Shown: one piece after another, positions 1-64,000 of the stretch
How the letters are laid out: every line of letters starts with the position of its first letter
How positions within the stretch are numbered: position 1 is the first letter of the stretch
DNA from: Squalus acanthias
Taxonomy: Eukaryota
Assembly: GCA_030390025.1 (NCBI GenBank)
Contig: CM059432.1
Coordinates: 95,048,001-95,112,000, forward strand
DNA: 64,000 nt
Direction of reading: 5' to 3'
Translations under genes and position numbers: made by a program
The notes under the pieces: model-generated
Seen by the model: only the letters and a program-made list of their open reading frames with translations
The model's database searches: none
Told to the model about the DNA's origin: nothing

Positions 1-643
1 AACAGAAATCAGTGTATTTAAACAATTAAAATGAATAATATGTTACTAACTTGATGTCTCACTAATCTGTGACTTTTCTTAGTCAGCCAGGTTTCCTGCT
101 CCTGATTAAACTTACAAAATAGCCTGTGTTGCCAGGTGGTGGATAAGAATAGGATCAGGCGTGGCTGTGATGCCTTCTATGGTTGAATAATGAGCTGATA
201 CTAACTGTCAAAACTTACACATGAAGAATAGCCACTTGGACAAGGTACTGGAGAGCAGAGGTGCCGGTATTCCAGCCTTATGAACCGTCCATCTGATGTG
301 GCACCCATTCTTAGTGGTTGCAATCACAGACACTGAGCTGTGTTTTCCCTCACAGCACCAAACTTCCATCATTTCACAAACCTGAGGTACTAGCCAGACA
401 AATTAAATTTGATTAGGTTTTAGTTATTAACAATAATACAAACAGAGGTGGTGTCTGTAGCAGATGGGGGAAAAACTCCACAATTCTTTTAAAAAGTTGT
501 TACTGATCTATTTTCTCATTAATATTTCCAGGGTCACTGTTTTGGGATCAGGGCCCAATCAGCCAGCCAATTATATTAAAAATAAAAACAGAAATGCTGG
601 AAATATTCAGCAGGTCAGGCAGCATCTGTGGAGAGAGAAACAG

Positions 644-680
644 AGTTAACATTTCAGGTCGATGACCTTTCGTCAGAACT
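644..680 (-). ncRNA. Minimal type I hammerhead ribozyme motif in Penelope pseudo-LTR
   Basis: Minus strand reads AGUU-CUGACGA-A-AGGUC-AUC-GACCU-GAAA-UGUU-AACU: core boxes, 5-bp stem II, 4-bp stem I. Stem III palindrome carries a C>T change. Confidence 0.6.
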
Positions 681-854
681 GGAAGAAGTTAGAGATTTAA
701 CAATTTATAAGCAAGTACAGAGCCAGGGAAAAGAGAGGGGGGAGGGGAGGAAAGAACAAACGGGAAGGATGTGATAGGGTGGAGGGCAGGAGAGATTAAA
801 TGATAAAAGGGATGATAGTGCAAGGCAAAAGAAGATGGTAATGGACATGCAAAG

Positions 855-1711
855 ATAGTGCCTTTCACAACCTCAGGGTGTCCCAAAGTACTTTTGTCAC
901 TGTTGAAATGTAGGAAACGCAGCAGCCAATTTGCACACAGCAAGCTCCCACAAACAGCAATGTGATAATGACCAGATAATCTGTTTTTGTGATGTTGATT
1001 GAGGGATAAATATTGGCCAGGACACCGGGGATAATTCCCCTGCTCTTCTTCGAAATAGTGCCATGGGATCATTTGCGTCCACCTGAGAGAGCAGATTAAG
1101 AAAATAAGAACATAAGAATTAGGAGGCCATATGCTCCCTCGAGCCTGCTCTGCCATTCAATAAGAGCATGGCTGATCTTCGATCTCAACTTTACTTTCCC
1201 GCCTGATCTCCATATCTCTTGATTCCCCTAGTCTAAAAATCTATCGATCTCAGCCTTGAATATACTCAACGACTCCACATCCACAGCCCTTTGGGGTAGA
1301 GAATTCCAAAGATTCACAACCCTCTGAGTGAAGAAATTCCTCTTCATCTCAGTCCTAAATGGCCGACCCCTTATCCTGAGACTATGCCCCCTAGTTCTAG
1401 ACTCTCCAGCCAGGAGAAACAATCTCTCAACATCTACCCAGTCAATCCCCCTCAGAATCTTATTATTTCACTGAGATCACCTCTCATTCTTCTGAACTCC
1501 AGAGCGTATAGGCCCAATCTTCTCATAGGACAACCCTCTCATCTCCGGAATCAATCTAGTTTAACATCTCATCTAAAAGACAACATATCCAACATTCTGC
1601 ACTGGAGTGTCAGCTTAGATTTTTGTGTTCAAGTCCCATGGAGTGGGATTTGAACCCACAACTTTCTACGTCAAAGGTGAGAGTGCTACCAACTGAGCCA
1701 CGGCTGACACT
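855..1711 (-). mobile_element. tRNA-derived Deu-domain SINE (SacSINE1-like), split by a CR1 fragment
   Basis: Pol III A box TGGCTCAGTTGG (1689-1700, minus) and B box GGTTCAAATCC (1646-1656, minus). Deu-like core and L2-like tail. Homologous copy at 51370-51782. Confidence 0.75.
1096..1558 (-). mobile_element. CR1 LINE 3' fragment
   Basis: ORF 1228-1422 (TRGHSLRIRGRPFRTEMKRNFFTQRVVNLWNSLP) is the CR1 ORF2 C-terminus; TAAGAACA-type tail at the left end. Confidence 0.9.
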
Positions 1712-2524
1712 GCTGGCTACTGCTAACAGCAGAATCATTACCAACAGCTGCTGTTCAAGAAAATGGTTATGATCTAAAGTTATTGAACTCAGTGTTGAGG
1801 CTGGAAGGCTGTAAAGTGCCTAATTGAAAATGAGGTGCTGTTCCTCGAGCTTCGGTTGAGCCAATTATATTATGTGACTGATTGGTACAACTTGGATTTA
1901 TAATTTTAAAAAATAAAACGATGCTAAATTGAAATTAATTTTGGTGCTGAAAAATACCACAGGGAGCAGTAGAAAACTATCATACTGTTATTCAGGTTTA
2001 AACTAATTTATTGCAAGAATAAAATATGCACAAAAGTAAAAAAAAATGGTGAGAAACTAGTGGTGCTAATATCTGTAAAAAAAACAATTTAAATGAGTCC
2101 ACAGGAATTTACTTCTGTACAGTGTGTTTCTTACACAGTCCAATCAACTGCAAGCCTTCCTGATATGATCTTTGTACAAAAGAGCAGTAATGTTCCTGTT
2201 TTCCACATGGGGCCCATTATTGCTATCAACACAACTGAACCTGAACTGAAGAATGGCTGTCAGCCTGCAGAATACATCCCAGCCAGAGAAGCCAGATCAA
2301 ATTAAATGTTTCATACTCCAAATGTTTATTTAAAGAAGTTCCTGCTTATTTCTCAATAGGCTTGAATAATTATTTCTAACACCTGAAAGGATGTGGCTGT
2401 GAATAGCAGCCCCTCTGCAATCTGGAGAGATGTTAAATAGGTCAGGTCTGAAACAAACCCTTTTGGACATTCTGTCAAGCATGACACCCCTTAATAGTGG
2501 TTGAAATCACAGATAGTGAGCTCT

Positions 2525-2706
2525 GAAATACAAACGGAAAATGCTGGAAATACTCAGGAGGTCCGGCAGCATCTGTGGAGAGAGAAACAGAGTTAACGTT
2601 TCAGGTCGATGACCTTTCATCAGAGATGCTGCCCGACCTGCTGAGTATTTCAAGCATTTTCTGTTTTTATTTCAGATTTCCAGCATCTGCAGTATTTTGC
2701 TTTTGT
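2525..2706. mobile_element. Palindromic Penelope pseudo-LTR mini-element
   Basis: Inverted pLTR plus direct pLTR with ~35-nt tail; 13-bp TSD GATAGTGAGCTCT at 2512-2524 and 2707-2719; hammerhead core on the minus strand at 2591-2623. Confidence 0.85.
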
Positions 2707-2798
2707 GATAGTGAGCTCTTTTTCTCTTCACCGTGGCAAACATCCACATATTATCATTTCACAAACCTGAAGAACTAGCCAGACAACTTAGAGTCATA

Positions 2799-3679
2799 GG
2801 GGGAGAAATTCAGTATCGCCCTGTTTGGGGCGCGATTATCGGCCGGGTGCAAAGTTTAGCGCCTGCCGATAATTATCACCTGCGACTGCAGACGTGGCTT
2901 TTATCGCCCCTGGAGGTGATTGGAGCGCTAAATCAGGCGCTGCACACCTGTCTTAAGGCGCAAAGGCCGAGGAACGAGGCGCTAACTCAGAGCGCTGGCG
3001 AAGCTCATGTGATGTCAGTCAGCGATGGAACACAGACACAGTGTCGCCAGCCAGTTCTTAAAGGGGATTGGGTCGATCTTGCTCTCCATCCACACCCTGC
3101 TCATTGCAGCCTTGAATCTAGGCCTGGAGAGACCTGTACATCAAATCTGTTGGAAAGAACAATGGAGAGGCCCAGGAAAGAGCTCAGAGTGCAGCCCCCA
3201 CAGTCTCTCCTAAATCGATGCAAGGAAGATCAAATAAAAAAGAACCTGCAAAGTGCTGCTCAATACCCAAAACTCCTCAACACAGCTTTGAATATCTCCT
3301 GCAGTCTCTCTCTCTCACTCAGAATGCGTGGTGAAAAATTTTCGCTGATAAAAAAAGGCAGGAAGCGGTCGCCTTTAAATAGTGCTCCCCCAGTCCCTTC
3401 CTGACTGCAAAACGCTCCCCTCAACCTGTTGTTGCTAGCGGCAGGCGGTAAGACATGGGGCGCCACTCAATATCTGGTTCTGGGCGTTGCACGCTCGACT
3501 GACGTCATGATCTGTGGGCGCAGGAGATCGTGGCGGTAGTGTTTAGCGCCGCCGCAAAATGTCTAGTCAATTTCATGAGCGGCGCAAACATCGCCGCGCA
3601 TGGGCGCTAGTTGCTTTGCGCCACATTAGCGCCCTCTTAAGGCACTAATGGGAGGCACAACCAACTGAATTTTTCCCCC
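2799..3679. mobile_element. Non-autonomous PIF/Harbinger element inserted in a CR1 tail
   Basis: TIRs GGGGGAGAAATTCAG / CTGAATTTTTCCCCC; 3-bp TSD ATA (2796-2798, 3680-3682); splits the (TAGAGTCA)n tail of the adjacent CR1. Confidence 0.75.
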
Positions 3680-6600
3680 ATAGAGTCATAACGGCACAGA
3701 AGGAAGTCATTCGGCCCATCGAGTCCATGCCGGCTCTCTGTAGAGCAATCTAGTCGGTCCCATTCCCCCGCTCTATCCCCGTAGCCCTGCAAGTTTATTT
3801 CCCTCAAGCGCCTATCCAGTCTCCCCTTGAAAACATTGAGCGTCTCCGCTTCCACCACTTCCGTCGGCAGCGAATTCCAGGTCCTCGCCACCCGCTACGT
3901 AAAAAAAGTTTTTCCTCACAACCCCCCGGTATCTCTTGCCCTAAACCTTAAATCTGTGTCCCCTAGTCCTTGTACATCAACTAGTGGGAACAGCCTTTCC
4001 CCGGCTAGCCTATCCAAACCCTTCATAATCTTGTACACCTCTATCAAATCACCCCACAACCTCCTTTGCTCTAATGAAAACAAATCCAGCTTCTCCAACC
4101 TGTCCTTGTAGCTAAGATCCCCCATCCCCGGAACCATTCTGGTAAATCTCCCCTGCACCCTCTCAAGGGCCTTCACATCCTTCCTAAAGTGTGGTGACCA
4201 GAACTGGATGCAATACTCCAATTGTGGCCTAACCAGCACTTTATAAAGATTCAGCATAACTTCTCTACTTTTGTACTCAATACCCCTATTTATGAAGCCC
4301 AAGATCCCATATGCTTTGCTAACCACACTCTCAATATGTCCTGCCACCTTCAGGGACCTATGCACATTAACTCCCAGATCCCTCTGTCCCTGCACACTCT
4401 TTAAAACTGTGCCATTAAGTGTATATTGCCTCTCCCTGTTCCTTCTGCCAAAATGCATCACCTCACACTTCTCTGTATTAAATTCCATCTGCCACTTGTC
4501 TGCCCATTCTGCTAGCCTTTCTATGTCCTGTTGCAGTCGATTGATATCATCATCACTGTTTGCCACACCCCCAAGTTTGGTGTCATCGGCAAATTTAGAA
4601 ATTCTACTCTGTATTTCAATATCCAGGTCATTTATATATATCAAAAAAGCAATGGCCCCAGCACTGACCCTTGGGGAACACCACTGTCTACCATCCTCCA
4701 GTCTGAAAAACAGCCATTTACCACAACTCGTTGTTTTCTGTCCTTAAGCCAATTCCTTATCCAAGCTGCCACTGACCCACCTATTCCATGAGCCTCAATT
4801 TTGTTAACCAGCCTTCTATGTGGTACTTTGTCAAACGTCTTCCAAAAATCCATGTAGACAACATCCATTGCATTCCCTTCATCGATCCTCTCTGTTACTT
4901 CATCAAAAATTCAATTAGATTAGTCAAACACGATCTGCCTTTTACAAATCCGTGTTGACTCTCCTTAATTAGCTTAAACCTCTCCAAGTGCCCGTTAATT
5001 TTTCCTTGATTATTGTTTCTAAGACTTTACCCACCACTGATGTTAAACTGACCGGCCTGTAGTTACTAGGATTGTCCTTACAGCCTTTCTTGAACAATGG
5101 TGTCACATTTGCCACTTTCCAATCCTCAGGCACCTCTCCCGCATCTAGGGAAGATTAGAAAATTATGGCAAGCCCTTCCGTTATCTCTTCCCCCAACTCC
5201 CTTAGCAATCTGGGATGCAAGCCACCTGGACCAGACGACTTGTCTTTCCTAAGCATACCCAGCCTTTCTAGTACAACCTGTCTATCAAGTTTCACCCCTT
5301 CCATTGCTTCTACCCTTTCCACTTCTACCGATATTTTGTCAGCATCCATCTCCTTAGTAAACACCAATACAAAATACTCATTGAGAATTCTAGCCTTGCC
5401 CTGCACCTCTAAGCATATATCACCTTCTTTGTCTCTAATCGGCCCCACCCCGTCTCTTACTACCCGTTTACTGTTTACATGCCGGTAGAAGATTTTTGGG
5501 TTCCCTTTTATGTTAACCGCCATTCTATTCTCATATTCTCTCTTTGCCAATCTTATTTTCATCTTCACTTCCCCTCTCAACTTAATGTATTTGGTCTGGT
5601 TCTCCCTTGAAGAATTCACCTGACATGCATCATACACCCTCTTGTTTGTTTCATCATCTTCTCTATCTCCCTCGTCATCCAAGGAACCCTTGCTTTGGTT
5701 CCCTTACCCTTCCCTCTTGTTGGAATGTACCTAGCCTGTACTTGGAACATCTCCTCCTTAAAGATCATCCATTGTTCCGTTACAGTTTTTCCTGTCAGTC
5801 TTTGGTTCCATTTTACGCTGGCTGGATCCTTTTGCATCCCATTGAAGTTAGCCCATATTCCAGTTTAGAAATTCCACTCTAGATTGTTCCTTGCTCTTCT
5901 CCATTGCTAATCTAAATCTTATGATACGATGATCACTCGTAACCAAGTGTTCTCCAACAGACACTTGGTCGACCTGGCCCACCTCATTCCCCAGCACCAG
6001 ATTCAGCAATGCCTCCTTCCTAGTTGGGCCAAGAACATATTGGTCAAGGAAATTCTCCTGAACACATTTCAGAAATTCCTCCCCCTCCTTTCCCTTTACC
6101 CTAGCATTATCCCAATCGATATTTGGGTAATTAAAGTCCCCCAATATCACCACTCTATAGCTCTTGCATATCTCTGTGATTTCCCTGCAGATTTGCTCCT
6201 CTACCTCCCTCTCACTATTTGGAGACCCCCAATAGCGTAATCATACCCTTTTTGCTCCTCAACTCTAACCAAATGTATTCTGTCCTTGTTCTCTCAAGAA
6301 CATCCTCCCTTTCCAACACTACAATGTCTTCCTTAATCAGCAAGCCACCCCACCTCCCTTTTTTCCTTCCCGATCTTTTATGAACACATTGTACCTTAGA
6401 ATATTAAGTGCCCAGTCCTCACTGTTTTTAAGCCACGTTTCTGTTATTGCCACAACATCATATTGTCAAACGGCTAATTGTGCTTGTAGCTCACCAACCT
6501 TATTCACCACACTTTGTGCGTTTAATTACGTGCATTCTAAACCCATTTTTGAATTTTTCGTAGTCTTTCTTAGTCTGCTCCTATCTAATATGCTACTACT

Positions 6601-7105
6601 TCCGCCTCTAGTACTATTTTCTTCTCTAGTACTATCCAACACACTCACGCTCTTATGCACCTTATTCCTCTTTTCTACTCCTATATGCTGGTGCCCATCT
6701 CCCTGCCAAGCTGAGATTAAACCCTCCCCAACAGCACTAGCAAACCTCCCCGTGAGAATATTGGTCCCGGCTCTGTTGAGGTGTAACCTGTCCGGCTTGT
6801 ACAGGTCCCACCTTCCCCAGAAACGGTTCCAATGCCTCAGGAATCTAAAGCCCTCCCTCCTGCACCATCTCTCCAGCCACGCATTCATCTGTTCTATCCT
6901 CCTATTCCTGTACTCACTAGCACGTGGCACCGGGAGTAATCCAGAGATTACTACCTTTGAGGTCCTGCTTTTTAATCTCTCTCCTAGCTCCCTAAACTCT
7001 GCCTGCTGGACCTCATCCCTCTTTCTGCCTATGTTGTTGGGACAACGACCTCTGGCTGTTTACCCTCCCCCCTCAGAGTGTCCTGCAGCCGCTCAGTGAC
7101 ATCTT
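3680..7105 (-). mobile_element. CR1 LINE, 5'-truncated in ORF1, frameshifted ORF2
   Basis: RT fragments ([21 protein letters not shown]), APE fragment (GDFNYPNIDW, SDH), ORF1 esterase C-terminus (DRLHLN). Tail extends to ~2789 beyond the MITE. Confidence 0.95.
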
Positions 7106-7359
7106 CAACCTAATTAAGTTTTGTTTATAGGTAATAATAGCCTGACAGTATTGTGTACTGCTTAAATTCAACCCTCAAGACAAAAAGTTCCTTTCAGAGT
7201 TCAATTTAAAATTTGCAATCCTTGGCCTAGCTAAAAATTCATATAAAAAAATAAAGAATTTTACAGTTTAATGCTATGCTTAAATCGCAGGTGAGATGTG
7301 CATGATTCCTTCATATTAAAATTTTGATCTCTGTTTCCCGTCAGGAGGAGGTGCTAAGA

Positions 7360-7640
7360 AGATGCCAAATGGTGATTGACAGGAAGAGTAACTGCATTCG
7401 GGCAGCCTGGGAGCTAGGGTTAAGCACGGTCAAATTTCTACTGAGGCAAACATGGTGGAGGCAGATTCAATTGTGGCTTTCAAAATGGAATTGGCTAAGT
7501 ACCTGAAGGAAAAAAATTTGCAGGGCTACAGGGAAAGGGTGGGGGAGTGGGACTAGCTGAAGTGCTCTTGCAGAGAGCCGGCATGGGCTCGACGGGCCGA
7601 ACGGCCTCCTTCTGTGCTGTAACCATTCTATGATTCTATG
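7360..7640 (+). mobile_element. CR1 LINE 3' fragment
   Basis: CR1-like 3' UTR (gacgggccgaacggcctccttctgtgctgtaa) ending in (ATTCTATG)2. Confidence 0.75.
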
Positions 7641-9829
7641 GTTGCTCAGAGTTCATTTGACATTTTACTATTACGCTGCATAATTTAGCAAGTTGCTTTT
7701 ATCATTCTAATCTTTATTGTACCCACATAATAATATTTTGCATTCTGCTTTTCTGTTATGAACTTGCGGACCTTCAATGCTCTCTATGTACCTGGATGAC
7801 AGATTCACTTTTGATTCCAATGTCTTTATACCTGCTGCATCCAAAAACTACCCCATTTACAACTTTGTGGGAAAATGCTGTCACCTCCCTAACTCATTTG
7901 TTGCTTCCTGTGGCCATTTCATATTCCTGCCCAGTGAGGTTTTTCCCATTGCTTTTGCCTGAAGAAATCTATGAAGTTTAAAAAAAAATGAATGAAAAAA
8001 TAGTGTGCATTCAGAGTATTCTACACGTGTATGCAGCCAAGTAAGGGTTATTACTCGTATGCAGTTACTATTGGTTTATAATGTTTTTATTTTGATTTCA
8101 AGCGTCAGTTACACAGTGACCAGTGTATATGGGGGGGCGGGGGGGGAGGAATAGAAGGGATCATATGCATGGTGATGAAAAGACCATCAGAGGGAGGCTA
8201 CCGCAGCCGTGTCTTGGTTTGTGGAATTGAGGGTACAAAGCAGCAAAAAACATTTTAAATTTGTATCCTATTTTCAAAACATTTTTCTCCAGGTCTGCCT
8301 GACTTTACAGTCACCGGCAGTATAACAGAAGCACAAGATATTTCACCATTTTCATAACCTAGTTCGATCTATAGCCTTATAGCAGTTGGCAACTGCTGTA
8401 GGAAATACTGCAGAGTTTAATAAAACTTTATTACCAGATGCTTAATTAACTAATAGTTTATCTTCTGTTGGCAAGGTGTGGGTTTCAGAGTTTGCACAAC
8501 TTAATGGGCATAATGGATATACGTCTTCACGCTTATCATTGTTACTTCATTTAAATATTAATGAGTAGGATTGTACACCTAAATGAACCTAATGACAGGT
8601 GCTGAAAATATTTTTTCATGGGGAGGGTGGGGGGGAAGAACAGCAGGGCGAGTTTGACACCCTTTCGTTTCTTAACACAGGATCCAATCCTTATACATTT
8701 GTACTTCTTTCACAATAATGACTAAACTTGGGGGACGGGAAGCTATTGAGTGCATAAAATGTCTTTCAAAAGGTTAAAGCAGGTTGCATAGATTTTAATG
8801 CTGACAATGCATTTTTCCTGAACAGTATTTTTAGCTTATTGTTTCCCTCAGTTTTATAAATGAGAATGTGGAACATAATATAATTTAAAAAAAAATAAAA
8901 GGTATATGCACCATAATAGAATATAAAGGACATGAGTAAAGTCAATGCAGTAAGTGCAAACTTAAATATAAAACATTCTTATCAGTGCTGTTTTATTTTC
9001 TTATTTTTAGAAAAGCAGCTTTACTGACCCTTCCATAGTTTTATACCCACAGCACTCAGGTATTTGTAGAACGACTATTGATTTGGGTACAACCCCATGG
9101 CTATAAAATTTGATAAATGTGTTACTTATTAACTTTTCTGGAGGTCATTTGTTTGTCTCTCACAGGTTATGTTAAAAGCTCCCACAAATCCTTAAATCAG
9201 CATTATTGATTTTTTTTTGTTGAAACTCTAATGATGATGTGTTAACTTTAAAGCGGGCACGCCAAGGTTAATAGTTCATTTATGCATTGCATTCTGGGAA
9301 TGTAAAGATTTAAGCTCTTTTTGTGTTTAAGGGAAATGTATTTCTTTGCTTTCAAAGGCAAAAATGTGATTGTATAAGTTAATTCTGGCTGCTGTCATAA
9401 TGTTCAATTAGCTTTTTGTGTAAATATGTTTTCACCATCATTTTTTCAGAATTATGACTTGGAGCCAAGTAGAATAGGCCTTCATGGGTGTGGCTATTCT
9501 TGTGCCCTGTTCTTGCACGTGATTTGTTAAGTGTTAACACAAAATGTCAGAGCAATGGCACAGTCCACAAACAAAGCATGTTCAACACAGTGACCTATCA
9601 CAGTATTAGATTTCATTTTCAGCCTGATAGCCATCAAAAAACTGTCTATCTTGGCTGTCTAAGAATAGAATAGTTAATGACCTGTTCTCTTAAAGTATAA
9701 TAAAAAACACAATGAAGAGATGAAGAAAAACTTTATTGAAACAGGAACAAATAATAAAACATTTTTATTAAAGTGTTATGGAAATGGGAACAAACAATAA
9801 AAACGGAAACTGAATTTCAATGGTGCTAT

Positions 9830-9905
9830 GAAATAAAAACAGAAAATTTTGGAAATACACAGGTCAGTCAGCATCTGTAACGAGAAAAGACAGGTTAACC
9901 TTTAA
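9830..9905 (-). mobile_element. Degenerate Penelope pseudo-LTR fragment
   Basis: aaataaaaacagaaaatt...cagcatctgt...gttaacc resembles the pLTR at 579-680. Confidence 0.55.
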
Positions 9906-10009
9906 GATGCAGAAACGAAAACTTAAATAATGAGCAAACATTTTAGTAAGGCTAGAGTAATAGGAAAATGGCAAGAGGATAGAAACAGTAGATACTCAGT
10001 GAGGGAGCT

Positions 10010-10069
10010 AATCATAGAATCATAGAATAGTACAGCACAGAAGGAGGCCATTTGGCCCATCGAGTCTGC
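10010..10069 (-). mobile_element. CR1 3' tail stub
   Basis: (ATCATAGA)n followed by acagcacagaaggaggccatttggcccatcgagtc. Confidence 0.7.
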
Positions 10070-11350
10070 GACGTGGCAGAGGCAGCTGAATGGATGGTCT
10101 CAATCTTAGTGACAAAGAAATCCATGAGCTCCTCGCACTTGTGGTTGGAGGTGAGGGTGGAGCAGGTAAGGGAGAGGGGTTTAAAAAGACGGTTTGTAGT
10201 GGAGAAGATAAGCCAGGAGTTATCTTTGCATTCCAGGATGATACTGGTATAGAGTAGTTTTGGCAGAGGAGAGCAGGATCCTATAGTGCTTTATGTGGTC
10301 CAACCAGATCAGGCGATGAATAGTTAAACCAGTTGTCCGCCATAAACGTTCAAGTCTGCGTCCCTTGAATTTAAGGGAGCGGCGATGAGGGCCGTACCGG
10401 GGGAATGAGCAAGGTGAGAGAGAGTAATGGTTTTAAAGGGGTCTAGGGTATCAAAGGTGGAGGTGAAGGTGTGTTTGAGAAGATCGGTACCAGCAGAAAC
10501 GTTGTGGTGAATGGAGGGCCAAAGACTAGAGTTTTGAGATTTTGAAAGTGTAGTTGTAAGTGACTTGGGGGAGAGTTTTTTTCCCGAGGCAGACACAGAA
10601 GGAAAGGGGGTTGGAGGGGGGGGAAGGTGGATGTGGGTTGAGAAGGATATAAGGAAGTGCTCAGAGAAGGCCTTATCTGTGATTGACATGATTGGAGTAG
10701 CTAGGCCACGTGAGATGGCAAGGTCGAGGGGTTGGCCATGAATATGGATAGGGGAGTTTATATGGATGGAGATTTTAAGGGAGGATAGGAGGGCAGTGAA
10801 CTCAGAGGAGAGAGAGCACAATGAGTTGAGATGGAGGTTGAAATCACTGAAGATGAGAAGTCACCAGTGCAGAGGCTGAGGGAGGAAAGCAGTGAAGATA
10901 TCTGGGTGAGAAACTTGGCATGGTAGTTGGGTGGGCGGTAGGGAACGAGGATTTTAAATGAGAGTCGAGAGGGGTGGAACAAGGTGAGATGCTCAAAGGA
11001 GGAGAAGGTGAAAGAGGAGTAGGGGGACAGACCAAGGTGTGATTTGATGATAAGAGCCACACCACCACCGTGGTGGTTTGGGTAGGGCAAGTGGTGGAAG
11101 GTGTTGCCAGGAAGAGAGGCATCATTAAGGGGGAAGGTGTCTTCACCCCTCAGCCAGGTTTCCATCAAGGCCATGATGTCAATGCAATCATCCACAATAA
11201 GCTTATGGAAGGCAAGGGCCTTGTTCACAAGTGAACGGACATTCTGGAGGGAGATGTGGAGAGGGGTGGTAATTGTTGATCCGCTGCCAGAGTCCACAGG
11301 GTCAGTGCTGGGAGGGGTGAATGGGACGGAAGAAGGTTGGTAACATTTGT
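10070..11350 (-). mobile_element. L2-clade LINE ORF2 endonuclease fragment
   Basis: ORF 10758-11618 contains LQNVRSLVNK, ETWL, GGGVAL and YRPP; a downstream frame has LDLAISRG. Frameshifted. Confidence 0.8.
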
Positions 11351-11611
11351 GCCCAATGAGTGTGCTGTGCGGGAAGGTCAGCGAGAGAGTAGGATGGAGC
11401 AGTTGGGATTGCTGGTCATAAGGAGGAAGAGGCCAGAGAGGGGACCTGAGTAGGGTTGAAATTATAGAGGTAATTTCATGATCTTCTGTGCCCTTGCAGA
11501 GACCATGGGACAGAGATAGGGCTACAATGCAGAAACTCTGATTCTCTGACCCACATTCTCTTTGTGTATGGCTCCCAGCTAGTGAACATTGTGTTGTGCA
11601 ATTATCCCTAA

Positions 11612-11940
11612 AGAGCATTCCACATATCCTACAAAAAGACAGACATAACTGGGGCTCATGCAGATTCCCATAGGAACACCTATTGTTTGGAGGAAGTGAG
11701 TGGAGTCCAAAGAGAAGTTGCTCAAGGTGAGAGCAAGTTCAGCTGGGTGTAGGAGGGTAAAAAGGATATGATAAGGGCACCAGAATCTGAAATTGTTAAA
11801 GTGGCAAAGGGCATCAGCGGAGTCACAGATATAGGTCGGTAGAAACTGAACAATGGGGCAAAAGATAGTCAAGATAAGAGCACATTAGTTTGGTAGGACA
11901 GGAGTAAGCTAAAACAGTTGGTCTCCTGGTACTATCTCAG
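11612..11940 (-). mobile_element. Penelope-like reverse transcriptase fragment
   Basis: ORF 11579-11872: PTYICDS...LTLSNFSLDSTHFLQTIGVPMGICMSPSYVCLFVGYVE, the Penelope QxxGxxMG RT motif. Confidence 0.8.
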
Positions 11941-12079
11941 TTTAATGATGGGTATCTCAGTTAGCTATGGCCTAAGGAATTGGAGGGGAGGGTGAAGAAA
12001 TTGTGGGACAATTTCACATTCATAAATCCTATTTGGCTTTGACTATTTATCTCAAAAGTTATCAATAAAATCCACAAAT

Positions 12080-12790
12080 GTTCCCATAATTTAACCCCTG
12101 GTATCATGCTGGTGAATCTGTGCTGCACCCCCTCTAAAGCCAATATATCTTTCTTGAAGGTCAGTGCCCAAAACTGAGCACCATACTCCAGATGGGATCT
12201 GACCAAGGCTCTGTACAACTGAAACATCACTTCCTCACTTGAATTCCAAACCCCTTGAGACAAAGGTCAACATTCCATTAACCTTTTTGCTTACTTTTTC
12301 TAGCTGTGCAGTAGCATTTAGTGATTTGTGTACCTGGACACACAGATCCCTTTGCCCCGACACGGCAGCTAGTCTCTAACTATTAAGAAAATACTCCGAT
12401 TTGTCTTTCTTGGATCCAAAGTGGATGACCTCACATTGAACTCCATCTGCCATAGTTATGCCCACTCACTTAATCTGTCTATGTCCCTTTGTAACTTCCT
12501 GCTCCCATCCACACAACTTACTGTGCTTCCTAACTTAGTACAACTCTCTATTCCTTCATCCAAGTCATTAATATATATGGTGAAAAACTGAGGCCCCAGT
12601 ACAGATCCCTGAGGAATACCACTTGTCACATTCGGACAATCAGAGAACATTTCTTTTACCTCTACTCTCTATCTCCTACCTCCCAACTAATTACCAACCC
12701 ACGTCACAAGGTTACTTCTAATTCCATGCACTTTCATTTTTGGTATTAATCTCTTGTGTGGAATCTTATCAAATGCCTTCTATAAATTGA
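12080..12790 (-). mobile_element. Degenerate CR1 RT fragment
   Basis: [22 protein letters not shown] and LYRALVRSHLEY motifs. Confidence 0.85.
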
Positions 12791-12795
12791 GATGG

Positions 12796-13490
12796 ACATA
12801 GAAACATAGAAACGTAGAAGATAGGAGCAGGAGTAGGCCATTCGGCCCCTCGAGCCTATTCCGCCATTTAATGAATCATGGCTGATCATCCAAATTCAGT
12901 ACCCTGTCCCTGCTTTCTCCCCATATCCCTTGATCCCTTTAGCCTTAAGAAATATATCTAACTCCTTCTTGAATATATTTAATGAATTGGCCTCAACTGC
13001 CTTGTGTGGTAGAGAATTCCACAGGTTCACCACACTCTGGGTGAAGAAATTCCTCCTCATCTCAGTCCTAAATGGCTTACCCCTTACCCTTAGACTGTGA
13101 CCCCTGGTTCTGGACTCCCCCACCATTGGGAACATCCTTCCTGCATCTAGTCTGTCTAGTCCTGTTAGAATTTTATAAATTTCAGTGAGATCCCCTCTCA
13201 TTCTTCTAAACTCTAGCAAATATAAGCCTAATCGACCCAATCTTTCCTCATATGTCATTCCTGCCATCCCAGGTATCAGTCTGGTGAATCTTCGCTGCAC
13301 TGTCTCCATGGCAAGAACATCCTTCCTCAGATAAGGTGACCAAAACTGCACACAATACTCAAGGTGTGGTCTCACCAAGGCCCTGTACAGCTGCAGCAAG
13401 ACATCCTTGCTCCTGTACTCGAATCCTCTCGCTATGAAGGCCAACATACCATTTGCCTTCTTAACCGCCTGCTGCACCTGCATGCTTACC
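12796..13490 (-). mobile_element. Young CR1 3' fragment (same family as 25773-30288)
   Basis: Open ORF 12896-13483 is nearly identical to the C-terminus at 25868-26500; (CATAGAAA)n tail. Confidence 0.95.
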
Positions 13491-13667
13491 TTCTTATTAC
13501 TTTCTTTGTATCCCTCTGTTTTTTTTATATAGCTTTCCCAGTCTGCTGGTTTTCCACTTTTCCTTGCATTTGTGCAAGCCTTTTCTTTAAGCTTGATACT
13601 ATCTTTTACCTCATTTGCTGATCATGGTTGCTTAACTACACAAGTGGAGCCTTTGCCTTTTAGGGCT

Positions 13668-14727
13668 TACGCAGTTCACATGGTATATCGGCCAAGAGTG
13701 AGTTTCCTGGATCTGTCTGAGGAGCAGTGCACAAGGAGGCTGCGCTACTCCAGGGAGGTTGTTGCTGATCACTGCAGTCTCGGGCACTAAGACCTGCATG
13801 ATGATGTACTCCTCTTCAGGGTCATGTTGCTGAGAAGGACCTAGAGGAAAGAGCAATGAGTTAGCATGACAAGGTGGACAGTCGCAGATGGCAGGCTTCA
13901 CGTTGTAGCTTGAAGTTGTCAAGCTGGCTCAATGTTAGGCTCGATATCTCAAATGTGCATTGCTCTTAAAGGGCCACTGATTTCCAGAGCTTCCTGCTCC
14001 ATCTAGGTGAGGGTAACGATGCTGGGTGGTTCCTGGATCTGCAATTGCTACCATGAGAGAACAGAATGCTGTTAGTGGCTACTGTGAAGGCCGCAAACAA
14101 GAGGTAAGTGTGTGTTTGGCATACGAATGAGACATGGTATAATATGCCCTTGTGTTTGGTGGTGAAGGATGTGATGCAGGGGAGGGAAAGGACGGTTGCC
14201 AGGTGTTATTGAGAAATAGATATAGAGAGCTGTACTCAACCTAACTGCTCCTGTCTGGTCATTGAAGAGTTTCCTATATTTCATCCGGATCCTGGTCTGA
14301 TGCTTCTGGAATTGACCATCTCTACCACCTCTCTCCATGCATGGCCTATGTAGATCTTGGCAATCTTTTTCCCACTTCTGAGAACCAGAATGTCCTCCCT
14401 TGCCCTCACCTCTTCCACAAAGACCTCCAGGCATCAGAGGACCTTGGGGGAGCCTGGTGATCCATTGGTGAGAATCTCCACGTTCCAGCAGTATTAAAGA
14501 CCAATCCGGCAACAGTGCATACAACCTCCCTTTAACAGGTGCATTCACACTTTAAATAGGACATTGGAGGCCCACTGGAAATCCCGAATGGAAAATGGGT
14601 GGGCAGCCCACCAATCAAATGTAAATGAGTCCCGGGAGATGAAATAGTCCGGGCCTCAAATTGATGGCTGGTTTGACACTCACCCTGGCCCTGCCCCCCT
14701 TCAACCAGCTGCCAGTTAAAATTCCCC
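13668..14727. mobile_element. Degenerate Harbinger remnant (transposase N-terminus on +, Myb remnant on -)
   Basis: VYRPRVSFLDLSEEQCTRRLRYSRE at 13680-13770 matches the transposase at 38845-39262; KYRKLFND on minus ~14260-14285 resembles Myb KRFND; ends in AAAATTCCCC. Confidence 0.6.
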
Positions 14728-15291
14728 TGATAAAGTTGAGTCAAAATAAAAAGTGCTAGTGATTAGCACTAGCTCAGTACAGAAGCTGTAATCTTCAAGC
14801 AACCATTCTTTTGCTGGATTGCATTTCCCTAAGTTGTAGCCTTTAGAATGGCTCTGCGATGAGTTGTGCTACTATGGCTGCTGCTGTGGGTTCTGGAGCC
14901 ATTTCTCCTGCTTAATAATGACTCATGGTGACTTCCCACCCACCTTTCCATTATCTCAGTAAAACACAGATAAAAAATGCAGGCATAAAATTTGAAACAT
15001 GAGAAAAATGAGACGCATTTTCAAATAGAAAAGAGGCTCAATTTTCACATTCAAATAACTCCTACCTGAAGGAAACACTAATTATACAATTAGGGCTGGA
15101 ATGTATAACAATAATGTAAAATGTCACCGTTTATATATTGTCATGCTCATATGGCAGTGTGAATAGTCTGAAAATTATTTCATTGCAAATGTAGTATTGA
15201 TTTTTTTTTAAGTGGGAAAAAAAGAACCATGGCTCAATGTTATTTGATGCCTGCCTTGCCAGCATTCTGTGTTGTGGGCCATGCAAACTAT

Positions 15292-15453
15292 GGCCAACAA
15301 ATTCCTCAGACCTGCTCCCTCTATGCCGGTGTTACTTCACTGGAAGTGCACTGGAAACCCTGTTTATGTGCATGAACGGGATTTCTGCCGCACTTGCGGC
15401 AAAGTGATGCCAGTGGAGGCAGAGCAGACGCAGCTCCCAGGAATTTCCTGGCC
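15292..15453. mobile_element. Small Harbinger-type MITE
   Basis: Imperfect TIRs GGCCAACAAATTCCT / AGGAATTTCCTGGCC, long internal inverted similarity, TSD TAT. Confidence 0.6.
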
Positions 15454-16348
15454 TATCTTTTGGTGTACAGCTCGGCCTAATAAATCACATTAATTTAGTA
15501 CTTACAACTCTCCTGGTCTGGTCTCGTCACTCTAAACCCCTGATGTACTGTAGGTTGTGAATCATTTGACTTGAGTCAGTCTAGCAGCCTCACCTCCTAG
15601 AGGGCAGCATCAGTAAGTATTGTCACGAGTGCCAAGCCTTGACTATGCCACTCCATCCTTCCCTATAAAGCTTAGGTTAGCTTGGGGTGAGCGTTCAGTC
15701 TATTTGGTCTTGCTACATAAGATTATGCTGTTTGGTCTACTTGCATGATTGGCACATCATCATTATTAGTTAATGATCATGCTGAACTGTCACCACGATT
15801 GCTTTGACAAGGTGACAGTGATGAATTAGTCTGAAGAGGGGAGGGTGCAATCACTATATCTAAAACAAAGTTTATTTAAGGCTTTTACACCCAAGCTCCT
15901 AATTGTTTTCTAAATTTAAACTTTGGTGTTGCCAGCAGTAAAATGTTCCCAGACACCCATTTTTGTTGAGTGAGAATTATTAGGAATGAGTAATTCCAGG
16001 TGTTCTGCTGTGGGACCAATTGCTTCTTAAAGTGGTAGTACCGCATGTGTCACTTTATGCAAGATGCATTTTGAAATGATTAAGCTGGACACATTTTCAG
16101 GTACATACTAAGCACTCTGAAGAAATAAAAAGGGTAGGGGTGCCACAGCATGTTGGAGCACATGGTGAGTTACCAACTCCAGCTGTGCACAGAGGCCAGG
16201 CACCTCAGCATAGGGAGGAACAGTTAACCTGGGCTCATCCTGCGCACCTCCCAGTGGCTGGCTTTAGATCCCCTTTGGTGGATGTCTTTGAGCCCGTCTG
16301 TAGCTAGATTCTTAGCTAAGAAGGTGTGCCTGGCAATGAGAGATAAGA

Positions 16349-16519
16349 GGGTCTACTCCTGATAATTCAAAGTTGTTTTTGCACTAGAATTTTTGAATTT
16401 TCCAATAATTTTCAAATTAAGCAATGCAAATAATACAGTAAAGTGTGAATTCAGTGCCAAAAAATTCAAATTAGCAGGTCATTTGAGTTAAGCAACTTTG
16501 AACTAAGAGAAGTAGACTG
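16349..16519. mobile_element. Old Tc1/mariner (Tigger-like) MITE
   Basis: Imperfect TIRs gtctactcctgataattcaaagtt / aactttgaactaagagaagtagactg, followed by TA. Confidence 0.45.
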
Positions 16520-16604
16520 TAATGCGATAATAAATCAAAAGTGCAATAAAAAAAAATTAAGTAGCTTCAAAAATCACATTTTAAATGTGTACACAAAATA
16601 GGCT

Positions 16605-16690
16605 TGTCGTGGATATGGGTTTCAGCAGCAGATGAGCTGAGGTAGGGGCAGAGGGTGATGTTACTGAGGTGAAAGTAGGTGGTCTTTATA
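16605..16690 (-). mobile_element. L2 fragment
   Basis: tggatatgggtttcagcagcag matches the L2 copy near 53890. Confidence 0.5.
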
Positions 16691-17189
16691 ACCGTTTACA
16701 CTTTGTATTATACTAATGGTATATTGAGGAGTCCTATGAACATGGATCGCTGGCTCAGCCACTACGATTGCTGCTTCACTTCATTTCCTGATAGTGGAGA
16801 GTGAAGTAAGAGTTTGTTTTGTTCCAGGTTTTTCACTGGTGAGTGACCCAGGATGAAACCATGTTGCTATTGTATGTTTGTGGTGCAGGTTTTTACTAGT
16901 GCCTGGAGAATGACAACAAGAAATTAGTCATTGAATCACGCCAAACATCAGAGTTAAATGACACTCATCGTGTACAGTACAATGGAAATGTATTATGAAA
17001 TTTAATTTGCCAAATGTTGAATGACAGGGTAGTAGGTTAGTAAAAAAGGAACCGCCTGTTAGGCCGCAACCAACAAGGTGAGGTTTTAAAATATACTTAT
17101 TTGAGTGTGGAGCTGGGAGGCGCAGGAGAACTTCTTCCAGTGCTACATTCAAAAATAGTTGCTGCAGCTCAACACTCCTCTACCAATTG

Positions 17190-19440
17190 TTGCCACTACC
17201 TTCCCTCGATCACCCTCAATATCACACCCCACAATCACTGCCACTACCTCCCCTCGATCACCCTCACTACCTCCCCTCGATCACCCTCACTACCTCCCCC
17301 CGATCACCCTCACTATCTCCCCTCGATCACCCTAACTATCCCCCTCGATCACCCTCACTACCTCCCCTCGATCACCCTCACTATCCCCCTCGATCACCAC
17401 CACTACCTCCCCCCGATCACCCTCACTACCTCCCCTCGATCACCCTCACTACCTCCCCCCGATCACCCTCACTACCTCCCCCGATCACCCTCACTACCTC
17501 CCCTCGATCACCCTCACTACCTCCCCTCGATCACCCTCACTACCTCCCCTCGATCACCACCACTACCTCCCCTCGATCACCCTCACTACCTCCCCTCGAT
17601 CACCCTCACTACCTCCCCCCGATCACCCTCACTATCCCCCTCGATCACCCTCACTATCTCCCCTCGATCACCCTCACTATCCCCCTCGATCACCCTCACT
17701 ATCTCCCCTCGATCACCCTCACTATCTCCCCCCGATCACCCTCACTCCCTCCCCTCGATCACCCTCACTACCTCCCCTCGATCACCCTCACTACCTCCCC
17801 TCGATCACCATCACTACCCTCCCTCGATCACCCTCACTACCTCCCCTCGATCACCATCACTACCCTCCCTCGATCACCATCACTACCCTCCCTCGATCAC
17901 CCTCACTACCTCCCCTCGATCACCCTCACTACCCTCCCTCGATCACCATCACTACCTCCCCCCGATCACCCTCACTACCCTCCCTCGATCACCCTCACTA
18001 CCTCCCCTCGATCACCATCACTACCCTCCCTCGATCACCATCACTACCTCCCCCCGATCACCCTCACTACCCTCCCTCGATCACCCTCACTACCTCCCCC
18101 CGATCACCCTCACTACCCTCCCTCGATCACCCTCACTACCTCCCCTCGATCACCCTCACTACCCTCCCTCGATCACCCACACTACCTCCCCCCGATCACC
18201 CTCACTACCTCCCCTCGATCACCCTCACTACCTCCCCTCGATCACCCTCACTACCTCCCCTCGATCACCCTCACTACCCTCCCTCGATCACCCTCACTAC
18301 CTCCCCTCGATCACCCTCACTACCCTCCCTCGATCACCCACACTACCTCCCCCCGATCACCCTCACTACCTCCCCCCGATCACCCTCACTACCCTCCCTC
18401 GATCACCCTCACTACCTCCCCTCGATCACCCTCACTACCCTCCCTCGATCACCCTCACTACCCTCCCTCGATCACCATCACTACCTCCCCTCGATCACCC
18501 TCACTATCTCCCGTCGATCACCCTCACTCCCTCCCGTCGATCACCCTCACTCCCTCCCGTCGATCACCCTCACTCCCTCCCCTCGATCACCACCACTACC
18601 TCCCCTCGATCACCCTCACTACCTCCCCTCGATCACCCTCACTACCTCCCCCCGATCACCCTCACTACCTCCCCCGATCACACTCACTCCCTCCCGTCGA
18701 TCACCCTCACTATCCCCCTCGATCACCCTCACTACCTCCCCTCGATCACCCTCACTACCTCCCCCCGATCACCCTCACTACCTCCCCCCGATCACCCTCA
18801 CTACCTCCCCTCGATCACCCTCACTACCTCCCCCCGATCACCCTCACTACCTCCCCGATCACCCTCACTACCTCCCCCCGATCACCCTCACTACCTTCCC
18901 GATCACCCTCACTATCTCCCCGATCACCCTCACTACCTCCCCTCGATCACCCTCACTACCTCCCCCCGATCACCCTCACTACCTCCCCGATCACCCTCAC
19001 TACCTCCCCCCGATCACCCTCACTACCTTCCCGATCACCCTCACTACCTCCCCGATCACCCTCACTACCTCCCCCCGATCACCCTCACTACCTTCCCGAT
19101 CACCCTCACTACCTCCCTGATCACCCTCACTCTCCCCGATCACCTCACTCCCTCCCCTCGATCACACTCACTCCCTCCCCTCGATCACCCTCACTACCTC
19201 CCCGATCACCCTCACTACCTCCCCTCGATCACCCTCACTACCTCCCCGATCACCCTCATTACCTCCCCTCGATCACCCTCACTACCTCCCCTCGATCACA
19301 CTCACTCCCTCCCCTCGATCACACTCACTCCCTCCCCTCGATCACACTCACTACCTCCCCTCGATCACCCTCACTACCTCCCCGATCACCCTCACTACCT
19401 CCCCCCAATCACCCCCACTACGACACCCGATCACCGCCCC
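17190..19440. repeat. 23-bp minisatellite (CACTACCTCCCCTCGATCACCCT)n, roughly 95-100 units with 21-22 bp variants
   Basis: Direct tandem repetition is visible in the sequence; extreme C/G strand skew. Confidence 0.97.
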
Positions 19441-21159
19441 TACCACTATTCCCCTCAATACCCGCTGCTACATTCCCCCTTCCCACACCGGCCACCTCTA
19501 CTCCCCACCCGACCACTGCTTCCTCCACCCCAGCCATCACTTCCTTCCTGACCCGATCTCCCCCCCTTCCTGGTTACTCCCCTTCCCAATCGCCCGCTTT
19601 CTTTAATGCCGCTTTGCCAGATAGCTGCCTGATACTGTCCACAGCTTGCCAACTCGATGTGTGTGCCTACGACCTCGTCATTCAGGTGCAGGGATTGCAC
19701 TCAGTGCTCCCCCCATCCTGGTGCGTTCTAGGCCTTTGTGCTTTCTCGTAGAGATTACGCTCTGTAGTTTAAAAATTATGTAAAACTTGGACATTGCAGT
19801 ATAAATGTTAAAAACATCAGTTGTTAAAATTTGATGTTTGAAGTACTGTTCACTTTATGTTTGCAATAAAGTAAGACTGCACCGAGTTCCTTGTGTAATT
19901 TATTCAAAGGTATGGGGAAGTCATGTAGAAATAGTTAAATGACACAGGGTACCTTTTGGAGCCTACATCAAATTTCTGCTCCATGTGTAATCCTGTTGTC
20001 AATATCTGCTCAGTTTACATCTGAAGACTGGCTGGCAACCAGCACCACAAAGAGCTGACTTTAGGACGTGTAACTGCAAGCTTAGGGATTCAGCGGCCTT
20101 AGATCCAGTCCAAAGATAAAGAAAGTTGATGGTGAGAGTGGCTGGTATGTGCTGTCCTGAGGCTGAGGTCAGCTGCAGGTCATCCTGAGGTGAATATGTG
20201 TGTTGTGCTCATCTGGCAAAAGCCGGGGAGCGGGGGGTGGTGGTGTAAAGGTACAGGAGAGACCTCTTCTGCTTCTTGAGCAGTGAAGGTGTTTGTCAAG
20301 GACAAATCATGCACAGGTCATGAACCAAGCAATTGCAGAACTACAAAGACATTGCCTTTAGATACATGGGTAGATTACTCTTGACCAGTGTGAACAAACA
20401 CAGAGGAGTACAGAAACTACTGTTAAAACATCTGAAGACATTGTCTGCTGGGTTACAATATTCTGTGTTAACCTAGTACTGAATGTTGTCCTAGCAAATG
20501 AGTATATCACAAGTGCAAGCAGAAGAGTGCTCAGGTTCTGAATGGTGCTTTCGTTTATCTAAACAACTTGAATATAATTGGAGTCATTCAAACTAGCAGG
20601 GGGCTGTGACAGAGATAAATTAGACAAACTGTGCACCAATAAACTGGGGGACAAACAAAGTCTTTCTTTGGTTTACTTTAGACTAGATTGGTGTATAAAA
20701 TAGTTAAGTAAAGCTGCAAAATATCTCTAAAAAGAGATTGATAAACTCTGTTTCAAAGCTACTGAAGTGCAATGTATAATATTTCAGGGGTAACTATTCC
20801 CCATTTTAAATAGAATGTGTCGAGGGGCCCAGTAACTGAAGTGCTTGAGCACTTCATCTCTGAACCAGACGGTAATGAGTCATAGCTGCCACAGGGCTAC
20901 CTGCCACCTGAGTTCTCATTTTTGGGTGAATTTTGTCAGTTTTCAATAAGGATACCAGACTGCATGACAAAGTAGAAAGCCATTGCTCTTGGGGAGGTGG
21001 GGGGAGGGGGAGATGATAGTTATTTTCCAACTTTCTCTGGTTGAATCACATCATTATCTAGTTGATCACAGAATGACATTCTCAGCAACAGTGGACCTGC
21101 CCATCTTCCAAACCATCACATCGTCATGGTTGGAGGAAGCTGCTGAAAGATAAGCTGGT

Positions 21160-21990
21160 TGCAAGAAGAGCAATATATGAACATATGATAAAGAGGGACA
21201 AGAAAACACTGACTGATCCATCCAACCTGTCTGAACCAGATGGTACAGCCTATGTTCACCATCAACCCATCCCCAGTCATGCAATCTCCTGGAATAGCAT
21301 AAAAAAGGCCAAAAAAAAGGAAAAAAGAAACACAGACAGGAAAAAACCTCTGGGAAATTCCTCTCTGACCCCCAAAGACAATCAACTGATGCACTAATCA
21401 TGCTAGCCCCACATACCTTCTACTTGCAGGAACTCATCCAGCTCCATTTTGAAAGCCTGTGGTGAATTGGTGAAAACGTGACTGCCAATCCCACAAGACT
21501 CAACCTTACTTAACAATCTTTAGTACAGCTTTTTATTGAAGGCTTTTTGGAAACCAGATACACAATATTCACTAGGTAACCATCACTGATCATCTTTTTG
21601 ACCTCATCAGAAAATTCAACCAAGTAAGTGAGACAGGACCACCATTTCCAAAAGTCATGTTGAGAATCCCTAATAACCTCTTCTCTTCCCAACTGATCAT
21701 ACAGCACATCTCTAATAATTCTTGCCTATAACTCATGTCAAGCTAACTGGTTTATAGTTCCTAGGCTTTGATTTACCCCTCTTTTTTAAATATTGGCACC
21801 ACATGGCCTTTGTCCAGTCCATGGGAACAATCCTGGATTTCAACGAACTGATAAATATGTGAGCCAGCAGCTGACATAATCTAGTCCCCATTTCCTTCGG
21901 TATTCGAGGAAGAATACCATCAGGGCCAGAAGCCCACTCTATCTTGAGAGCCCTCATCCTGGAGAGGTCTCATTTTGCCAACTTCAGCAG
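21160..21990 (-). mobile_element. Old CR1 fragment(s)
   Basis: GPDGILPRIPKE, NYKPVSLT and SQHDF motifs; CR1-like 3' end near 21170-21250. Confidence 0.7.
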
Positions 21991-23758
21991 ATTCAATTTT
22001 GACATCACAAGGGCGATTTTTAGTACACACCTAAACTGGGCATGAAGTTGCCAGATTGGCTGTGCTGACTACCCAAAGCCAGCATTGGGCGGCCTGAACC
22101 ATTTTCAACCTCATTTGAATTCAGCCAACCAGCTGCAATTCACCGGTTGTGGAGGGCGACAAATTGTCCGGCTCCTTGGGGGACAGCCGATCCAGAGGGG
22201 GTGGGGTGGCTGGGGCGAGCTCAGGCTTCAATGGAAAAGAAAATCAAGCGTGCTGTAAAACAGGCTGCCGATTCGCTATGAGCCCGCTTTACGTTACTGG
22301 CGAAGATCAGTTTTATCCCCAGAATATTTTTGAATGAATTTTCTGATGAGCTCAATTGGAATTGAGTTCATTTTTCAAAAAAGTTGAATTTTGAAAGCTT
22401 TAATTATCACCTTTATAGAGAGTTGGTAATTAAAATATTTACAGTTTCATATAGCTGTGAAAGAGAGACAGAGAAGCAGAGAGACATAGACGGAGAAAGA
22501 CACAGATGCACATCCAGGAACCAATCACAAAACACTAAATTCAACGTTTGCAGAGATCCGTAGAAAGTCACAAACCAATGCTGCACACTTAAATTTCCCC
22601 TCCCACCCCCAACAACAAAGTTGGCAGGTTCAAGCCCTGCCCCTCTTCTACCTCCTGACAAACATCAAGAATCCATCAGTGAGCTAAACCTCACAGTTAA
22701 CTCCTAGTTCTGCCAAACTGCAGGTTCACCTTCCACTGTGAAGCCAGATCAAAGGATTCTCCTTTGTGCCAAACCCTAGGAGCTCCTAGCCCAGTTCTAC
22801 CAAACCCCAGGACAATTCCCCAGTGCTATCAAACCCCAGCACAAACCACCACTGACACCCAAACCAGGACTGGAACAAGTGCTGCTGAACCCAACTCCAC
22901 CTCCTCAGTACCACTAAGTACCAGGACCCTGAATTTCTGCAGGGATTGTCCCAATCTTTCAGCATAACCTCAGTGGGAGATCAGTAGAACCCTTAAAGCA
23001 ATGGTGCAAATGTTGGAAAACATCCATTTGCGCTGTTTATCTGGGGACAGACAATCTCCTGCTGAAGTTATTGAAGGGGGGAAGAAATCGGGAAATATTC
23101 ACGGTCCAGATAGCTAAAAATGAAATACATAGGTAAATGAATATATGCAAAATTTAAAGGCCACTTATTTACAGTTTTCACAGAACAATGGGCAGTGAAA
23201 AATCCTATAATAAATTGTAAAAGAATATAATTTAACTGCTTCAGTCACTGTAAATCAACGGTCCTGATGTTATGGCCTACATGGCATAAACAACTCTATT
23301 ATTATAAAACGCTGAATACTCTGACTCACCATGAGGAATGCCAAGGAGATCTACTAGTTAAAAAAATTATCCCATTGGATTGCTGCACTTTTATCCTTTC
23401 TACTGCTGGGTGCAGCTCCACAGGTGCTGTCCACCCTTCAGTACTTCACAGAAGTAAGCATTTTCTTGCTTGAAGTTAGACAGTGAGGCTGCGATTTTCC
23501 CATTGGTGACGGGTTGGGTGCGGGTCAGGTGGTCAGTGGGTTCCAATCCCGCTGCCGCTTTCAGCCGGTAAAAATTTGCGATTTTGCCCTAATTGGGCAA
23601 TTGAGTCCCTGCCTGTGCGTTCCCCTGGCCAATGAGCTTTTTGGGTCTGGAACTCGCCTCTGCTGACATCTGTGAGCCAGCTGCATTTAATGGGCCCATG
23701 CAGCCTTGGTTCATTTTCTCATTATTTGCTGCTGGATTTCCTTGTGACAACTGCTGCC

Positions 23759-25657
23759 ATGACTACCTCAAGGGCCAAGACCTCTCCCCGATTTGATGAT
23801 GACTCCCTCCATGCTCTTGTGGAGGGAGTCAGAGGGTGCAGGGAGGTACTCTTCCCATCCTCTGGGCGGAAGAAGCCACCACAGCAAACAAAAGCAGTCT
23901 GGCTGCAAATTGCTCAGGAGGTGAGCTCCAGATCCATGTGCCCTCGAACCTGGGTGCAGTGCAGCAAAAGGCTTAGGAAAAGTGAGTATAACATCACACT
24001 TGGCCTCAATCTGCTCCCCATCTCCTCTCATCACCAGCACTCTGCATTGTCAACCTACTCCTGCACATCCCACTTTACCCTTACATCCCTTGCACCCTTA
24101 ACCATCCCTCTCTCTGTATGTACACAATCACTTCACTATTCGACTATGCTGCCCTCACACTCGCTATCACTGTGATGCTATGACAACAACTAACAGCGCA
24201 CAGGGAGGGCCCTTGGTATTGGCACCTCACTCCATCTTTGTCTCCTTCTAAGCATCTATGCTATGGATTCTCTCCACTCACTCCATCATTCTCACTCAAA
24301 CTCCACTTGTGTCCCTCATTGCAGGAAAAGAGAGCCCACAATAAAAGGGAGAGGGCTAAGACAGGAGGAGGGCCACCTTCCATAGCCCATCTCACCAACG
24401 CTGAGGAGGCGGCCCTGGAGATTATTGGAGGCAATGAGGATGTGGAAGTGGGGAACGGTCAGACGGGCGCAGCAGAGCAAACTGGTGACGGAATAGATTT
24501 GCATCTCTCTCATTTACATTGCATGAGTGACTGATATGGCTTCTGATGTTCATACAGATTGACTTATGATCATCTGCACAATTCGATGTGCCTGCTACGT
24601 AAATATCACATGTCTAACCCATTCCTTTACTCCCCCACAGGACCATCGACAGCCCCCCTCCCCACTGTCCAGGAGGAAGAACCTGAGCCGGAAGACACTT
24701 CAGAGAAACCTGCAACCTCTGAGGGCGCAGCGTCAGCAGAATTAAGCGCACCCAGCACCAGCGCAGATACGCACACCTCGGTGGGACCTTCGTGACATAG
24801 AGTAGTGTTGTCACCTGACAGTCCTTGTCGGAGGCCGCTCTGCTCAACTGCATGTGGACCTTGTGCCTCCGGGTCCATCCAGAAAGAGAGCAGTGCTGGA
24901 ACTCCAGGAACAGGTGCAGGAGTCTCTGGCAGGTTTTGACTCCAAGGTTACTGCGAGTGTGGAGAGGATGGAGGAGTCCATCTCTAACATGAGCAGTGCC
25001 TTTGTGGAGGCAATGGTGCATGAACGCACCACCACGGAAAGGATGGCAACCTCCGTGGAAATGATGGCTACCTCTCTGGAAAGGTTGGCTACGGTAGAGG
25101 AGAGGATGGCTATGGCCATGGAGGAAATAAGTCGCCAGAGTCTGGAAAACATGGCGAATGTTCAGAATAGACTGACATCTCTGGAGGAGCGATGGGTAGC
25201 TATTGAGCAGAGAAACCAGAGCTTCATGGAAGTCCTTTTGAGTAGGACTGCCAGTGCAGATACGGGTCCTCATGGCCCCCCTGATGTGCAGCAAGGTGCT
25301 GTCAAGCCACTTGCTACCACTGAAGTGGGCCTGACCCATGAGAGTGATGTTGGTGGCAGGCAACAAGGAAGTGGGGGCTCCTCTCCAAGCGCTCACACCC
25401 CCATGCCACTGAATAGCCCTCGGTCAGATCCCCACCAGAGTTCTCATCCAACTGAGATGGGCGTCTCAGCCCCTGCACAGACGCAGGAGGAGCAGACTGT
25501 TGCCGAGCCCTCACAGGCTCGTAAGCCCAGAGGTCGCCCGCCAAAGGTGTTGAAGAAGGAGCAGCATGAAAGTGAGCAAGGTGCCTCCACATCTGCTGAA
25601 GCCACAGGGGAAGCACCACGTAGAAGCACGCATAAGAGGAAGATAAAGTACAATTAG
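23759..25657 (+). pseudogene. Harbinger Myb/SANT-like DNA-binding protein gene, 3 exons (23759-23981, 24325-24484, 24641-25657)
   Basis: PRFDDDSLHALVEGV...W..IA.EVS...RTWVQC.KR; exon 2 ERAKTGGGPP; GT-AG introns. Exon 1 ends out of phase, TGA at 24793-24795 and a later frameshift. Confidence 0.85.
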
Positions 25658-25867
25658 TCACAAGGGTAGTCGCTTGGGTGTTCTGTTGTGTTGTCTTTAA
25701 TTTTTGCCATTGTCATCCTTTTGTGCATTGATTAAACAGAAGTGATGGCAAACAGTTGAAGTTCTGGCCTATAGACATAGAAACATAGAAGATAGGAGCA
25801 GGAGTAGGCCATTCGGCCCCTCGAGCCTGCTCCGCCATTCGATGAGATCATGGCTGATCATCCAAAC

Positions 25868-28729
25868 TCAGTACCCTGTACCTGCCTTCTCCCCATATCC
25901 CTTGATACCTTTAGCTTTAAGAAATATATCTAACTCATTCTTGAATATATTTAATGACTTGGCCTCAACTACCTTCTGTGGTAGAGAATTCCACAGGTTC
26001 ACCACTCTCTGGGTGAAGAAATTCTTCCTCATTTCTGTCCTAAATGGCTTACCCCTTATCCTTAGATTATGACCCCTGATTCTGGACTCTCCGACCATCG
26101 GGAACATTCTTCCTGCATCTAGTTTGTCCAGACCTGTCAGAATTTTATATGTTTTGATGAGATCCCCTCTCATTCTTCTATACTCCAGCGAGTATAAGCC
26201 AATCGACCCAATCTCTCCTCATATGTCATTCCTGCCATCCCAGGTATCAGCCTTGTGAATCTTCGCTGAAGTCCCTCCATGGCAAGAACATCCTTCCTCA
26301 GATAAGGCGACCAAAACTGCACACAATACTCAAGGTGTGGTCTCACCAAGGCCCTGTACAACTGCAGCAGGACATCCCTGTTCCTATACTCAAACCCTTT
26401 CGCTATGAAGGCCAACATACCATTTGCCTTCTTCACCGCCTGCTGCACCTGCATGCTTACCTTCAGCGACTGGTGCACAAGGACACCCAGGTCTCGTTGC
26501 ACTTCCCCTTCTCCCAATCTATTGCCATTCAGATAATAGTCTGCCTTTCTGTTTTTGACACCAAAGTGGATAACCTCGCATTTATCCACGTTATATTGCA
26601 TCTGCCACGCTTCTGCCCACTCACCCAACCTGTCCAAATCATCCTGGAGTTTCTCGGTATCCTCCTCGCAGCACACACTCCCACCCAGCTTTGTGTCATC
26701 TGCACACTTGGAGATATTACATTTAGTTCCCTTATCTAGATCATTAATGTATATTGTGAATAGCTGGGGTCCAAGGACCGATCCCTGCGGTACCCCACTA
26801 GTCACTGCTTGCCACTCGGAAAAAGACCCATTAATTCCTACTCTTTGCTTTCTGTCCGCCAACCAGTTCTCTATCCAAGTCAATACCTTGCCCCCAATCC
26901 CATGTGCCTTAACTTTACACGCTAATCTCTTATGCTGGGACCTTATCGAAAGCCTTTTGAAAGTCCAAATACACCACATCTACTGATTCTCCCTTATCTA
27001 TTTTCCCAGTTACATCCTCAAAAAATTCCAGTAGATTAGTCAAGCATGATTTACCTTTTGTAAATCCATGTTGACTTTGTCCGATCCTGTCACTGTTTTT
27101 CAAGTGCTCAGCTATTACATCCTTTATAATGGACTCTAGCATTTTCCCCACTACCGATGTCAGGCTTACCGGTCTGTAATTCCCCGCTTTCTCTCTACCA
27201 CCCTTTTTGAATAGTGGGGTAACATTAGCTACCCTCCAATCCATGGGTACAGTTCCAGATTCCATTGAATGTTGGAAGATGATCAGCAATGCATCTACTA
27301 TTTCTAGGGCCACTTCCTTAGGTACCCTAGGATGTAGATTATCAGGCCCTGGGGATTTATCGGCCTTCAATCCCGTCAATTTCCCTAACACGATTTCCCT
27401 GCAAATACTGATTTCTTTCAGTTCCTCCCTTTCATCAGACCGTATGTTCTCCAACATCTCTGGGAGGTTATTTGTGTCCTCCTTTGTGAAGACAGAACCA
27501 AAATATGCATTTAATTGGTCTGCCATTTCTTTGTTCCCCATTATAACTTCCCCCGCTTCTGACTGCAAGAGACCTACACTTGATTTCACTAATCTTTTTC
27601 TCTTCACATATCTATAAAAACTCTTACAGTCAGTTTTTATGTTCCCTGAAAGCTTACTTTCATATTCTATTTTCCCCTTCTTAATTACTCCCTTTGTCCT
27701 CCTTTGTTGAATCCTAAACTGCTCCCAATCCTCAGGGTTACCGCTTTTTCTGGCCAATTTATATGCCCTCTCCTTGGATCTTATGCGATCCCTAATTTCC
27801 CTTGTTAGCCACGGTTGAGTCACCCTCTTTGTTTTATTCTTATGCCACACTGGGATGAACAAATTCTGTAGTTCATCCATGCAGTCTTTGAATGTTTGCC
27901 ATTGCCTATCCACCGTCAACCCTTTGAGTGACATTCCCCAATCAATCCTACCCAATTCGCGCCTCATACCATCGTAGTTTCCTTTATTTAAATTCTGGAC
28001 CCTAGTCTCTGATTCAACTACTTCACTCTCCATCCTAATGAAGAATTCTATCATATTAGGATCACTCTGACCCAAGGGGCCTCGTACAACAAGATTGCTA
28101 ATTAATCCTTTCTCGTTACATAATACCCAGTCTAAGATGGCCTGATCTCTGGTTGGTTCCTTGACATATTGGTCCAGAAAACCATCCCGTATACACTCTA
28201 GGAATTCCTCCTCCACAGTATTTTTACTAATTTGGTTATCCCAATTTATATGTAAATTAAAGTCACCCATGATGACTGCTGTGCCCTTACTGCATGCTTC
28301 TCTAATTTCCCTTTTAATGCCATCCCCAACCTCCGTATTACTGTTTGGAGGTCTATATACCACTCCCACTAACGTTTTCTGCCCCTTGTTATTTCTCAGT
28401 TCTACCCATACAGATTCCGCATCATCAGAGCTAATATCCTTCCTTTCAATTGTGTTAATCCCCTCTTTAACCAGCAATGCTACCCCACCTCCCTTTCTTT
28501 TTTGTCTATCTTTCCTAAATATTGAATACCCCTGGATGTTGAGCTCCCAGCCTTGGCCACCCTGGAGCCATGTTTCTGTAATCCCAATCAAATCGTATTC
28601 ATTTACCTCTATTTGCGCAGCTAATTCATCCACCTTGTTCTGAATGCTCCTTGCATTAAGACACAAAGCCTTCAGGCTTGTTTTTTTAACGCTCTCAGAC
28701 CTATATGAATTATTATTTACTGTGACCAT
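25868..28729 (-). pseudogene. CR1 ORF2 (APE endonuclease + reverse transcriptase) with two frameshifts
   Basis: Split over ORFs 26930-28729, 26170-26979 and 25868-26173. Motifs LNARS, TETWL, GDFN, GVPQGS; catalytic motif reads CADD instead of FADD. Confidence 0.95.
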
Positions 28730-28851
28730 GTTTGATTTAAACCGTTGAGTTCTTTGCCTTCTACTTTTGTTTTTCTCCTTCCTGTCTTTTGCTTTTATCC
28801 TTGTTTCCCTTGCCTCTGTCTCCCTGCTCAGGTTCCCAACCCCCTGCCACT

Positions 28852-29802
28852 TTAGTTTAAACCCTCCCCAACAGCACTAGCAAACACTCCCTCTAGGACA
28901 TCGGTCCCGGCCCTGCCCAGGTGCAGACTGTCCCATTTGTACTGGTCCCACCTCCCCCAGAACCGGTTCCAATGTCCAAGGAATTTGAATCCCTCCCCCT
29001 TGCACCATTCCTCTAGCCACGTATTCATTTGAAATATCCTCCTATTTCTACTCTGACTAGCACGTGGCACTGGTAGCAATCCTGAGATTACTACCTTTGA
29101 GGTCCTATTTTTTAATTTACCTCCTAACTCCCTATATTCTGCTTTTAGGACCTCATCCCATTTTTTACCTATATCGTTGATGCCTATGTGCACCACGACA
29201 ACTGGCTGTTCACCCTCCCCCTCCAGAATGTTCTGTAGCCGCTCTGAGATGTCCTTAACCCTTGCACCAGGGAGGCAACACACCATCCTGGGGTCTCGTT
29301 TGCGGCCGCAGAAATGCCTATCTATTCCCCTTACAATTGAATCCCCTATCACTATAGCTCTTCCACACTTTTTCCTCCCAGCCTGTGCAGCAGAGCCACC
29401 CATGGTGCCAGGAAGTTGGCTGCTGCTGCCTTCCCCTGATAAGTCATCCCCCCCAACAGCATCCAAAGTGGTATATCTGTTTGAGAGGGGGATGGCCACA
29501 GGGGACCCCTGCACTACCTGCCTGCACCTCTTACTCTGCCTGGTGGTCACCCATTCACTTCCTGCTTGTACACCCTTTACCTGCGGTGTGATCAACTCTC
29601 TAAACATGCTATCCACGACGTTCTCAGTGTCGCGAATGCTCCAATATGCATCCATCCGCAGCTCCAGCGCCGCAATGCGGTCCATCAGTAGCTGCAGCTG
29701 GATACACTTCCCACACACATGGTCGTCAGGGACACAGGAAGTGTCCCTGATTTCCCACATATAGCAGGAGGAGCATATCACAGGGCGGAGCTCTCCTGCC
29801 AT
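28852..29802 (-). CDS. CR1 ORF1: zinc finger/leucine zipper plus SGNH esterase
   Basis: Intact 316 aa; CSSC...CGKC; GDS, HIGIND and DSLH motifs typical of CR1 ORF1 esterases. Confidence 0.9.
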   Translation of the reverse strand: MAGELRPVICSSCYMWEIRDTSCVPDDHVCGKCIQLQLLMDRIAALELRMDAYWSIRDTENVVDSMFRELITPQVKGVQAGSEWVTTRQSKRCRQVVQGSPVAIPLSNRYTTLDAVGGDDLSGEGSSSQLPGTMGGSAAQAGRKKCGRAIVIGDSIVRGIDRHFCGRKRDPRMVCCLPGARVKDISERLQNILEGEGEQPVVVVHIGINDIGKKWDEVLKAEYRELGGKLKNRTSKVVISGLLPVPRASQSRNRRIFQMNTWLEEWCKGEGFKFLGHWNRFWGRWDQYKWDSLHLGRAGTDVLEGVFASAVGEGLN

Positions 29803-30010
29803 GACTTCCCCTTAAATTAATTAATTCAAATTAAATTAAATGAATCCCACCAATTTCACTTCAATTAAATGATATACTCAAGGGCCCTTGTTTAACAGCA
29901 GTCCCCGCTACACCACAGAGACTCTAGAAACTATAAACCACAGAATTTAAGTATGGAAAAAAGGAGAAAGAGAGAAATACTCACCAACCAATCACTTATC
30001 TGCTTTCTGG

Positions 30011-30018
30011 TGACGTCA
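30011..30018. promoter_or_regulatory. Consensus CRE (TGACGTCA) in CR1 5' UTR
   Basis: Perfect palindrome next to a CCAAT motif (~29988-29992); function inferred only. Confidence 0.4.
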
Positions 30019-30065
30019 CACTTCGATTACTTTTTACTTCTGTCTCCCGCTCTGAGATTGGTAAA

Positions 30066-30288
30066 CCTACCTGCTCCTCGGGCTGGCTTTTATACTCTGC
30101 TGTCGCCGCTCCTCCGAGGTCCGCACCGTCGCTGCTGTGGGCCTACCTGCTCCTCGGGCTGGCTTTTATACTCTGCTGTCGCCGCTCCTCCGAGGTCCGC
30201 ACCGTCGCTGCTGTGGGCCTACCTGCTCCTCGGGCTGGCTTTTATCCTCTGCCGCCGCCGCTCCTCCTAGGTTCGCACCGCCGCTGCT
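30066..30288 (-). repeat. 76-bp tandem monomers (~2.9 copies) at the CR1 5' end
   Basis: Units start at 30066, 30142 and 30218; the sense strand has TATAAAAG in two units and GATAAAAG in the third. Confidence 0.9.
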
Positions 30289-30344
30289 ATGTGATCTGGG
30301 AAATGGAAGTTGCACATTGAGGGCTCAGAGCGACTTGCATTTGT

Positions 30345-30566
30345 AATGATGGTCATCCTCAGCCTGTAAACCCTGTGTTGGGTGTATCTCCTGCGGTGAC
30401 GTGCAGTCCTGCGCTGACGCCTTCTGCCCTGTGCAGCATCAGGTGGCTGAGCAGGAGGTTGGCGCTCCTGCTGTTGGTGCTGCTGTTGTGCCTGGTTCTG
30501 CTGCTGCTGCGGCTGCTCTTCCTCCGAATCTGAGGACCAGGATGAAAGGAAATAAATGGTTCCCAT
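30345..30566 (-). pseudogene. Harbinger transposase N-terminal remnant
   Basis: MGTIYFLSSWSSDSEEEQPQQQ...RRRYTQHRVYRLRM, then homology ends; no DDE domain. Confidence 0.75.
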
Positions 30567-31430
30567 GCTGCAGTTGAGGAAGCGCTCAGTCAATGTGGGG
30601 AGAAGATTTCCCCAGGAGGTCACAGTGGAGATGAATCTCAGCTTCACCACTCCCAAGATCAGTAGACCTGCAAAAGGTTTCCCACGACCTGAAAAAACAA
30701 AGTTTTGCCATCTGCAACTGAGCCTTGTTGAGAGCTCCATTTTTATGCTGGAGCTGCAGCTGTGAAGAAGGCAGCCACTTGTGAACCCGCCACAATCAGC
30801 TGGCATGGTTTGGGAACGGCGTGGAACACGCAGAGAAAGTGGTAAAATCTAAAACCGCTGTCAAAATAGCATTATCCAAGCAGTTAACTGCCTTAAGGGC
30901 CTATCCCGCCGCTTGGTGGCGGGACCGATCGAGAGTCTGGGAGGCCGCCTTTGGGAAAGTTGCACGGAGGCGGGTTGACGGCAGGATCGGAACCCGCCGT
31001 CAATTTTTGCGATTTTACCACCTGACCCGCCTCCAAACCCGCCCTCTGAGTGCCGGCAAAATCGCGGCCTGAGTGTCAGTTGGCTATTTCTTCATGGGGG
31101 TATCCTTGCTGAGTCTGATCCTGTCCACATCTGATATCAGCACATGTGCACCTTCTAGTAAGGGCTGGTGAAAAGTAATCAGGATCCAGAATTCGGGCCA
31201 ATTTTCCCCTTCCCTTCTATCAGGATACTGAAGCCAATTGTGGAGCCCTGCACTGCCCCAGTGAGACTGGACCACTCAGACCAGGAATCTAATATATACT
31301 TATCTTGCATGGCTAAATACCACATCTCGAGGTACATGAACTCACTGTAGCACAGGAGAAGTCTTAAATCGAAAAAATGTTAAACAGGTGGGGAATTTGG
31401 TGTTTTTAGTACGTTTTAAATTAGACCTAT

Positions 31431-31703
31431 GGGGTAGAAATTTGACCTCGTGCACGTTTTATGGGCGTATTGGTTGAGCCATTTTTTCAGGTGTCTCTGG
31501 CGGCCGCATTATGCCCTGTCAATATGAAAAAGAGTGACCTACTGCCTGTTTTACTCCCCCCTGGGAAACTGGATATCACAGGGTTGAGCAGGAGCAGGAG
31601 CTGAAAAAACATTGCTGTGAAGCCAAGAGGAGCAGAAGTGCTGCCCCAATTCTACTGTCCTGATCGGGCCTGATCGAGAACGGGTCTAAAGAAATTTCAA
31701 CCC
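31431..31703. mobile_element. Harbinger-type MITE
   Basis: GGGGTAGAAATTT / AAATTTCAACCC ends, TSD TAT. Confidence 0.55.
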
Positions 31704-32135
31704 TATTATCTGTGGTGTTTTTCATACATGTTCAATTATTAACTTTTTGCCAGTTCAGAAAACAATGCTTTATAAGAGTAGATGCAAACACAGAATTATG
31801 TCATCTGATTAGCTGATGGACAGTCATTAAACCCTGATACAGTTCTCTGTTCTGACTCTAATTTAACTACCAAAATAGTACCATAAGTAATCTGAAAGTG
31901 ACTTTGTACCGTGACGTTCTTTGAACTAAATAAAAAAAATAAACCGTGTACTCATGGCTATGGGCTTTAGAATGAATGCCATCATGGAATCCCTTTAGAA
32001 AATTCCAGTTTACAAAGAAATAGGATTAACATGCTTTTTGGAAGAGTTTTATTTAAGCATCGATGACATTATGAAGGAAACTAGCTTGAAGAAATAACTG
32101 AGTCCAGAAGTATGAAACGGCAGAGATAAAGCATA

Positions 32136-34111
32136 GGGCAGAAATTTCCGAGAGATCTTCCTCCTGGAATGGTCTATCTACATCATGGGGTTAATTTTCT
32201 AATGCAAAAAGTCTAAGGAAATGATGACGTAAGTGAATTACGTCACTACTCACGCCATACCACATCATAATTTCCTGGGTCCTTTGCACCGAAACTCTGG
32301 CCAAAACCCTGACTAGTTGGCTAAAAAGAAGCAATTGGCCTCTCTGTGAAATGCTGCAGGAAGACCTGAGGCCGAGGCCTACTTTCCACAGTGCCTTATC
32401 AGTCAAACTTAAGGTGTACACAGCCCTCAATTTTTTTGGCTCCGGTTCTTTCCAGTCATCCACTGGAGATTTCTGCAGCATCAGCCATGTATTCGTCTGC
32501 AGTCGACAAGTGACAGATGCCCTCTTCTGCAGGGCATTAAATTCGACATGTTGCCTGCAGAGCAAAGAGACAGCACCCATCAACTTCCACAAGCTTTCTG
32601 GCTTCCCCAGGGTGCAGAGGGCTGTCGATGGGACCCACGTGCTACTGAAGGCTCCACGCAAGGATCTTGTCACATTTATTAACAGGAAGGGGTACCACTA
32701 ATTAATGTGAAAATTGTCTGCGATGCCTAACAAAGGATCCTGCATGTCAACTCTAAGAATCCAGCAGTTCTCACAGCGCCTCTGTCCTTTACCACTCTGC
32801 CATCTATGAATTATTCAGCAGGGAGGGACAAGGCCTACCCCTGAAGCCGTGGTGGATGGCACCTTTCTGCATTACCTATAATACAGCGCAGGAAAGGTAC
32901 AATTGCACACAGAGGCAAGTAATGGAGAGAACCATCTTCTTCTTCTTCTTCTTCTTAGGCAGTCCCTCGGAACCGAGGATGACTTGCTTCCACATTAAAA
33001 ATTAGTTCTCAGGTGACTGCTGAGTCCAATGAGGGGCCTACAGTCTCTGTCACAGGTGGGGCAGACGGTTGTTGAAGGGGCGGGTGGGTGGGGTGCTTGG
33101 GTTGACGTGCGCTCCTTCCGCTGTTTGCGCTTGGCTTCCGCTTGCTCCCGGCGAAGAAAGTCGAGGCGTTCGGCGCCTTCCCGGATGCTTCTCCTCTACT
33201 TTGTGCGGTCTTGGGCCAGGGATCCCCAGGTGTCAGTGGGGATGTTGCACTTTTTCAAGGAGGCTTTGAGGGAACGCTTCAAGGACACCCTCAAAGCCTT
33301 GAGAGAACCATAGGGTGCTGAAAGATCACTTTAGATGCCTTGACAGGTTGCGGGGTTGGAGTAATGCTGCAGTACACCCCGATAAAGTGGCAAAGATTGT
33401 ACAGGTGTCCTGCACACTGTACAATTTCGCACTGTTGGAAGGCCTCAGCCTGGACTTGGCAGACAAAATGCCCATGGAGCTGGAGGAACCTGGGGTGCAT
33501 GCTCCCGAGCCCAGAGGTGGTGGCCCCTCGGAGAAATCCGCCCCGACAGCCATCAGGGCAGCCAGAGAGCAGGTGATGGTACAGGTGTTCGGCCAACCCT
33601 TGTCACCCATCCGCCCCTGATGTCAAACCCGGCAAATCAAGCAGCATGAGGAAGTCTGAAATAATGATGTTGTGGCTTAATCCCTGTAGACCTGTGAAAT
33701 TAAAGAACGAGAGGCAAGATAATATAACAAACAATAGATCTTTTATTCAGTAAAAAATTGCAATTAAATTTACAAAGCAATTAAACTTATTAAGCAAACA
33801 ACATCAATGAAAATGATGCTGAAAAAACAGCCTTATTAAACTTCCATCCAATAAATGACACCAGGAAAACTTTTATTCAACAAATAACATCATAAAACCT
33901 TTTATTTAACAAGTTTTTATAGTGGCATGCGAAGGTGTTTTGGGGCCCGCCATTGGCTGTGCTACTTCTGACGTCCCTGATTCACCACTATGCTCATTGC
34001 GACATATTCAAATTACTTTCCAGGTAAGTTCGTAAAGGGAAGATTAGCACACACAATGGTGTAAGTTATGGCGTAAGCCACCGATTGAGGTGTTCCAGGA
34101 AATTCTGCACC
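32136..34111 (+). mobile_element. Harbinger element with decayed DDE transposase, no Myb gene seen
   Basis: Imperfect TIRs, TSD ATA. Motifs ALNFFGSGSFQ, GFPRVQRAVDGTHV, FINRKGYH, LKDHFRCLDR, CTLYNFA; stops and frameshifts. Confidence 0.85.
32936..33300 (-). mobile_element. RTE-clade LINE 3' fragment with 5' inversion
   Basis: (GAA)n tail, RTE-type 3' end gtggaagcaagtcatcctcg...gggactgcc, 11-bp TSD GAGAGAACCAT (32925-32935, 33301-33311). Confidence 0.85.
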
Positions 34112-34694
34112 ATACCACTGAAATGACAAGATTGCTGAAACACGCTGAATTAATGATTGCTCTGTCTCTCTCTATCGACTTCAGTACCTTCTCAAAGCAA
34201 GGTTTCTTAATATAATCAATATCCATTGTTTTAAAATAAAACATTCCAAACCAGAAAGGGAGCATGTGAACAAGTGCGAACCTCTAGCAGAATGTAATTT
34301 GTTGTATTGGGTTTATCTTAGTATGGAAATAGATTTCAGTTGTAGGGCTATGATTCTACAGTAGGAGTATCCATTACAGCAAGCATAGCTTTTCAAGCTG
34401 AAAGCTTCATTGTCTTAAAAGATTTGACATTCAGATTAAGTTCAGTTGAAATGTTCATGCTAACAATAACATATCGATAATAAAAGTGCACTACTCTCTA
34501 GTCTGTCTAGTTTTATCCTAATGCACTCTGTCATAATCTCCCTAATGACAGCCCTCACTGTTAAACCACCCGAACTGCACAGCGATCAGAAGAGATTTGA
34601 TTCTTTATTTATAAAACAGACTTGAAATTTACAAGAGGTCAATGGAAAATGGATACCACAGCTCCGAGGAGTCTTAGGAGACCTCGAAACTAAG

Positions 34695-34925
34695 ATAAAA
34701 AGAACAGCAAATGCTGGAATTCTGAAATGAAAGCAAAAAGTGCTGTAAATACACAGCAGGTTAGTCAGCATCTGACAGAGAAAGAGGGGTTAATGTTTTG
34801 CGTGTAAACTGAGTTCCAATGAATGTTACATCCAAAACGTTAACCTTTCACCAGAACTTAGTTTATACCTGAAATGTTAACCTCTTACATGTGCCAATTG
34901 ACCTGCTATGCAATTTTTGTCTTTA
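34695..34925. mobile_element. Old degenerate palindromic Penelope pLTR element
   Basis: gcaaatgctggaattctgaaat...cagcatctg...gttaa arm followed by ctgaaatgttaac...gacctgct reverse arm. Confidence 0.55.
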
Positions 34926-35139
34926 TTTAAGTCTCTAGTTCACAATTTGAAAGCTTTTCAATTACACTTCATCACTCCAGTTAAAGAAATGTTGTTACAG
35001 GTCAAATATAGAAATCCAGTAGTTACCCTTCAACTGGGAGGCTCATTTCTTGCCTGGCTGCAAACACTCAGAACCCGTCGGGCAAGCAAGTGCTACCACT
35101 TTATGATATCATTGCCTTGAACATCTTAGTGAATACATC

Positions 35140-35263
35140 TATTTATTTGCCTTGCACCATCATCACTTTGGTCATTGCATCACTCCTGCCCTCCACTATA
35201 TCACAAATCTCTCCCTTTTGTATTTTCCCTAACCCTTTTCCCTGGCTCTGCACTTACTTAAAA
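35140..35263 (+). mobile_element. Penelope 3' UTR fragment, cut by a hAT element
   Basis: Reverse-complement similarity to ~705-830 (ttgccttgcaccatcatc...ccctggctctgcacttactta). Confidence 0.7.
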
Positions 35264-36049
35264 TAGGGTGACCATATGTCCCCGTTTACCGGGGACAGTC
35301 CCCGGATGAGGTACTGTGTCCCCGTGCAAACAATGTCTCCAGTTCGCAAAACCCGGCCCCAAATACCCTAATTTTTAATTTCTCATGTTGGAATATGACG
35401 TACAACACACATACCGTTCACCCTAACTTGATTACATGTTTCCTTCCCGGGCGCCCCCTGTCAATCACGCCCACCGTGAGCACCGACTGGTCGGGAGGCC
35501 AGTCCTGAGGTGGGCTCGGCGATGTAAGGGGGTCTATTGGTTAGCGTCCACGTCAAGCGAGCGCCGAACGGCAGGCATGCGCCGCCAGCGAGTTCGGCTG
35601 TTCTCCTGACCCAGCCTCACTCAACAACCAAACTGCTAACATATTCTCCCCCCCTCTTCCTTTGCTGCAGGATGTACCAGTTTGAATCGCAGGTGGTCGC
35701 GAGCTGATTAGCCAGCGGGCTTCCGATTTCATCATCTCTTTTTCCATCCCCGCCACAATTCGAAATTGTCACAATTCGGAAGCCGATTGGTCAGTCACTG
35801 ACGGTTACGCCCAATGATTCCGTTAATATATTACGTATTTATTTTTGAAAAAAATGGTCAGTAACTCTGGAGTGCAGTGGAGACAAAAGGACAGGTGCCC
35901 TGCAGCAGTGTCGACAGTGGATACAAAGCACTGATGTTCCTGAACAGTGTTAGTGTATTATTTATAAACCGTGTCTGAACACGCTTCAATAGTGTGATGT
36001 CACATCCGCAGTAATTATATGCACATTGGTTTTGTATTTGTTTTGTATT

Positions 36050-36080
<31 letters not shown>

Positions 36081-36158
36081 GTTTTTGCCTCGCTACGGTG
36101 CCCAACCTACATTTTCTGTCCTGGCTATTTTGCTGTGCTCCCACCCTGTGTGTCCCCA

Positions 36159-36187
<29 letters not shown>
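35264..36187. mobile_element. Non-autonomous hAT (Blackjack-like) element, copy 1
   Basis: TIR TAGGGTGACCATAT; inverted homologue of 52261-53169; flanks ACTTAAAA and CCTAACCA do not form a TSD. Confidence 0.9.
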
Positions 36188-36189
<2 letters not shown>

Positions 36190-39100
36190 TAACCAGGATG
36201 GCAGGAAAGGTGAAAGCAGTGGCACATTCACCTGCATTCTGATGTATGTATCAATCCCCTCACTCTGCCTTCTCAAGCCTACTCCTGCACATCACTCCTC
36301 ACCCCAACTTACCCTGCAGGTGCAACCATCCCCCTCTGTCTATGCACTTACTCACATCCCCATCTATCTATCCATCCACCACTGCCACTCACCGTCATCC
36401 TTATGTAATGACATGTCTCTCCCTCATAGTTACCCTCAACAAATGTTCTCCATCCATCGGGTGAACACATGCCATTGCTCTCAGTCATATGTCTCTTCTT
36501 TCCCTCTTTGCAGGGGAAGAGAGCAGAGAACACCAGGGCAAGGCAGAGAACCTGAGATGGCCCTCCATCCATCTCGCAATTAACAGCTGCAGAGGAGGAG
36601 GTGCTGGAGATCAGCGGAGTCTTGCCGTGCCTGGCTGTGGGAGATGGGGGCCTCCCAGTTACCTGGTGACAGAATTAAATGTCAGACAGCCACATGGCAT
36701 ACAACACTCAGTCATGTTGACTTGATGTCAACATCGAGTGAAATATAATCATGTTCATAATAATTTCCAACATTCTTACCTTGACAGTACTTATTTGTGT
36801 CTTTTATCTCTCACAGGGCCTTCCTGCGTCCAGCAGGAGGTGGTTGAGGTTGCCGCCACTGACACCTCAGAGGAGCTCAATCCCTCTGAGGGTGCACTGT
36901 CACAGGACTCATGCAGACCATGCATCAGCTCAGATACTCGCAGTTCGGTGGGACTAGTAAGAGAGATAGTTAGGTTTTCACTTGGTGACCCACACTTCAC
37001 AAGTGAGCGAGAGCAGATGGTGGAGTCAGGGACAGCTGTGGAGAGTCTGTGTCGGAGGGCACAGGTCGCCCCAAGCCCTGCTCAGCTGGACGCAGATACT
37101 GCATCCCGGGAACCGTCAATGAAGAAGATAGTAATTGAGCAGCAGCAGAGAATGTGCGATGCACTGACAGGCCTTCCAAGCACACAGATCACGATTGCAG
37201 AGAGATTGGAGGAGTCCACCTCAAGCATGAGTGGGATGCTGTCGCAGGCCATTGCGATGATGTCTTCTTCCATGGATAGAGTGGCCAACTGCATGGAGCA
37301 TCAAACGCGGCAATTGAACGAGTGCTTGCAGGCCTTGAACAAGGACTTGCAGACTCTGGATGCCACCTTAAATAGGATGAACAGTACCCTAGCCTTGGCC
37401 TTGCAGCACCCCACTGATCTGCAGCAAAGTGTTCTCCAGCACAGGGGTAGCAGTGAAACGTGGCTGGACCATGAGAGGGATGATGGCAAAAGGGGACATG
37501 GAAGTGGGAACTCAACTCAAAGCGCTTCCACTTCTCACCCGTTGCCCCCCACCCCCAGTCAATAGCCCGACATGCTGCCTCGTGTCCCCTTGGCTGAGTC
37601 TACCCCTGCACAGGTGAAGGTGGTGCAGTCTTTGGTGGGGCCTACACAGCCTCCAACAGCCAGAGTACGTCAGCCAAGAGCACCTCAACAGTCAGAGCAG
37701 GGATGTGAGCAGCCTGCCTTTACCTCTGCTTAAGCCACAGGGGTTGCACCAAGTAGAAGGACTAGGAAAAGGAGAGTAAAGATTTGTAGTTGCACAAGGG
37801 TATACACATAGGTGTCTTACATATTATTATATTGTTAAGTTTCTTTTCCTCATTAGAAGCACAAAAAAATATTGTTTTGCACCACTTTCCCATATTGCCA
37901 ATTCTTGGTTGCTGGTTGGCAAGTGGCCTTTTCCATTGTTTGATGATGAATGGGAAGACATAAATTGATGGTGACCAATGGGGGAATATAAAAGAGATGC
38001 TTAGTTGTTTACAGGACTGCTTTGTGTTAGTGGCATTGGGGTGGGGGGAGGGTGGGAGATGGGCGGGGGAGAAAAGTGGCTTTTGCATGAGGTTGTGAGA
38101 TGGATGCACGGGTGGAACCTAAGTGAACCTCGCTATAATCAGGGCATCCCAGGCAACAATATGCGCCACTGATTGGCCTCAGCACCTTTCACCTCCTCTA
38201 ACTTCCTCCTCCTCTTTGGAGTTCTCTGAAGAGGCTTTACGCTCTGCGCCTTGTCCCTCCTGCAGGTCCAAACCTCGTTGCTGCGCAATGTTGTGCAGAG
38301 CGCAGCACACCACGACCATTCTGGAGACCCTGTCTGGTACATACTGAAGGGCACCTCCAGACCTGTCCAAGCACCTGAAGCGCATCTTCAGCATGCTGAT
38401 GGCTTGTTCAATGACACATCTGGTGGTGGTATGGCATTCATTGTATTGCTCCTGGGCCTCATTCCTCGGGTTTCTGAGAGGTATCATCAGTCACATTTTA
38501 AGTGGGTATCCCTTGTCTCTGAGCAGCCAGTCGGTAACTCTACTTCTAGGTGCAAAGACAATTGGGAGGGTGGACTGCCGCACACCTGCATAAATTCTTT
38601 TTGGGGTTGCACACCAGCTGAACATTGATGGAGTGGAATCCCTTGCGGTTGCCAAAAACTTCTGAGTGTGCTATGGGTGCCCTAATTGATTTAATTGCTA
38701 CGTGTGTGCAGTCGATGACGCCCTGAACCTGTGGGAAGCCAGCCATAGTAGCAAACCCAAGCGTTTGCTCATTATAACTGGTTATATCGCAGGCAAAGTT
38801 GACATAATTGCTGACCCTGGCAAACAAGCCATCAGCCACCTGCCTTATGCATTTGTGGGCCACCAACTGGGAACTCCTGCAAATGTCTCCAGCAGAGCCC
38901 TGGAAGGATCCAGAGGCAAAAGAGTTGAGGGCGGGGTGGTGACTTTGACAGCCACTGGGAAAGCATGGCCACCAGGTTCAGCTGGCAGCAGGTCTTGTTC
39001 CAGCAGGCTGCAAATGCCTGCCACCACTTGGCGCGACACCCTGAGTCTCCTGAGACACTGGTGTTCAGACATGTCAAGGAAGCTTATCTTCTGCCTGTAG

Positions 39101-39748
39101 ACACTACGTGCCGTGTATGGCCTCCTACGAGTTGCACCTCTCTGCTGCTGCCCTCTCTCTTGTGGAGCTACAGGTCTGTTACCACCAGGCTGCTGCTGCT
39201 GTTGCTGGTCATCTTGGTCCTCATCTGAGGTCAAATATAAGGCAGCATAAGCGGCACCCATTCTGATGTGATAGAGCAAGCCTCCAAAGTGTAGATCATA
39301 CCTCCAAACCTCCAAATGTTGAAGAAAGGTCCAAAGTGTGTAAAGTAACCCCTCAGCAAAAGAACTCTGAGCAAACCCTTTCCACAAGCAGGTAGGAAAG
39401 CAGCTGTGAGTACTGTGTATTTATTGGCATATTTCCCTGAGATTACTTCAGCCCCCTCAATTGTTGCTGTGTTCTCGCCTTGCTTTCACTGGCGAGTTCC
39501 AGGAAGCCTGGGAAACCCGTGGATCCACAGGTAATGAGAAAAATCTGTGTCACTATTGCTCTAATTGACCGATTAACATATGTAACCCGCCTCTCCCAAA
39601 GGGGTTGCTCGCACGCAGCCTAATACGCTGCAGTGAAACCCGGAAGTCGGCGGGTTGGAGCCAGCTTCCTGCGTGCCGTCAATTTTGCCAGTTTTAACCC
39701 CACACCCGCTCCCAAACCCACTCACTCCTGCACATTAAAATCCAGCCC
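36188..39748. mobile_element. Harbinger element with Myb (+) and transposase (-) pseudogenes; left end lost
   Basis: Right TIR AAAATCCAGCCC; Myb exon 2 from ~36513 and exon 3 from ~36818; convergent transposase. Confidence 0.85.
38115..39262 (-). pseudogene. Harbinger DDE transposase (HARBI1-like family), frameshifted
   Basis: [86 protein letters not shown] across several frames. Confidence 0.9.
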
Positions 39749-39759
39749 AATGTTTCCGC

Positions 39760-39910
39760 AGATTAGTTTTGAATTTACCTCCCTCAAACGCAGGCCGTGT
39801 CCCCTAGTTCTATTGTTGTGAGCAAGGTGAAACACCTTGTCATGATATACATTATCTAGTCCCTTTATTACTTTTAGAAATATCAATCACATCACCTCTC
39901 AATCTTCTGC
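39760..39910 (-). mobile_element. Old CR1 3' ORF2 fragment
   Basis: Reverse complement gives RRLRGDVID...TRGHGL-like sequence. Confidence 0.55.
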
Positions 39911-40717
39911 TAGGGTTTGGGAGTGTCTCCAGGCATACCTCTGCCAACACTACGCCGGATCCTGACTGGAGGTCTGGGTACAGGAACTCTGGACTTCTGG
40001 AGTCTCCACCCCCAACCCCTTCCCCCCATTGTTGATGTGCTTATAGTGATGGACGAAGGCTTCACCCCTACTAGGTCATCCTACCAGGCCATCTGACTTA
40101 TGGCCAGAACCCAGCGTATCTGACTTTCCAGCTCTTCCCACAGACTCTTGCTAGACTTACAGCGGGACTCCACCAGAAAGGCGACAGAATTTCAAGGCCA
40201 TGAACTTATGCTTTAATATAATGTGGAGGAGAGAATTTGTTTTAACATTACAGCATTTATTGATGATGACAAGTTAATTAGCCTGGCAACAAAGAGAAAA
40301 AAATAAAGTTAAAAAAATATTGGACCAATTAAACGAATGGGCTATGAAGTTGCAAAGGATTTTAATGAAGAGAGATATAAAGTATTGCATAAAGGACCAG
40401 GAAACAGCAAATATGTATATGACGAAGGGCTGTTCATTACAAATGTCGAAAAAGACTTGGGTGTGATTATTAATCATTCATTGAAGGTTTACAGTCAATA
40501 CAAAGCTTTTATCTACAAAGCTAAACTAATACTACAATACATCTCAAGGAGGTTTGACTAATACAACCTTGTCTATATCATGTTTAAGGCCATACTTGGA
40601 ATTGTGTCCAATTTTAGGCACCTAACCTTTCAAAAGGACTTTAATGCATTGGAGAGGGTGTTTAAGAAGAGTAATAAGGATGATCACTGGACTTGGAGCT
40701 CTATGTTAAGACTCTAG

Positions 40718-41296
40718 GGGCTGGATTTTGATTGACCCATGGAGGCGGGTTTGGAGGCGTGTGGGGGGTTAAAATTGCAAAAACTGGCGGGCGGGCACAA
40801 ATCCGCCTCCATGCAATTTTCATTAAATCGTGTCTGCTGGTCCCGACTCCGTCCCGCCTCTAAGAGATGGGATAGGCTGTTAAGGCTCTTAACAAGCACT
40901 AAATTGGCTCTATAATGCCATTTTGAAAGGCCTTTGTGATTTTAACCCATTTGGATAGCTGACTATCAATGACTGGGGCTGGCAGGCATCTGGGATGGAG
41001 GAGCCATATCTGGGAGTGGTGGTGCAAAAAAAAATTCATTCTCTCTCTCTCCAGGTCCTCTCACAGCAAAGGCCAGGCAGTCTCTGAAGACCTTCAATGC
41101 AGCAGCAATGATGACATCATCAGAGGCGACTTTCAGACTGAAAACACTAATTGCTTCATGGGTTCCCACATGCTGGAACTCAATTGCCCAATTAGGTGAA
41201 AATTGCATCAATCTCCCACATCCAATTGCAGTCGGGTGGATAACACGAAAAGCGGATGACACGACCCCAACCCGCCCCAGTATCAAAATCCAGCCC
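40718..41296. mobile_element. Harbinger MITE
   Basis: TIR GGGCTGGATTTTGAT / ATCAAAATCCAGCCC; TSD TAG. Confidence 0.85.
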
Positions 41297-41299
41297 TAG

Positions 41300-41745
41300 G
41301 GTTCCAGGCTCCCGGAGCTCAATGCTTCTAATTTAAAATTGGCATCATAGTGTTTAAATCCTTTCATGTCCTCACCCCTCCCTAGCTCTGTAACCTCCTC
41401 CAGTTCGATAACCCCCCTGACCTCTCTATTTCTCTGACTGTGGGCTTTTGTGCTTCCCTCCTCTTGCCCCACTATTAGCATCCATGCCTTCAACTGCCTA
41501 GGTCTCATGCATTAGAATCCCTTCCTCAACCCCTCTGCCTCTTCTCCTACCTTTCCTCCTTTAAGACCCTCCTTAAAACCTACCTCTTTGACCAATGTTC
41601 TAGTCACCCCTCCGAATATCTCATTCTTTGTCTGATATAGACATGGTTATATTCATCAAACCTCCTTAAGGTGCATTCTGATTAAACCTCTGTGAAGTGC
41701 CTTGGGACGCCTTTCTACGTTAAAGCTGCTATATAAATGCAAGCT
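41300..41745 (+). mobile_element. L2 LINE 3' end
   Basis: ccttaaaacctacctctttgacca...tgtgaagtgccttgggac...ctatataaatgcaag; reverse complement of the 53285 end. Confidence 0.75.
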
Positions 41746-42182
41746 CTTGGATGTTTTGAGGAGGAGACGCAAAGAGCTGAACTAAGCTTATTGGGGAAAA
41801 GAAGGTTGAGGTGGGATATCACAGAATCACAGAATCACAGTATCATGATCAGATAAAATGCTCGGAGGCATAGGTGAAGTAGATGTAATTAAGCTATTTA
41901 ACCTGACCTTTTTGTGCTGAACTGGAGGACACATGTTTCCAATTAACAAGCTTCAAACAAGATTACAGGTTAGAAGAACTTTTTTGCTCGTAGGTTGATG
42001 GATATGTGGAGCATACTCACAGCAAAAGCAATTCATGCTCTAGTGATTAACTCAGTAAATAAGCAGGATGGGATCTGTGATTGGATAGATTGTGGATGAT
42101 CTGTAGAAGTAGTGAGCTTGATGGGCCAAATGGCCTTTTCTTTATTCTATATTTTCTAACGTTCTTGTATCCATCTCCCATT

Positions 42183-42274
42183 TGAGATAGAGGATCAGCC
42201 ATGATCATATTGAATGGCGGAGCAGGCGCGAAGGGCCTACTCCTGCTCCTATTTTTCTATGTTTCTATGTTTCT
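42183..42274 (+). mobile_element. CR1/HE1-type 3' tail
   Basis: gatcagccatgat...gaatggcggagcagg...cctactcctgctcct followed by (TTTCTATG)n. Confidence 0.75.
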
Positions 42275-43188
42275 AACACAGAGGTTGCTGGCTTCTGCAC
42301 TGTTGGCACAACAATTATGAAAAAAGTGACTAGGCAATTGTGAGTCTCCTGAAGCATCCAGAATAGTAAGGCAATTTTTCAGCCCATTATATACAATACC
42401 CTAGTTCAGACATCAGAAGCCCTGAAGGAATTTATAGCCTATTCACAAACTTCCCATCTTGCTAGAATAGGATTGGATAGACGCAAGTTGCAATGCAAAA
42501 CAGCAAGAGCAAAAATAGAAATGTTGGAATTCACTTAAAGCATTATATTAAAATAAAACAAGTTGTGACATTGTCAGGCTCATAAATAGACCTGATGGTT
42601 TTCACAGAATTCCTGAAGCATGTTTCTATATTTTTTCTCATGAATGCCACTGCAAAGGAGACAGTTCAGGCAAATAACATATACAATGTAAAATGCTGTG
42701 ACAAAGAACAACAAACAAGCTTGTACAATCATACTGAGGAAGGACTGGCTGTTACCCTGTTTTATAGTCTATTGTAGTTAATCAAAACAAACAGTAGGGT
42801 GCTTTAATGTTTTTTATTGTTTATAAAAAGGAACCAGAAGGAATAATATGTGAAACTATCAACTTTTTGAAGAGTGTTTCTAGAGTGTTACAACTGCTGG
42901 TGAGATACTGTCGAGTCTTTGATATAAATATATTCTTAAGCTACCAATTCACTTCAAAGAATAGTTAACTTCAAAGTCTCATTTAAATGAAGAAAATTAA
43001 GTAATGCAACAAGATTGTGACTTATTCTCTTCCATTTTTGGGTTGTAGCTCTGTCTCGAAGCACTGCAGCAGGATGGTGAGTTTAAATTCTGAATCATGC
43101 CTGAAAGGCATTTTAGAAAATTTTGCAGGAAAAAAAGGATTTCTGTTGTACCAATAATTCTTACTGAGGCACCTAGATGAAGGAACAA

Positions 43189-43803
43189 GGGAGAAAAATT
43201 CGGTTGCTTTGTGCCTCCCGTTAGCGCCGTCTTAGGGCAAAGCAACTAGCGCCCGGGCGCGGCGCCACCAACGCCACCCGCGAAATTCAGCGGGAGGTTA
43301 GCGGCGGCGCTAACCGTTAGCGCCCCACGGCACTGCGCCGGCGGCGATGATGTCATCACCGTGTGCAGTGCCCCGCTTGCGCCCCGGCCGCGATCTTCAG
43401 TAGCGCCCCATGACTTACCGCCAGCCGCTATGTCTGACGGGGTCAGGGGGGCCTACCTGCGGCCGGGGCGGCGCTTTTTAAAGGCGAGGTGCCGGGTGGC
43501 CATTTTTGTTGCTGGCCGCCTGCCAGCACCTGCCTCCGCTCCCATCCCCGGCCTCCTGACCCGCCCCCCCACGGAGTGCCGGCTGCGCTCCATGAGCCCG
43601 GCACATCTCTTGAGTGCCGGGCTCTTTTACCGGCACTCCGATCCCCGGTGGCCCAGCTGGGCCCCGGGTCGTGCTGCGCAAGGCCCCTCCCCTTTAAGAA
43701 GGGGAGGAAGGCCCACAGTACCGCGGCGCGATGTGCTGCGGCACGTAGCGCTGCGCTATTCCCTCGCAGTGCCCCAGAGGGGGCGCGATTCAATTTCTCC
43801 CCC
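43189..43803. mobile_element. GC/CpG-rich Harbinger MITE related to 2799-3679
   Basis: GGGAGAAAAATT / AATTTCTCCCCC ends, TSD CAA, many AGCGCC motifs. Confidence 0.7.
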
Positions 43804-44198
43804 CAATTGGCTTAGATCAGGACAACATCAAACTTGAATAAAGTAAAAGGGAACATTAGATAAACCCTGAGTTCGATCCCATTTTTTCATCATAAGGAAA
43901 GTTATGTAAAATCTTTCCTGCTGCTCTTAGTCCTCTAAAATTAATTGGCTAAAACAGTCCCACTAATCAAGAATGTACATGGTAACATTTATACCACATA
44001 AGTGCCAAGCAATGACCATCTCCAACAAGAAAGAGCCCAACCATATCACCCTGACCTTCATTTGCACCACCATCACTAAATCTTTCACCATCAGCTTCTT
44101 GGGGGTCAGAAGCTGAACTGGATCAGCCATATCAAAACCATAGCTACAAGACCAGAACAGAGGCTGGGTCCACTTAGATAAATGGCTCACCGCCTGAC

Positions 44199-44362
44199 TA
44201 ATGTTCCCGTTCATTTTTTTGGGGGTGAGTGGTCACTTTAAGGGGCTGCGCGGCCGATTCATAATAAAGCGCATCCGTGGTTTTTCGCATTGAAAAACTG
44301 GCGAGCCGGCTGCGTGGGAGGTCCAGAGAGCTGCGCAGCCACACAGCTTAAAGGGAACATCG
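44199..44362. mobile_element. hAT MITE
   Basis: TIR (T)AATGTTCCC / GGGAACATCG; 8-bp TSD CGCCTGAC / CTCCTGAC (7/8 match). Confidence 0.7.
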
Positions 44363-44409
44363 CTCCTGACCCTTCAAAACCTCTGCACCATCTACAAGGC
44401 TGAAGCTAG

Positions 44410-45927
44410 GGGCTCGATTTTAACAGCCCTGAGGAGGCGGGTTTTGAGGCATGTCCGCTGCTAAAATCGGGAAAAATGGCTTCAGACACCCAACCCGCCT
44501 CCATCCCGCCCCACGCGATTTTCGTGAGTGTCTGTTCAGCTGCTCCCAAACTGACCCGACTCCAATCGGTGGGACAGGTAGTTAAGGCAGTTAAGAACCT
44601 GTTAACTGCCTTGATAATCCTATTTTGAGAGAGGTTTCCCATTTTCGTGCCTCTGGCTCCTGTTTCCCGTCTTGTCAGAAACAATCCTGCTGCAAGGAGA
44701 CGAGTTGGTGGAGGACATGATCTGTAGTCATTATTGGTGCAGAACTTTAAAAGCGCTCCTGTAACATGGCTGGCATTCAAATGCAACAACTTTGTTGTTG
44801 GAGGTTTGGGGTAAGATTTTGCAAATCTACTGACCTTGTGTCTGGTCAAGCTGACACACATCTGCTGTTTGAACTGATTGGGAATAATTTCAGGCCACTT
44901 TGTGTGTGCGCTTGCAAGCTTCTTGCCTCAAGTGAAATCTATAACAACAGGATGGGAACCATTTACATCCTCTCATCCTGGTCGTCAGATTCGGAGGAAG
45001 AGCAGCGCGGCTTAGTGCTGCCGGATAAACAAGTGGCTCAGCACACAGCCTCCTTTGGAGGAAGATGAAGAGGTCGAGGAAGAGGACGAGGAGGAGGACG
45101 GGGCCGGATGTGGCCAATCCAGCAGCAGGCAACCACATTGCTGGCCATCAGGCAAGGGATGCACTCATCCATGCCAGATTCGCATAATCTAACGCTTCAA
45201 CCACAGATGGCTGGCACATGGAGATGAATATAAGTCCGACATTCTCATAACCCCAGGCATCATCTGTCCAATAAACGGTTGTTTGCGCTCAGTGTCACCA
45301 CTAACATTCTACATGGCATTCGCCCTGAGCCCTCACTCTTGAACTTCCATTTCCCAGAACACAGAGGCCACACTTTAAGTGATCTCAGCAGACCATTAAA
45401 CCTTTTTCCACACTGAACCCATGTGCGTCTGCACACAGACCTCGAGCTCACCTCCTCAGCAATTTGCAGCCAAGCTGCCTCGGTTTGCTGAGGAGGCCTC
45501 CTCCTTCCGTTTCCAGGGAAGAGGACCTCCTGGCATCCTCTAAGTCCTTCAACAAGAGCGTGGAGAGAGCCCTCATTGAACCTGGCTGCAGCCTTAGTTA
45601 TTGGGGCTGCCGTTCCTGCAGCAGCCAGCACCTTTAAGAGAAAAAAGCATTAATATTACTAAGCCAATGATTGGAACAAATCTGGCATCTTTTTCATTTC
45701 ATAGTCAGATAATAAATTGATATATAAATTCATTCAAAACAACGCGTCATCAGACGCAAGAAACTGACAGCCTCCAAGCAATTGCCTGGAGGGACCCGCA
45801 CGTCGGCCGTAATGGGGCCAATCAAGCCAAAGTAGTAACTGATGGGAGGCGGCAGCCGGGAGTGGGTTGGAAAGCTGCTGAGCAGCGGGCCCGCCCTCAA
45901 CCCGCCTCCATTAGTAAAATCGAGCCC
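44410..45927. mobile_element. Harbinger internal-deletion derivative
   Basis: TIR GGGCTCGATTTTA, TSD TAG. Transposase start MGTIYILSSWSSDSEEEQ (~44952, +) joined to its C-terminus; Myb exon 1 on minus (~45380-45630). Confidence 0.9.
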
Positions 45928-47365
45928 TAGGTGTCTGATGGAATACTCACCATTCACCTGACTTGATACGGTTGGAACACTCCCTAGGAAACTCAAAATC
46001 ATCCAGGAGAGAGCAGTCCACTTGATCAGGGTTTCTACCACTGACTCAATATCCACCCCTCCACCACTGGCGCACTGTGGCTGCAGTATGTACTATCTAC
46101 AGAATGTACCGCAGTAGCTCACCAAGAGGAAACTTCAACAGCACCTCCCAGTCACGTGACCCCTACCACCGAGACAGGACAAGAGCAGCAATATTATGGG
46201 AACACCATCGCCTCCAAATTCTCCTCCAAGTCACACACCATCCTGACGTGGACCTATCTGCCACTAGGTCAATATCCAAAATTGATCGGGGGTGGGGGGG
46301 GGGGGGGGGTGCGGTTTGGAGTACCCTCCAGAGAGATTAATAGATTTCCCCCAGCGGTCCCCTTAATAATAAAAATCTGCCTCCCCATTGCAGGCCCCGC
46401 CTCTTCCTCCGTCAATAGACCAGTAAGGGGTAGGCAGAGGCTCTGCTCCGTACAAACCCCTGCAGAAATCCCTATGCTAGATTGGGACCTGGTGTATCCG
46501 AGGCTTAATTTCTGGCCCTTCTGGTGGAGTTACGGAGGAATTGTGCTGAAAAGGCTGTGGATTTTTGTCCCCATGAGCTCTAGTCCTGGTCTGCAACTCA
46601 AATCCATAACTTTCTCACCTAGAGGCAATAGTACTGCCAGCTGAGCCAAGCTAACACATTACAAGTCTCTATCAATGAGAAGCATTTTCAGCTCTACACC
46701 ATCTCCATAATTCGGTTGTGAAGTCAGCTGAATCAAATTTAGGCACGAGGTGTGAGGGCACTGCCAGGAGGTAGTCTCACACTGATTTAGTATCAAATCT
46801 GCTCCAGGCAATGCAACATAATCTAAACAGTTCCCAGATGATCCCTTCCAGTGGTTTGGAACTCTTTAAGCTTCATTTCTAATCCTTTTTACACCAGCCA
46901 GGAGCCCATATGACAGTCAGCTCTCTGCTAACAGTTCATGATTTGGATGCCAGTGAGCAAAGCTCGGGGAATTTGTGCAAGCATACTTTCTCTGAGCAGA
47001 AAGTGGCATGGAGCTGGCAGCTGGACCCACATCACTGCATATAAGTACCAGTCTCAAACCAGTACCTGCAGTATAACTTGCATCCATATAAACAGATGGA
47101 AAACCAGTAACTAATTGTAAAGACTGCCACGGTAGGCTCAACATAAATTATCTACAAGACAATTGTTCACAGAGCAATCGTTTTACTAAAATCTTGAGTA
47201 AAAGAACTTTACTTAAATGGAACTTCATTCTAGGACCTCAGTAAAACAATTACCCTGTCTGTTTACTGAGTAAGTTATTAAAAAGTCAGTCCATTTTATT
47301 GAGGTATGGACACACTTGGTGAAGGCCTACCCAGTAAAATAACTGCTGCTTGAGCTCTCTGATAT

Positions 47366-48114
47366 GGAGAGGATTTCATCAAGGTTTTACAGCAGTAACA
47401 ATAACCCAGCGGGCTTAGCAGGCCAATTAAGGGAAAGCCGGTGACAGAGAACGTCAGTGTATGACGTTGCATCTGTCAAGATTTTTTGACAGATGAATTG
47501 TCATCGTTTTACAGCTCTGTGAAGCTGTCAAACACTGACAATCTGTCTTCTAAGTTGAGTCCTTGTACTGAAGACTCACTTAGAAAGCTTTCTTGAGCAG
47601 AAAGCAGAAGGCTGCTGCATTTAAGAATGCAGCGGCCATTCTGCTTTCTCTGCCGATGAGATGAGGCAGCTCCGCAGCCTAAAGGGATGAAGCCTGGAGG
47701 AAGAAGCAAAGGTAAGTAATCTTATTAAAACACTTTAGACTCACCTCACACACTTACCTCTCCACACTTGCACTCATCACTCACCTGCACACCGGACATT
47801 TCGGCCCCTCCGACCCCCGCAGACCCACGGCTCGCCTCGCTGACCCTGGCGAGGTTCGGCGCCGTCGGGAAGCCCACACTTTAGGTCGCAAAATAGGGAT
47901 TAGCCAAAAAACTGCCTGTTAACAGACAGTTAATTGGCACTAATCCCCTTCCCGCCTCGAGGAGACGGGACCCGGCACGGGTTGGGTACCCGCCTCCTGG
48001 GAAGATGACATGGAGGCGGGCTGGGGGCGGGATGGGTACCCGTTCCCAGATTCTGCCATTTTCCCGGCCGTTCCGCCTCCATACCCGCCTCCCCAGGGCT
48101 GGCAAAATCGTCCC
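47366..48114 (-). mobile_element. Harbinger MITE, inverted homologue of 60151-60974
   Basis: Right end AAAATCGTCCC; extensive reverse-complement similarity to 60160-60870; left TIR degenerate. Confidence 0.75.
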
Positions 48115-50141
48115 CATAGATTGAGTTTGTGCTGTCTGTAAGTGTTGAGGCTATTTAGCTGGTAACAGGATGGTAATCAAACAGACCATTCTCTGAATGT
48201 TCCAACTGACTCCATTCAATTCAACTTGTTGAACAGCTTCAGCTCACTAAGTACTCCTGAAAACACATGCCAGGGCTTTCTGGATTTGAATAAGTGTTAG
48301 CTATGTTCAAAAGTAACTGCTAGTCATACAGATAACTGAGGAAACCACACAGTATGTATTTGTTTGCATGTGACTTGGTTTCTCAAGCCTACAGCTCTGT
48401 GGGGATACCTGACAAACACTCGCAACATTTGTATTGAGTTATGCTGGAGATTTGATTCGGCTTGCAGTTGTTTTTTTAAACTACTTGGCCCGAAAATCTG
48501 TGATTTTTTTAAAGCAGATCTGGGATGCTATTGGGGAGGGAAGGAGCTGATTTGGGATAGAACCCAATTCGGATTTCTGCCCATTCGGGCTGTGTCGGGG
48601 TTGCCTGAAATACTGGAGATGGCCGCTTCTTATATCACGGGGTATCATGAAAAGAGATAGGATTGATGAGTTGAGGTCATCCGGCAGAAGGCCCACCAGT
48701 TCTGCCTCTGTTGTCTCTGAAGCAGTTACGCAGGACTTGCCAAGACCACAACCTGGTGGATTTGAAGCCCGCTACACGTAGAAAGATCAGTTTTGTTACA
48801 GCAGTTCTGAGAAAGTGCCAGTATTTGAATAAAAATTCCCTCTTCGTCCAAACCTGCTGGTACCCCTCCCCAGTGCATTGCCTACACCATAAGTTTCCTC
48901 TTACCTCCCCCCTCAGTGCCCCAGCTGTGCTACTACTGGTGGCACAGCACCCACCTACTTCATGATAACGCTCCTGACCCAGACAATTCGGATGGGACAG
49001 GAACAGGGACTGAGGCCTGAGGCCAGTGGACTGACCTTGCAGCTGTCCGGGGCCTTGCGTCTTGCGACTGAGTTAAAGGGATGGATACAAAGCTAAGACG
49101 AGATAAGAACGCTTCATTTTTCTCACACCAGTTGCTGGACACATTGGCTCTATCATTTATCTGGCCATGCTAATCTGTAACTGGTGTCTTTTCTCACACA
49201 ACTGAGGGATATCAGCAGTCAGACCTTTTTTTTAGAGTTCTCTGATACCGAACACAGCAGGATAGTTGGGTCAGTCTTGAATGTTACTATTGTTGATGTG
49301 CCACACCTCCAAAAGGCTCACATTATAGATCCTTGTGGTGATTCTTCCTCTTAGTAGTGTCTGCAGGATGAATTATGTGCTATGCATTAGCATTGCATTT
49401 GCTTCAGTGCAAATTCCAGGTTTGTGAAAATTATAATTTTGGCAACATTTTTAGCACTATAAACAAGTTCATGGGCACAAGAACAGCATAGGAATGATTC
49501 TTCTACAGGGTTTTCTAACCTTTTGGCATGGAAGCACTTGGCCTCTGCTCTGTGCCTCCTTATGATAGCAAAGTTAAGATTGGTAACCTTGAAGCATAAT
49601 GGATGCAAATACATATTCCATCACTCTATGGTACAACATACTGGAGAAGGATGGTGCTGTCTGACCTAATCACTAGCTTATGTATGTGGATTTTAGTTTT
49701 TAGAGACATTGGGGTAATTTGGAGGAAAGTGTAAAATGGGTGATATCGGATCTGCCACCATTTATACATCTCTCCCGATTTTAATTTCTATTGAAGTCAC
49801 AACCATCCCACTCTCCCCTTGTGATTCATTTAATCAGTTTGCGCAGAGTTTGCTGATAATGGATAACAGAGCATTTAGAGTGTGTACTGGTGTGACTGGG
49901 AGGCATTGAACTACGTTTGGCCTCCCTGCGAGTCAGGTTTTGTATCATTGATATTGCTCATGTGAGTGGACCATTTTAGAAGTCAAAAATAAACTGCTGT
50001 TTGGAGAGCCTATATTGATGGTCTATTCAATAAAATTATTCTAAAAACACCATGACTTGCTTCAATTGAGTATTTCTTCTCGTCAAAAGTAAAATGGAGC
50101 TCCGAAATTGGATTAAAAAAAAATAAACGCCATATACCAAA

Positions 50142-50391
50142 TAGGGCAGCTAACTCTGGTGGAGGTATTCCTGGAGGGTTCATCACATGATCTCCCACCT
50201 CCATCCTCCCCGCCCAGTCAAACAGCCTTCCACCTCCCCCCCATCTCCAATATTTTTATAACTAATAAACAAAAGTCTGCAAAGAAACCACATTTTTTAA
50301 TGTACCAATTATTTTTCTCCAAGATTCCTCCAGGAGATTAATCTTTAATTCCTGGAGATTCCTGGAAAATTTTGGAGAGTTAGCAACCCTA
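50142..50391. mobile_element. hAT (Blackjack-like) MITE
   Basis: TAGGGCAGCTAACTCT / AGAGTTAGCAACCCTA; same family as 51945-52215. Confidence 0.75.
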
Positions 50392-51369
50392 CAACAGAGG
50401 GATGCTGAGTTTTCCTTTGGTCAGGGTTAGTGCTTGATGTAGGGAGACTCCAATACAGGAAGCTGAGGAGCAAAAACAGAACAGAATATAACTTGAATAA
50501 AATAAGAGAAACCTTCATATTTCCATTATCTATTATTTTTTCCCACCATATCTTTTGGCTCATGACTTTTCAAACTCACAGTAGCAAATAACATTATTTG
50601 CTCTGTCCTGTATATGATCAGAAACAGTAGCAAACATTAATTAATAAGTAGATATATTTTATTCCAAGAAGTGCATTTTCCTGGCTACTTTGCCTTTCCA
50701 TTTTCAGGAATGGACATGTTATGGGACTGGGACAGTTAGCATTTCAATATACTTTTCCTAAGGTGCCACACCATCACCTTATATTTTATATACATTAACT
50801 ATATGTGAACCACATGCATATACTTCGCCTATAATTTTATGCACAAATTTTGAGAAGCAGGCTCCTGCTATCTGTTAGAAGTGGCAGCAAGTTAAAACAC
50901 ATTTATACCAGCACTTGGAATGACTCGGGTAAAGTTCAATTCAGGTATCACAGAGATAATTAACAGATCTTGCCCTGTTTACACTGCAGACTCACCAGGG
51001 TACCTTGGATTGTTGATAACAGTGTGGTGATGGACAGACACCAGCAGGATGACATCAAGCACAGTTGACGTCACCTTGTTAGCATTCTATGTCGCCAAGT
51101 AATGGCAACGCCTTTCGGGACAGACTCTAGAAATTGTTTACACTTCTGTGTCTCTGAAGTCACACTGGCCTGAAAGCTTCTGCTGAAGTAATAGATTACT
51201 CTGTAAGTAGGGCACCAGACTAACTGCCTAATGCCGATTTCACTCGGGCACTGGAATTCACACCAGATCCACACATCATATTTTAAAACAGGGCTTAGGA
51301 TTCTTCTGCATGCAGTAATCAGGCAATATTATCTCAAATAAATGAAAATGAAGAAATTTAACTATTATA

Positions 51370-51782
51370 GAAGGAAATACTGGAATTTATATAGCTTATT
51401 AGCGCATTGTTGAGACATCTCAAAGGATTTCATATAGTAAATTACTTTTGAAGTGTAGTGATTGATCGTTATGTAGACAAATGCAGCAGTCATGCTGGAC
51501 CAACAATATTTTTTTAAAAATCAATGAGATGAATGACAATTTACTCAGTTATTTTTTGATGCTTTTGCTTGAAGCAGAAATGTTGGCTAGGACACCAGGA
51601 CAACTCCTTGGTCTTCAAGTAGTACCATGGAATCTTTAACATCTGCCTGAATAAGCAAATAGAATCTCTGTTTAAGGCTAGATTTTTTTGTCCATTGGCT
51701 ATGAATGGGTAGCTTTGCCTCATTGAAAGGACAGCACCTCCAGCTAAGCAGCGCTTCCTCAGTACTGCGCTTGAGTGTCAGT
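51370..51782 (-). mobile_element. Deu-domain SINE, head missing
   Basis: Collinear similarity to 855-1615. Confidence 0.65.
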
Positions 51783-51944
51783 AACTGTTTTGATTTAACT
51801 ACTTATATAAAGCATGGTGCTGAAAGCATGCCACATTAACTCTTGAGACTGGTAACAATTCCAGGGAATTTTGAGCAGCTTGGGTTGGGCTTTTTAAAAG
51901 TCATTTAGCTCCCTGTGAACTGCAATAATAATGTGACTGAGATG

Positions 51945-52215
51945 TAGCATTGCCAACTCTGGTTGGACATATTCCTGGAGGATTCATCACGCGCCCTCCT
52001 GCCTCCAAACATACCGCCCAGTCAATCAAAGTTTTTCCCCCATTTGCAATATTTTTCTAACTAATAAATGAAAGCGTTCAAAGAAAATTAAAAAAGCACA
52101 CAATATTTTTTAATGCCCCGATCAGTTTTCTCTTGGTTTGCTGGCAGCAGTTGCCAGGAGATTAATCTTTAATTCCTGGAGATTTCAGGACAGATCTGGA
52201 GAGTTAGCAACCCTA
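51945..52215. mobile_element. hAT (Blackjack-like) MITE
   Basis: Imperfect TIRs; perfect 8-bp TSD CTGAGATG (51937-51944, 52216-52223). Confidence 0.85.
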
Positions 52216-52260
52216 CTGAGATGTCAAAAGTAGCCGTATTCTTGTAAAATAAAGGTAATC

Positions 52261-52367
52261 TAGGGTGACCATATTTTCTAAACCGAATCTGGGGACACAC
52301 AGTGTGGGAGCACAGCAAAGTAGCCAGGACAGAAAATGTAGGTTGGGCACCGTAGCGAGGCAAAAAC

Positions 52368-52398
<31 letters not shown>

Positions 52399-53169
52399 AA
52401 TACAATACAAATGTGCATATAATAACCGCAGGTGTGATGTCACTATTGAAGGGCATTCAGGTACTGTTTATAAATAATACACTAACACAGTTCAGGAACA
52501 TCAGTGCTTTGTACCCACTGTCGACACTGCTGCAGGGCACCTGTCTTTTTCTCTCCTCTACGCTCGAGGGTCGCCGACTGTTTTTTTCAAAAATAAATAC
52601 GTCATATATTAATGGAATCATTGGGCGTAACTGTCGACCAATCGGCTTCCGAATTGTGACAATTTCGAATTGTGGCGGGTGGGTGGGGGTGAGGAAGGAG
52701 ATGACGAAATCGGAAGCCCGCTGACCAATCGGCTCGTGACCGCCTGTGATTCAAACTGGTATATCCTGCAGCGAAGGAAGAGGGGGGGAAATAAAAGTGA
52801 GGTTTTGGTTGTCGAGCGAGGCTGGGTCGGGAGAACAGCCAAACTCGCTGGCAGCTAACGTGGACGCTAACCAATAGACCAGCCCCTTACATCGCCGAGC
52901 CCACCTCAGGGCTGGCCTCCCGACCAGTCGGTGCTCACGGAGGACGCGATTGACAGGGGGCACCCGGGAAGGAAACGTGTAATGAAATTAGGGTGAACAG
53001 TACAGTGTATGTGTGTTGTACGTCACATTCCAACATGAGAAATTAAAAGTTAGGGTATTTGGGGACGAGTTTTGTGAACCGGGGACTCTACTGGGGACAT
53101 TGTTTGCCCAGGGACACAGTACCTCGTAAGGGGACTGTCCCCGGAAAATGGGGACGTATGGTCACCCTA
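52261..53169. mobile_element. Non-autonomous hAT (Blackjack-like) element, copy 2
   Basis: TIR TAGGGTGACCATA; perfect 8-bp TSD AGGTAATC (52253-52260, 53170-53177). Confidence 0.92.
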
Positions 53170-53283
53170 AGGTAATCACAATCAAATATATACTTTAAAA
53201 ACAAACATAAACATAAATATCAATAAAACATTTTAAAGACTTTACTTCTTTGCTTGTCTTTCTTTTTTCTCCTGTTCTCCCTT

Positions 53284-55130
53284 CAACAACAACTTGCATT
53301 TATATAGCACCTTTAACATAAATGTCCCAAGGCGCTTCACAGGAGCATTATCAAACAAAATTTGAGAGACAGTCTCCCCATACATCAGCGTTATCAGACA
53401 AAAATTGACACCGAGCCAAAGAATGAGATATTAGGAGAGGTGACTAACAGCTTGGTCAACGAGGTTAGTTTTAAGTAGGATCTTAAAGAAAGAGATAGAG
53501 GTGGCGAGGTGGAGAGATTTAGGGAGGAAATTCCAGGCCTAGACATCTGACGGTATGACTGCCTATGGTGGGTCGAAGGGAATGGGGGATGTATAAGAGG
53601 CCAGAGTTGGAGGAATGCAGAGTTCTTGGAGAGTTGTATGGCTGGAGGAGGTTACAGAGATAGGGAGGGATGAGGCCATGAAGGATTTGAATATGATGAC
53701 AATTATAAATTGGAGGCGTTGGGAAATCGGGAGCCAATATAGGTCAACGAGCACAGGGGTGATGGGTGAGCAAGACCTGGTGCAGGATAGGATACAGATA
53801 GCAAAGTTTTGGATGAATTTGAGGTTGCAGGATGAGAGGCTGGCCAGGAGAGCATTGGAATAGTCAAGTCTGGAGGTGACAAAGGCATGGATGAGGGTTT
53901 CAGCAGCAGGCAATAGAGGAGAGGCATTGGAGGAGGATGGTATGGTCGACTATGTCAAAGGCTATAGATAGGTCTAAAGGGACAAGAAGGGATAGTGCAC
54001 CACAGTCACAGTCGCTGAGGATATAATTTGTGACTTTGATTAGGGCCGTTTCAGTGCTGTGGAACCCTGATTGGAGGGATTCAATCACGGAGATTCAGAA
54101 AAGATGGGCACAGATTTGGGAGGCAAAGCTCAAGGACTTTAGAGAGGAAAGGGAGGTTGGAGATTGGGGGCTGGATTTTACCAGCCCTGAGGAGGTGGGT
54201 TTGGAGGTGGGACTGCTGGGAAAGTCAAAAAGAATGGGAGCGGTTCCCGAACCCGCTCCCAACCCTCCTCCAACCAATTTTCCCGGGAGTCGGGTCCCCG
54301 ATTTGCACAGGGACCCGACTCCTAGCGGTGGGAAGAGGATTATAGCCACTTAACTGCCTGTTAACAGGTAGTTAACAGGCAATTAAGAGGCTTTTTCCAA
54401 TTTTTAGACTTCGGCTGCGGGCTTCCCAACGTCAGGGAACCCCGCCAGGGTAAGTGAGGCATGCTGTGGGTCTGTTGTACTGTTGGTGTACAGATGACAG
54501 CTGCGTGGTGTGAAGGATGCAATGGGACACTGGTGAGTATCAGAGGTAAGGAAATGTTGGGAAAGTCATTTTTAATGTGTTTTGATTTTTCTGTAGGTGA
54601 CAAGCTTTGAAGTGTTTGTGTGGCCTCACCTCAATGGGAGAAGTGACAGATTGCTTCTGTACCCTCACCTGTAGCTGCCATCTGTTTCATCCTAAGGAGA
54701 GAGTCAATGGAGAGTCTAGGTGCAAGGGCTCACCTTTGTACAGTGATTGTCAGTGTTTGACATCACCTCAATGCTGTCAAAAACTGTCAAATCATCTGTC
54801 AAAAACAGATAGTTCATGTGCCTTTAAGAAAACCGGCAGATGAAGTGTCATCAACTGATATCATCTGACACCGGCTTTCCCTTAATTGGCCAGCAAGCCC
54901 GCAGGGCGGACATAACAAGGCCAATCAGGGGAAATAGCGTCTGTGCGTCGGACGTCGCTGGGGGCGGGACTAGAACCCAGAAGGCAGCAGTCCCGCCCCC
55001 AACTCGTCTCGGTGAGTAAAATCCAGCCCTGGGTGTTTGTTTGCAAAGAGAGTAGGGTTGAGGGTGGGTTTTTTGAAAGGGGGTGTGATGGCAGTAGATT
55101 TGAAAGGGAGGGGGACAGTATCTCAGGTGT
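53284..55130 (-). mobile_element. L2 LINE fragment (RT plus 3' end) split by a MITE
   Basis: [48 protein letters not shown]2 3' end with (TTG)n tail. Confidence 0.85.
54168..55029 (+). mobile_element. Harbinger MITE
   Basis: TIR GGGCTGGATTTTAC / GTAAAATCCAGCCC; TSD TGG. Confidence 0.85.
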
Positions 55131-55889
55131 AGTTGGAGAATCGTTGCCCTCCTGAGCTTGAGTATCACTTTTCAAATGCTTTCCCAAAATAACAGCATAT
55201 ATGTCTAACTATATATACCTTAATATATAACTATAATTTTCAAATTTTCAAAAATCTGGTTTGATGGCTGCCCTAAGAGAGAATATTGAAATTCAATAAC
55301 ACAGAATGCACCATGTAATGTTTTGATGCTAAAGTTAGATCAGAGTCATCAGTTCATGCACAGGAAGGTCTCACTCTAACTTATTTAAAACTTTAATGTA
55401 AAAAATATTTTTTTTATAGCACACGTTTATGTAACACTATTATATTGCTATTTATAATTAAATAGTAAAGCTTATGACAATTTGGAAAGCAAATAAATAG
55501 AATTGTTTGGAACATAGTAATTTTTCTGCAGTGTAGGCTGAGGAGCTAGGGGTAGCATAACTGAGGTGATACTTTTTATTTCAGAATTCCAGCATCCTCA
55601 GTATTCTATTTTTTATTACTACAGCACCACCGCTGGTGGGAGGGTGTAATTACAACATGACAAATTTACATCAACAGTTTTCAGTATAAATGTGAACATA
55701 GGAATTTATAACGGCTAAAGTTCACACAAGAGTGTGACAAAAACATGACTACAGCAAGTAAGGTTTTGTAGACAAGAAGTACACATAGATATAAAACTTT
55801 TAATATATTATTGATTTTTATTGATAGAGTATGCTGTTTCTATGCAAAAAATTAAAGAGGAATTGCTAAATAAAACAGGCTACGTTGTT

Positions 55890-58857
55890 ACATAGATACA
55901 TAGATACATAGAAGATAGGAGCAGGAGTAGGCCATCCGGCCCTTCGAGCCTGCTCCGCCATTTAATGAGATCATGGCTGATCCTTCAATTCAGTATCCCG
56001 TCCCCGCCTTCTCTCCGTAACCCTTAACCCCTTTTGCCTGTAGAAATATATCTAATTCCCTCTTAAATATATTTAATGAGCTGGCGTACACTGCCCTCTG
56101 TGGCAATGAGTTCCACAGGTTCACCACTCTCTGAGTGAAGAAATTCCCCCTCATTTCTGTCCTAAATGGTTTAGCCCTTATCCTTAAATTATGTCCTCTA
56201 GTTCTGTTCTCACCCGCCAAGGGAAACATTCCTTCTGCATCTAATCTGTCTAGACCTGTCAGAATTTTATACACTTCTATGAGGTCCCCTCTCAATCTTC
56301 TAAACTCCAGTGTGTACATCCCTAAACTACATAGTCTCTCCTCATAGGTCAATCCCGCCATTCCTGGTATCAGCCTGGTGAATCGCCGCTGCACCCCCTC
56401 CATGGCAAGAACATCTTTCCTCAGATGAGGCGACCAAAACTGTACACAGTACTCGAGGTGTGGTCTCACCAGTGCCCTGTACAGCTGCAGCAAGGTATCC
56501 CTGTTCCTGTATTCCAACCCTTTTGCTATGAAGGCCAGCATACCGTTTGCCTTCTTGACCGCCTGTTGCACCTGCATGCTCGCCTTCAGTGACTGGTGTA
56601 CAAGAACACCCAGGTCTCTCTGTACTTCCCCCTCTCCCAATTTATTGCCATTTAAATAATAATTTGCCCTCCCGTTCCTGCACCCAAGGTGGATAACTTC
56701 GCACTTGTCCACATTATAGTGCATCTGCCATTTATCCGCCCAATCACCCAGTCTGTCCAAATCGCTCTGGAGCTTCCTGGTCTCCTCCTCTGAGCCCACC
56801 CCCCCTCCTAGTTTAGTGTCGTCTGCAAATTTGGAAATGCTGCATTCGACTCCCTGATCCAGGTCATTAATATAAATTGTGAACAGCTGGGGACCCAGGA
56901 CAGATCCCTGTGGTACCCCACTTGTTACTGCCTGCCATTCAGAAAATGAGCCGTTTATTCCAACTCTCTGTTTTCTATCTGACAGCCAGTTCTCTATCCA
57001 CGTCAATACTTTCCCCTTTATCCCATGAGCTTCAATTTTCCATGCTAATCTTTTATGTGGGACCTTATCGAAGGCCTTTTGGAAGTCCAGGTACACCACA
57101 TCTACTGGATCTCCCCCATCTATTTTACCAGTTACTCCCTCAAAAAATTCCAATAGATTAGTCAAGCACGATTTACCCTTTGTAAATCCATGTTGACTCT
57201 GTCCTATCCTGTCCCCATTTGCTAAGTGCTCGGCTATTTCATCCTTAATGATGGACTCCAGCATTTTGCCCACAACTGATGTAAGGCTTACAGGTCTGTA
57301 ATTACCTGCTTTTTCCCTACCCCCCTTTTTGAATAGTGGGGTAACGTTAGCTACCCTCCAATCCATGGGCACTGTTCCCGAGTCTAATGAATTCTGAAAA
57401 ATCATGCTTAGTGCATCCGCTATCTCTAGGGCCACCTCCTTCAGTACCCTAGGATGCATGTTATCAGGCCCTGGGGATTTGTCCGCCTTCAATCCCTTTA
57501 GCTTCCTTAACACCATATCCTTAGAGATATTGATTTGCGTCAGTTCCTCCTTTGCCAATGTCCCTATTTTTCCCGATATCCCAGGGAGGTTTTTTGTGTC
57601 TTCCTTCGTAAAGACTGACCCAAAGTATGCATTTAGTTGGTCTGCCATTTCCTTATTTCCCATTATATATTCCCCCGTATCTGACTGCAATGGACCAACT
57701 TTGGTTTTCACCAGTCTTTTCCTCTTGATATACTTATAAAAGCTTTTGGAGTTAGTTTTTATATTTTCCGCCAGCTTGCTTTCGTAAGCTATTTTGCCCT
57801 TCTTGATTAAGCCCTTTGCCCTCCTTTGCTCTATCTTAAACTGTTCCCAATCTTCCGCTCTGGCGCGTTTTTTGGCTATTTTATACGCCCTATCTTTGGA
57901 TTTTATGCTGTCTCTAATTTCCCCTGTTATCCACGGTTGAGTCACCTTTTTAGATTTCCTTTTATGCCAGATTGGTATAAACAATTTTTGTAATTTTGTC
58001 ATTCTATCTTTAAATGCTTGCCATTGTTTATCTACCTCCAGTCCTCCCAGGAACGTTGTCCAATCAGACCTACTCAGTTCCCGTCTAATGGCATCATAAT
58101 TCCCCTTGTTTAAATTCAGGACCTGAGTCTCTGAGTCAATTTCTTCGCTCTCCATTTCGAGTGAGAAATCGATCATGTTATGATCGCTCTGACCCAAGGG
58201 TCCCCGTACAACAAGATTACTAATTAGTCCCTTCTCATTGCACAGTACCCAGTCCAATATAGCCTGTTCCCGAGTTGGTTCCTCGACATATTGATCCAGA
58301 TAACCATCCCTTAAACACTCAAGGAATTCCTCCTCCTCATTATTTTTACTGATTAGGCTAGTCCAATCTATATGTAAGTTAAAGTCACCTATGATGACAG
58401 CTGTGCTCTTATTGCACGCTTCTCTAATTTCCCTCGTGATGCCCTCCCCAACCTCTATTTTACTATTTGGAGGCCTATATACCACTCCTATTAATGTTTT
58501 TCGCCCCTCGCTATTTCTTAGCTCCACCCATATAGATTCTGTATTAACTGAGTTAATATCCTTCCTTTCAATTGCATTTATCCCCTCTTTTACCAGCAAT
58601 GCTACCCCTCCTCCCTTTCTTTTTTGTCGATCCTTCCTAAATACTGAATACCCCTGTATGTTAAGCTCCCAGCCCTGCTCACCCTGCAACCATGTTTCCG
58701 TAATCCCAATTAGATCATAATTATTAACCTCTATTTCCACAGCTAATTCATCTACCTTGTTCCTGATGCTTCTCGCATTAAGGTATAAAACCCTCAGGCT
58801 TTTTTTATGCTCACATTTTTTATGAATTAGTTTGGCCCTTTGTTTTTTGTCAGTTGT
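55890..58857 (-). mobile_element. CR1 LINE, 5'-truncated just upstream of ORF2
   Basis: (CATAGATA)n tail, 3' UTR, uninterrupted ORF2; no ORF1. Confidence 0.95.
55990..58857 (-). CDS. CR1 ORF2 (APE endonuclease + reverse transcriptase), open frame without an N-terminal ATG
   Basis: The 916-aa track ORF extends upstream through LYLNARS to a TGA at 58858-58860; TETWL, GDFN, SDH, PQGS and FADD are all intact. Confidence 0.85.
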   Translation of the reverse strand, partial: TTDKKQRAKLIHKKCEHKKSLRVLYLNARSIRNKVDELAVEIEVNNYDLIGITETWLQGEQGWELNIQGYSVFRKDRQKRKGGGVALLVKEGINAIERKDINSVNTESIWVELRNSEGRKTLIGVVYRPPNSKIEVGEGITREIREACNKSTAVIIGDFNLHIDWTSLISKNNEEEEFLECLRDGYLDQYVEEPTREQAILDWVLCNEKGLISNLVVRGPLGQSDHNMIDFSLEMESEEIDSETQVLNLNKGNYDAIRRELSRSDWTTFLGGLEVDKQWQAFKDRMTKLQKLFIPIWHKRKSKKVTQPWITGEIRDSIKSKDRAYKIAKKRARAEDWEQFKIEQRRAKGLIKKGKIAYESKLAENIKTNSKSFYKYIKRKRLVKTKVGPLQSDTGEYIMGNKEMADQLNAYFGSVFTKEDTKNLPGISGKIGTLAKEELTQINISKDMVLRKLKGLKADKSPGPDNMHPRVLKEVALEIADALSMIFQNSLDSGTVPMDWRVANVTPLFKKGGREKAGNYRPVSLTSVVGKMLESIIKDEIAEHLANGDRIGQSQHGFTKGKSCLTNLLEFFEGVTGKIDGGDPVDVVYLDFQKAFDKVPHKRLAWKIEAHGIKGKVLTWIENWLSDRKQRVGINGSFSEWQAVTSGVPQGSVLGPQLFTIYINDLDQGVECSISKFADDTKLGGGVGSEEETRKLQSDLDRLGDWADKWQMHYNVDKCEVIHLGCRNGRANYYLNGNKLGEGEVQRDLGVLVHQSLKASMQVQQAVKKANGMLAFIAKGLEYRNRDTLLQLYRALVRPHLEYCVQFWSPHLRKDVLAMEGVQRRFTRLIPGMAGLTYEERLCSLGMYTLEFRRLRGDLIEVYKILTGLDRLDAEGMFPLAGENRTRGHNLRIRAKPFRTEMRGNFFTQRVVNLWNSLPQRAVYASSLNIFKRELDIFLQAKGVKGYGEKAGTGY

Positions 58858-59549
58858 TCATTGAATTCATGTTGTTTCACATATGGGAATAATACGAGCT
58901 GTTGGTAGTGCACATTGTAAACTCATCTTGTCTGGGAAAGATGCAATTTTCTTCTCTTCTGTCTCTTCCATTATTTTGAAGGAGAAACTGCTCAGGGCTA
59001 TGTTACATCTTAGAAACATTACGGGGCATTTTTCACCTTCATCGCTTGGGCGGTAAACTGGCAGAAATGGAAATGAATGAAATGGAAATTAGGCAGGTTC
59101 TATAATGCGCTATTTTACCACAAAGTGCTGATGGTGATAATTACCCCCATAGGTTAATTCATAGCATATTACCAGAGATCAGCATAGCGCCTCTGTAGAT
59201 AGCTGGTGTAATCAGCTGGTCAAGGAACAATGGAGCCCTTGCCATAGGGAGGAAAAGTGGATTTCCCCCCTCCCCCCATCCTGGTAATGGAATGTAACGA
59301 AACGTAATGTAGATTTCAGTGAGTTGAAGTTTCACACTGGCATAAAGCTGGTGGGAGGAAATGCAATTTTATTGATTTCAGAAGATTCGATTTTAATTTG
59401 AACAGTGCCCACTCACTGCTCCTTAACTGTTCTCTCGCTACATGAAAATTACTTGGGATCCTATTTTTTGGGCTGTTAGTTATAAAGGCAATTCAAGCAT
59501 TTTTTCCCAATGGTAACCACATTCATTAGCTGCTGAGTGATTTACACTA

Positions 59550-59785
59550 ACACAAAAGCAAAATACTGCAGAGGCTGGAAATCTGAAATAAAAACAGAAA
59601 ATGCTGGAGATACTCAGCAGGTCAGGCAGCATCTGTGGAGAGAGAAACAGAGTTAACGTTTCAGGTCGATGACCCTTCGTCGGAACTGTTGAAAGGTCAT
59701 CGACCTAAACCGTTAACTTTGTTTCTCTCTCCACAGATGCTGCCTGACCTGCTGAGTATTTCCAGCATTTTCTGTTTTTATTATA
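59550..59785. mobile_element. Palindromic Penelope pseudo-LTR mini-element
   Basis: Tailed arm on the left; 16-bp TSD TGAGTGATTTACACTA (59534-59549, 59786-59801); both hammerhead cores mutated. Confidence 0.88.
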
Positions 59786-60150
59786 TGAGTGATTTACACT
59801 ATCTATTTCAATTAATTACATCTTAACTTACCAGAGATGGTATGTCAAGCCATCCAGGCAAATTTTAGCTGAAACTTAAAAAGTGGAAATGAGCCACTTG
59901 ATCTATACAAGTGAGCGTGATCCACAGCAATGGTAAAGCAGTAAAAGGCAGCAGGTCACTGGATACCAATAAGGAGTGGAAACCCCCGTAGAGCTTTCTC
60001 TCTCTAGCCCAAGAGTGTTAAGGCCAATTGTACTGTCCCCATTGCTGCATTGGCTGATATTAGAGAGCTCAGCATGGACTTGGAATTGAAGCTGGGACAC
60101 TCCTGCTCTTTATGGTGCATATATCAACTGAACCATTGGAGAAACATATA

Positions 60151-60974
60151 GGGCTGGATTTTGTCAGCCCCGAGGAGGCGGGTATGGAGGCGGGACTGCC
60201 GGTAAAGTTGCAGGATTTGGGGGCGGCTGACAAACCCGCCCCCAACCCGCCTCCGTGCCCTCTTGCCAGGAGGCGGGAAGCCGTCCTGCCCCAGGTCCCG
60301 TCTCCTCGAGGCGGGAAAGGGATTAAAACCTATTAACTGCCTGTTAACAGGTACTTAACAGGCAGAAAATAGGATTATCCCTATTTTTAGCTCCGAAGTG
60401 CAGGCTTCCCAACCTCGGAGAACCCCACCAGGGTGTAAGAGACGAGAAGGAGGTCTGCGGGGGTCGGAGGGGTCTGAAAGTGCGATGTAGAGGTGAGTGA
60501 TGGGTGCAAGTGTGGAGTGGTAAGTATGTAACGTGAGTGTTAAGTGTTATAAAATGTTCACTTATCTTTGTTTCTGCCTACAGCCTTCAGCCGCTGTGGA
60601 TCCGGAGTCCTGACATCTTCATTTCACAGACTGGCTGTTGGATCCTCCGAACCAACAGCCAGGTGATTTCTACAAAGTTGAAAGGTTTGATGAGTCCTAA
60701 ACACAAGGACTCATCAAACTACACAGAATGTCAGTGTTTGACAGCTTCACAGAGCTGTCAAATGCTGACGTTTCTTCTTTCAAGAAATCTTGACAGATGG
60801 CACATCAGACATTGATGTGCTTTGTCAGTGACTTGCCCCTAATTGGCCTGCTGAGCCCGCTGGGTCAATCAGGGGAAAATCCCGCTGGTTGGCCAGAAGC
60901 TGATGGAGGTGGGATTGAAAGCCAGCAAGCAGCAGTCCCGCCTCCAAAAGCTTCCCATTGACAGAATCCAGCCC
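60151..60974 (+). mobile_element. Harbinger MITE
   Basis: TIR GGGCTGGATTTTGTC / GACAGAATCCAGCCC; flanks ATA/CTA. Confidence 0.85.
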
Positions 60975-61139
60975 CTATTATCTGCTATGCAAAATTATTG
61001 CAACTTCAAACTTTTGCTGGTTCTCCATTGAGAGTAATGCATTTACAGAGTTGGACCTCTTGAGCACTTTGTAAACCTACCTTAATTTTAATATGAACTC
61101 TTTGTAAACTAGATTTGAAAATGCACTGAATGAACTCAG

Positions 61140-61598
61140 GATCATAGAAATTTACAGAACAGAAGGAGGCCATTCGGCCCATCATATCTGTGCCAGTCGA
61201 AAAAGAGCTATCCAGCCTAATCCCACTTTCCAGTTCTTGGTCCGTAGCCTTGCAGGTTACAACACTTCAAGTGCATATCCAAGTACTTTTTAAATGTGAT
61301 GAGGGTTTCTGCCTCTACCACCATTTCAGGCAGTGAGTTCTAGACCGCCACCACCCTCTGGGTGAAAAAAATTCTCCTCAACTCCCCTCTAATCCTTCTA
61401 CCAATTACTTTAAATCTATGCCCCCTGGTTATTGACCTCTCTGCTAAGGGAAATAGGTGCTTCCTATCCACTCTGTCTAGGCCCCTCACAATTTTTTACA
61501 CCTCAATTAGGTATCCCCTCAGCCTCCTCTGTTTCAAAGAAAACAACCTCCGCCTATCCAATCTTTCCTCATAGCTAAAATTCTCCAGCCCAGGCAAC
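61140..61598 (-). mobile_element. CR1 3' fragment
   Basis: ORF2 C-terminus and 3' UTR homologous to 3690-4140. Confidence 0.85.
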
Positions 61599-62312
61599 TC
61601 ACCATGCGCTGCCAAGCTGAGGCAGTCTCATTCTGCTACACTTCAGATTTAGATCAGACTTTGAATTTACACTGGAAGCAGAACATGCTTCACACTGATG
61701 CTAAGCTAATAAATATACCCTTAGATAATGTAGTTGAATTGAAAACAAAATGATTCGTAGTCATTTCATCAAATTTTATATTACAATTTTTGTTAGGCTT
61801 AGGTAAAACCATAAATATTATTGGACTGGCGTTAATACATCTGATCCAGATATGGCTTGTAGTTCTGGAATTGTGTGTCTTAACTTGAAATAGGCAGTGT
61901 TAATTTAACTAATTGGATTTGCCCCTCCCAATAATTGTCCGAATTGGCATTTTTTGTATAGTTAATTACAAGCTTGAATATATCTCATTTAAAAATATTT
62001 GTGAAAATTCAAAAGATATAAGTGACCTCATTGGGCACCAGAAGTGATACTTGATTTTGACAATCAGACTGCCTTCTCTTTCTAGCTATGACACTAGTTT
62101 TATAATACTGAGATGGGCATTTGTAAATAGTGCTAATGCCACAAATGCTATTTGCCCAAGGGTAAATAGTGTTTGTACCGTTGAAATCCAAGGGAAGATT
62201 AAGGCATGTTATTTTCTAATTTATCGTATAATGCATTTAAGTTCTGATAATGATCAGTCCCTCACTTTAAGTAAATAAATAACTGCAGTTAATACAGTTT
62301 AATCAACAAGGC

Positions 62313-62548
62313 CAAAAATAAAAACAGAAAATGCTGGAAATACTCAGCAGGTCAGGCAGCATCTGTGGAGAGAGAAACAGAGTTAACATTTCAGGTCGAT
62401 GACCCTTCGTCAGTTCTGATGAAGGGTCATCGACCTGAAACGTTAACTCTGTTTCTCTCTCCACAGATGCTGCCTGACCTGCTGAGTATTTCCAGCATTT
62501 TCTGTTTTTATTTCAGATTTCTAGCATCTGCAGTATTTTGCTTTTGCA
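62313..62548. mobile_element. Palindromic Penelope pseudo-LTR mini-element
   Basis: ~100-bp near-perfect inverted arms plus tail; 14-bp TSD TTAATCAACAAGGC (62299-62312, 62549-62562). Confidence 0.9.
62412..62448 (+). ncRNA. Minimal type I hammerhead ribozyme motif
   Basis: AGUU-CUGAUGA-A-GGGUC-AUC-GACCU-GAAA-CGU-U-AACU: intact core, palindromic ACGU stem III, predicted GUU cleavage triplet. Confidence 0.65.
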
Positions 62549-62684
62549 TTAATCAACAAGGCAATAGTTTGAATGAATTGATTAATAACACAATGGTCTA
62601 TTAGATGGATTCAATACTAGTAGATGTTTGAGTGAAGTTTTCATTTTTTTTCTCGTTCTAAGCATCTTCCTTTAAGTTTTACAA

Positions 62685-62795
62685 TAGCAAAATACGGCAG
62701 ATGCTGGAATCTGAAATAAAAACAGAAAATGCTGGAAATACTCAGCAGGTCAGGCAGCATCTGTGGAGAGAGAAACAGAGTTAACCTTTCAGGTT
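62685..62795 (-). mobile_element. Single Penelope pLTR plus tail fragment
   Basis: Near-identical to the tailed arm of the palindromic elements; truncated within hammerhead stem II. Confidence 0.8.
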
Positions 62796-63504
62796 CAAGT
62801 TTTCCTGGGCCAAGCACCAATCTATAGCCAACAAGGGATCTGGTCACAATTAGTAATGTGAGCACACATCTGGGTTACATGATGCCTTGCTGTTAAATAT
62901 GGCTGATACTAGGAACCTCCTGCTTATGAGGAATTGAATGCCATGTCCTATCAATCCATTCAAAATTGATAACTGTTGTTGATAATCTCCTGGTTTGTAC
63001 ACCACCTGATGTGGCACCAAGCTGTACAAACCAGGAAGGCCCCAGATTTTATTCCTAGTGTGTGCTGGGTTAGCTGATCTCAGCTGCGGTGGCAGTTGGA
63101 GGTTCTTTCTTCTTTAATTGCCGAAGAAAAATAAAGAGCTAAGGCCTATATTGCAGGGCATCACTAAGGTTGAAAAGAATAAAAGAGAAGATGAGGTAAA
63201 TCAGGAAATAGTGATTAAATGATACCAAGCAAAGCCTAAAGATTGTCAGAGGTATGGAAATCTGACAGAGGTAAGAAGTTCTGCAGAGTTGAGGCCCTGA
63301 GCAAGAATGAGCTGGAGTCTGTGCGATGAATCTTGACACAAGATGTGCAGAGGAAGAAGAGTGTGTAAGGCAATTCCTTTGGAACTTAAAAGGAACAAAA
63401 GGGGAAAATTCAGAGGAGCACCGATTATAGTAATATTGATAAAATACAGAAAAAAATATTTTTTTAAGTTGGAGAGAGCTAGCTAACACATAACCAGCTT
63501 CTTC

Positions 63505-63625
63505 TTGTATAAAGCATTTGACGATGCACTGCAGTGTCAGCCTAGATTATCTAATCAAGTCTCTGGAGCTGGGCTTGAACACATGACCTCCTGGTTCAGA
63601 GGTGAGAGTGCTACTACTGAGCTAT
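63505..63625 (-). mobile_element. tRNA-SINE head fragment (Deu SINE-like)
   Basis: gcagtgtcagcctagatt...cttgaac...ggtgagagtgctactactgagc resembles 1600-1700. Confidence 0.6.
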
Positions 63626-63711
63626 CTTCTATTGAAAGTCAATTGGCCTCAGCGTCCCCAACTAAGGAAGGGCAAATAACAACAGAATTCCCACTCCTGA
63701 CTGTGCCACTG

Positions 63712-63830
63712 CAGGATCAGGATTGGCTGTGATGCTTCCATGTTTGATTAACCTGCATGCACTATCAAGGCTTACACATGAAGAATGACCACATGGATGA
63801 GGCATGCAGAGGGTGGCATCCATGGGATTG
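63712..63830. repeat. Dispersed repeat (probable old SINE body), second copy at 150-265
   Basis: aggatcagg..tggctgtgatgc...cttacacatgaagaat..ccac.tgga is shared by both sites. Confidence 0.55.
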
Positions 63831-64000
63831 TACGCCAAATTGAGCCGCTGCTCCCCAAGAGAAGGGGATTAAAATTGGTGGAAAAATAAAATTAATAGAA
63901 CAGACAGGAGAAAATGATTTACTAAAATAATTTAACTGAGACCATTTACTAATGCCTCTAGTATTAAGTGCATGACTAAGTAGGCTGCACTATGGATTAG

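What the first reader, a model, noticed from the sequence alone, without database searches (positions are those of the whole stretch)
62313..62548. Family of hairpin mini-retroelements made only of inverted Penelope pseudo-LTRs, each with a long TSD
Seen: three complete copies (2525-2706, 59550-59785, 62313-62548) look like MITEs, but have TSDs of 13, 16 and 14 bp, and only one arm carries an extra ~35-nt tail. The same unit ends a GIY-YIG-bearing fragment with a 14-bp TSD at 579-1858, which ties it to Penelope. The inversion junction differs between copies but always lies at or beside the hammerhead core. Known: Penelope-like elements form inverted pLTRs and carry a short tail. Inference: this is either a stereotyped abortive Penelope insertion product or a non-autonomous ribozyme-bearing retroelement family that is easily mis-annotated as a DNA MITE.
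Basis: partly seen in the sequence, partly recalled or inferred. Interest (0 to 1): 0.75.

Follow-up and report, generated by a model that had tools for sequence, protein, structure and literature searches.

The report
Hairpin stubs of Penelope retroelement insertions
These short hairpin-shaped repeats in a shark-like genome are most likely dead-end insertion stubs of a Penelope-type jumping gene, laid down in a pattern already described for this class, but their recurring turning point may mark where the element's RNA begins.

Summary
The three hairpins are real, with exact 13-, 16- and 14-bp TSDs, a 35-nt tail on one arm only, and a minimal hammerhead motif. One correction: 59550-59785 and 62313-62548 share the same junction when oriented by the tail (235 nt ungapped, 94%). 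The turn lies at the hammerhead's 5' edge, 29-33 nt upstream of the predicted cut site. Single-armed copies end at either tail boundary, which matches the two reverse-transcription starts mapped in Anolis Poseidon (PMC11167929). Public contigs of three organisms show a very abundant family, several different inversion joints and a pile-up of 5' ends at that same edge. Best reading: one-off, body-less versions of the known 'inverted pLTR plus one-sided tail' insertion, made from two short cDNAs that stop at a fixed template boundary. It is not a MITE or a retrozyme; a self-copying 236-bp unit is unlikely but not excluded. The GIY-YIG label of the 579-1858 copy rests on recall; no tool confirmed it. 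This scan has noted the same pattern before in other genomes.

The parts
62299..62312 (+). left target-site duplication, 14 bp
   Evidence: exact match to 62549-62562
62313..62413 (-). inverted, tail-less pLTR arm; its inner end stops at the first base (C3) of the hammerhead core, so helix I of this copy is missing; 2-3 non-matching letters at the outer end
   Evidence: I1: 62316-62413 against 62416-62513, 98%
62411..62416 (.). inversion junction: 3-nt inverted microhomology (CAG/CTG) at the 5' edge of the hammerhead; same junction as in 59550-59785
   Evidence: (I1)
62412..62448 (+). minimal type I hammerhead motif: helix I 62412-62415 with 62445-62448, core 62416-62422, one extra base, helix II 62424-62436, GAAA 62437-62440, palindromic ACGU in place of helix III; predicted cut 62444/62445
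   Evidence: features compared with Cervera and De la Pena 2014; no Rfam hammerhead hit; cleavage not tested
62411..62513 (+). forward pLTR arm (element sense)
62514..62548 (+). 35-nt tail, present on this arm only
62549..62562 (+). right target-site duplication, 14 bp
59550..59785 (-). second hairpin copy, tail arm on the minus strand, 16-bp TSD (59534-59549 and 59786-59801); same junction as 62313-62548; its arms differ at 8 of 95 sites
2525..2706 (+). third hairpin copy, 13-bp TSD (2512-2524 and 2707-2719); tail-less arm reaches the hammerhead edge, tail arm lacks its first 51 nt
579..1858 (-). 5'-truncated single-armed copy without tail, 14-bp TSD (565-578 and 1859-1872): pLTR arm 579-681, pyrimidine-rich 3' region 682 to about 856, later insertions about 857-1712, and about 30 frameshifted codons at 1772-1858 (GIY-YIG end by recall only)
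   Evidence: protein identity not confirmed
62681..62793 (-). solo arm WITH tail, cut off inside helix II; probable 10-bp TSD with one mismatch
34690..34930 (.). old, decayed two-armed copy of a diverged subfamily; no TSD recovered; borders approximate
9790..9906 (-). old solo arm, about 81% identical; no TSD recovered; borders approximate

Best explanation
Each hairpin is a one-off, dead-on-arrival insertion of an endonuclease-bearing Penelope-like element (PLE), probably of the Penelope/Poseidon type: the known 'inverted pLTR plus one-sided tail' insertion without a body. Shown here: TSDs, arm and tail anatomy, use of both tail boundaries as outer ends by single-armed copies, and a recurrent inner end at the hammerhead's 5' edge. 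Inferred, in order: (1) the PLE protein nicks both target strands 13-16 nt apart; (2) each nick primes reverse transcription, one at the far tail boundary and one at the near boundary 35 nt upstream; (3) both cDNAs stop after about 100-135 nt at a fixed boundary at window 676-681, most simply the 5' end of the RNA when internal priming happens at the 5' pLTR-ORF junction (a splice boundary or a structural stop are alternatives); (4) the two cDNA 3' ends are joined head to head, with a 3-nt CAG/CTG match when both are full length and at other points when one is shorter or trimmed; (5) fill-in gives the TSD. The ribozyme does not set the junction. That these are PLE by-products rather than self-copying units or MITEs I put at about 0.85; the confidence given is for this two-primer route.
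For: Outer ends: the tail-less single-armed copy at 579 ends where the inverted arms end, and the solo at 62681 carries the tail. Frangieh 2024 maps two RT start sites that bracket the tail, shows cutting and extension of both target strands, and predicts a dimer. Outer ends vary by 0-3 letters between copies. Inner ends: 5 of 8 young arms in the window stop at 676-681 in 579-copy coordinates, 2 stop further in (627, 659) and 1 runs on (the 59550 tail-less arm read by eye, blastn stops at 671). In contigs of three organisms, loose ends with low-agreement AT-rich letters pile up behind 677-679 (208, 392 and 131 contigs), and 4 of the 6 opposite-strand joints shown have one arm ending at 677-680 while the partner varies. 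Summed contig depth over the arm is 13, 13 and 28 times that over 772-831 (not a copy number). The two arms of 59550-59785 carry different letters at a site that is dimorphic in the family (window 668, about 20-49% of summed depth), a weak sign of two templates. The Anolis protein needs RNA beyond the start sites (to +172), which a stub ending at the tail may lack. Inverted pLTRs, a one-sided tail, long TSDs and palindromic junctions are described.
Against: The symmetric junction of the two 236-bp copies is not among the 15 joints shown (170 hidden), so its genome-wide share is unknown. Only 1 of the 6 contig joints has microhomology of 3 nt or more (background 5%), so annealing is not the general rule. 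No genome was held, so the sample with TSDs is three hairpins. No RNA 5' end was mapped and no spliced joint was among the rows shown. The depth step could partly reflect faster divergence of the 3' region and of the 579 copy itself. The autonomous partner was not found. Arkhipova 2013 reads junction palindromes as self-priming, and Craig 2021 ascribes the tail to endonuclease resolution.
Confidence: 0.55

Rival explanations
1. Single-template snap-back: one cDNA primed at the tail runs to the hammerhead edge, folds back on the CAG-NN-CTG mini-palindrome, copies itself, and is cut or joined 35 nt short of the start.
For: 3-nt inverted microhomology at the shared junction; Arkhipova 2013 interprets junction palindromes as self-priming; arms of 62313-62548 differ at only 2 of 95 sites, both CpG.
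Against: The tail-less end is also the end of a single-armed copy (579) and matches a mapped RT start in Anolis; arms of 59550-59785 differ at a family-dimorphic site; most contig joints lack microhomology.
Confidence: 0.17
2. Solo formation by recombination: a full insertion (inverted pLTR, then pLTR-ORF-pLTR-tail) lost its body by recombination between the two direct pLTRs, leaving the hairpin and the TSD.
For: That full arrangement is described for Adineta Pen2a with a 9-bp TSD and a one-sided tail; collapsing it gives this anatomy; arm excess over body resembles solo-LTR excess (recalled).
Against: The direct repeats would be only about 100-135 bp; most PLE insertions are 5'-truncated at birth; solo single arms with TSDs exist in the window.
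Confidence: 0.13
3. A self-propagating, non-autonomous 236-bp palindromic retroelement mobilised in trans by the PLE protein.
For: Two of three hairpins share junction and length yet have different TSDs; pLTR sequence alone appears sufficient for trans-mobilisation in Adineta; non-autonomous PLE derivatives exist.
Against: No arm-specific letter is shared by the two same-junction copies. Several other joints exist. The template would be a 98-bp near-perfect duplex (-187.5 kcal/mol) that buries both priming region and ribozyme. Nothing explains why such an RNA would begin at the antisense of the near RT start. The stub may lack the downstream binding sequence needed in vitro by the Anolis protein.
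Confidence: 0.12
4. A DNA MITE whose TIRs happen to resemble Penelope ends.
For: Short, non-coding, long inverted arms, many copies.
Against: TSDs of 13, 14 and 16 bp; ragged, asymmetric ends; the same arm ends single-armed copies; a true TIR element in this window has fixed ends and an 8-bp TSD.
Confidence: 0.02

Closest known systems
Inverted-pLTR insertions of EN+ Penelope-like elements with a one-sided tail (Adineta Pen2a/Pen3a, PMC3846280; scheme in PMC8557442 Fig. 2; D. virilis Penelope, PMC2377424)
   Same: Head-to-head inverted pLTR, 30-40-nt tail on one end, TSD of variable length around the whole unit, short palindrome or overlap at the junction
   Different: No body at all; arms only 100-135 nt; TSDs 13-16 bp against 8-10 bp in Adineta; the inner end recurs at one spot, whereas D. 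virilis inverted repeats vary in size by copy
Poseidon of Anolis carolinensis (PAc; Frangieh et al. 2024, PMC11167929)
   Same: Hammerhead in the pLTR, two end points a tail-length apart some tens of bases downstream of the cut site, cleavage not needed for insertion
   Different: Clade of the shark element not tested (no RT recovered); the text read does not describe body-less hairpins or their junctions
Minimal hammerheads of metazoan PLEs (Cervera and De la Pena 2014, PMC4209133)
   Same: 4-bp helix I, extra base after A9, palindromic ACGU instead of helix III; the paper notes pairs about 100-700 bp apart on opposite strands and many single motifs from truncated PLEs
   Different: First helix II pair is G-U or A-U, not the usual G-C; helix II is 5 bp; U at position 17
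Non-LTR retrozymes (listing of PMC7229834; bioRxiv 10.64898/2026.07.22.740005)
   Same: Short, non-coding, PLE pLTR-related, type I hammerhead
   Different: Retrozymes are head-to-tail tandems with two same-sense ribozymes; here the two motifs are on opposite strands and one is incomplete
L1 twin priming (Ostertag and Kazazian 2001; recalled, not read)
   Same: Both target nicks prime cDNA, giving an inversion inside one TSD
   Different: L1 twin priming copies two different parts of one RNA; here the same segment is copied twice

Membership tests
EN+ Penelope-like element (insertion product) | PLE-type RT plus GIY-YIG endonuclease in the parent element | tested here: inconclusive
   Only about 30 frameshifted codons at 1772-1858; no Pfam, database or Atlas match; no other PLE ORF in the window; resemblance recalled
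EN+ Penelope-like element (insertion product) | pLTR in direct or inverted orientation | tested here: met
   Inverted arms in 3 of 3 hairpins; same arm ends the longer 579-1858 copy
EN+ Penelope-like element (insertion product) | 30-40-nt tail, often on one end only | tested here: met
   35 nt, one arm only in 3 of 3; present on the solo at 62681, absent at 579
EN+ Penelope-like element (insertion product) | minimal type I hammerhead in the pLTR | tested here: met
   Core, extra base after A9, palindromic 15.2-16.2 and short helix I present; G10.1-C11.1 pair absent; Rfam silent; activity untested
EN+ Penelope-like element (insertion product) | variable-length TSD and 5' truncation | tested here: met
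   13, 14, 14, 16 bp exact; 10 bp with one mismatch at the solo
Penelope/Poseidon clade | RT phylogeny and domain order | not testable with these tools
   No RT sequence obtained; no genome held
MITE (non-autonomous TIR DNA transposon) | fixed short TSD typical of a transposase superfamily | tested here: not met
   13, 14, 16 bp; the TIR element at 52261-53169 has 8 bp
MITE (non-autonomous TIR DNA transposon) | precise, symmetric terminal inverted repeats | tested here: not met
   One-sided 35-nt tail and ragged ends
Non-LTR retrozyme | head-to-tail tandem units with at least two complete same-sense type I hammerheads | tested here: not met
   Opposite-strand motifs, one without helix I; definition
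Non-LTR retrozyme | self-cleaved, circular RNA intermediate | not testable with these tools
   Only contigs were served
Self-propagating non-autonomous retroelement | many copies sharing one junction and co-inherited diagnostic letters | tested here: inconclusive
   2 of 3 share the junction; no shared arm-specific letter; other joints in contigs, symmetric joint not countable

The most novel reading that the evidence does not exclude
The 236-bp unit with the CAG/CTG junction is a self-copying, palindromic non-autonomous Penelope derivative (a retro-element that mimics a MITE), which arose from the stereotyped by-product and now spreads in trans in shark-like genomes. A milder novel reading, at about 0.3, is that the stubs are strong-stop-like products, in which internal priming at the 5' pLTR runs off the RNA's 5' end on both target strands.
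Probability: 0.12. Interest if true: 0.62.

Novelty: new member of a known kind. Interest (0 to 1): 0.3.

Why it matters
How PLEs make inverted pLTRs and one-sided tails is still called unresolved (PMC8557442, PMC11167929, passages read). Body-less hairpins at very high copy number are the simplest products of that reaction. Their outer ends give the two priming sites, their TSDs the stagger of the cuts, and their inner ends the template boundary, so a census in an assembled shark genome could separate two-primer from snap-back models. In practice, annotation pipelines can file them as MITEs or miRNA hairpins (Rfam's best match was a sub-threshold mir-14). The pattern itself is known and this scan has met it several times, so the finding is of modest interest unless self-propagation or the fixed 5' boundary is proven.

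Tried and rejected
An exact 26-nt pattern found 0 loci in metagenome and 0 in viral contigs. Partner search: a motif scan and tblastn found no other PLE coding piece in the window. The 43-codon open frame through the pLTR and tail found no longer protein (also no Pfam). The coding stub at 1770-1892 found none. A scan of 1.84 billion representatives gave 3 hits, all repetitive unrelated proteins that score by summing repeats, and I dropped them. The Atlas gave no usable hit. A supplement search of PMC8557442 for two 5-residue stretches, 'milii' and 'shark' was empty. Supplements 1-2 of PMC11167929 are figures with almost no text and its gbk file is unreadable, so exact PAc tail coordinates were not seen. 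Rfam gave only sub-threshold miRNA and IRES matches. No RNA holder was on record; X20 is only guessed to be RNA and says nothing about transcription. The tail to tail-less ratio could not be read, because a private 1-nt deletion in the 579 copy clips most contigs at 592. Rejected: junction at the ribozyme cut site (29-33 nt away); local duplication of one hairpin (different TSDs, no shared flank); MITE; retrozyme. A splice-acceptor-like run and an initiator-like motif both sit at the hammerhead edge in the 579 copy (motif definitions recalled); neither was tested. Literature searches found no paper devoted to body-less PLE hairpins; most subscription papers and Repbase/Dfam entries are outside this library.

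Full report
Setting. The window is repeat-rich vertebrate DNA with CR1-type LINE ORFs and SINE-like pieces. I call it shark-like from recalled repeat content and from earlier notes on this genome. No whole genome is held.

Observation. All four TSDs are exact at the stated borders: 13 bp (2525-2706), 16 bp (59550-59785), 14 bp (62313-62548) and 14 bp (579-1858). Exact repeats of this length at both borders of 4 of 4 loci are far beyond chance. The arms are 98 nt at 98%, 92 nt at 95% and 63 nt at 86% complementary. In each hairpin one arm runs 35 nt further. The window also holds a solo arm with tail (62681-62793, probable 10-bp TSD with one mismatch), an old two-armed copy near 34690-34930 and an old solo near 9790-9906.

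Correction on junctions. Oriented by the tail, 59550-59785 and 62313-62548 are collinear without gaps over 235 nt at 94% (I1) and read alike across the turn. The tail-less arm stops at C3 of the hammerhead core, the tail arm starts 2-5 nt upstream, and the two overlap in a 3-nt CAG/CTG match. In 2525-2706 the tail-less arm stops at the same place, but the tail arm lacks 51 nt. The two same-junction copies are separate insertions: their TSDs and flanks differ, and their arms have diverged to different degrees (2 and 8 differences in 95 sites).

Hammerhead. At 62412-62448 the sense strand has the core boxes, an extra base after A9, a 5-bp helix II, a palindromic ACGU in place of helix III and a 4-bp helix I. 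These match the minimal PLE hammerheads of Cervera and De la Pena 2014 (PMC4209133; parts 1-2 of 4 read), except for the usual G10.1-C11.1 pair. That paper notes such motifs in pairs 100-700 bp apart on opposite strands, says they need same-RNA dimers, and found no activity for a single motif. Rfam gave no hammerhead match. The predicted cut is 62444/62445, 29-33 nt from the junction, so cleavage does not make the turn. In a hairpin transcript the second motif is antisense and lacks helix I. Forcing the first to fold raises the energy from -187.5 to -138.7 kcal/mol.

Link to Penelope. The 579-1858 copy has the arm, a pyrimidine-rich 3' region, later SINE-like and CR1-type insertions and about 30 frameshifted codons at its 5' end. 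These look to me, from memory, like the end of a PLE GIY-YIG domain. Pfam, two protein searches and the Atlas did not confirm this, so the label is recalled. The PLE assignment rests on anatomy. Inverted pLTRs, a 30-40-nt tail on one end and TSDs around the whole unit are described in Arkhipova 2013 (PMC3846280, passages), Craig 2021 (PMC8557442, passages), Schostak 2008 (PMC2377424, abstract and passages) and a curation guide (PMC8969392, passages). A review passage confirms minimal hammerheads in PLE repeats (PMC6155905).

Outer ends. Frangieh 2024 (PMC11167929; parts 1-2 of 4 and three supplements) shows that Anolis Poseidon cuts and extends both target strands and starts reverse transcription internally at two sites that bracket the tail. 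It does not need ribozyme cleavage, and it needs RNA to +172 of the ORF, beyond the preferred start at +111-118. Here the tail-less single copy at 579 ends where the inverted arms end, the solo at 62681 carries the tail, and all ends vary by 0-3 letters. Both tail boundaries therefore behave as independent start points, and each hairpin has used one of each.

Family-wide view. I laid Logan contigs of 4 of the 24 listed runs on 520-875: 39,016, 48,773 and 52,265 contigs from three organisms, and 2,849 from a run guessed to be RNA. Summed depth over the arm is 13, 13 and 28 times that over 772-831. This is not a copy number and may be inflated by divergence of the 3' region. Of 15 joints shown (170 hidden), 6 change strand: 626/662, 627/660, 634/679, 636/677, 636/680 and 643/680. 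Four have one arm ending at 677-680 and a shorter partner, like 2525-2706. Only 643/680 has microhomology of 3 nt or more (background 5%). Among 24 loose-end rows shown (1,266 hidden), four lie behind 677-679 (208, 178 plus 214, and 131 contigs) with long, AT-rich, low-agreement letters, which I read as unrelated flanks. So single arms also stop at the hammerhead's 5' edge. The symmetric junction was not among the rows shown; very common palindromic centres may break into contigs too short to call a joint (inference), so this is no evidence either way. In the window 5 of 8 young arms end at 676-681, 2 end further in and 1 runs on.

Mechanism. The simplest account is two priming events, one per nicked strand, each giving a cDNA of about 100-135 nt that stops at a fixed boundary, followed by head-to-head joining and fill-in. 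The boundary may be the RNA 5' end: PLE transcripts start inside the pLTR, and internal priming near the 5' pLTR-ORF junction would run off there. An initiator-like motif sits at 680 in the 579 copy, but so does an acceptor-like run (motif definitions recalled), and the D. virilis intron ends at the 5' side of helix I. I could not tell these apart. These steps are inferred, not shown.

Rivals. Snap-back from one template fits the junction palindrome and is the reading of Arkhipova 2013. It predicts identical arms at birth, yet the 59550 arms differ at a site dimorphic in the family (window 668), which is weak evidence against. Recombination between the direct pLTRs of a full insertion would give the same anatomy and is not excluded. 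Self-propagation is favoured by the shared junction. Against it, the two copies share no arm-specific letter, other joints exist, the spot is a general stopping point, and the RNA would be a near-perfect duplex. A MITE is excluded by TSD length and end anatomy; a TIR element in the same window shows fixed ends and an 8-bp TSD. Non-LTR retrozymes are head-to-tail tandems (bioRxiv 10.64898/2026.07.22.740005, parts 1-3 of 5; PMC7229834 seen only as a listing), which this is not.

Novelty. The insertion pattern is in print. Nine searches found no paper devoted to body-less hairpins or to a fixed inner boundary, but the library lacks most subscription papers and the repeat databases. Earlier notes of this scan describe the same kind of stub in other genomes and reach a similar verdict; I treat them as leads, not support. 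My reading of the junction as not the cut site was noted before I saw the note that says the same. One note reports an intact young PLE with two hammerhead pLTRs in this genome, a candidate partner that I could not check.

Verdict. Real; a new member of a known kind; interest 0.3. What is worth following is the recurrent inner boundary, because it makes the open question of how PLEs form inverted ends testable by a census.

Noticed in passing
window 35264-36187 and 52261-53169: Two copies (83% identical) of a ~925-bp element with short terminal inverted repeats; the second has an 8-bp TSD (hAT-like by recall). The first cuts off an old Penelope-like 3' piece at 35146-35263.
   Followed up: partly
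window about 857-1712: A SINE-like insertion inside the 579-1858 copy (1598-1698 matches 63525-63622), with a CR1-type LINE 3' end nested in it at about 1121-1560.
   Followed up: partly
window 55990-58857, minus strand: Uninterrupted 955-codon LINE frame with endonuclease and reverse-transcriptase domains; related pieces near 25750-28876 and 12779-13621.
   Followed up: partly
window about 17184-19400: A 23-nt minisatellite of about 90 copies that gives long open frames.
   Followed up: no
window 62419-62547: One reading frame stays open for 43 codons from the hammerhead core through the tail, as in other PLEs where the ORF begins in the pLTR; no protein match.
   Followed up: partly
window 679-681, 62464-62466 and 62515-62517 (approximate; element sense): Three pyrimidine-tract-plus-CAG runs that resemble splice acceptors lie at the hammerhead edge, at the 626/627 joint cluster and at the tail boundary; may be coincidence in a pyrimidine-rich repeat.
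   Followed up: no
window 668 and 62424: The common family dimorphism swaps A-U for G-U in the first pair of helix II, so pairing is kept in both forms.
   Followed up: no
window 55573-55613: A 41-nt match (83%) to the tail alone, without the arm.
   Followed up: no
window 30066-30293: Three head-to-tail 76-nt repeats, two identical (D19).
   Followed up: no
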